Below the pieces are notes generated by a model. That model was not told the DNA's origin. It worked only from the letters and a program-made list of their open reading frames with translations, and ran no database searches. A stretch of DNA of 48,567 bases, the filler included, from Jimgerdemannia flammicorona (Eukaryota), in assembly GCA_003990765.1 (NCBI GenBank). It is 2 parts of 2 records of this genome, joined end to end, with 100 filler letters (N's around TTAATTAATTAA, not from the genome) between each part and the next. Parts side by side here need not be neighbours in the genome. Positions count along the whole stretch, not along the records: positions 24,336 to 48,567 come from RBNJ01001003.1; 1 more part is not named here. The stretch is one strand, 5' to 3'. Position numbers and translations under genes: made by a program. Numbering within the stretch: position 1 is the first letter of the stretch; every line of letters starts with the position of its first letter. Positions 1-48,567 of the stretch are shown piece after piece.

Positions 1-84
1 CCCTCCCCCCTCCACCCGAACCCCACCCCCCCACCCCCTCCGCCCGAACCCCACCTCCACACCCTCTACCTACCTGAACCCTAC

Positions 85-405
85 CTGGTCCCGTTTTCAT
101 ACATCGGCGGGAGGATGCTTGACCCGTTGTCATATATCGATGGGAAGATACTGGTTACGTTGTCGCGTATCGACGGGAAGATGCTGGTTCCGTTGTCATA
201 CATCAGCGAGAGTATGTTGGTTCCGTTGTCGTGCATCGGCGGGAGAATGCTGGTCCCGTTGTCGTTATCGTTGGGAGGATGCTGGTCCTGTTGTCATTAT
301 CGTTGGAAGGATGCTGGATACTGGTCCCATTGTTGTTATCATTGGGAAGACACTGGTTGCTGGGCCCGTTGTCGATGTCATTGGGGGGATGTTGGATGCT
401 GGACT
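85..405. repeat. Degenerate ~32-33 bp minisatellite (about 9 units, consensus approx. CTGGTCCCGTTGTCRTAYATCGGCGGGARGATG)
   Basis: Successive units are visible: ctggtcccgttttcatacatcggcgggaggatg / cttgacccgttgtcatatatcgatgggaagata / ctggttacgttgtcgcgtatcgacgggaagatg, etc. This explains the repetitive 11-aa ORF at 115-411. Confidence 0.85.
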
Positions 406-419
406 CGTTGACGCGTAAC

Positions 420-1493
420 ATAGGGTTTCCGGAAGCACCCGTCACTGCCATCAGCTGCTCGGCGCGTCGTTGGAGTGACGGCGGGTATCGTTGTGTTATG
501 GAAAAAGCCACAGCGCTCGCTGCTGTAGTGGTAGCAGGGATCGTAGATATAGAAGCGGTGGGATACATCGTTGCAGCTTCCGCAGGGTGCGTTGTCAGCC
601 GTGCGGCGTGTAATAGTAGCAGTATCGGTGTGCGCGTTGTAGGGCCCCCGGGGCGCGACGTGTTAGCGTAGCCGTGGGGTGGGACGGTCTCGAGTGGTGG
701 AGCGCGTTGCAGTGGAGGCGTCGTGACGGAGGTCATTGTGATGAAGTGCGACGCAGCAGCAATTACTGGACGGTCTTGAGTGGTGAAGCGCATCGCAGTA
801 GAGAGCGTCATGATGGAGCCCGCCGTAGTGGAGTACGTTGTGGTATGGACCGTGGGGCACGTCGTGATAGGGCCCACGAGACGTAACGTGGGTTGCGGCC
901 ACTGGACAGCTTTGAGTAGTGAAGCGCGTTGCAGTGGAGCGTGACGTGGTGGTGCGCGTCGTGGTGGAGCGTGTCGTAGTGGGCAAGTCGCGGTGGAAGG
1001 CGTTGTGGTTGAGTGGGTCATCGTGGTGGGACGCGACGTAGTAGCCGCCACGGGACAGCCTTGAGTTGTGGAGCGCGAAGACGCCATAAGAGAGCGCATC
1101 ATGGTGGAGTGCGTTGTCATAGGGCCCGTGGGGCGCGACGTAGTTGCAGTCACGGGGGTGGCCTTGAGTGTTGGAGGGCGTCGCGGTGGAGGGTGTGGTG
1201 GTGGAGCGCGCAGCGGTGGAGCACGTCGTGATAGGGACCAGGGCGCGACGTGGTAGCAGCCTCGTGATGGCCTTGAGGTATGGAGTGAGGCGCGACGTGA
1301 TAACAGCCTCGGGATGGCTTTGAGTTATGGAATAGGGCGTCGTGATAGAGCGCATCGTGATAGAGCGCATCGTGGTGGAGCGAGACGGTTTTGGAGCGCG
1401 TTGTGGTGGTTTTGGTGGAATAAGCAGGGGCTGGACTACAGGGCACATGGTGGTTGAGGATGGTTTGTATGAAAGTTGTAACCTTGTCTTGAT
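420..1493 (-). pseudogene. Frameshifted Thr/Ser-rich repeat locus (TTRST/STTQG-type repeats), paralogue of 17911-18285
   Basis: Built from 15-bp units (gtggtggagcgcgtc-like on +). The 5' end reads IKTRLQLSYKP versus MKTESQLSYTP in the 18285 copy (ATG replaced by ATC at 1491-1493). The Thr/Ser frame jumps between ORFs 1150-1572, 663-1448 and 203-1153. It could be non-coding minisatellite DNA. Confidence 0.45.
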
Positions 1494-1502
1494 ATTGATA
1501 TG

Positions 1503-1645
1503 AGTAGAGGTTGGAGGGAAGACAAGAAGGGTGTAAAATAATCTGGATACTGAATGCGAACCCTATAAACACCGGAAAAAAAAAAAAAAAAAAAAAATTC
1601 TCAGTTTAACGTCATCGTGATCTTACCAACACAGTGGCTGAGGAG
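1503..1645 (-). promoter_or_regulatory. Conserved upstream region shared with 18306-18445 (putative promoter/5' UTR with CRE-like ACGTCA)
   Basis: agtagaggttggagggaagacaagaa occurs in both copies, followed by similar ...acgtcat(c/g)gtgatc(t/c)t(a/g)ccaacac(a/g)gtggctgag. Confidence 0.5.
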
Positions 1646-2631
1646 GTATATGAAACTGCCACCTTTAAAAAGTTACTGCTGGGTGCCTTAGCATGACTAA
1701 AGAAACCCCAAATAGTAATTATTTAAATGTGGTCGCCTCAACTATGCCACATACATATGTTTAACTGAGTATAATCTATATAACATTAAGGAGCTATCAA
1801 ATTCAAGATTAAAGTGCGCTTCACCATACCCACGTGTTTGGATATTTAAGATTGCAGGATGACACCGCCCATAAATATACCACACAAGCTTTGTGGGGCT
1901 CGCTTTCCGTATGATTGCGCGGCACTCTTGTGTGGATTATAAAGTAGGGGTTGTTAAGATAGTAAAGGAAAATTCCGAATTATTGCTCCGTTGAGACAAA
2001 AAGCGCGCCATCAAAGAAAGATTTGGAAGGTTCCTTTTTGACACTTAGGATATCAAGAAACGTTAGCGTGAGGCAAAAATCGTTGTGGCTGAGCCATCGG
2101 CATCGCAGGATGTATCTAGCATTTGGAAACATGCACCTGGCATATTTGATTGATCAGCGTATACAAATCCAGCGATGGCGTAGAAGGGAAAACAACTTAG
2201 GAGTCAAGTGAGTTGGGTAGACGAGCCAAAGACTCATTGGCCGGGAGGGCAAGTGACCGTTTCTCCGAGCCTCGGCATTCCACTTCTGTTGCTAGCCATA
2301 GAAATGAAATCATTTGATGACATTCAGTCGCGTGCCAAAATCAATCCTACCAACCGAATACACTTGAATGGTACGGGATTGGTGGATCACGTCATCGTGA
2401 CTATGAAAACGGATGGTGGCTTTGAAAAATGAGGGGTTTCGTTAGAAATCGCAGGTCAATGGTCGCAGGAATGTTTCGGGCGCTGTATAGACGGCACAAG
2501 GGTTTCGGCGTGGCGTAGGTCTTTGGCGCCAACATGCTCGCTTTTGTATTAGCTAGGAAATGCCTCTCTATCACGCTGTCCAACATGCATTCCTGCTTCG
2601 CATCTGGTTTTTTCACTCAAGCGCTTCATAC

Positions 2632-3093
2632 TCTGACGGTTGATCTGAATTAGTAACATGAATCAGGGGAATAGATATTTGATCGCAGTACCTGAATCCA
2701 ATTCCCAAATATAGTATAGCCTTACAAATAGCAGTCATACTTTCACAAATGTAAATGTAGAAATTCTACAGATATAGAATCTTCACATTTATAGAGATTT
2801 CACAGATGTAGAGGATCTATACTTATAGAAAATGACTCACAGAAAACATAGTCATAACTTAGCCATCTTATAGCTAGTAAACTTGTATAAATATCCCAAT
2901 ATCTAAAGTAAATAAACCTCAGATCAAAATAGTTCAAAATAAAGAGAAAGCAAAGGAACTAGTAAGCCTATAGATAGATATATATTAAACTCACTCCTCT
3001 ACACCCTAAGGACTCTCAAGAGTTGGAACAAGTCAAGTTTTTAAGATACAGAAATCTGCTATACTTCTAAAGTTAGATGTCTGCTATATTACA
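2632..3093 (+). mobile_element. Solo LTR, same family as the LTR at 20327-20800
   Basis: Shares aacttgtataaata..., aataaacctcagatc.aaatagttcaaaa, aaaggaactagtaagcct and ...aagatacagaaatc with 20327-20800. Ends ctatattaca; the 5' end is degenerate (tctgac for tgtgac). No clean TSD. Confidence 0.85.
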
Positions 3094-3099
3094 ATATAT

Positions 3100-6000
3100 A
3101 TACTTTATATATATACTTAGCATATATACTTGTTTTCACTACCTCCCTCTCTTCTGTCTTCTGTACTTCTTGATTTTGTTCTATATATTATTAGTTCTGG
3201 ACTGGTTTTGCTCATTATATCTACTCTTCTCACATCTTCTTTTTTCTCTCAAATATATATACATTGAACTTCAGTTATTGTTTTTCTCTTCACTATAGTT
3301 CTGATATCTGTAAGTTGAGTTCAAGTGGCTTCTCACAATACAACTTTATTTTAGGAGAAGTATAGGGTTCAAATATTATAGCTAAATATTGAACCTAACT
3401 TGTATCTTATTTCTCCTACTATTCTATATTCCTTCAGTCTGGCTTATCTTTATAGTATTGTCTCTTATCATTATCAGTAGTATATAATACTTCTACTGCT
3501 TATCTTCTCTCAGTAGCTCTCTACCTTCCAGCTGCTATTTTCAAACCTATCATAATCAATTGTTACCTAGTTGCTATTTATTAATCCTGTAGTAATAAGT
3601 TATCTCACTGTATAATCTTCACCCATTTATCTTAAAACTTGTCATCATAGTATTACTCTTAATATTAATCATTCTCTGGTAGCTATTAACTCTTATAGAG
3701 CTTATTTGATACTACTAATGAATAATTATTGGCCAGTAACAATATATCTGCAGTAAATCAGTATTTATTGCCCAGTAATAACTAGTCACTCTCCACTATT
3801 CCCAGTAAATCAAGTGAGATTTGTCATTATCCTATACTAATATATTACTAATAGAGATTTGTTGTAGGCAGTCATCAATAAGTAGCCCTCCTCAGCAGTA
3901 AGATATCATTAACATACAAATCATCCAGCAGTATATCACTGTTCAACAATATATTATCATCCTTTAGTATAAGTTATCTGATAACATCAGTTCATGATTT
4001 TTATAATTAGAAATGAAATTGTGATAGAGGAGAAAAGAACAAGAGTTATGATGAAAGAGAAAAGACATTCAGATTGATATATTATATCAATTAATGAAAT
4101 GGAGGTAATTGGAATTCAGTTTTTAGAGAATTCTTTTTGAGTAATTTGATTGCTCCTCACTGAGATATATTATATATTTACTAATTCTAATTTTATTTTA
4201 TTTTTCATATTTTATTTTTATAACCATGACTCTAAATTAAAATTAAATCTAATTAATAGCTATCTTAGATCAAAATCAATCTTGAATGGACTTTTTTCTT
4301 TTGAGTTCTATAAGGTCAAAGATGTAGACTTAACCTCTCTATAATCTTAATTATCTGATACTATATACTCTTCACAATAATATACCTCAGTATCTGTTAA
4401 TTAAATTTATCTAACTACATAAGATTGAACACTATGTTCATTTTCTAAAGTTATTATTGATCAATTAAGATATATATATATATATATATATCTGTAATTA
4501 TATCAATATATATAAAAGATTTAAATATTTTTACTTAGAAAAAGATAGTATATATATATAGAAGAAGAAGAAAAAAGAAGATATATAGGTCATAATAATC
4601 TTTTTGTTATTATTTTTATTTATTACTTATATATATACTATGAGTAATAATAATGAATAGAATATATCACAGATAGTAGAGATAAAACAATATTTATTTC
4701 TATCATATTTTTGGTCTACTGTCCTATTCTTACTCACTTTTTTAAATATATATACTGGTATTAGTAGCATTACAATTATCCTTACTCTGTTTTATATTAC
4801 CATATAGTCTATTATCTCAATATATATATATACCCAGATCTAAAATCCTATAAATTAATGAGAATAAATAAAGAGAAGAAAATAAATGCAAAGTTAATAT
4901 ATTAAATCTTATATTGTTAGATATAATATATATATATATATTCAATATCAATTATATTAAAAGTATTTAATATTATATCTTAAATTATTCAGTATCTGGA
5001 TTAAAAATAAAACATAAAAATAAAAATAAAAACTAAAACAAAAAAGAAAAACAAAGTAAAAAACAAAAACAAAATTCCCATTTTATAGAATCTATATATA
5101 TATATATAAAGTAATAGAGTAGTAGCAATTATATATATAACAGAATAAGGCCTAAAAAAGAATGACTATATCAATACTATTTTCTTTAGTAGAAAGCCTG
5201 ATAAGAGGGTTGGAAACCTATAGTAATAATAGAAATATTTCTTTTTTTTCTCTATTTCTTTTTATTTATTTTTCTTTATTTTTCTTTTATTTTTATTTGC
5301 TTTTTCTTTTTTTATTTTAATTATATATATTTAATATACTATCAGAAAACTCTAATTCTATAAAAATCCTAATAGAGAGTCTATATACAAAATATCATTA
5401 GTGTTATGAATATTAGTATAACTCTAATATTTATTAGAAAATTCTAGTCTGAGACTAATATTAACAAATCTACAACTATATACTACTTTTTTTACTAGTG
5501 AGCATATTGGTATTCTTATAAATAAACTACTAGTTAGTTTTGGTTATTTTCAGAATCTGATATTATACTATTTAGATATATATTTTGTAGTATATTTGAC
5601 TGATTTGATAATATTTGATAAATGATTAAAGAGGTCAGTTAGAATCTTTATTTAGTTATTTAATGAAAAATTGAAGAAATTGATAAGGATTTATATTTAA
5701 GTCTTTCTCTATTTCTAGTCAGAACTATTATAGTTATTAATTGAAGTTTTTTAGTAAGAGATTGTAGAGATCAACTATAATCTCAGTTAATATCTTTCTT
5801 TATATTTAGTTTTTTTAATAGAAACTAGTTAGATATAGATTTGAGATATTTGTCTAAAAAGACTATAATAGAATTTTGATAATTATAAAAATACTCATTA
5901 CTGTTAAGATGATCCAGTTAACTTATAAATATATTTGAAATTTAGAAATAATAGATATAGTAAATATCTTAATATTATATATAAATACTATACTATATAT

Positions 6001-6540
6001 CTGTTATTATAGATGAAATGATTTTATTTTTAGAAAATTAAATAGACTTTAATATTAGAAAATATATTTGTTCTTGTTACTTTAATAGTATTTAATAGTA
6101 TAAGTAATAGTCACTGTTCTATTATACATAGTAGTGGTTACTAAGTATATTATTAAAGTAGTAGTATAGTGACTTTTGTAAGATACTAACATAGTAGAGT
6201 ATATTAAGGTAGTAATCATAAGTCTTATTATTATAGTACCTGTTAGATGTATTATTAAAGAGATGACCAGATATATAATAATAGATATTATAGAAATATA
6301 TTGAAGTAGTAACTACTAGTTATATTATACATTAGAATATTTGAAAAATAAATATAATAGAAGTAGTGAGATATATCTAGATAGTAGTTATGGAGTCAGT
6401 TATATCAGCAGCTACTTAATAGATTATTAGAGTAGTAGTGAGAATTATAGTACTAGAAATAGTATAGTAGATTATAGAAAATATTCTAGTATATTATAAT
6501 AGTAGTAGTAGAGCTTATAGATATAGAAGTATATAATATA
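3100..6540. other. Extremely AT/TpA-rich, CpG-free block; probably heavily decayed transposon DNA
   Basis: Virtually no CG dinucleotides, (TA)n runs, no credible ORFs; lies between a solo LTR and a LINE. Origin not identifiable by eye. Confidence 0.45.
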
Positions 6541-6559
6541 TTATTGTGGTAGATGTATT

Positions 6560-9500
6560 ATATTTATAATTATAAGATACAATAACAGACATCTTTCTCT
6601 AGTAACATTCAGATTATATAACCTTCTAGCAATACTTATAACAAAGTTTTTGGCAAAAGATACTAGAAATATGGTGACTGACAAGTGTTCTGAGATATAT
6701 ACTGGGCTGAGAGGCCTAAGTATATTTAACTGGCAATATGTGGGGAGAGGCCCAGGCTTGGAGAAAAGTATGAGGGGTCTGTTGGCAGGAGGATATAGAA
6801 GGGGAGGGGATAGTATTAGAGGACAGAAAAGTAGGAGAGTGAGCTTTGTGAATATAGTAAAGGAGAGACAGACAGCAACTAAACTAGAGAGCTGGCTGAG
6901 AAGAAGTAAGGAGACAGTAAAGACTACAGAGCAGCAGCAACAGGTGGAAGTCTCTCTGGGAGACCGGGGCAGTGGGGCTGGTAGAGTAGTGGCTGAGGAA
7001 GTGACTATTGATGGAAGTATAATGGGTAATTTGGAAAAAAATCTAAATAAGACTACTGATAGTGGACTGGAGTATGGGAAGGGTATGAGGCCTAGTGATC
7101 TGGCCAATGATATAACAGATCTGATGGTGGCCCTATTACTTAAGAAGTCAATCTCAGAGTTTACAGTTACCTTGTGCTTCTAGGGCTTAGCCTTGATAGC
7201 AAAAATAGTATTGAGGCTGATTGCTAAGCAGGTGGCTGAAGCAGCATCCATGAAGTTCCTGAAGAGATTAGAAGGGATGGAGGTGGGCTTTGAGAAGGCT
7301 GGGCTATTGGAGGTAGTACTGAAGGCTGAACTGACTATTAGAGAGATATATATTACAATGGTGTGCTGCTTGAGATAGAACCCCAGGGTGGTTCAACTTC
7401 TAATAAAAGGGGTACCCACAGTGACTGTAGTGGAGACAAGAAGGAGAGTTGAGGAAGTTATGGTCAAGTATGAAGAGGTGGTAGATATTGGGTTCCAGGT
7501 CTAAGAAGGGACCTCATTCAAGACTGAGGATGTGGATGTCTGGATTCAACTGGCAGAGAAGAAAGCTACTGGGAAGACCAGGGACTAGCCTTTAGTAATG
7601 GTATGGGGGACATTTCTGTACAAGGTGATGAGGGTGAAGGAGAGTAAGGAGGAGGAAGAGGATTTATTGGAGACATTAGAGAAGCTGAGTAATACCATAG
7701 AGTAGAGGGTGAAGGCTTGGAAGATATATATAGAGTCAACACATTTGGAGATAGTAGATGGAAGGCAGATCCACATGTAAAAGGGGCTGTGGAAAAGGTT
7801 CTAAGGATATAAGAGACAGAGAGAGTTGTTGGTGAATCTAGAGAGCAGGACAAAGAAGGATGCAGGTGAACCTGTAGTTATGGAGGGAGCCAAAGCAAGT
7901 ATCTAGGCTAGCAAAGAGAGAGAGAGTGTGGAGAAGGGACTAGAAGTGGACAAGGAGGAGACTGATTATGACCCATATGTGGATGATATGTTTGAGGTCT
8001 GAGAGAACTCCCCAACTTCTACTTCTCTTATTAGGTGAGGTCTAGCTTCAAGGGGCAGAGTGGTAGAGAATGTGCCTATATAGGGGGTCCAGTAAGTATA
8101 CTTTGGAGTTCCTGAGGTGGTAAAGGGTGGCCAGGTGGTGGCAGTTGGTGAGGATGAACTGGTGGATCTCCAAGAGGAGAGGTGGGATGAGACTGCAAGT
8201 ACAGAGGGTAATACCACAATGCTGGATGGAGGGAGACCAGTGACTCCAGGGGGGAAGGAGGTGGGGAACCTACTATTGATGTGCTGGATAATGAATAACT
8301 TTGCAGTAGAGAAGTTGGGAGAGGTGGATCTGAGGGTGATGAGTGAAGTACATTGGGCACAGATCTTATATAGTGATGGGGTGGTAGAGGTACTGAAGGC
8401 AGAGATTCTTGCAGTTTTTCTAGAGAAAGAAGGGTATGAGATTGATAAGGAGAGGGAGGCTAAGTTAGCAGTTGCAGCTGGTGAGTGGGCTGCCTTCTGT
8501 TGGACAGAGCATTATAGATTATAGTTCTGGCAGGAGGCTTACCTGGAGTATTGTAAGGATTTCAAGATGAAGGAGGATAAGGAACTTACTGAACTACTGG
8601 TTGGATTAGAGGCAAAGAGGATTGAAGAGGAGGAGGTGGCTGCTGACTATAATCTGGACTTGGCTTAGGAGGAGATGAATATAGAGCAGTAGAGGATATG
8701 CTTGCTATTTCACAATATCTCTTATAAACAGTACAATTAATATTTTTTTCTTAAATGTGAATGGGTTATGGGGTTTGTTTAGATATTAAAAATATTTACT
8801 TGGCTAAAGGGATTGAAGGCCGATCCTTGCTTTTGCAGGATGTCAGATATGAGGATGATTTGGATAGACTAAAATAGACAAAGAAATGGGGAGATGAGAC
8901 AGTTTGGAAGGATAAGGTGGGGATTCTGGTCTGGAGGTGCAGAGGAGAGATACAAGATATGAGGTGCTGGGGAGACAGACTGGTTTGGAGAGAGTGGATA
9001 TGATCAGGTTGGAAGCTGGTGATGGTGAGTTCATGCTACTGTCTGGTGGTATGGGGGGAGTAAGTGGATTGAATGAAGAGACTTCAAGAGAGTGGGGCCC
9101 TCACAGAGACAGGAGTAGATATGCTTGGAGGAGACTTTAATATGGTCAGAGATATACTGGTAGATAGAACTGATGGAGGGTGAGAGGCAGAGAGTAAGAG
9201 TGGAGGGCTGGAGGTGTAGGAGGGAGTGGAAAGGCTAAGTGCTCTGATGGATACTGACAGAGTGTTCTGGGGTAATTGAAGGGTGTATACATACTAGACA
9301 GGTGGCCTAGGGACAAAGATTGACTGGGTTCTGACAGCGGACTGCTGTGGATTAGATGTCTGGATGTCACTGTAGGCTGAATGGTATCTGTGGTCTGATC
9401 ATTGGGGGCTGCTGAGACAGGGTCTTTTTGGAAAGAGTGGGGATGGGCCTGGACATTAGCATCTCAATTCCTCTTTTTTAGACAATAAGATACTGTAGAA

Positions 9501-11305
9501 TGAGTAGACTGAGGACATTCAGCTACAGGTAGAGGGTTGGCTATAGGAAGGTACCCTAATTGGGGTCTGTTAGATGAGGATAAAAGAGGCTGCTAAGGTC
9601 TACTGAAGGGAGGCTGGCAAGGTGGCCAGAAGATAGAGGAAGAAGAGAGTGATGTGGGCTTCTGCTAGATTGGCTATAATTCTGAAAGGCTGGGCAGATC
9701 TGTTGGCCATAGAGGGGGTGGAGGACTGGTAATTAATATGGGTAAAATTAGAGATTGGGGAGTTACTACAGATATTGTGAGAGGAGGAGGAGATACAGGT
9801 GTAGAGTTTGGCAGCTTGTTTATATTGGCAGAGGCTGGAGGAAGGGGAGAGGCCTTCTAAGTATCTCACAAGGGCTCTTTAGGTGAGGAGGGTGAAGCAG
9901 AGATAGGAGAGGATACTAGATTCTAATGGCCTACTGGTGCATAGAATACAAGATATTCTTGAATTATTAAAGGAAAGGTAGAGTACTCTGTGGAGTGAGG
10001 AGAAGGGTGGGGCTGATGCTGCTACCATCAATCATGCTTTAGAGGATTGGCACCCACCATGAGTAGAAGAATTAGGTGGATAGGTAGTACCTGTACAGGA
10101 GGAGGAGATTCTCCAGGTCCTTGCCATGACTATACCAGGTATGGTACTAGAGAAGGATGGTCTGCCCTGAGACTTCTGGAAGAAGATGGTGGGAGTCTCT
10201 GAAATACTGAGAGAGCTTAGGGTACTCTGTAACTTGATACTAGAGTCAGAGAGATGGGTGGGTGAGTAGGATCTGGGGCTAGTAGTGCTGCTTTATAAAA
10301 ATAAAGACAGAAAGGAGGACTGGAAGAACTGGTGGCAAATCATGCTTCTGGATATGGATAGAAAGTTAGTTACTAAGGTGGTGGTAGCAAGGTTGTAGAA
10401 GGTAGCTCAGCAAATCTTGAGTGAGGAGTAGTGGGGCTTTGTAGGAGGCTGACTCATCTGGGATAGTACAGCCTGGGTATATGGAGATATTGAAGAAGCA
10501 CAAGCCTGTAAACCGAATAGGCATCTAGTTTTCTTGGATCAGGAGAAGATATATGACTGTGTTTAATAGGTCTGGTTGAAGAAGGTTTTGAATAGAATTG
10601 ATATCTCATACCATTTTTAGATAGTAATAATCAGTCTACTGGAGGGGACTTGAGCTGCTTTCATGTATAATAGATATCATAGGGTGGAATTCTCTCTTGG
10701 TAGAGGTGTTCTCCAGGGGGACTCACTGTCTCTCCTTCTGAATACTTTTCCTTTGGAGCCTCTGATAGATAGGATCAGACAGAAGATAATCAGGCTCTCA
10801 ATATTTGGAATTGAGTGGAAAGTTGGAGTCTTTGCAGAAAATATAGTAGTTGGTCTGAGTTCAATCACTGATATAGAGGAACTCAAGGAGACAGTGGAGT
10901 AGTATGAGGTGCACTCTGGGGCCCAACTCAATTGCCATAAGTGTGAAATGATAGTGTTGGGCAATGGCTTAGTGAGAGAAGATGTCATTGGAACAATTGT
11001 CCCTGCTGAAGAGGTAGTGCAATACTTGGGCATCTATCTGTCAATATATGGGTCAGTCCTACTAAGACTTTGATGGGAACAGAGAGTTGTAATCTGAGGG
11101 GAGGCTCTGCAGAGTTGGCAAGGATGATACTTATCTCTGGCAGGGTATGTTTCAATTTTAAATGTTTACTAGCTGCCAAAATTGTAGTATTTGGCTTATT
11201 ATCTGGACTTCTCTATCTGGGTGATTAAGTGGCTGTTGAAACTGACCAAGGAATGGATCTGGGCTGGGAGAAAGAGTCAGATTAGCTGGGAAATTTTGTC
11301 TCTGG
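6560..11305 (+). mobile_element. Decayed non-LTR retrotransposon (L1-like LINE): probable ORF1 remnant, AP endonuclease and RT; 3' truncated
   Basis: APE motifs FLNVNGL (~8745-8770), LLLQDV (~8830) and WSDH (~9390). Linker EGERPSKYL (9841). RT motifs KDGLP*DFWK (~10150), LLYKNKD..KNWWQIMLLDMDRK (~10290), FLDQEKIYDCV (10531), GRGVLQGDSLSLLL (~10700), FAENIV (degenerate YADD) and YLGI (~11023). Many stops and frameshifts; the 5' boundary is approximate. Confidence 0.88.
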
Positions 11306-12258
11306 GCCTAAGATGGAAGAAGACCTGTGCCAATTTGTTAAAGGGTGTGATAAGTACCAAAAACAAGAATAAGATCAGCAAGACCAGGCACTCAGGTCAT
11401 CAAGAATTGAGCGTATCTCCTTTCACCACATTGCAATAAATATCATTGGGCCACTACCAGTAATACTATCAGGAAACTACTATATTATAGTTATTGTAGA
11501 CCTCTTTACCAAATGGATAGAAGCAGAAGCATTACAAGAAGTCAATGCCCTCTCTATAGCTGACTTCTTATACTGAGAAATCATCTGCCACTATAAGACA
11601 CCAAAGCAAATCACCCACAGATCATGGCACAGAATTTATTAATGGATTCTATGAGATAATATATCAGAAATCTAAGATCCAGCACATCAAGACCACTATA
11701 TATTACTCTCAAGGAAATGAACAGACAGAGAGAACCAACAAGACTCTCAAGAACATCCTAGTAAAGATCTCAGACATATACGAGAATTAGGATAACTACC
11801 TCCCAACTTCTCTCTCTATCCTATAAGATATACAGTCACAGAGTACACACTTTACCCCAAGAGAACTGCTCTTCAGAGAAGAAGATTCTGATGGAACCTT
11901 AGTTATAAATCTAGACCTAACTTAGAGATAAGTTGACTTGAAAATCTGGAGACTATACCAAATCAGGAAGAAGGCTGAAGATTACATCACCAAGTTATAA
12001 GTGCTGACAAGAAAGAATGTAGAAAAGAATGACAAGATCCTAGAACTCATCCAAATTGGAGAAAAGGTCCTACTATATTGAAATATAGTAGAAGCCTCAT
12101 GGTTACAAAAACTGGAGCCCAAATAGGAAGGACCCTTCTATGTACAAAATATCAAGAGAACTACCTTCTGGCTTAGAAAACTCTCAGAGACCATACTGTC
12201 TACTACAGTATACAGGAACAGACTCAAGAAGTACTATGAACCTATACAAGAGAAGTAA
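11306..12258 (+). mobile_element. Ty3/Gypsy integrase remnant (element A), 5' truncated
   Basis: PKMEEDLCQFVKGCDKYQ (end of the HHCC finger), FHHIAINIIGPLP, DLFTKWIEAEA, TDHGTEF, YYSQGNEQTERTNKTL and KLEPK*EGPF (GPY/F). No chromodomain. Confidence 0.9.
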
Positions 12259-12869
12259 AATGTAATGACTGCCCATGAGGTTCTAGTCTATAAATCATAA
12301 CAACATGTCCCATGACTAGCAGGCAATCTGTCTAGATCATTCTCTAAGAGATACAGTACCAGTAAATACTTATTTATGAGACTTTTGAAGCAAGAGAAGT
12401 TTGAACCATCAACTGATTGGTCAAGATCAGAATCAGGCCCTTGCTCTATATGAAGAGAGCAATCCTTCACCATCATACCAAAATACATAGAGAAGATATT
12501 AGCCCATAAATACCAATTTTTGACCCCCTGCTAGAGGTTATGGAATCAGCAAATTTTTCAGGACTAACCAATGAATAAAGACATTCAAGAGGATCTTTAT
12601 TCAGGAGGAATATGTAACAGTGACCTCATAATGATGATATCAGCACAAAAGACAGCCTTTTCTTGCAAGCTATCAGATCGGAGTACAAGAAGATCATATG
12701 GCATAACTCACCTAGGCTATAAGATGAGTAATAATGACCAACAGTGAGTCATTGGGACCACAATACAAATATCTTGAGAAATATAAAAGAATGATCAAGG
12801 AACTGCAGTAGCAGCAAACCAATAAGACTCATTAATCCCAAAATAGCTCAAAGACTTATTATAAACAAA

Positions 12870-13673
12870 ATGCCTACTGCTTGCCAAACCTCAAGATTAA
12901 GGAACCACCAAGACCCCTCAGTTCAGAAAAGGATGTCTCAAGACATCTGAAGAGCTATAAGGATCTGCACCACAAGAACTCCTAGTATCAATCTGGATAC
13001 TAGTGACCCTTATTATTATATCCTCTACTGCTGAAAAATGGAAACAAGAATCACTATTGCTATCAAATATCTCTAGATATGGCAAGAATATGAAAGAGGA
13101 AACCTCCTCTGCTGGGAATTCCCTCAAGCCAGCCCTCAAGAGCTACAAGATACCACTCTTATAGATATATATGAAATAAGGACAGCCAAGAAGATTCATC
13201 AGATCTTCAGACATACACTATGGTTGATTCCTAACTTAGAGTATACCAGAGTCTCAGACTTTAGGAATCTGTCAGCCCATCATATCAATGAACTAGAAGC
13301 CATGGATACTACAGAGGTCTAGTCTACTATTACTCTCAATAGTAACAAAATAGAAGAGTTCTGATATTCCATCCTCCAGAACAACTCAGATCAGTTCCTA
13401 CAAGAATTGATCTCAATATTCTAAGGCTCCAGTATTCAGGTTAGACCTCTCCAAGACCTCACATTTGTTTCTTATTTTGTAGAAGAGAATGTCATAGATT
13501 AGAGAGCCTCTGCCACTGCTGAATATGATGATGTCATCAACAATGACATCATCCTACACAATATACACAAAATGTGTAACCTATATAATGAGATAAATGA
13601 AATGTTCATAAATCTTATCTCCTTCAGTAATGATGAGGATGAAGCCTCCATAGTTCTGAATATCCTGCTTTAA
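12870..13673 (+). pseudogene. Accessory ORF 3' of pol in element A (268 codons with several internal stops); unknown function
   Basis: ATG at 12870 and one frame to TAA 13673: MPTACQTSRLRNHQDPSVQKRMSQDI*RAIRICTTRTPSINLDTSDPYYY...QEYERGNLL...LQDTTLIDIYEIRTAKKIHQIFRHTLWLIPNLEYTRVSDFRNL. Aligns with 42640-43564 (-) and 26911-27423. Confidence 0.75.
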
Positions 13674-13685
13674 AGTTCTTGGTGA

Positions 13686-14200
13686 TATCAAATTCTGCTA
13701 GTATTCTTTTCTCATATAACAGTTAATTCTTCTACTAGCATTCTGATCTTGTATAACTCAGAATTCTTCCAGCATCCTTTTCCTATACTACTGAATTCTA
13801 CCAGTACTCTAAACTTATTCAACCATCTGTATCAATACTGGAATCTGTACTGACAACTGTAGTTTTCTGTGTTCCAGTATTTTATTTAGCTATTAGAATT
13901 TATATTTAGCTTTATATCTTAGCAATTATTGAATTATATTTTGTATAAATACTCCTCTTATTTTCTTTGAAATAAAGTCAGTTCTAGTTCACTTACTCTC
14001 ATTCCATACAAACAATCTAAGAGATAACAAGACAGTTTAAAGATAAGAAGTTTGAGAACTAGAAGATCTTGAGAAGGCACTCCAATAAGAACTTGCTTAT
14101 AATAACTTAAGTTAGTTTAAGAGATATATGTACTTTGAAGAGAATCTGATATATTTGAAGGACTCAGTGACTACTATATGATAATATATATGGAAACTGA
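13686..14200 (+). mobile_element. Probable degenerate 3' LTR of element A
   Basis: Follows the accessory ORF; contains ttgtataaatac (13941) and aataaa (13971) arranged like the other LTRs. Termini are mutated, so boundaries are uncertain. Confidence 0.45.
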
Positions 14201-14269
14201 TCACTTATTAATAAAGTATATCTTCGGTACTATTCTTGGCTAGTATATTGTCATCATTCTCAAAAGTAT

Positions 14270-14820
14270 TGTCTGGCTTTCTTAACTTTATTAAAGTATC
14301 CATAAGAGTGCCAACAGGCTTACTTTCATTTATATATATTGAAATATTCAAAAATTGTTTGAGTATATATTACTTGTGAAAGGTATATAGTATATACATT
14401 TCTATTATATATAATAAATATTCTCAAAAAAAAGAATGCATTACTTATATCTTTCATCTTGAATTCTTAGTATAGGGTTTCTTTAACTCTATTAAATCTA
14501 TTCTTGCTAGTAATGATAATTATATTATTAATTTAGATACTTATAAATATTATATCATTATTATAATATTAGATATATATATTTATCTGCTTTATAATAC
14601 ATACATAAATCTATCATTAAGAAGATATTTATTAATTCTTTTATTCCATAATTATGCTACTTGTTTGATGTCATATAATCTCTTATATAATTTTTATATA
14701 AGCCTATTCTTAATATCATCATAGAGTTTATATTCTTATAGTTGATAGATATATAGTTTAGTATCTATATCACTATTTAGAAATGCTATCTTGATATCTA
14801 TTTGATAGATTTCCAGATCA
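14270..14820 (-). mobile_element. Heavily mutated Ty1/Copia reverse transcriptase fragment
   Basis: Minus strand reads DLEIYQIDIKIAFLNSDIDTKLYIYQL*...KLYKRLYDIKQVA*LWNK, matching the Copia consensus QMDVKTAFLNG...LYGLKQAPR.W with many G>A/C>T changes. Confidence 0.85.
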
Positions 14821-15619
14821 CTTACCATTGAGTACATCTATATATTAGAAGTAAGATGACAAAAATAAGAGAGGTCAGTATGAGATAGTATATTAGTAAT
14901 ACTATTTTCTTTATTATATAACAATTATCATTAGAAATTATAATAGAAATTTTAATGAAAATTTCAATATAGTAGTTATATACTATATAGTATAACTATA
15001 TATAGATATATCCAGTATACTATATTTAGCCATAGTTTCAAATCTATATAAATATTCTCTATATTGAGTATATTATATCCTCAGCTCTACTTTCTCCTTA
15101 CAAGAATAAAGAAATATTCTTATCAAAAACTCTCAGATCTAACTTGTTAATAATTCTAAGTCTGATCAACTTAAAATTTAAGTATGATATCTCTACTCTA
15201 TATAAGAATCTGAAAGTAATATCTAGACTATATCTCAGTAACAGATACTTAGAACTTAGCACTTCCTTACAAAACTTAAAATTTAGAGCTGATATATAGT
15301 TATATATTTCAGATTATCTGTAATATATTAATTTTATCAATATATAGTTTTATTATAGTTAATAAAGTAATATTTAAAATTAATAACATTAATAAATTTT
15401 ATAAATATATATAGATCTAAACTTAAGTTTAATTATAAATTAATGAATATTTAAAAGTAATTATAATCTGTAAAATATATATTAATACTATAAAAGAGAA
15501 TATTATAAGAAGAATAAAAAATATAAGTAATAAGTAGTAAAGTAATAATTATTGAGAAATTTAGTATATAAGTAATTAATATATAAATTATACTAACAAT
15601 TATATATTTACTACTTAAG

Positions 15620-15915
15620 TAACCTTAGTATCTAAATTGATATTTAGACATTTTAATGATATTCAGTTTATAAGATTCATTGTGATCTAAAATATAATAG
15701 AATACTATAAATAGTTTTTTATATCTATCTATATACAGAGAGTTTAAAGAATCCATCTTTACCAAACTGAGTGACAACAATATCCTTTATATCAAAGAGT
15801 AAGAAAAATAAATTACTACTTTATAGAAACATAGTAAGTACATCTGTCATATTATATGATATCCGCTATATTCCTGATCTAAAGAAGAACCTCTTTTCTA
15901 TGGGAAAAACAGTGA
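15620..15915 (+). mobile_element. Ty1/Copia protease-region fragment
   Basis: ILYDIRYIPDLKKNLFSMGKT (15850-15912) matches the Copia motif LxDVLYVPxLxxNLLSVGKL; upstream sequence is highly AT-decayed. Confidence 0.65.
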
Positions 15916-16267
15916 TAAGCTAATCCACATGCATTCCAAAGGCGCAATGATATACAACGATCAAAAAACGATCAAAAACAGCATCGAAACAAGGGAATCT
16001 TTATACGATTCACCACTATACACCATCACGCCATGCGATCGTTTAGTCTACCTAGTAAGCGCGCCAAGCGACAAGAAATACTTCTTATTCACAATCTGCT
16101 TCGGAAGTCTTGTACATGAAATGGCTAGGGAGTAATTTAATAAATAAAAATCTCGACTGAATTACACTGTTGATATACATATACAACTCGAGTAACGAGC
16201 AATTTGTGGCTTACATGATGTAAACGTCATCAACGTATACGTCATCAACTTATAAATCAACAATCTT

Positions 16268-16350
16268 TACGTCATCAATAATTTGCAACGGATAAGAGCG
16301 CGTAACTTAGGTATCAATAAAAACATCCAGTAACCCAGTATTACACAACA
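16268..16350 (+). repeat. Direct repeat copy 1 flanking the KDM3-like fragment
   Basis: tacgtcatcaataatttgcaa (16268-16288) is identical to 17802-17822; ccagtaacccagtattac (16327-16344) matches ccagtaatccagtattac (17832-17849). Confidence 0.8.
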
Positions 16351-16604
16351 GTGTGTGCCGCAATTATCAATTAAGTGGTCGGGCGACACTATTCCATCTT
16401 CCCTGAAGCACATCTCTTATCACCATGGCCTCGCCTGGCGCGAACAGTCCTGAAACCTTTCCGGTGGAGCCTTGTGGCCGACTCGTAGAGCAACGGAAGT
16501 GAGGAGGATGACTGGGGATGTGGTGAAGGTAGCGGTCGCTATTGCAGCGGCGACGTTGGGTGTGATTTGAGGTTGAGTACAGAAACGTTGAGTAGGACGG
16601 GAAT

Positions 16605-17747
16605 TTAACGCTGCATTCCAGTGATTGAGTTGTCAGGGGCGATGAGAAAAAAACATCTGATTGAAAGTTGTAGTTCCCGTCGCCCATCTCGGTATGGTAT
16701 CGAACTCATATTAGACGAAGCCGCGAAAGGTTCGGCCACCATCGGGGCAACGGTACCTTTCAATTCCACGAATTCCTCTCCGCCGAACTCTTCCACTTTT
16801 TCCAGTCCCTCCTTCGAAAACTTCGTCATACGAAGCATCTGAATTTTGGTCCATGGAGAACTTATCGAAAGAGCACCTCAATTCTTCGGCACGCTGTCTT
16901 CATCCCATGCATCATAGCAATTGAGACACATCTCCGCACTGCACGCCGAGTATGTCCAATCACATTTGAATGTAGTTGTGCTACAGCAATCGCACGTATG
17001 CCGCACAAAGGTGTCCGCAATCCTCATCACCCTTGAAATGAACTAGCTCCCTAGTGAGCGTAGTTTCTAACGGCTCGGAAATGGTGCGCAGAATGACCGA
17101 CTCGACGGTGCGCACGGATTTCGGAATGGTCGACCGATTAGGTTCTACGATCCGGAAGTGTGAGTCTGGCATGGTGGCCGACACGAAAAATGGAACAGGC
17201 GCGATGGTCGTGTTCTTGTGCTGTCTGAAGATACCTCACCAGCGGCACTTGGTGGCGCAACAATGATTTCAAATGCACGGAACTCCATAAACAAGCAACA
17301 GGTATCCTCTTCCCTGCGCAGGGGCCACACTTGCCGAACCTTTCGTACGCATTTGAAAAACACACCTTCGTCGCTGAAAGTGCATTCTCTCTTGCGGCAC
17401 CCTGGTAGCGTTTTCGACGGCCTGCCGGTGTGTAATGACCTGCGTAGGCAGGTCCGTGGTGTCGTGCCGGCGTCGCTTTGGGCTGAGGTCGATCGCACTT
17501 ACGACGGGTGACGTGTCACGCTGAAGCTTGTGGAGCTTGAGGGGTGGTGTCTAATTGGAGTCAAATACAAACATCGAGCTCTCCATCGCTTCGATGTCGT
17601 GCATGAAACGCGGGCACGTGTAGAGCGGCGGGGTTTCTCGATGGCATGGTGTTCCTTAATCGCACGATGGATCTCGGGTTTCGAAGAGGTGGAGGCATTT
17701 TGGTAATCGGTCTCATACTTTTGTTTGTAACTCGAGTGACGGCTCAT
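16605..17747 (-). pseudogene. KDM3/JMJD1-like zinc-finger fragment (no JmjC domain seen), frameshifted
   Basis: Across frames: VCFSNAYERFGKCGPCAGKRIPVAC / CLFMEFRAFEI, then EPLETTLTRELVHFKG, then VRHTCDCCSTTTFKCDWTYSACSAEMCLNCYDAW. This resembles the KDM3 pattern KCREC...CRF..FRRL...REMCDVCETTLFN.HWVCxxCGxxVCLDCY. No introns evident. Confidence 0.7.
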
Positions 17748-17801
17748 TTCTTCAGTGGCTTATACTAGTGTAGATGTCATTAATGATGACATATCAATAC
17801 C

Positions 17802-17856
17802 TACGTCATCAATAATTTGCAATGCGTATCACCAGTAATCCAGTATTACCTAACAA
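17802..17856 (+). repeat. Direct repeat copy 2 flanking the KDM3-like fragment
   Basis: Same two blocks as 16268-16350, with a shorter spacer. Confidence 0.8.
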
Positions 17857-17910
17857 TTTTCTCTTTCCCTACTTTCAGGCTCCTCGACTATGTCAACGCT
17901 GTCCTGCTTC

Positions 17911-18285
17911 CTATTCGCCGTAGAGCACGTCGTGATGGAGATGGTTGTCGGGGAGCGACGTAGTAGTAGCCACAGGGTGGCCTTGAGTGGTGGAGCCCGT
18001 CGCGGTGGAGGGCGTCGTGGAGGAGCGTCGAAATAGGGCCCTCATAGCGCGACGTAGTATGAGACATGGGACGGACTTAGTGGTGGAACGCATCGCGGTC
18101 GAAGGCGTCGTGTTGGAGCGCGTCGTGGTGGAGGACGTCATGGTGGAGTGCATCGTGGTGGAGCGCGTCGCGGTAGGGCCCGTCAGGGACGTCGTATAAG
18201 CATCCGCTGGACTCTCTGGCATGGTGGAACGCGTGGAGGTGGAGGTTATGTATGGTGTGTACGAAAGTTGGGATTCTGTCTTCAT
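17911..18285 (-). CDS. Putative 124-aa Thr/Ser-rich low-complexity protein
   Basis: Open ATG-initiated ORF MKTESQLSYTPYITST... with TTRST repeats; ORF and upstream DNA are paralogous to 420-1645. Coding status unproven. Confidence 0.4.
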   Translation of the reverse strand: MKTESQLSYTPYITSTSTRSTMPESPADAYTTSLTGPTATRSTTMHSTMTSSTTTRSNTTPSTAMRSTTKSVPCLILRRAMRALFRRSSTTPSTATGSTTQGHPVATTTSLPDNHLHHDVLYGE

Positions 18286-20326
18286 TGTGCTATCACTGGT
18301 GAAGTAGTAGAGGTTGGAGGGAAGACAAGAAATATGTAAAACAAATCCGGATACCGAACGCCAATGCTATAAATTATTTTTTACCATAGCGCCCCATTTC
18401 CTCGGTTTGACGTCATGGTGATCCTGCCAACACGGTGGCTGAGAGCGCACATATTGCTGCTAAACCGCACATCCATTTGGATATTTGTGACGAGGAGTAT
18501 CCGATGGGTGCTAACATTCATCACTTTCCTATCAACATGCGAAATATAGTTGGTAGGGAAACACAACTCCCCACTGACCAAGTTATAAATATATATAAAA
18601 AGCAAAAAAATATGATAAAATATTACAAAAAAAAAAAAAATAAAAAAAAAAAAAGAAAAAAAATTATTTCTTGCGAGGTGGCTGCCACGCGTGGCTTAGT
18701 CTAACTAACTGCGGGTCACTGACGGACGCGAAATATGGGGCTTGTACGACGATTGCCAAGCGACATTGAGCCATTTTCCAAAAAAAATCCATCATCAAAA
18801 AGCGTTCCGAGTAAAGGACATTTCGTAGCTCAACATATATTCTGATGTGTGTGTACATGAATAGGATTGGCAACGAAATATTGCGCTGGTGCCAAGGCAA
18901 TGCATGAATTTGTCATACGATTTAATATAGCTAACATCCGGCGGTTCCTTGGCAGACGCGTCGCTGTCCGTCAACAACCGGACACCCGAAATGCGCGGCC
19001 CTCAAAACCGCAGGTCTGTTAGTTGTATCCAGAAAGACCAGATCGGATACCCGACTGACGACAATCCGCCCTCAGATGAACCCACCATGGGAAGTTGTTA
19101 GCCAAAGGTAGGCAGAACTCTGGCCAGTAACCACTTCGGTTCCTATTGCGTTATTCACTAAATCACATTTCAAACTCAACTACAAAAAACGTGATCTGGT
19201 AACATGACATCAGTGGCCAAAATTAATATCCCTGACAAGTAATATTTCAGCACAACTTGCTGTAGAAAGGAATATCTGTAATAATCTTTGATAATATTAT
19301 ACAAACTTTCAGATATTATTCAGCTGATTTTTTATATCTAAAAATGGTAGCTTGAGAAAGGATCCTTGCTAGACCCATCATTTCCATCAGCTACCCCTGC
19401 TGGATGATAGGTCCACCAGCCCTGACTTCCTTTCAGAGCCATACTCCTTACCTCTTTTCTTGCTTTTTACATTCAGCAACTACTCTATTTTATAGGTATC
19501 AAATAGAATAAGAGAGAATAAATTAAACTTAAATCAGTAAACTCAAGTGAAATAAAATCACCAAATTATCACTATATACTAATTGAGATATGAACTTAAC
19601 TTAATTATAATCTAACTGATCTACCCCCTTCTCTCTCCTCCTCTTCTCAATAACACAGTTTTTATTTCATACAGCTGAGTGACAATATACTGCTTGACAA
19701 AAATTTAGAATAGGAAAATGATTTATGACCAGTGAATATTTATTATTAAGTAATAATTAATGTTGAAATAGGCCAACTACTGAGAAGTAATTATGAGTTC
19801 TATATTATAACTATTGAGATATTAACTTTATATATCAGTATCAAATTTTATGCCATTCTATCAATTTTACATTATTTATCAGTAATATATAAAATACCTT
19901 ATATATTATAAATAAAATTATTTCTTCTATTCATTACTATAAAGATTATAAGCCCCAATAACATAAGTCCTATTAGTAGCTAGAAAAGATAAATATAGTT
20001 ATTATCAGTTAGAGATAGTAAAGAAGTTTACTAATAGTAATAATAAAGTCCTCTCTTATAGTAGAGACAAATGCTCTCTTAAATCAAATAAGATCAATGA
20101 GATTAATATAATTAATGAATTTAGTAATATAGCTAGTAATAAAATTAGTATTTATAAGTTTAGTAATAAGACCAATGAATTTAATAAGTAATGTCAGCTC
20201 TATATATACTTCTAATAGTATGAGTACCAAATAGTACAAATAGTACTACTAACTCAGCTAATGATAATGATAATAATTAGCTAATAAATTTTTGCACATT
20301 ATAGTATATAATACTATACTATATAT

Positions 20327-20800
20327 TGTGACAGTACAGCCAGATTTGGAAGAAGGAAATAGGGAATAGACACTTGATCGCACCCATTCCCAAAGTAGTA
20401 AGGCATAGTTAGCAGTCTTCAATTTCGACATTGTCTAATTTCTTAGACATTGTCTAAATTTTAGACATTATCCAAATCGAATACCCTGATTTAGTATAGC
20501 ATTTAGACATTGTCCAAATGTTTTGACAAAGTCCAAATGACTCATTTATTACTTAGCCACCCTCTCATAGCTAGCAAACTTGTATAAATAACCCAGTATC
20601 TTCGAGTGAATAAACCTCAGATCGAAATAGTTCAAAAGCAAAGAGATAGTAAAGGAACTAGTAAGCCTGCAGGCAGATACACTTCGAACTCACCCACCCT
20701 CCCCTGCAACTTCAAGAGACTCTGCGAGAGTCAGAACAGTCAAGTTTTCAAGATACAGAAATCCGACATACTTTCAAGAGTAAGCATCCGCTATGTTACA
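20327..20800 (+). mobile_element. 5' LTR of Ty3/Gypsy element B (474 bp)
   Basis: TGTGACA...TGTTACA termini, TATA-like ttgtataaata, aataaa; followed directly by a TGG PBS and gag. Confidence 0.92.
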
Positions 20801-20803
20801 ACT

Positions 20804-20820
20804 TGGTGCCCATTGGCTGG
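20804..20820 (+). promoter_or_regulatory. Primer-binding site (TGGTGCCCATTGGCTGG); primer tRNA not assignable
   Basis: TGG begins 3 nt after the LTR's terminal CA. TGGTGCC is complementary to a tRNA 3' end ...GGCACCA; it could also be a CpG-decayed TGGCGCCC. Confidence 0.7.
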
Positions 20821-20914
20821 TGATTCAAGACGAATCCCTCACTTTCAAGCTGAATAATGAACAACCACCACTATCCAAACAACCATACAAACCGAGCCCC
20901 AATACCCAGACAAG

Positions 20915-23900
20915 ATGGATATGAGACTGCCAGTATTCCATGAATATACCTCAGATGAATCAATCATCACCTTCATTAATGATTTCAAGCAGTATGCTGC
21001 CGTAAGGACTCTGACAGCAGTACAGCAAGTAGCCCTCATGCTCTTCAGCCTATGAGGCCCTGCCAGAGCAGTATTCACAGCCGCAACCCATGCAGGAAAT
21101 GATGCCGATACCATACTGATGGCACAGAAGACCTGGCTCCGAAACACATATTACACAGATGAGATCAAGCAAGCCCTGAAGGATCAGCTCAATACAACAT
21201 GCCAAGGAATGAGTGAGGATCCAAACACATTTTATACCAGAATTCGATATCAGATAATCCTTGCAGATTATGCTGCTGCTACCCGAGATCAAGTAGCCGA
21301 AGCAACCTTCATGAAAGGAGTCCATCCAGAAATAGCCATGGCCATCCGCTCATCACCAGTGATTCTGGATCTACCACAGAGGGTCACCTATGCTCAGCGA
21401 TACTGGATAACCAGACACCCACAAGACCATACAATGGAGAGAGTCACAGGAGTCAGAATCGAGGCACCTAAGACAACCAGTGTAATCCCCACCACAATGA
21501 TCAATCGAAACACACCTCAGCCAAAAGCTACCAAGCAGCAAAAGAACAGTGACCCTATGGAGGAACTTGCCAAAAGGTTTGCTGAAATGACTGCCCACCT
21601 GGGAGATGTGGTAAAGGAAATCTGAGGAAGAGATCACTGCCCTGTTCAGAAGTTTGCCGCCACCTCAGATAAGAAGAAAGGTACCTGCTACAGCTGCGGA
21701 GAAGAAGGCCACTACTCCTATGAATATATGAGTGAAACCAAATGCAAGGCTCAACCAAGCAATGCCACACGAAACAAGGAGCAGGCCAATACAATCACCT
21801 TTGAAGAAATCGGAGAATCTGATGAAGAAGAATGAGAGGCCTATCCTGCTCAGACCACCAAGAAGGATGTTCGCAAAGAACCCTACAAGAGACCGCCAGG
21901 AAGACCCAAGAAGAACCCAGTGGAAAAGCGGATGGAAACTGACACAGAAAGCCAAGCTGAAGAGATGGACCAGGATATTGAGCTGGAGCAAGCAGTTCAA
22001 GATATCATCCAAGGGACCACTCCAGCCAGCGAAAGAGAAAAAGAAAAGAAGCTTCGCAAGACCAAGACCTTCAAGTATGATATCTTCAAGGATCTCAGTC
22101 AACAAAAGGTCAATGCAACCTTTGGTCAGCTTGCAGAAATCCCAACATTCAGATAGCAAATGAGGTTTGGACTTGCCGAAACAACCAAGGAACAAGGATG
22201 GAAGATAACTGAGGCCAATAATGTTCAAGAGGACTCAGGAGAAGAAAGTGAGGACAATCGCAAAACCTCTGCCTATGCAACTTGCCAAATTGAAGATAGA
22301 ATCTTTAAAGCCATCATTGATACAGGAGCAGGAGGATGTCTCCTCAGTAAGAAGACAGCAGACCGCCTAGATTGGGATGTAGAAGAAGCAACTAAGCTAG
22401 TATTCGTCACAGCCGATGGCATAAGAGCCACACCTCTGGGAAAGATCCAAGATGTTCCCATCAAGATCGGAGGAGCAACAATCCCAGTAGATGTAATCGT
22501 AACTAATGCCACCAACTATGACATCCTCATCGGCAATCAATGGCTTCACAAAGCCAAGGCAGTAATTGATCTCAATGCCCAGAAGATGCAAATCACCTAC
22601 CGGGGACAGAAGATACGAATTCCCATCAACATCAACAAAGGAGTCCTGCCCGATATGGAGGAAGAAGAGAGTAAGCAAGAGGAAGCTTATATGGTGACTA
22701 CCCCAAAGAAGAAGAAAGTTGGATGGATGAGCGAAGAAGAATGGTGCAAGAAGATCACAGAAGGCTATGCCCCACAAGGAGTCTGTCCTCATGGAATCAA
22801 GATGTACTGTATGGAGCATGTCAATGATTGCTACCAGTGCACCATCGGAACCAGGAAGATCTACCAGGAAAGAAGCCAGAAAGCTCTCGAAAAACAGACC
22901 ATGGAAGAAGAAAAGGAGGAAGATGATGAACCACCAGCCCTCCTGGAGGACAGCAATGATGAAGAAGAAATCAAGATCAAGATTCGAAAGATCCACCCTG
23001 ACGCAGTCTTGCCAGAATACAAGTCAGAAAATGCAGCCGGAATGGACATTGCTACAGTAGAAGAAACTGTACTCGAATCCCAGACAACCACCCTACTCAC
23101 AACTGGACTAGAGATGACCATCCCAAAGGACCATGTCAGGATTCTCAAGACAAGAAGCAGCCTGGCTAGAAGCAAAATCACAATCGAAGGAGGAGTCATT
23201 GATTCAGACTATATGGAAGAAATTCTACTCATCGTTAGGAACCACAATCCTACAATTCCATTCCCAGTCAAGAAGAAGGACCAATTGGCACAGATGTTGA
23301 TCTTCCCAATCATACAGCCAAGGATCATAGAAGTCAAGAATCTGGAGGAAACAAAAAGAGGAAAGAAAGGATTCGGATCCACAGGAAGAGGAGTATTTGC
23401 CAGCACCAAGATCACTGAACTCGAGAATAAGAAGGAGGAAAACATTAGCAAGCACAGTTACACCATTGGAGATGAATTCCCACTCAAGAAGGAACTCAAG
23501 AAAATACTCCACAAATTCGAGGATATCCTTGCCACAGATTTCAAGGATATCAAGGGAAAGACCCCACACTACTATCACGAGGTAGATACTGGAGACACCG
23601 AACCAATTTATCAGAAAGCAAGACCTGTCCCACCAGCCTACCGAGAATGGCTCAGAGAAGAAATCAAGCAGATAGAAGAAGCCGGTATCATTAAAGAAGC
23701 CAGCAGCCCCTGGTCTTCACCAGTTGTACTAGTTCTGAAAAAAGAAAGCAAACCTGGAGAATTTGCCCCAAGGCTCTGTGTCAACTACAGAAAGCTCAAT
23801 GCAGTCACCAAGAAGGATCGCCAACCACTGCTGCTCATCAGTGACATTCTTATAACACTGGGAGACAAAGCACAGTACTACAGCACCTTGGACTTATACT

Positions 23901-24235
23901 CAGGATTCCACCAAATCGGACTCACAGAAGTGGCAAGTGAAAAGTCAGCCTTCATCACCCCAGACGGAACCTACATCTACCTACGAATGCCATTCGGAAT
24001 GTGTAATGCACCAGCAAGCTTTCAGTGAATGATGAACAAAATCTTCCGCTATGACATGGGAAGATGGATGATGGTCTATGTTGATGATGTAATCATCTAC
24101 AGCAAGATGGCTGAGGAACATCTGCAGCACATACAGTAGATAATAGAGAGACTAAGACAACATGGCCTTTATATCAAACCCAAGAAGTGCAAGTTTGCAG
24201 AAATCGAGATCTCCTATCTTGGCCATATCATCAAT
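20915..24235 (+). mobile_element. Single-frame gag-pol of element B: capsid, Zn knuckle, AT-hook-like motif, aspartic protease, Cys/His motif, dUTPase, RT (cut by the gap); inactivated by stops
   Basis: One frame from ATG 20915 with stops at 21053, 21623, 21833, 22154, 24026 and 24137. Motifs: CYSCGEEGHYSYEY (21686-21727), KRPPGRPKK (21887-21913), IIDTGA, ILIGNQWL, SSPWSSPVV, RLCVNYRKLN, LDLYSGFHQI, MPFGMCNAP and YVDD (24077). Confidence 0.95.
22970..23386 (+). other. dUTPase domain within pol of element B, between protease and RT
   Basis: AAGMDI (motif I), RSSLA (II), GGVIDSDY (III), DQLAQ (IV) and RGKKGFGSTG (V). Confidence 0.95.
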
Positions 24236-24335
24236 NNNNNNNNNNNNNNNNNNNNNNNNNNNNNNNNNNNNNNNNNNNNTTAATTAATTAANNNNNNNNN
24301 NNNNNNNNNNNNNNNNNNNNNNNNNNNNNNNNNNN
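24236..24335. other. Artificial contig-joining spacer (44 N + TTAATTAATTAA + 44 N)
   Basis: Exactly 100 nt; the central 12-mer gives stop codons in all six frames, typical of contig-concatenation linkers. Confidence 0.95.
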
Positions 24336-26927
24336 TTCTCAACCGAACTCATAGGGAAGTTTATGAACTAAACCTATCAGGAAACGGCAAAAGGTCCCAG
24401 AAGAAAGGAAAGGCCCCTCTGCGACCCAGGAGACAGTGAAGCCTTCCACCAACATTGGAGAATAATTGACACCTCAACAACAGCAACAATTAGTAGAACT
24501 TCTCAACAAATATCAAGATATCTTCACCACTGATTATGGCAACCTGCCATACAATCCATCATACCACCATAGCATAAATACAGGAAGTGCAACACCCATT
24601 CGGCAGAAACCCTATAGAATACCCCATCACTTGAAAACATTCAAAAAGGAGCACATCTAAGAACTCTTAGACAATGGAGTCATCCGACCCTCTACCAGCC
24701 CCTGAGCCAGCCCTATACTTATTGTACCAAAGAAAGGAGGATGGAGACTCTGCATGGATTACAGAAAACTCAACTCAGTCACTGAAAAGGATACTTATCC
24801 TTTACCCAGAATCAATGACCTTTTGGACCAGTTACAAGATGCCAGATACTTCAGCAGTATGGACCTCTTTGCAGGATTCCATGAGATCTCCATGGATCCT
24901 AAGGACATTCAAAAGACAGCCTTTCTTGCTCTAGGAAAACTGTTTGAATACCTCTGAATGCCCTTTGGACTCTGCAATGCACCCCCCACCTTCCAGAGGA
25001 TGATGAATTCAGTCTATGCCCCCTTGATCCATCACTGTCTGATTGTATACATAGATGATTCCAACATCTATTCAGCAAATTTCGAAGAACACCTGCACCA
25101 CCTAGAGGAATTCTTCAAGCTCACCCACAAGAATCACTTGAGACTGAATGCAAAGAAATGCTACTTTGGAAAACAGAAACTCAAATTCCTGGGATTTGTG
25201 GTCTCAAAAGAAGGAACTCATGCAGACCCAAAGAAAACTGAGAAGATCAACAATTGGCCAGTACCCAAGACTCCAAAAGAAACACTATCATTCCTGATGC
25301 TAGTATCCTACTACAGAAGGTTCATCAAGGATTTTGCCCAAATCGCTGCCCCAATCCAAATCCTTCTCAAGAAAGGAATGATATTCAAATGGACAGAATC
25401 ATAGGAAAAAGCCTTCAGAGAACTCAAGAACCGCATGACTACAGCACCAATCCTTGTGTGCCCCAATTTACAGAAGCCATTCATCTTGTATACAGATGCT
25501 TCCAAAGATGGCCTAGGAGCAGTTCTAGCCCAAGAAGGACCTGACCAACAGCACTATGTGATAGCTTATGCAAGCAGAGCTACCAATCAGCAGCAGATGA
25601 ACTATGGTAGCACCAAACTGGAATGCCTTGCAGTCATATGGGCGGTCACCCTGTTCAAGCATTACCTCATCAGAAAAAGATTCACCCTAATCACAGACCA
25701 TGCAGCCCTCAAATGGCTATTCAATCACAAGGAACCTGCTGGAATCCTAGTCTGCTGGATCCTTATCCTTCAGGATTACAAAATCACCATCATTCACAAA
25801 GCAGGAAAAGCCCACAACAATGTTGATGTACTTTCCTGCCAGCTTCAATAAATCAGATGAAGGGTGTTCTGAGGAACCACACCCTAAAGGAAGCTCCTCA
25901 GACTATCAAAGCACAAGAAGATCTCATTCAAAAAGAACATCAGAAAGCCCACCAAGGACAGACAAGCATAGAAGACAGGATTCGAAAACAATATCAACAT
26001 TGGCCCCACCTCAGAACTCAAGTCCAAGACATTATTCAGAAATGTGACATCTGCCAGAAGTACCAAGGAAAGAAGAACTATCAAGCCCCTCTGCAACCGA
26101 TTCCCCCACCCACTCACATCTTTCAAAGATGGGGAGTAGATGTAATTGGACCTCTACCAGTTATACCAAGAAGAAACAAATACATTCTTGTATTTGTAGA
26201 ACATCTGACCAAGTGGCCCAAGGCTTTCCCAATGGAAATCGCAGATGCCTTAACCATTGTAGGCCTCCTCCATGGACTCACACTCAGATATGGACCTCCA
26301 GAAGAACTCATCTCTGACCAAGGCACAGAATTCATCAATAACATAATCACAAGTTATGCCCAAATTCACAAGATCCACCTCAAAAGAACCACCTCATACC
26401 ACCCCCAGACCAATGGCATGACAGAAAGAATGAACCAGACCATCAAGAAAGAACTTGCCTGAGTCAACCCTACTAATTGGGACCTCTGCTTACCTGAGAT
26501 CCTATGGGAAATTCGGAATACCCTTACCACATCCACCAAACAAAAGCCATTCGAAATGATGTTTGCCAAGAAAATCAGAACTGCTGACCATGAGAATCTC
26601 GGAGACCTCCTCAAGAAGGCAGAATAGTTATGAAATCAAGCCTGAGGACAGATTATCAAAGCCCAGGAAAGACAAAAGAAGTACTATAACCAAAAACAGA
26701 AGGATCAGGAGATCAATATTGGAGATCAAGTCCTAGTTTGGAGAAGCATAATTGAGACAAACTTTGCCACCAAACTGGAACCGAAATGGGAAGGACCTTA
26801 TCTTGTACACAACATCAAAAGAACCAGCATCTATTTAAGAAGTATGGATGGACAAACCCTGAGAACACCAGTACACATCAATCATCTCAAGATATACTTC
26901 TTTTCATACTATGAATCAGAGAATTGA
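24336..26927 (+). mobile_element. pol of Ty3/Gypsy element C: RT, RNase H, integrase (GPY/F, no chromodomain); inactivated
   Basis: PIRQKPYRIP, RLCMDYRKLN, MDLFAGFHEI, MPFGLCNAP, YIDD (25048-25059), LYTDASKDGLGAVL, LECLAV, ITDHAAL, HQKAH...CDICQ, DVIGPLP, SDQGTEF, YHPQTNGMTER and KWEGPY. Stops at 24658, 24703, 24955, 25402, 26460 and others. Confidence 0.95.
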
Positions 26928-27423
26928 CAACTGCCTCCAAACTCTTGTTCTCAGTTCCCTCCAAGCCCTACCAGTTCCCCTGCCTCAGTTCCGGGAACCC
27001 AATGGAACCTATCTTCAGAGAATCCGAGTTCATCAAGAGAACCTCACTTTGGCCAAAAGGCTACTCCAGGTCTACCAGCTGCAGGCATATTATGCAATTG
27101 GAGAACAATTGCAGAATCTTCCTCTCCCAGACCTAGCCTATGTCCAAAACACCACTGGCCTGAACAGAAGGAACACTACTGCTGCAGACAGACTATACAC
27201 AATATATAAACGAAATCCTTCTGCCTTAATCCAGGCCCAGTTTTCCCTGAATGACCTCTAAAGGATGACACTGCCCACCTACCTCAGCATTATTTACCAA
27301 GTGGAGACCCTATTTCCTGAGGAAGAAGGAGAGCCCCTGGAATGGAGTGAACACAGCTCAGATGATGATGATGGAACAGGTATAGATGCAGAAGCTGCTT
27401 ATGTCTATTGGGATGATGACTGA
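26911..27423 (+). pseudogene. Accessory ORF 3' of pol in element C (170 aa with one internal TAA); unknown function
   Basis: ATG overlaps the integrase end. The single stop at 27259-27261 is restorable as CAA. Core YAIGEQL...VQNTTGLNRRNTTAADRLYTIYKRNPSALIQAQFSLNDL, then an acidic tail ending just before the PPT. Confidence 0.8.
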
Positions 27424-27449
27424 AGAATAGTCTGGGACAGACTACCCTT

Positions 27450-27462
27450 CAGTGGGGGCTGA
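27450..27462 (+). promoter_or_regulatory. Polypurine-tract-like site before the 3' LTR
   Basis: cagtgggggctga directly precedes TGTAAT; a hairpin tagtctg-gga-cagacta lies just upstream. Confidence 0.65.
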
Positions 27463-28941
27463 TGTAATAGACCAAAAACGAACTACCTGAATTATAACTT
27501 AGCCAGATGACGTGAACAATTAGCATACTTACTCAGTATGATGTGACTTCCAGTGTATCATAGTTACTCATGCCCACCACACTTATAATTAGCCAAGACA
27601 CCAGATCAGGATTGTTTACCTGTGTCCTGAGGACACACTCATGTCCTGCAAACACACTCATGTCCTGCAGACACACTTATGTCCTGTGGACACACTCATG
27701 TCCTGCAGACACACTCATGTTCTGTGGACACACCTGTACCCAGAGAACACACCTAAACATTACCGAAGATAGCAAATCTATAGTTAGTCACATAGTAACC
27801 AGATAGCAACCAACTTGTATAAATTACCCCAGAGGCAAGAGTAAATAAAACCTCAGTCTGAAATACAAATACCAAAGAAGCCTCTAAAGATTGAGCATTG
27901 GTCCCCTTTCCACTCCAGTCCACTTTCCGATACAAAGCTGATTTTGCTGCCAAGTTCAAGGAAGAACTTTGCTACCTTTAGAACTATTGGTTCACTTGCC
28001 AGATAAGCCTGAAGATTTGCTGCCAAAGTTCAAGAAGAACTTCACTGCCTTTTGAGTAATCTGCCACTTAAAGAATAAGCCACCGTTTCCAAGTTATCTG
28101 CATTTCCAGAGAAAGCCACCTTGCCCAAGCCAGTTTCTGATGCAACTTCGCAGTGATCTGTTCACACAAACAAAGCCAGTCCTTAATGCAACTTTGCCAA
28201 GAGACCCTTTCCAAAGCCGCCATCCTGTTTCCCAGAAGAACCCTGCCGATTCAGGAAGAATCCATGCCATCTGAGTTAATTCCCAGTTAAAGCCACCATT
28301 TTCAAGAAGCCTGCCGATTCAGGAGAATCTACATCATCCACAGTTTCCAAGTCATCTGCTGTATTCCCAGTTGAAGCCGAAACCACAACACCCGAGTCAT
28401 TGTTCCCAGAGGAGCCCGATTCGTGCTGTCTGAGTTATTCATTATTTCCAGTGAGCCTAGGAAGAATCCACGCCATACGATTCCCAGTGAGCCAAATTGA
28501 GTTATCCACTGAATTATCAGAACATCCGTATAAGGAACCCACCATACTACACAGAGATCATCATGCTACACAAGATCGTCACGCAGAAATCACATAAGGA
28601 GAACTGCTAAATTGCCAGACCATCATGCACAAGGAGATCATCGCGCTATACAGAAATCACCTGCTACTCAAGAAGGAAACCACTCATGCTACATACAAAT
28701 TCTGCTATTCCCAGTTGACCCAAGAAGGGAAAGACACAAAAATTGCTGCTACACCCAGAGAACCGTCCCAATAAGGAAATCGCTCGCAGATATCCAGCTT
28801 TGACTATTATACCGCTAAACACCAAGGACCTCAAGAATCTTAGAATATTTTGTTACTTTTGACAAAGTAACTGGGGGCTCAAGCCAAACTACATCAACCC
28901 CTAAACCTTGTAATTTGCCTCCATTGAGTCAGTACATTACA
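27463..28941 (+). mobile_element. 3' LTR of element C (~1.48 kb)
   Basis: TGTAAT...ATTACA inverted termini; family motif aacttgtataaat...gtaaataaaacctcag at ~27813-27856; abrupt switch to TA-rich flank after 28941. Confidence 0.8.
27621..27743 (+). repeat. 19-bp tandem repeat (ACACACTCATGTCCTGCAG-like, about 6 copies) in LTR U3
   Basis: Directly visible tandem units. Confidence 0.9.
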
Positions 28942-29154
28942 CTATATAGTATCTATTAATATCTAAAACTAATATACTAATATATATAGTAAACTAGTAT
29001 ATATATATATATATATATATATAGTAAGACCTCTACGTCTAGTACTAATTCTAACTTAATAAGATACTAGAAACCATCTCATTATATATGTATCTATTAA
29101 CTGGTAATCTCTACTTAATATCATATATAGATAATATTCAATTTAGAAAAAAGT

Positions 29155-29530
29155 TGTAATAGTTGATCTAAATTAGAAATAAGAATCAGAAGATAGATAT
29201 TTGATCATAATATCTGAATCTAATATCTAAATTTAGTATAGTATATATAGTTAGCAGTTATCTGATCTATACAGTATAAAGAAATCTTCTACTTATATAG
29301 AAAGCTTGCAATTATAAAAAATCTATACACTGCTGAAATAAGTTATAACTTAGCCACTATATAGCTAGAAAACTCTAGAGTGAATAACCACAGATTAAAA
29401 TAGCTCAAAATTAAAGAGACAAAGGAAATGTAAGCCTATAGAACCCAAAAAACTCTGAGAAGTCAAAGATCACATATTTAAGATAAAGAAATCCACTATA
29501 CTTTCCAGGTTATATGTCTGCTATATTACA
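29155..29530 (+). mobile_element. Solo LTR, same family as 2632-3093 and 20327-20800
   Basis: TGTAAT...ATTACA termini; shares gttgatct.aattag, atagatatttgatc, ataacttagcca, gtaagcctataga and tgtctgctatattaca with 2632-3093. Confidence 0.85.
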
Positions 29531-30447
29531 ATATACAAGTATGCCTGATGACTAATGAATTTCAATTAAATGAAATAAAAATCATTCCAGTTATTCATAT
29601 TTTTATTTATTTCATTTTAAGTATATTTTTTATTTTTAAGTTTAAACAACCTTTCTTTTTTTTTATATTTTTCCTTAATAATTTCAATTTTAAATAATTT
29701 TTAAATACTGTTTATAAAATTTAATATATAAAAATTAATATAGTTATGAGTGTAGTTCGAAGTGGCCGAACCCGCGTAATGCGCGGAACGTTCATGCAAC
29801 AGGGACTGACGCGTTCCTTTTGTTTCAATCGTCCCCAGCAGGCAGTCCAGCTTAGCTTAGCTCGGACTCGGTTAATGTACGCCATTCTCAGCGCACTATG
29901 AATCAGCTTGTCGTCTTCGTTTTCTTTGCCATCCATCCTTGCACGTAGTCGGACGATATTTAGCAATTAGTCATTAGTAATTTCGTATGTTCAGTTTGCG
30001 TACCCCTCCCCCCCATCCCTCTTGGTTGAAGGACAATCAACGGCCACTTTCGCATATGAACGCGAATGGCGGGCCTTGGGATGCACATTCTTCCATATAG
30101 CCAAACCCATTACATTTCTTCGCAACACGTATTTTCGTTTACATATATTCTGGCGACCACTTACGCCGTTTTCACGCGAGAGATACTTTGCTTGAAAGAA
30201 TTTGGATTCCTTATTAATTAAGTTAAATTTCATCTCTAACTCTAGGTTTGCTTAAATAAATAGTAATATAATGTTAGCTGTAATATAAATTTTCACAACT
30301 TAAAATAAATAAATCTAAGTTCAATATTACTCACGGCCCAGGTCAGAGTGAGAGTCATAAATTCCGGAAGTGGTAATGTTCTTGAAGTCAATGCACGGTC
30401 GTCGACGGGAATATGGATAGGAGCATTGACGAGACCAAGGTGTATTA

Positions 30448-30636
30448 ATGTCAATCACAAAACTTAGAACTGTGGCATATGCAGGAAAACATCCCGAGAT
30501 CAATATCTACAAATATCCTGAGATCAATATCTTCAGACATCCCGAGTTCGACATCTTCAGGCATCTCGAGGTGAATATCTTTAGGAAAAATATTACCGTC
30601 AGGCCACCCGAGATCGAATTCGTACCCAAGTATTGA
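30448..30636 (+). CDS. Putative 62-aa peptide with four tandem 8-aa repeats (24-bp units)
   Basis: KHPEINIY-KYPEINIF-RHPEFDIF-RHLEVNIF, plus a degenerate RPPEIEFV; followed by a T/A homopolymer inverted repeat. Coding status unproven. Confidence 0.3.
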   Translation: MSITKLRTVAYAGKHPEINIYKYPEINIFRHPEFDIFRHLEVNIFRKNITVRPPEIEFVPKY

Positions 30637-30637
30637 G

Positions 30638-30672
<35 letters not shown>

Positions 30673-31608
30673 CCCTCCAGATGAGCGCAAAATAATATCC
30701 CCTAAGCTGTAACCATACATATAGTCTTCTCCAAAATAAATAAGTGTATATAGATTTTACGCAAAACACAGACTAAATGAAAAAGAATAATTGCATAATG
30801 TAGTGTGAATATATTTCGTAAAATTTTACATCATTTCTGTCAAAATAACATTATTTTTCCTGTAGGCAGGTCAATGTTGTATTTTCTAATGGAGTGCATT
30901 TACATAACGAAAAATCTTCGCATATTGTATTGTAGTTCGTCAAGTTCCAAAGTACCCCAGCGCTGATGCGCTGAGGGCCGAGGCATGAGGCATGACATCG
31001 CGATACGATGCAATACGTCAGTAATTCGCAAAGTTCTTCCCACCGTTTCTGATTTCAGGCCGCGGAATATAGATAAATAAACCTAATGTAAGGCTGTGGA
31101 CTAAAAAGCCTTAAATGCGGAAGGGCCCAAACTGTTGACTGTGGACTGTTAAATGACAGGTCTAGCCGATTAAGTTGTCCAGGGCCCAGAAGACCAAAAT
31201 CAATTTCGTGCACAGCAACGACGTTGTGAGGGTCTTGACATTTGCAAATAAAATGTGTGTGTTTAATAATTACCACTGTTATCGTACCAGCAGTATATAA
31301 GCCTCATTTTCGAGGGCTCGCTCACTTTTGATTTCTAAAAATTGGGCGCCAGATCAGCACGCGGCAGTGGGAATTTGGTCTCGTCAACATTGCACAGCCT
31401 AAATTTCGGTCGATTGCGGCAACCGGATCCCCATTTGTAAGCCCTCATTTCGCTTACGAAATTTCATATTGGCCCCGTGGCTCTTTGTTGCTAAAACCTT
31501 GTCAACACTGCGCCACGGTTCAGAAAATCATATACAAGCAGAAGGACTTCTTCCGGCACCCGTAATTGCACCTCGACCATCCTACAGAACCCCCTTTCTA
31601 TCGCTTTT

Positions 31609-33091
31609 ATGAGCATGAACGAAAGTGGTGTTTGTCTTCGGGACGACATAGCCTCCATCTGGAATGACCCAACTTACCATGATGTGATCATTGTCTGCGC
31701 TGATGGCGTCAAGCTAGGCGCATGCCGTGCCATACTGGCCTCAAGGTTAGTCCGATTGCAATTCTCTCGTATACTTAACACTTTCCACACACCTAATTTG
31801 ATATCGTTTTGAAAGATGCCCATTTTTCAAGGCGATGCTATATGGAAGCATGCGGGAGGGTTTTTCTTGTCAAGTCGTCCTCCGTGACGTAACCTCCGAA
31901 GTATTCAACATTGTCCTTGGCTTCATTCACACTGAAACCATCGACAGCACTCTCGACATTGCCATTGCAGTGGGCATATACCGCGCTGCAAGTTTCCTTC
32001 TCCTCAACAAACTAATGGAGATGGTACTGGATCGCGCTCAACATCTCGCTGATTTTGGGGTCATTTCGTTGCTCCTCAACGAGGCCGCTGCTGCCATCCC
32101 CCGGAGTGAAGAAAACAGTGACCTTTACGATGTACTCCTCAATCCCTTTCGCACTCACAAGCTCGCCATCGGCGAGTTGACCAACCTCTCCGAAGAGGGC
32201 CTTGAGCTGCTCCTGATGGCACCGGAGAGAGCGGCCTTTATGACGCCAGAACATGATCTGTTGTTGTGCGTTATCGACTGGGTCTGGGGACGCAACGAGA
32301 ACGCGCCCTCGGCATCAGAGCGTCATATTATTTTGCATGATGTCAGAGATATGGTTGTAGGGTGCAATGGAACAATCCGGATGGGAGATGGCGCATCGCA
32401 TACCTTGCTGTTCAAAATGATAAAACACTTTGACCTTAGGCTTATCTGCCCACATCGACTCAAGATCCTCGCAGAGGCAATGGACACATTTTTGGTGGCC
32501 TCTCCACACTACATTGCACTTCACCATCATGCTTACAAGAATACGGTATGCCTTACGGGGCATCCATCCGCATGGCGTCACCGGTGGGATCCATCGAAAG
32601 TCGGTTCTCAAGTGGTCGTTTCAAAAGATTGCCAGGTTGTGGAGCTTCCATCGGGGGATTCCATTCAGACAGCACGACTTTCTGTTCCCGGGATGGAGGC
32701 TTACAATGGTCTATACGAATGGGACATCGTCGTTGAATCTATCGGGTCGTTTGCTTCCTACGGCGTCTGTGCGATTGGGCTCGTTGGAGAGGAATTCACA
32801 CAATTTGATGGTCACATGGCAAGCCAGCTGCATACATGGAGTTTCCAATCCTACAACAATAGCCAACGCTTGATTGGTGGAAAAAAATGTCTCAATTACT
32901 GTTACGGCAAACGTATTAAGAATGGTGACGTCGTAACCTTGCATTTAAATGTAAAGGATCGTAGCTGTTCCCTTTCGATAAACGGATTCAATTACGGGAC
33001 AACCTGGATCAATCTCCCCGACAAAGTGTACCCAGCTGTGACCTTATATTCACAATGTAAGTTTAGGATAGGTTTGTCAAGACAGAGATGA
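31609..33091 (+). CDS. BTB/POZ (+BACK-like) - SPRY/B30.2-like protein, 470 aa; exons 31609-31745 and 31816-33091
   Basis: A 70-bp intron (GTTAG...cctaat...AAAG) restores HDVIIVCADGVKLGACRAILASRCPFFKAMLYGSMRE (BTB). EHDLLLCVIDW is BACK-like. YEWDIVV...IGLV...GDVVTLHLNVKDRSCSLSING...LPDKVYPAVTL is SPRY-like. Confidence 0.9.
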
Positions 33092-33571
33092 ATGGTACAT
33101 CTCCTCTTAGCTTAACAATATAAATACTATCATTATATTATATCAAAGCCACTGTTACATTGTAGCCATATCCATTTCGTTAAACAACTTTCTTAACTGA
33201 AGGTTTTTACTGATATCAGTTCGCTGAGAAAACAAAAAAAAAAAAAAAAAAAAAAAAAAGAAAAAAAAAAGGAAAGAAAGAAAATTCGACTAGCGTAACA
33301 ATCGCGGAGAGAACGGTCAGCGCGGCTGTCGGTTTAAGAGCTCTGTCCGCTAGTTTTAGAAGGTACGCCAGAGTATCATATTGTCGTTGGAAAAGGGATG
33401 CAGGTATTTCGTCCGGTTGAGAGTATTAGGCAATACCGATGAATTCCATTCAATTTCATACAAGCTTTGCAGGTCGCATTAGATAGCTCACTATAATAAC
33501 GCGCAACGCTAAGCCAACGAATAGCAATCTAGTACCTGTATAAAGGGTTCGGGCTTTGATTTTTTTGTTAT

Positions 33572-33650
33572 CATGAGACGCAGGATTCGAACCTAGCAAA
33601 AAATGAAGGACCTGTTCGCTGGTCATCTTGTCCACTTCGGCTACGCGCCC
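33572..33650 (-). pseudogene. tRNA-derived sequence (tRNA pseudogene or SINE head)
   Basis: Minus strand gggcgcgTAGCCGAAGTGG...GGTTCGAATCCtgc contains Pol III A- and B-box motifs, but the acceptor and anticodon stems do not pair properly. Confidence 0.55.
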
Positions 33651-36600
33651 CGGATAAAGATACTTGATTGCGAGCTGTCATAATAACGTCTCCACAAATT
33701 GCAGGAATGTAAGGGTCTACATCCTCAGCATTATTCGTATTATACAGAAGCAGCAGTCATCATGTTATTGATGTGAGTCATTTATGAACTTCACTAATGA
33801 GCTCTTCGTCATTGTCAGATTTATTCGTATTAATATTTATGTCAAGCATTCTCACCAGCCCCTGGAATAAATCTAGGGTTACCTTACGGCCGTCGACAGG
33901 CGTAAGAATAGTCTTCGCGGTGCCGATAGCAATAGTGCCGCATAAGCTCAAAATTTCTCATACCGCCAATACCTTTGAGACCACCAATACATGTATATAC
34001 ACCTTTCGTTTGGTTCTACGAATAGCATCCTGCATCGCTCCCAGGATATGTCTCGTTTTACCAATCGTTTTGTGGCTTAATCGGAACTATGAACATTGTT
34101 TTATCGGTTTCTGGGGGTCGGACTTGGCGCGGCATCGAAATGATTGATTTAAAGGTATGAAATTGGCTTGGTTAAACCAGCATAAATTCTATTCCACAAA
34201 TTAGTGTTCAGCTTTAACAGTCTTGTGACTGGATCCGAACCCCGTTCGTGTTAAGTTGACCATGTTCACGTTTTGCACTATGTGGTCTCCCTGCTCCTTG
34301 GTAGCTGTCAATCAGCCGCTGGTGTTGCTGGCTAGTGCAATTTGGGTACTGGTGTTCTTGGGATTAATTTCCGAAATCCTAGGTAATGTAAATCGCTTCA
34401 TAGTTTCCACCCTGTAGTTCGCACTACCTTGCGAGATAGTGACCGTGGTGTAGGAGAGGTGGTTGAAGCGAACAAGTTTGGCCTGGTGGATGAAACTCTG
34501 TTGCGCACATATAATGACTTACGTATCGAAGAGTCAGATGTATGTCGCTTTAATCATTTTTCCCAGGATTCCGTATCACTTACCATAATAGAGCCGAAGA
34601 CGAACTTGTGTTAGTCAAATACGATGTACGCATTGTATTTACCAAATAGAACCGAAGGCCAATGCGTGCAAGTCAAATACGACAAGCACATTAATGCGTA
34701 TTATACTCAAATTGGTTGCGCCATTTCTTGCACGGTGCACGACGGAAGTATTTTTGTCATCATCAGTCCTAGCACAAATTGTCAAGGATCTGCACACACG
34801 ACCATTTTTCGAAGGTCTGCTTTAGCTATAATCAACCACCTTCCGTTCATATTTACTGTTCCGGCAGAGAGCGACATGGGCCGGAAACTTTCTCAGTCCC
34901 TCGTTCCCACAATTGTTACGAGACCTCGTGACACACATCACTATACATGATGTAAGACACAATCGCAATTTTTCAAATCTAGCTGACGCCACCCCCGGAA
35001 TAACTCTGATAATCTGGCGTGAGATTACATCCAAGTTTGGTTCCCTCCTGACAACGCATGGATGTTTTCTGACGATATGGCACAAGGGGCTACTCTCGAT
35101 CTGGCTTTCATTAACCTTGTCCCACCGCCAAATGGCTGTCTAGAACCTCTCGTAATTCCACGGGTTAACAATATTCAGGGGCTCGTAATTTTTTGGGACT
35201 TTTCGTTTGATGTCACCACGAAGTTAGTACAAGCCCTTTAAGTCGAAACCCGAGCTCTGTTACATAAGGAGTTTCCATCTTCACCACCACCTTCTAGAAA
35301 TCACGGCTGAAATGGGGTGAATATTAACGTGCCCGTGATAGGATCCACGGTTTCGCATGTGGCAATAAAGCCAAAACGCCTATGATCGACACAATTTATG
35401 TAGTACCAAGCGATGTTACCTTACCAGAATGTGGCTGAGCATTTTCACGACATATATATATACATAATTATGGAACTTCTAAATCGGCGAGGTTGTTTTT
35501 TGGTGATCTGCCGCTCTCTGTCCTCGAGTGAAATCCTCTCGTCCGCCCTTCGGGGAACGCAGCATCTCCTAACGTCTGCTTCGCCGGCACAGCTCGGTTT
35601 TCACTCATTGAGAATCTGCGGAAATTCCCCTATACAAAATGAAGAGGGTATTTGCGAAAGCTCGTCACCTTATGATTCTCAATAAGACTGCTACACCGCC
35701 AAGCCGGGCGCCGCTGTCCCGACGAGATATCCGGTTTACTAACAGAGTAATCTTAGTTGGGCAATGTTAATTGTGTCTATCAATCTAAAATGGGAGAAGG
35801 TCGGTCATCTCCTTATACAGCAGAGTCCATAGGCTTTTTTTTTCCATTTTGCATTCCGTTCCGTTCCAATCAAGATCGCATTTTTCAATCTCAATCTCGC
35901 CACCTTTCTGCGCTCAATGTCACAATGCCTCCAGATCTCCAACGGAATCTCCCCGCCTCCGAATCCGAATCATCCTCCATTTTCGTCAAGTTCGGGTCTG
36001 AGGCTTCAATCGTCAACTTTATCGGCTGCCGCGTCGTCAATGTCTGATCATCGTTTTGAAAAGCTAAACCCAGCGCCCTCTGCTGTGTCTTTAAGATAAT
36101 TCATGAGAAAATATAGTGGGTATTTCTGGATATTTTGTTGTTAGATGCGTAAGAATAGCAGTCGGCATACACAGCTTTGGGTATGAGGAAGGAAATTAAG
36201 AACTGTTACGACAATGTCAGCAGTGGCTGTTGCACCGCGATATCCGTACAGGCGGGACGGAGTGTATTGTGTAGTCGGTTCGCTGTCTGTGACAGTAGTG
36301 CAAAAGCTACGTTCCAGTCCTCGTGGATATCATTAAATCAGTCCGTGATTTGAACACAAAAGTATATTTACGTTTATGCATGTTTTTCCTGATGACATAT
36401 TTTCCACGCAAATAAAAGAAATGTGGTATTTTCTTTCTTGCGTCAAACGTATGAAGTCTTCGGCAAGATGTCATAAACCTATTTTCTAAGTTACCCTGAG
36501 TTAACAATGCGCCATGGTCCGTGCTGTCGACCGCTGCTCTGCCAGCCGGATAGATGGCAATGCTAAAAGGTATGACCAATATGAGTTGAATTCAAGCAAA

Positions 36601-38099
36601 ACTCTTGATAATTAAGTCTTGAGCATGCTCGCTAGGATCTTTTATGAGAAGGCATTGGCCTCACCGGCTTCATCGGTATCCACCAAAGGAATGTTGAGGG
36701 TGTCGCCAAGGCAATCGACGTCACTGTGATACAAAGGCCCTTAGCTCTCTACTCAACTTAGTTTACCTTTGTTGTGCTTTATGGTTGTGATCTTTGCCAT
36801 CGATTACCATCCAAGAAGGGCGCGCTTTAATCGATGCGAGAGCGTGAACACAGTCCGGTTCTGTTAGTTGCGGATGACGCATCCGATCCGTTGGCCGTCT
36901 CTTCTTTTAGAAATCTTCCAACACACAATTTAACAGTAATATACTTTCTGAGACACCGGACAATTCGCGCGGATGACTGCTGTTAATAGAAAAAGCTATA
37001 CGTAGGACAAAGCAACACGACATAGCAAAGCACTCTGCCAACGGGGGCTGGTAACCCGTGAAAATGTTATGACAAGAATACCCGGTTATAGGATTAACTA
37101 TGAACAGCCAGGAAGGGATATGCAAAAGCCAGGGCAAGTAAATACAACAATGTGGAACGGCTATACCAACAATCGCTCGCAATCGATGAGCCAAAGAAAG
37201 TACGATAATGCGAAACGTTACATCAACAGTCGCTGTCAATCGATGCGGTGTCGGGCCCAATATTATATGAATTCTCAGGCTGGGCTTTACGAAAGCCAGG
37301 GCAAGTACGACGGAACCGCTATATCAGGAGAACCATTTGACTCTCACCTGTCATTACATATTGCGCTTGACCAATTTGTCCGCTGACAACTGAACACGTC
37401 CTTCGCGTCCAACACACCAACCATATTGGACGCTCTACTGATTATCGCCCCATTCTGGTTGGGAAGACCGCGGCTCTCGGTTAATAATAGTTTTTCTAGT
37501 TGTGGCCAGCGCAATAAGTTGTGGGATGGGAGTATCCCAAATACATATCGAATGTGATGACAAAATGTGTATATATCACAATTTGTAGGCTTCCCACCCG
37601 GATGCGCGGTATCCCGAAAATTGTCCACGAGTGTGATGATAAAAATGGGAATCACAATCCGTAGGCTTCCGAGCCCCATATAACGTGGTCCAAACCAAAT
37701 ACCCTATATTTCATTTATATACGTTCTTGGTACCACACGACTTCATTTAAAAAGTATATATGATAAGCATAATAGAGCTTAAAAATTGGTCCGGGTGCGG
37801 GATTCACCAAAATGGCGACACTTCAATGGCGGAAATACAACCAAATAGGAAGGATCGCATGTTGCCTGGTCACGCATAGCCTGACGATCGAATCTAATTG
37901 GTAACCTGGCCGGCTGCATGGACGAGTGATAAACTGGATCGCCCTTGTTGATAACTCATCTTTACGGAGATGGTTTGACAACAGTCGTAGGATCTGGAAC
38001 GGATCCAGCTCGTGACCCTTCCTAATTATTGAAACCACGTTCAAATATCTTCCTCTCTTCATTCTCTCGCTCAATCTCTTCATATTCGTTACCAGTACA

Positions 38100-40200
38100 A
38101 TGGATAAACTCTCCGCCGCAAAATCCTTATTCAACAAGCGCTATCAAAGTTACGACCCAGGCTACCTAGAGCTAATACGGAAAGCCAATGACATCAACTA
38201 CCCTCCACCATCTGGGAAGGATCCGGGCCATATGGAACGTCTCGGAGTACCAGAGTTGCGAAACTTTATACCCTACATACCACCAGAGCGGCTACAAGGA
38301 CTCGATTTGATCGGTAAAGGAGGATTCGCGTCTGTTTATAGAGCGACGATCCGGAGCGCAGATAGCAGAGGGTTCGCATTTGCTTCGCCACACTACACAA
38401 AGGTATTATTTGAAGAAGTTAGGGAGAGGAGAGTTGCGATGAAAGAGCTTAGTGTGAACAATGCATGTGAAGTGGGTACTCTTCTTCATATTCATGTCTT
38501 TCTACGCGCAACTCGATTCCAAGTTTGCCGTACGTTTTACCATTATGAAAAATATATTCTGACATTTTTTATTGCTGATAGATTCTATATATGGCGACAG
38601 TGGTTGCCGGTCCTGGCTATTATTCCGTTATGAGCATGATCGGTATCTCCCATTTACCAGGCACGGACAAATACGTCATCGTCATGGAATACGCTGAAGG
38701 CGGAAACCTGTCCGAATTTCGCCTCCTTCACCGTACAAGGAACTGGGGTATGACATTTTATCTAATCGGAAAGCTCGCAGAACGCCTTGAGCTACTGCAC
38801 TCGGCATCCATAGTCCATGGCGATCTCCACCCCGGAAACGTCGTCTTCCGCAATGGCGAGCCCTTTCTCATTGACGTTGGCCTAAGCGTCACGGACAATA
38901 ATACCAGCTTCAATGGCGGGGCTCGCAAGTACCTACCACCCGAGGTGATCCGCGGAGAGTCGCTCACGCCGGCGTCAGACGTTTATTGCTTTGGAACATT
39001 GGCTTGGCAGCTGATTGTGGGAGTCCCGCCGCGCGCGACTGCATCAGAGACCTTACGAGAGGATGGGTTGCGAGAGGAGCCAATACCGGGGTGTCCTGCA
39101 AAGTTTCAACAAATTTTAAAGGAATGCTGGGAACCGGATCCACGGGATCGTCCAACGCCTATTGAGTTAAGGTTTAGGCTATCAAATCTAGCATGGTATT
39201 ATTTATTTCTCACACCATGGGGATGGAATAGGATACCGATTGAGACGAGGGAGTTTATTAAAATGAGGCATGAAAATGCAGGTGACGATGAAGATGGAGA
39301 TAATAGCAGCAACAACTTCAACTACGCAGATGGTGAGTCTCACCCTAAAGGCGATATTGTGTCGCATCGGAGCGGAACTACAACCGTATCTAATGGCGTC
39401 CCGGAAGTTCAAGCTCCACATATCAGCATCGACATGCCAACAACAGGCGGCACTTCTCAGCAAGGTATGCAAATTTATATATCATAAAGTGTATTTATGC
39501 ATGTCTGGAAAAAAGAAAAAAAAACTCTTAGCACTATCTCATTTTATCAGAGACCAGTGGCAGTGTGCCTCGACCTCCAGAACTCTACGCCCGCATAATA
39601 ATCGGGGCGCTGTTTGCTCCCACGTGCATCGCCCTCGCGATTTACTGCATCACGATAATATTCCCCTTCGGTATAATACCCCTTCTTATTGTGCGGAGTC
39701 CGTACAGCGGAAAGGTCAGGGTTTTTATGTCCACTGTTCCGAAAATGTATATGGATCGGGCAACCTTTCTACTCCCGCGAGATCATATCCTCCCTACCAA
39801 CTTGGCGTACGGTGCCGCGATCATTATTATTTTTCTGTTTGTGTGGAAAGTGCTAATCGCCATCATCCTTCCGGTGTTAACCGTCGTCATCATTCCCCTG
39901 TTAACCGCCCCGTTTACGATATTCTCTATTTTTTGCCAACGGGCGGGGTCGGTGCATTTATTTTTTGTGCTCTTTCCAGTGGAGAAAGGGGCTACTGCAC
40001 TTTCGTTTTTATCGGCGATATGTATATATATGTGCATCGTATATATGTGGTTTGAATTTGATCTTTGGGTTCTGTTTGGTATAGTTTTTGAATTTAAGTT
40101 TGGTGTTACTGTCCAGTACTTTTCCGGAATAATCATTTTTAAGATGTTATACAAACTAATGTTATTTTCTAAATGGTTTGTTGTTAAATTCTTAAATTGA
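38100..40200 (+). CDS. TKL-type protein kinase with predicted C-terminal multi-pass membrane region (~634 aa); exons 38100-38471, 38582-39464, 39551-40200
   Basis: IGKGGFASVY, VAMKEL, IVMEYAEGGNL, HGDLHPGN, IDVGLS, YLPPE, SDVYCFG and CWEPDPRDRP. Introns GTGGGT...GATAG (110 bp) and GTATGC...ATCAG (86 bp) both preserve the frame. Exon 3 is strongly hydrophobic; its 3' end is less certain. Confidence 0.85.
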
Positions 40201-40300
40201 CTTTTCGCTTTACTTTCCAGGACTTAGTTGGAATAATCATTTGAAAATTTTACCAATTTATAGATTACCTACGTAGACTCAATAACACTTTTTCGTAAGA

Positions 40301-41272
40301 TTAGTTTGAATGATATTCCATTACAAGCATCAAATTTAATCTTGTGATCCAATTAATTGCTACCGGCTTGACAGGATATCGAATTGCTTTAAAGCCAAAA
40401 ATATTAATCAAATCGGATTTGCCTTGAAGTATCTTTTTGTTCCAATGCATTGTTAGGGTTTGCAACTCATTATCCAGTGACGCGTGGCTTATTCTTACAT
40501 TTCCGACATCAATTATGTCGATGTTATCAAATTCTTTATACGTCATCGTCAATCCTATTATATTCCAAGTTCCCCAAGATTAATAAACCTCCGCACCAGC
40601 AACGACAGAACGCACTATAATCACACTTCTCTCGCTGCAACATGAAACCCGAGATTCCTTCCGTCACATGAATACCTCCGTCAAGAACGCGCTTGGAACT
40701 TATTTGAAAACACCTCTTTGGAGCCTAATTCAACGAACGTCAAATATTCTCTGATGAAATTCTCCCCAGCTATGAGATGAGATGGTAAAGGTGCTTCTTA
40801 ACAATGGCACTGAAAAGGACGCCAAGACCGATGTGTAAGACACTATTATCATTATAGCTGGCTTGGAAATTTCCACACTATGAATTGTAGAACTATTCGG
40901 AAAATATGAGTAACAGCCTATCGATTGGCCATTGGCATGAACGAATATTCTAACCCCACCACAAGGACAATATGCAATGGATGTCATATATTCACATATT
41001 TTCTTAAAAATATCTTCAACCTCTTTAATATATCTATTACAATTTATACAACAGTGTTTACTATTTACAATAAGGACCATATCAATTCAGATGGTGCTCA
41101 ACTGGTTACTTCCACAGTAGCGATCGTTCAAGCATAAATTAAAAGCTGTTGGGAAACTTGTTTTGACACAATCAAAACACCGCTTCTTCAGGGCCTCAAG
41201 AAGTGCCGCTGAGTGTACCAACCTCTGAATATTGAAATTCGCCATATTTATTCGAAGTTCATATTTCTTCAA
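40301..41272 (-). pseudogene. Possible decayed coding region of unknown family (Cys-rich)
   Basis: ORFs 41087-41272 and 40730-41080 are in one frame, separated by a single TGA; another ORF lies at 40301-40552. CCINC and CPC motifs; no recognisable domain. Confidence 0.3.
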
Positions 41273-41449
41273 TTGATTAAATTTGTTATAAGGTAATTTT
41301 TACATTTAATTTTTAATGGCATTTCTGAAGTGTTAAATATGCAACTCAAGTAATGACAGAAATTTCTTTGAGAGGCTTATGTTTAGATAGAGATATATTA
41401 TCAATAGTTACTAGTCAATTAGAACTTTATTAACTTTTATATATTTTAT

Positions 41450-42633
41450 AACTATAAGTCTCTCACATATCTATATTCTATCTGACTATAAGATTCTTAT
41501 CTATTGTGGCATGCGATTTGTATGGATTGTTTGTTGAATTGCACGGCTCAACATGCCACTGGTTATTTATATGCTATTTATCTCTTCTACCAACAATGTC
41601 CTGGCTCAATGTTTACTTTAACTGCTATTTGATTTGTCTGAGTTGTGGTTTGCATGTCTCGAGTCATTGGTCACATGACTGGATGTTCGAATGGTGAAAG
41701 GTTAAAGAATATATGTTGTGGATTCTCTATGTTTCTTGGCAGCACTTTATTGTCTCCTGGCAGATTGGTGATTATTCTGATATCCTTGGCTAAGTTTCTG
41801 GTGAGTTTCCTGATATTTTCTGGGTCTTGTATCTAATTTTTGAGGCAGTGTTAACTGACAATTAACTCATACATATCTTGAAAAGTGTGGTCTTGATCTT
41901 GTATGATTTCTGTAGTCTTATATCCAATTTTTGGGATGGTAGTGGAGTTTCCTGGTGATCATTTCACAGATTCTCTATGTTTTCTAGTGGCATTCTGATA
42001 TTTTTTGAAGTCTTATATCCTAATGATAGTTATTTCTAGTAGCAGTCTTAAATTCTATAGTAAGAGAAATTCTTCAACTCAAACCTCAAGCAGTTATTAC
42101 TCTAGTTATCTTGTTTATTAGAATTATTCCATCTCTTGGAGGCAGTGGGTTTCTCTGTAATCCTTTTTACTTCAAACTCAAACTGACCTATATCTTGAAT
42201 AAAGCATTCTTGACTTATATCTTGATTTCAATAGTCTTGTATCCAATTTTCATAGCAGCAGTGGTAAGAGTAAATTCCTTCAGCTCTTAGGGTCTTTTTC
42301 AAAGTTCTTACACTCAACTTCTCTTGTATTTTAGAACTAATTGATAGAGGTTTATTCACTACAGATCAGGGGGTATTTATACAACTTTAGACTAAGAATA
42401 AAGGCTAGATAATTGGCTATAACTCACAATTACTAGAAGATACTATTTAGTATACTTTCGGAATTCAGGTGACTAACTAATTAGATAAGACTAATTTTAT
42501 GTTTGTGATAAATTTGGCTAGTTAATATATAGTCACTATTTGTATAACTAACTAATTTACTCAATTTGACTAATAGAGTCATTCTTATATATCTTAAAAT
42601 TCTTTAAAAAGTCTGACCAAATTATTTTTTACA
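41450..42633 (-). mobile_element. 3' LTR of Ty3/Gypsy element D (left boundary uncertain, ~41447 or ~41505)
   Basis: On the minus strand ctgtgggaaa|TGTAAA follows the accessory ORF. The family motif ttgtataaataccccc...gtgaataaacctc lies at ~42347-42384; internal gtcttgtatc.aatttt repeats. Confidence 0.6.
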
Positions 42634-42639
42634 TTTCCC

Positions 42640-43564
42640 ACAGTTATGCTGAAGTTAGTAGTAGACTCTGGGAGTGTGAAAAGGAAGTTGTTGACATTAT
42701 CTTCTAATAAAATAAGTGGGTTATTATTATTCACCAAGTTGTCTGAGGGGGTAATATCATTAAAGGATGTAAGATTATTCTGCTCTTGAGACCTCTAGTC
42801 AATGGTGAGATTATTTATAAGATAGAGAACATCTGTGGAATTCTAGAGATAGTAGACTCTCAAGAGAGAGTCTTAAAATAGTATGATCAGACTATGAATG
42901 AATTGGTCTAGATTGTTTACTGAGATGGGGTTCCAAAGGTCTTTAACCTCATCACTCTTGACTGTAATAGTAGATTGGGTCTCTTTTGTAGCCATTTCCT
43001 TAAAGTGGTCTATAAAACTTACCCATATAGAGCTATTTACTCAGGAAGATAGTATTATCCTTATGCAGGGGCCATGCTAATCTTCTCTATATCATTCTAA
43101 TTTTTTTTAAGTATCAGTGGTCCTGAAGGACTTGACTCAAAGTAGTCTATACAGTAACTTATCAATTCTTAGATATCAGAGACTTTGATATATTCTAGAT
43201 TAGAAATGGCACAGAGTATATGTCTAAAGATCTGGTAGACTCTTTTGACCAGTTTCTGTTCATATCTATCTATACCTGTAGTATCTACAATTTCTTAAGA
43301 GCTGGCTTATATAAACTCTTAGCAGAGGTGATGTCTCAGCTCATATTCTTACCATATCCAAAGACACTCAATAGTAGTGGTGATTCTTGTCTCTATTTCT
43401 CAATAGTTGAGAGTATAGTAATAGGGGTCCTTTATATAGAAGTTCAGACTAGGAGTCCTTCTTGTATATAGCCTCATTATCCTCTTGATATTAGTGAATA
43501 TCTGTTCTTGAACTGATAGACCTAGGTGACTCCTTGATCTGGCTATATGGTAGATAATAGGTAT
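42640..43564 (-). pseudogene. Accessory ORF 3' of pol in element D; homologue of 12870-13673
   Basis: (M>I)PIIYHIARSRSHLGLSVQEQIFTNIKRIMRLYTRRTPSLNFYIKDPYYY...IVDTTGIDRYEQKLVKRVYQIFRHILCAISNLEYIKVSDI..., then after a frameshift ETQSTITVKSDEVKDLWNPISVNNLDQFIHSLIILF. Confidence 0.75.
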
Positions 43565-44134
43565 TTTATTTTGTAGTAAGTCTTTTATTTATAGTTAATC
43601 TTCTCTTAATACTTCTTTTATATCTTGAAGGTCTTCTCCTTTAGTCCAGAGAGTAGGATCATCTGACTAGTAGTAGTATACCACCAGAGTTATCATGAGT
43701 CATTATGAGTTCAGATATAGATCATCTTATAATCAGAATGAGTTATTGTTGAGTTATGATTTACAACTAGTAGCTTGCAAAGTCAAGACAGTCTTCTGAA
43801 TTCTGATATCACTGGTTTCAAAGGTGTTATTATATCTGCCTTTTGCAAAATTAGAGCCATTCTTGATAGTAGTAGTTATACAGGAATACCAGATCTTAGT
43901 TTTCTTATTTTCTAAACTATTGGTATATTTGTATAGACTTGCCATCCTTATCTAGGGTGAGGGCTCTCATTGTTATGGCTGGGGGTTCAAATCTCTTAAA
44001 AATGGATTTTCTTATAATCCAAGGTAATTTCTAGTAGTGATATCTGTCATAGAGATAGACTTGAGATTGGTTTTGGTATTATTAGCTTCTATTATTCTTC
44101 AATAAAGATGACTCAGATGGAGTGAACAGAATTA

Positions 44135-47100
44135 TTCAAATGTATTTTGCTTCCACTGAGTAATAAGGTCTTATATGATTGTAGTGTATCTTAGTCTTGA
44201 GTATAACTTCAACCAGAGCCTTGAGTTGATAAGTATGATTTGTGAATTTTTGATAGATGAGATAGAGTTCTTCCTATTTCAGTTTGAGTTTGGTACTCCA
44301 TTTCCTCTCTATGATAGTACAGTATACTAAGACTTATTGACCAATAAGTATTTGAGATCTGCTTTATGGTAATAGTACTTCTTTTATTACTCTTGGGCTT
44401 TAGTAATAAAACCTTGTACTTGTTGGTATACTTTATATAACTGGGTGATCTCTTCAGTGACTCATTTTGCCAAGTCTAACTAGATTGATTCAGTGGAGTC
44501 TTGTACTTCTCAGCCATACATCAAATAGAAAGAGATCTGTTGGGTAGTAGTAGCTTTTGAAGTATAGATGCTGGATAGGATTTCTGAAAGATAAATATCC
44601 TAATTCAATTGATCTCTGATCTTACTGAGGCCTTGCTTGATGGTCTGGTTTATTTGTTTGATAAGTCTATTTTCTTTTAAGTGATAGACTGTTGTTGGAT
44701 GCAGTTTGATCTTAAAGTTGACTGTGAAGATCTTTATGGCTTTATTGATAAATTCCCAGCCTTAGTCTGTAATGATTTTCTTGAGAATACTATAGTGGCT
44801 GAAAATTTTATCATATAAGATCTCAATAATTATCTGAGCATCAGTAGTCTCAATGGCAAAGACTTCAGGCCATTTTATCAGATAATCTTTAATAGTGAGA
44901 ATATAGTATTTTCTCTAGCTAATTACTAATAGAGGGCCAATGATATCTATTCCTAGTCTTTGAAAGGCTCCAGCTAATGCTATAATTAGTATTAGTAGTA
45001 CTTTGTCAGTTGGCTTTTGTCAGTATCTTTGATAGGTATCATATTGTTAAATATCTTTTGAAATTTGTTTTCTCATTTTTGGTCACCAGTATCTCTTCTT
45101 AATTCTTGTAATAGTGGCTCCAATTTCTCAGTGTATATTCTGATCGTAGTTGTTGTAAGTATCTTCTGTTTTTCATTTTCTTGTGGAACTTAAGTATATC
45201 AGTCTCCTTTTATTCTCTAAAGTTTGCTATCATCTTCTTGAAATTTCTTGAATAAATAGCTTGTGAGCTGGCTAAATTCCCTTTTTGAGACTTCTATGAT
45301 ATAGGCTCCAGGTGAGAGTAAGGCACAGTTCTTAATTTATTTGGGTAAGTAGAAAGCAGTCTTCTCTTATAGGGACTCCTTCTCTTCTTATTGAGTTCAT
45401 GGAATTCTTGACAGAGTATCAATATTGAAGTTCTTGATGCCTTTCTAATAGAAAATAGTAAACTGGTATTCTTATAGAGACATAATTCATCTGGTAAATA
45501 TTTCTGAGAACTCTGATTTGTTGAACAACTATTATAAAGCTTAGTGGTCAGTGATAAGGGCAAATCTCTTTCCCAAGAAGTAGTGTCTGAAGTGATCTAC
45601 AGTCTATATTACTGCAAGATATTCTGGCTTAGTGGCTCTATAGTTTGCTTGTATCTTGTTAGTGGCCTTACTAGCATACTCAATAATATGTTCTTTCTTC
45701 TGGTCATCTAGCTGAGATACATAGATTAGATCCAAGTTCAAGGACAGAGATATCAGTTATCTAGATAAATAGCTTATCCAAATCTGGTTACACTAAGATA
45801 GGGACTTCAGTGAGGGTCTTTTTGAGTAGGTCAAATGACTTCTGCTGTTTTTCTTTCTAGTAAAATGGTTGATCTTTCTTAGAGATATTATGTAGTAGAG
45901 CTGCCTTATTAATTTTAAAATAAACTACTGATAGTAAAATGCTAATATGAGAAAGAACAGAACTTTCTTTGCAGAGATAGGAGTTGTATAGCTTTTGACT
46001 TTCTCTACCTTACATGGGTTAATATAGGTTTCATAGGCTAAAACTACATATCCTAAATATTAAACTTAGTGTTTTTCAAAGAAGCACTTCTTGGCATTGA
46101 GTCTGAGTTCTGAATTTCAGATAGTATCAAATACTTCACAGAGGTCTTGTAAGTATTGTTCAAATATTTCTGAGTAGATAATTATATCATCTATGTATAC
46201 TAGTACATTTCTCCCAATGAGGTCTTAATAGATATAGTTCATCATTTACTGAAATGAGGCTGATATATTGCTAAGTCTAAATGGCATTTGGAGATATTCA
46301 TACTTTTCTTGTCTAGTAATAAAGGCTGTTTTGAGATATTATTCTTAACAATAAATATTACTTGAAATCCTTGAAACTGATCAGTAGTGGTCATGTACTT
46401 GGCTTTTCTAAGAGTATTGAGAAGGTCATCAATTCTTGATAGTGGATAGATATCTTCTGTAAAGATCTTGTTAAGATTGCTGATGAAGCCCAGGGGCTTG
46501 ATGAGAGTCTGATAACTCTAATTTTTATTATTTATCTATATATTATTGTCTAACTCAATCAGGTGGTGTGGTATTTGATAGGGGCATTATTGGATTGGTT
46601 TGACATCTGTATATATTGCATATTCTCCAAATTGATATAGTAGAAAGTTATTGTATATATTAGTAAATATATCTTTGTATTTTTCTATCAACTTCTACAT
46701 CTGATGTTACTGATCCTTAGTTAGAGTTGTCTTGATGTCAATAGCTTTGATTGTTGAGTCTTTCTCTCTAGTACTGTCAGTCTCACTATAGAGAACTTGC
46801 TATTTTCCAAAAATTCAAAAACTTCTTCCTCATAGGTATCTATCAGTAGTTCAAAATATCCCAATATTATTTCTTTGAGAATTATTACTACTTTGAAGCC
46901 AAGGTTTTAAATAGGAATATAGATTGGTAATATTTGATTATGGATTCATTCTTTAGCTAAGAGGAGGTAATACTTTTCTTGAAGTTTCATTAATAGCTCA
47001 AATATCAGATTATTGGCATCCATGGGTAAGTATATGTCAAGGCTTCATTATTGATATAATTGAAGGAGGATATCATCTCTTGTTCAGATAGAATGGCAGA

Positions 47101-48420
47101 TATATAGTCTTATTTGGTAAAACTGAACTATTATTGCTAAGTAGACTTCAATAGATAGTAGTTAAGAGGTTTTATTAGTACTTCCAAATTCTCCTTGCCC
47201 TCTCCTAGTATTGTTCAGTTAATTTATCTTTTGAATAATAGGCTGTAATATCTTGATAAACAGAATTTGACAGATAGCTTCCAAGAGATTAAAGGTTTGG
47301 TAGTTTTTACTACTGTTGCAAATAATGATCTTTAGAGGACTATGATAATTCTGATCAGTGATTTCTCCTTCTACTGTAATTCCTTTGACTGTCAGAGATA
47401 ATCTTGATGCTAGTTGTCCATAGTTTCCAGGTAGTACAGTAAGTATAATTGGAAGATCAAAGGTTCTAGTGATCTTAGAATGGAGTATTGCCTGATAAAA
47501 GAGACAGAAATCATATCCTACTGATCCTTTGATTTGCACAAGAGGGGGTTGTGCCCAAGGTAATAGTAGTTTGACTTGGATAATTAGCTAGATCTTGAGA
47601 AATAATATCTCAGGAGTTACTACTATAAGAGAGAATCCATATGATCTGGCTTAAATAATGGCCAATGTACTCCAGTCTTTAGATTCTTTGTGTAGTTGAA
47701 TCTAGTACTTCTAAGTAGATCTAAGACTTCTATAAAGAGGAAGATAAGATTGACTCCTTGTTTGCCTTAGTATAGTTGACAGTATCAATAAATAATAGTA
47801 AGAATTTCTAATGGCAGATCTTAGATAGAGGTCTTATTCTTAGCTTTACAGTCCTCTTTATGATTGATCTCTTTGCATTTTTGACAGATTTAGTAAATTC
47901 AAGATTCCTATATATAAGGTGAGATCCTTTCTCTTAAATTGGCTCTTATAAGTATCTTTACTGAGATAGATACTTTGATACTCATACCAGTAGCAGATAA
48001 AAGTTTTTCCATAATTACAGTATCCTTGCCTGATGAATTCCTCATTCTGCTTAATGATTTCCTTACTTGTTGAGTACCTCTTTCAATATTTTTTATAGGT
48101 AGGTAGAGTGATCTGGAGGGCTTGGGTGATAATGTAGATACTGTTGTTATTGCCTTCAATTGTGAAAGTCTTCAAAGGTTGGTGAGAGAGAATCTTTTAG
48201 TCTTCTTTATAGGGCTTCTTGAAAACTTTAGAAGTAGGTGGTTGTGTTCATATGAGGACTGGGGCTTATTTTAACTTATCTTTGTCTTCATTATAGGTAT
48301 TAGAACCTTCTTGAGATCAAGGATTTGGCAGTTACTACAGTTATCTCTTAGTGAGTGGAAATGATTATAATGTTCACATATATCTAGACAGAAGGCTCAC
48401 ATAATTCATTTTTCCTTCAG
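44135..48420 (-). mobile_element. Decayed pol of Ty3/Gypsy element D: Cys/His region, dUTPase, linker, RT, RNase H, integrase
   Basis: Minus strand YIDD at 46186-46197 and MPFRLSN (degenerate MPFGLxN); RNase H LTEVPILV.PDLDKLFI; integrase DIIGPL, KWPEVFA and ITD*GWEF; dUTPase at 47175-47583. Many stops. Confidence 0.9.
47175..47583 (-). other. dUTPase domain of element D, upstream of RT
   Basis: GSVGYD, YGQLASRLSL, VEGEITDQNY, ICQIL and RRGQGEFGST correspond to decayed motifs I-V. Confidence 0.85.
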
Positions 48421-48440
48421 AGGTAGTGGTGGTTATATAG

Positions 48441-48567
48441 TGTGACATCTACAATTGACCCTATCCAAATTCAGAGTACCCTGTGACCACAAGATCAGAT
48501 GACATTATGGTGCGATAACTGGTGACCAGCCCAATCCGTCAAGTGATTTCACCAAAAGAAGACAAGA
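48441..48567. mobile_element. Possible terminus of a younger LTR inserted into element D
   Basis: TGTGACA start after a TATATAG site and reappearance of CpG dinucleotides; truncated by the window end. Confidence 0.3.

Follow-up and report, generated by a model that had tools for sequence, protein, structure and literature searches.

Two families of accessory genes between pol and the 3' LTR of Ty3/Gypsy retrotransposons in Jimgerdemannia flammicorona

The open reading frames that follow the integrase in three Ty3/Gypsy LTR retrotransposons of Jimgerdemannia flammicorona are real protein-coding accessory genes (ORF3), and they belong to two sequence families: the C type of approximately 170 aa, found in element C, and the A/D type of approximately 270 aa, found in elements A and D. 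All coordinates refer to the window, the whole stretch of DNA that was analyzed (48,567 nucleotides, filler included), in which the ORF3s survive only as transition-damaged copies. We consider it very probable that ORF3 is a genuine gene under selection and not an env, and both families appear to be undescribed. The common view is that gag and pol suffice for an LTR retrotransposon. Our overall explanation, two accessory gene families whose products may act as dimeric adaptors or regulatory factors, is the one we favor, with reasonable though far from full confidence.

The order of the pol domains identifies the carrier elements as Ty3/Gypsy (Metaviridae) LTR retrotransposons. The following features were located:

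11400..12256, + strand: integrase remnant of element A, from tblastx to the C and D integrases; the frame ends at about 12254-12256
24236..24335, no strand: two N runs (24236-24279 and 24292-24335), with element B at left and element C at right
24724..26927, + strand: pol remnant of element C (Pfam; coordinates converted from residue positions)
about 24724-25200, + strand: RVT_1 of element C (Pfam, 1.1e-31)
about 25468-25779, + strand: RNase H (RT_RNaseH) of element C (Pfam, 1.8e-34)
about 25911-26066, + strand: integrase zinc finger (Integrase_H2C2) of element C (Pfam, 4.7e-08)
about 26121-26405, + strand: rve core of element C (Pfam, 1.2e-07)
44253..47539, - strand: pol remnant of element D (tblastx against element C)
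about 47539-47177, - strand: dUTPase of element D (Pfam, 5.9e-17)
about 46475-45919, - strand: RT of element D (tblastx against element C)
about 45720-45409, - strand: RNase H of element D (tblastx against element C)
about 45082-44253, - strand: integrase of element D (tblastx against element C)

In element C the integrase frame differs from that of the RT and RNase H. The RTs on either side of the N runs (B, 23870-24235; C, 24841-25206) align with each other at 38% identity; since the N runs lie between them and both cover the same stretch, "element C" is not a whole element, and the DNA to its left belongs to a different one, element B, with zf-CCHC, aspartyl protease, dUTPase and RVT_1 domains (Pfam). 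LTR-like units that contain a TATA box and an AATAAA are present at 2639-3098, about 20400-20805 and 29162-29535. None of the elements in the window keeps both LTRs of a pair: C is interrupted by the N runs, and A lacks its 5' end. The integrases of A, C and D share 35-39% identity, A and D being as distant from each other as either is from C. No chromodomain was found after the integrase in element C (three frames) or in the spacers of A and D, where a decayed domain could escape as these elements are damaged.

The C-type copy and the LTR that follows it are positioned as follows:

26911..27423, + strand: C-type ORF3, 170 codons; ATG at 26911, in-frame TAA at 27259-27261, stop TGA at 27421-27423
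27463..27870, + strand: LTR start 3' of element C; TG after the G-run 27454-27458, TATAAAT box near 27818, AATAAA near 27843

This ORF is present where the original prediction had placed it, interrupted by one in-frame TAA. It overlaps the end of the integrase frame (TGA at 26925-26927) by 17 nt, and 40 nt separate its end from the inferred LTR start near 27463. Contigs of two sequencing runs carry letters that diverge before 27478, and the LTR downstream of C shows likeness to an LTR family.

The two A/D-type copies likewise lie between integrase and 3' LTR, where they had been predicted:

12870..13673, + strand: A/D-type ORF3, copy A; 267 codons with 7 in-frame stops
42747..43564, - strand: A/D-type ORF3, copy D, from 43564 to about 42747; the start codon position reads ATA

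Copy D is the more decayed: its 308 codons include 20 stops, and the frame is broken beyond approximately residue 144. Residues 1-144 map to 43564-43133, and residues 141-231 map to 43007-42747 in a different frame. The two copies are homologous (BLASTP E 1e-37 over approximately 184 residues, 41-42% identity). A second conserved block, which had been proposed for A and D from the sequence, is real, as an intact relative matches D at 43007-42747 with E 6e-11. A profile search returned six A-type relatives. The relative P0011, intact and 271 aa long, aligns end to end with copy A (62% identity, E 1.3e-93). At the DNA level, A and D match in this region (68.6% over 414 nt) and not in pol. As A and D share ORF3 at 42% despite integrases that are as far apart as either is from that of C, ORF3 need not track pol; the same pattern raises the possibility that ORF3 moves between pol lineages.

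The single stop in C and all seven stops in A fall at positions occupied by R, Q or W in intact relatives, and therefore fit single C>T or G>A transitions, a reading that is drawn from residues, with the codons of the relatives known for L001 only. The earlier idea of reverting C>T stops agrees with transition-type damage in A and C. Ten sequencing runs from seven studies (soil and root metagenomes, and a coded 'organism A') contain 6-27% of the sampled words; none of the runs listed is recorded as RNA. Contigs from four of the ten contain many diverged copies whose differences are mostly transitions, and they show no spliced joint around ORF3, an observation on contigs that does not bear on expression.

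Intact relatives argue that these frames encode proteins. A profile search of public metagenome proteins returned 14 C-type relatives at 51-75% identity, four of them full-length and stop-free (169-183 aa); all relatives come from short metagenome contigs with automatic gene calls, so that 'intact' refers to an open frame only. One independent contig, L001, which was the one locus obtained from 236 pattern matches in a metagenome scan with a six-sequence alignment, carries RNaseH, integrase and ORF3 in the same order as element C. This contig links ORF3 to pol and allows a comparison at the DNA level. Between C and L001, pN is 0.258 and pS 0.784 for ORF3, giving an in-frame pN/pS of 0.33, whereas the two shifted frames give 1.04 and 1.23; this is one DNA pair with saturated pS (0.78), and hence pN/pS is given rather than true dN/dS. 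For the integrase of the same pair pN is 0.069 and pN/pS 0.14, which makes the nonsynonymous divergence of ORF3 approximately 3.7 times that of the integrase. The A and D copies, one badly damaged pair, give 0.51 in frame and 0.96 in both shifted frames. With pN/pS low in the ORF3 frame only, with intact relatives and with a conserved gene order in L001, the prediction of a selected third gene between integrase and 3' LTR is borne out. By position these are accessory ORFs (ORF3 or aORF): separate sense ORFs between pol and the 3' LTR that are conserved among copies. Viral contigs scanned with the two families gave 33 and 140 pattern matches, none of them a relative, and no likeness better than E 0.15 was found between ORF3 and gag or other parts of the window.

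One could suppose that the frames are open by chance, or that the region is conserved as non-coding DNA, for instance as a cis-acting RNA before the polypurine tract. The location directly before the LTR, where cis signals sit, and the DNA match between A and D, which is absent in pol, would both fit. However, C and L001 differ far more at third codon positions (0.57) than at first and second positions (0.33 and 0.24), the reduced pN/pS is confined to the ORF3 frame, and relatives with as little as about 52-56% identity still have open frames of 169-271 codons. These observations make both chance frames and a conserved non-coding region extremely improbable.

A second alternative holds that ORF3 is the C-terminal part of Pol, reached by frameshifting or continuous with integrase in intact copies. 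The overlap of the C-type frame with the end of the integrase frame is in line with this, as are a 1-nt indel relative to L001 immediately upstream of the ORF3 start and the frames of three relatives (P0006, P0021 and P0022) that are open upstream of the usual start. Against it, a phmmer search of 1.84 billion representatives, run without a length limit, gave five matches that were all short ORFs of 65-157 aa, none of them longer or fused to pol. In L001 the pol frame stops at a TGA that overlaps the ATG of ORF3 (ATGA), and a Met occupies the same column in 12 of the 13 sequences that cover the N-terminus, which is partly by construction because gene callers start at Met. In A and D, pol and ORF3 lie approximately 600 nt apart, and stops interrupt all three frames of this interval, a weak point given the damage to these copies; in A, the spacer of approximately 610 nt between integrase end and ORF3 has no Pfam match (three frames, 12100-12878). 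We therefore regard a Pol extension as highly unlikely and treat ORF3 as a separate gene.

Its position had suggested the env of errantiviruses, and the original prediction pointed out that env features were missing. Position between pol and the 3' LTR is indeed all that ORF3 shares with an env. The highest mean Kyte-Doolittle hydropathy over 19 residues ranges from 0.59 to 1.36 in all six intact relatives tested, so no hydrophobic segment is present; both types are soluble, acidic proteins (pI 4.5-4.7), and the intact sizes of 170 and 271 aa are far below those of envelope proteins. Pfam gave no family at E up to 1 for any of five ORF3 queries, the best E against PDB sequence profiles was 0.036, and Foldseek against the PDB with the C-type model gave no match at E 0.001 or better; neither the PDB sequences nor Foldseek returned an envelope or fusion protein. 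The absence of a membrane segment, together with that of a Pfam, PDB sequence or fold match, shows that ORF3 is not an env, and since the proteins are in addition predicted to be all-helical, we assign a degenerate env a vanishingly small probability.

These searches also returned no described env or accessory family to which ORF3 could belong. The best PDB profile match, a coiled-coil dynein regulatory subunit at E 0.036, reflects composition and not kinship. In the ESM Atlas the nearest clusters were unnamed or unrelated, and the best structural TM of 0.37, to histidine-kinase helical hairpins, lies below the bar of the tool and provides no lead. The literature consulted holds no description of these proteins, with the reservation that the supplementary table of one paper on fungal elements (PMC2864245) and the figures of all the papers may show similar ORFs.

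A core common to A, C and D had been proposed, as a single gene of the lineage. The part that concerns A and D stands, as shown above, whereas the likeness of C to them is marginal. The layouts of the two types differ: the C type starts at or next to the pol stop and the A/D type approximately 600 nt later, while both end no more than a few tens of bases before the 3' LTR. Nevertheless, they could be very diverged homologues descending from one ancient, clade-wide ORF3. They have the same position, strand and build (acidic, helical over the first two thirds, with an acidic tail), and a helix of roughly 36 residues occurs in both at a matching offset of about 14 residues. Profile comparison with hhalign recovered the proposed register three times (E 0.0048, 0.0095 and 0.019), although with probabilities of only 7, 4 and 2%. 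After column shuffling of the profile, 2 of 200 shuffles reached the real score, an empirical p of about 0.01 for one chosen comparison. Among 1004 sequences in a decoy search, the real A-type proteins ranked second and third under the C-type HMM, below a shuffled decoy, and the real C-type protein ranked first under the A-type HMM. One intact pair, P0021 and P0012, reached a z of 4.9, with 1 of 500 shuffles attaining its score. Given that C-type ORF3 evolves approximately 3.7 times faster than an integrase that is itself 35-39% identical among the elements, likeness might have eroded.

Other comparisons speak against a shared core. With composition-corrected BLASTP the best match between C and A has E 0.53 and lies at a different place, and that between C and D, on the proposed segment, has E 0.011. 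The best-looking pair gave E 1.0 in another register by the same method, and z was below 2.4 in five of the six intact pairs. Searched against the window, intact C-type proteins gave no match to A/D better than E 0.95, and no match to C was obtained with intact A-type proteins. In a nine-frame control of C against D the in-frame score was 42, compared with 41 off frame, and improved profiles did not raise the significance. Moreover, A and D share ORF3 at 42% although their integrases are as far apart as from that of C. With no cross-matches of intact proteins, weak profile probabilities and an equally good off-frame alignment, the proposed core common to C and A/D stays a marginal likeness. 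Common ancestry of the two types remains a serious candidate that we think somewhat more likely to be wrong than right, and we describe them as two sequence families.

The proteins of both types are predicted by AlphaFold2 to be all-helical over the first two thirds, each with one helix of approximately 36 residues (34-69 in the C type, 48-83 in the A type), in agreement with the helical nature suggested earlier; confidence is low, with a mean pLDDT of 57 for the C type and 42 for the A type, the latter model being too poor for a statement on its fold. Both are also predicted to end in a disordered, strongly acidic tail (pLDDT < 50) with a conserved aromatic or hydrophobic end, ..GIDAE.AY.YW[DN]DD in the C type and ..DLISF.D..DEDEA..LN[FI]LL in the A/D type. 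The net charge of the tail is -16 to -18 in the C type and -10 in the A type. The N-terminal half of the C type is weakly basic (net +1 to +5), a composition that does not favor the nucleic-acid binding that had been proposed, as far as the C type is concerned.

A homodimer of the C type, modeled without an alignment, scored 0.55 against 0.00 for the best of three controls; runs agreed in at least 94% of contacts, with a partner pLDDT of at least 79, and the modeled interface includes a 52:52 contact between the helices. The mark for a dimer was reached by 21 of 30 microbial proteins solved as one-chain pairs and by none of 23 solved as single chains. For eukaryotic proteins the corresponding figures were 17 of 29 and 0 of 30, with one of seven among those without an older solved relative. 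The C-type pass reflects the model's own confidence, and as a chain without a solved relative it falls in the worst class of the eukaryote calibration (1/7).

We propose that the long helix pairs in antiparallel fashion to form a homodimer, which may serve as an adaptor or regulatory factor. The acidic-aromatic tail could then bind a basic partner, either the integrase or nucleocapsid of the element itself or a transcription or chromatin factor of the host, and such binding would help expression or integration of the element, as accessory proteins do in complex retroviruses. The ORF3 product would be made from a subgenomic (spliced) RNA or, for the C type, possibly by re-initiation at the overlapping pol stop and ORF3 start. 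The fast evolution of the ORF3 protein, approximately 3.7-fold relative to integrase, fits a role in interaction with the host. The mechanism as worded here is drawn by analogy and is offered tentatively; we regard it as rather doubtful in its details. More speculative still, and in our view improbable, is that this dUTPase-bearing Ty3/Gypsy lineage of a soil or root fungus would count as 'complex' in the sense used for retroviruses, with its own fast-evolving dimeric regulatory protein whose tail would recruit host transcription or chromatin machinery or block a restriction factor, and with the C and A/D types as diverged forms of one ancient gene.

To our knowledge there are almost no characterized examples of extra retrotransposon genes in fungi. 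Selection on extra genes points to poorly understood stages in the life cycle or to host conflicts. The present analysis ties two orphan protein families to retrotransposons that soil and root metagenomes contain in abundance, corrects the claim of one gene common to all three elements, and predicts for one ORF3 family an antiparallel helical dimer that carries an acidic tail, which can be tested. Should ORF3 prove to be a transactivator, an adaptor for targeting or an anti-silencing factor, the spread of the elements in their host could be approached through it.

Among known systems, the env of errantiviruses (Drosophila gypsy and relatives) has the position after pol in common with ORF3, which is unlike it in having neither signal peptide nor membrane anchor, in reaching a fraction of its size and in being acidic and helical. 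Complex retroviruses encode regulatory proteins 3' of the structural genes, among them Tas of foamy viruses with its acidic activation domain. ORF3 may be compared to these as a small non-structural protein near the 3' LTR with an acidic-hydrophobic C-terminal tail; the comparison is one of analogy, and no sequence or fold likeness was found. Extra ORFs downstream of pol form an already known kind of gene, of which the ORF3s described here are new orphan members. In plants and rotifers, Ty3/Gypsy elements carry extra ORFs (aORFs or ORF3) of unknown function downstream of pol (PMC5718144, which cites Steinbauerova et al. and Rodriguez et al., 2017, PMC5408684). As described there, these resemble the present genes in being lineage-specific sense ORFs between pol and the 3' LTR that are not demonstrably env. 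The rotifer ORF3s derive from a DEDDy exonuclease and a GDSL esterase/lipase according to the same source (PMC5718144), whereas small non-enzymatic helical proteins are predicted here. The host is fungal in our case, and the comparison with the plant aORFs is one of description. An unexplained extra ORF has also been depicted in Gypsy LTR retrotransposons of fungi, some of which have a dUTPase domain (2010, PMC2864245); that paper deals with elements containing a chromodomain, while none was found after the integrase here. Finally, brtn of the Boty-like elements of Botrytis cinerea (Zhao et al., 2011, cited in PMC8365987) resembles ORF3 as an extra gene carried by a fungal Gypsy element; judged by the title of that work brtn is antisense, whereas the ORF3s described here are located on the pol strand, downstream of pol.

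Four decayed Ty3/Gypsy pieces (elements A to D) were identified in the window by protein-level self-comparison and Pfam, and A, C and D each carry, at the position of the original prediction, an ORF between the integrase and the 3' LTR (ORF3). The elements and their surroundings, in a eukaryotic window whose GC content alternates strongly (0.19 to 0.59), are as follows:

~11400-12256, plus strand: integrase remnant of element A
12870-13673, plus strand: ORF3 of element A, with 7 stops
~21.0 to 24.235 kb, plus strand: element B, with zinc knuckle, protease, dUTPase and reverse transcriptase (RT)
~23006-23386, plus strand: dUTPase of element B, between protease and RT (Pfam 1.9e-23)
24236-24279 and 24292-24335: N runs of 44 bases each, between B and C
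24.4 to 26.927 kb, plus strand: element C, with RT, RNase H and integrase
26911 (ATG) to 27423 (TGA), plus strand: ORF3 of element C, with one TAA at 27259-27261
~47.5 to 44.25 kb, minus strand: element D, with dUTPase, RT, RNase H and integrase
~47539-47177, minus strand: dUTPase of element D, between protease and RT (Pfam 5.9e-17)
43564 to ~42747, minus strand: ORF3 of element D, 308 codons of which 20 are stops, and a break in the frame
2639-3098, ~20400-20805 and 29162-29535: LTRs of a single family, 63-78% identical
31802-33088: host-like gene for a BTB/SPRY protein (Pfam)
38582-39484: host-like gene for a protein kinase (Pfam)

Element B breaks off within the RT at 24235 and element C starts ahead of its own RT, and the self-comparison finds the same RT stretch in both at only 38% identity. 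Because this stretch occurs twice and the N runs intervene, we treat B and C as separate elements and rejected a single one; an element spanning 21-29 kb would be an artefact of assembly. Parts of element C are contained in soil and root metagenome runs, as would be expected if the host is a fungus of soil or roots. A dUTPase between protease and RT, as in B and D, is described for some fungal Gypsy elements by Novikova et al. (PMC2864245). The three LTR copies all contain a TATAAATA box and AATAAA and end in TTACA. The copy at ~20400-20805 serves element B as 5' LTR and precedes a TGG-type primer-binding site, and that at 29162-29535 sits ~1.7 kb past the start of the LTR of element C. Internal repeats in the intervening stretch (27.9-28.9 kb) vary in copy number among metagenome contigs. 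A non-LTR-type retroelement remnant at 7200-11200 (plus strand; RVT_1 1.4e-15, the read-through translation also containing a GDFN-like motif of endonuclease type) adjoins the truncated element A; GC skew is very high here (+0.35 to +0.50), the plus strand being G-rich and C-poor. GC-rich arrays of a 15-nt unit (GGTGGAGCGCGTCGT-like), each flanked by an AT-rich stretch, lie ~17 kb apart at 650-1600 and 17950-18370, and could represent a minisatellite or else repetitive coding sequence.

Relatives of the ORF3 of element C (C type) were found on searching 1.84 billion representative proteins without a length limit: all five are short ORFs (65-157 aa) and none is fused to pol. A profile search recovered 14, including four full-length open proteins (P0017, P0018, P0019 and P0021) of 169-183 aa with 53-71% identity to the window copy. 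The ORF3 of element A has six relatives altogether by profile search, among them an open 271-aa protein (P0011) with 62% identity across a full-length alignment. These relatives come from short metagenome contigs, and 'intact' refers to an open frame as called by software. At the positions of the stops in the window copies the relatives have R, Q or W, as expected from C>T and G>A transitions.

Linkage to pol recurs in a metagenome locus of 2297 nt (L001), with the order RNase H, integrase, C-type ORF3. L001 is itself damaged: a stop cuts the integrase short in its C-terminus (1695-1697), and the ORF3 tail contains two stops in frame (2222-2290), of which one stands in place of a W of the relatives. 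Between the ORF3 of element C and that of L001, the three codon positions differ by 0.33, 0.24 and 0.57. For this single good pair, in which pS is saturated, pN is 0.258, pS 0.784 and pN/pS 0.33, compared with 1.04 and 1.23 when the frame of the same aligned DNA is shifted by one or two bases. The damaged A/D pair gives 0.51 in frame versus 0.96 and 0.96 shifted. The integrases of C and L001 have a pN of 0.069 and a ratio of 0.14. ORF3 is thus under constraint at the protein level, yet changes ~3.7 times faster than the integrase. Intact relatives, recurrent linkage to pol and codon-patterned substitutions show, at the level of sequence comparison, that the ORF3s are genuine accessory genes kept by selection in the retrotransposons, as had been proposed.

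The original prediction further held that A, C and D share a common core, and this is established for A and D only. Homology of their two ORF3s is clear (184 residues aligned at 41% identity, BLASTP E 1e-37), whereas C matches A with E 0.53, at another place in the protein, and D with E 0.011, on the predicted segment; in a control over nine frame pairs, C and D score 42 in frame and 41 off frame. With profiles of the C type (alignments A5 and A9) and of the A type (A6), hhalign does recover the predicted register (Y-A/E-I-G, ~26 residues, then an A-K-basic-I..aromatic-basic stretch), at E-values of only 0.0048, 0.0095 and 0.019 and probabilities of 7, 4 and 2%, and richer profiles gave no gain. 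When the A-type alignment was column-shuffled 200 times, scores averaged 13.9 (sd 2.6); the unshuffled alignment scores 22.2, a value reached by two of the shuffles. Among 1004 sequences, the C-type HMM ranks real A-type proteins second and third behind a decoy, and the A-type HMM ranks a real C-type protein first. One of six intact C-type/A-type pairs has a z of 4.9 and the other five 0.4-2.3; BLASTP with composition correction aligns the former at E 1.0 in another register. Intact proteins of one type did not match the window copies of the other (E 0.95 or worse). The predicted secondary structures align (a short helix, a gap, a 36-residue helix, shorter helices and a disordered acidic tail), with the helices lining up at an offset of ~14 residues, both models being of low confidence. 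We consider descent of the two types from a common ancestor slightly less likely than not.

The integrases of A, C and D are about equidistant (35-39% at the protein level); the ORF3s of A and D are 42% identical, and C does not share this despite its equidistant integrase. The ORF3 match between A and D is detectable as DNA (68.6% over 414 nt), with none at this level between their pol regions; the ORF3 region (12850-13258 versus 43585-43176) is the sole DNA-level match remaining between the two. Either ORF3 was passed from one pol lineage to another, or it evolves at unequal rates in different lineages. Because A and D match as DNA only at ORF3 while the integrases are equidistant, the sequences hint that ORF3 may have moved between pol lineages through recombination.

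For the ORF3 proteins, no Pfam family (E up to 1), no PDB sequence match of note, no fold match to the model and no usable lead in the ESM Atlas were found. Consistent with the prediction that a transmembrane segment is missing, no hydrophobic segment was detected, and for this reason we rejected an envelope protein. The proteins have a pI of 4.5-4.7, the last 40 residues have a net charge of -16 to -18 in the C type and -10 in the A type, and the tail ends carry conserved aromatic or hydrophobic motifs in both. Modeled as a homodimer, residues 1-140 of P0017 scored 0.55 versus 0.00 for the best of three controls; contacts agreed by at least 94% between runs, with a partner pLDDT of at least 79. 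In calibration on microbial proteins, 21 of 30 solved as pairs of one chain and 0 of 23 solved as single chains attained the mark; for eukaryotes the figures were 17 of 29 pairs (but only 1 of the 7 without an older solved relative) and 0 of 30 single chains. In the predicted interface the long helix packs antiparallel (contacts 52:52, 38:63 and 42:59), and the model lends support to a putative dimer of the C-type protein.

The C-type ORF3 begins at the end of pol, and those of A and D ~600 nt later, after a spacer without a Pfam match. The TGA that ends pol in L001 overlaps the start codon of ORF3 (ATGA), which would allow re-initiation after pol; a 1-nt indel just upstream extends pol by 14 nt in element C. 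Judged from sequence, the C type could thus be expressed by putative re-initiation at the overlapping stop and start or, alternatively, from a spliced subgenomic RNA in the manner of retroviral env, which would be the sole obvious route for the A/D type. Shape, charge, the conserved tail and fast but constrained evolution would suit a helical protein that dimerizes and serves as an adaptor or regulator. Its acidic-aromatic tail might bind a basic partner, whether a transcription or chromatin factor of the host or the integrase or nucleocapsid of the element itself, and thereby promote expression or integration of the element. We put this forward as a speculative and, as a whole, unlikely proposal, modeled by analogy on the accessory proteins of complex retroviruses.

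Additional ORFs downstream of pol form an established class. A review (PMC5718144) cautions that an ORF3 need not be env and names plant and rotifer elements, the rotifer ORF3s being enzyme-derived. In the legend to Figure 3 of Novikova et al. (PMC2864245), fungal Gypsy elements are given with an additional, unexplained ORF. The extra gene brtn of Boty from Botrytis is antisense, as given in a reference title in PMC8365987; it is a different thing, and a brtn-like identity was rejected. No description of a C-type or A/D-type protein family was found in the text of the literature covered. The C and A/D types are two orphan families, new to the known class of unexplained ORF3s.
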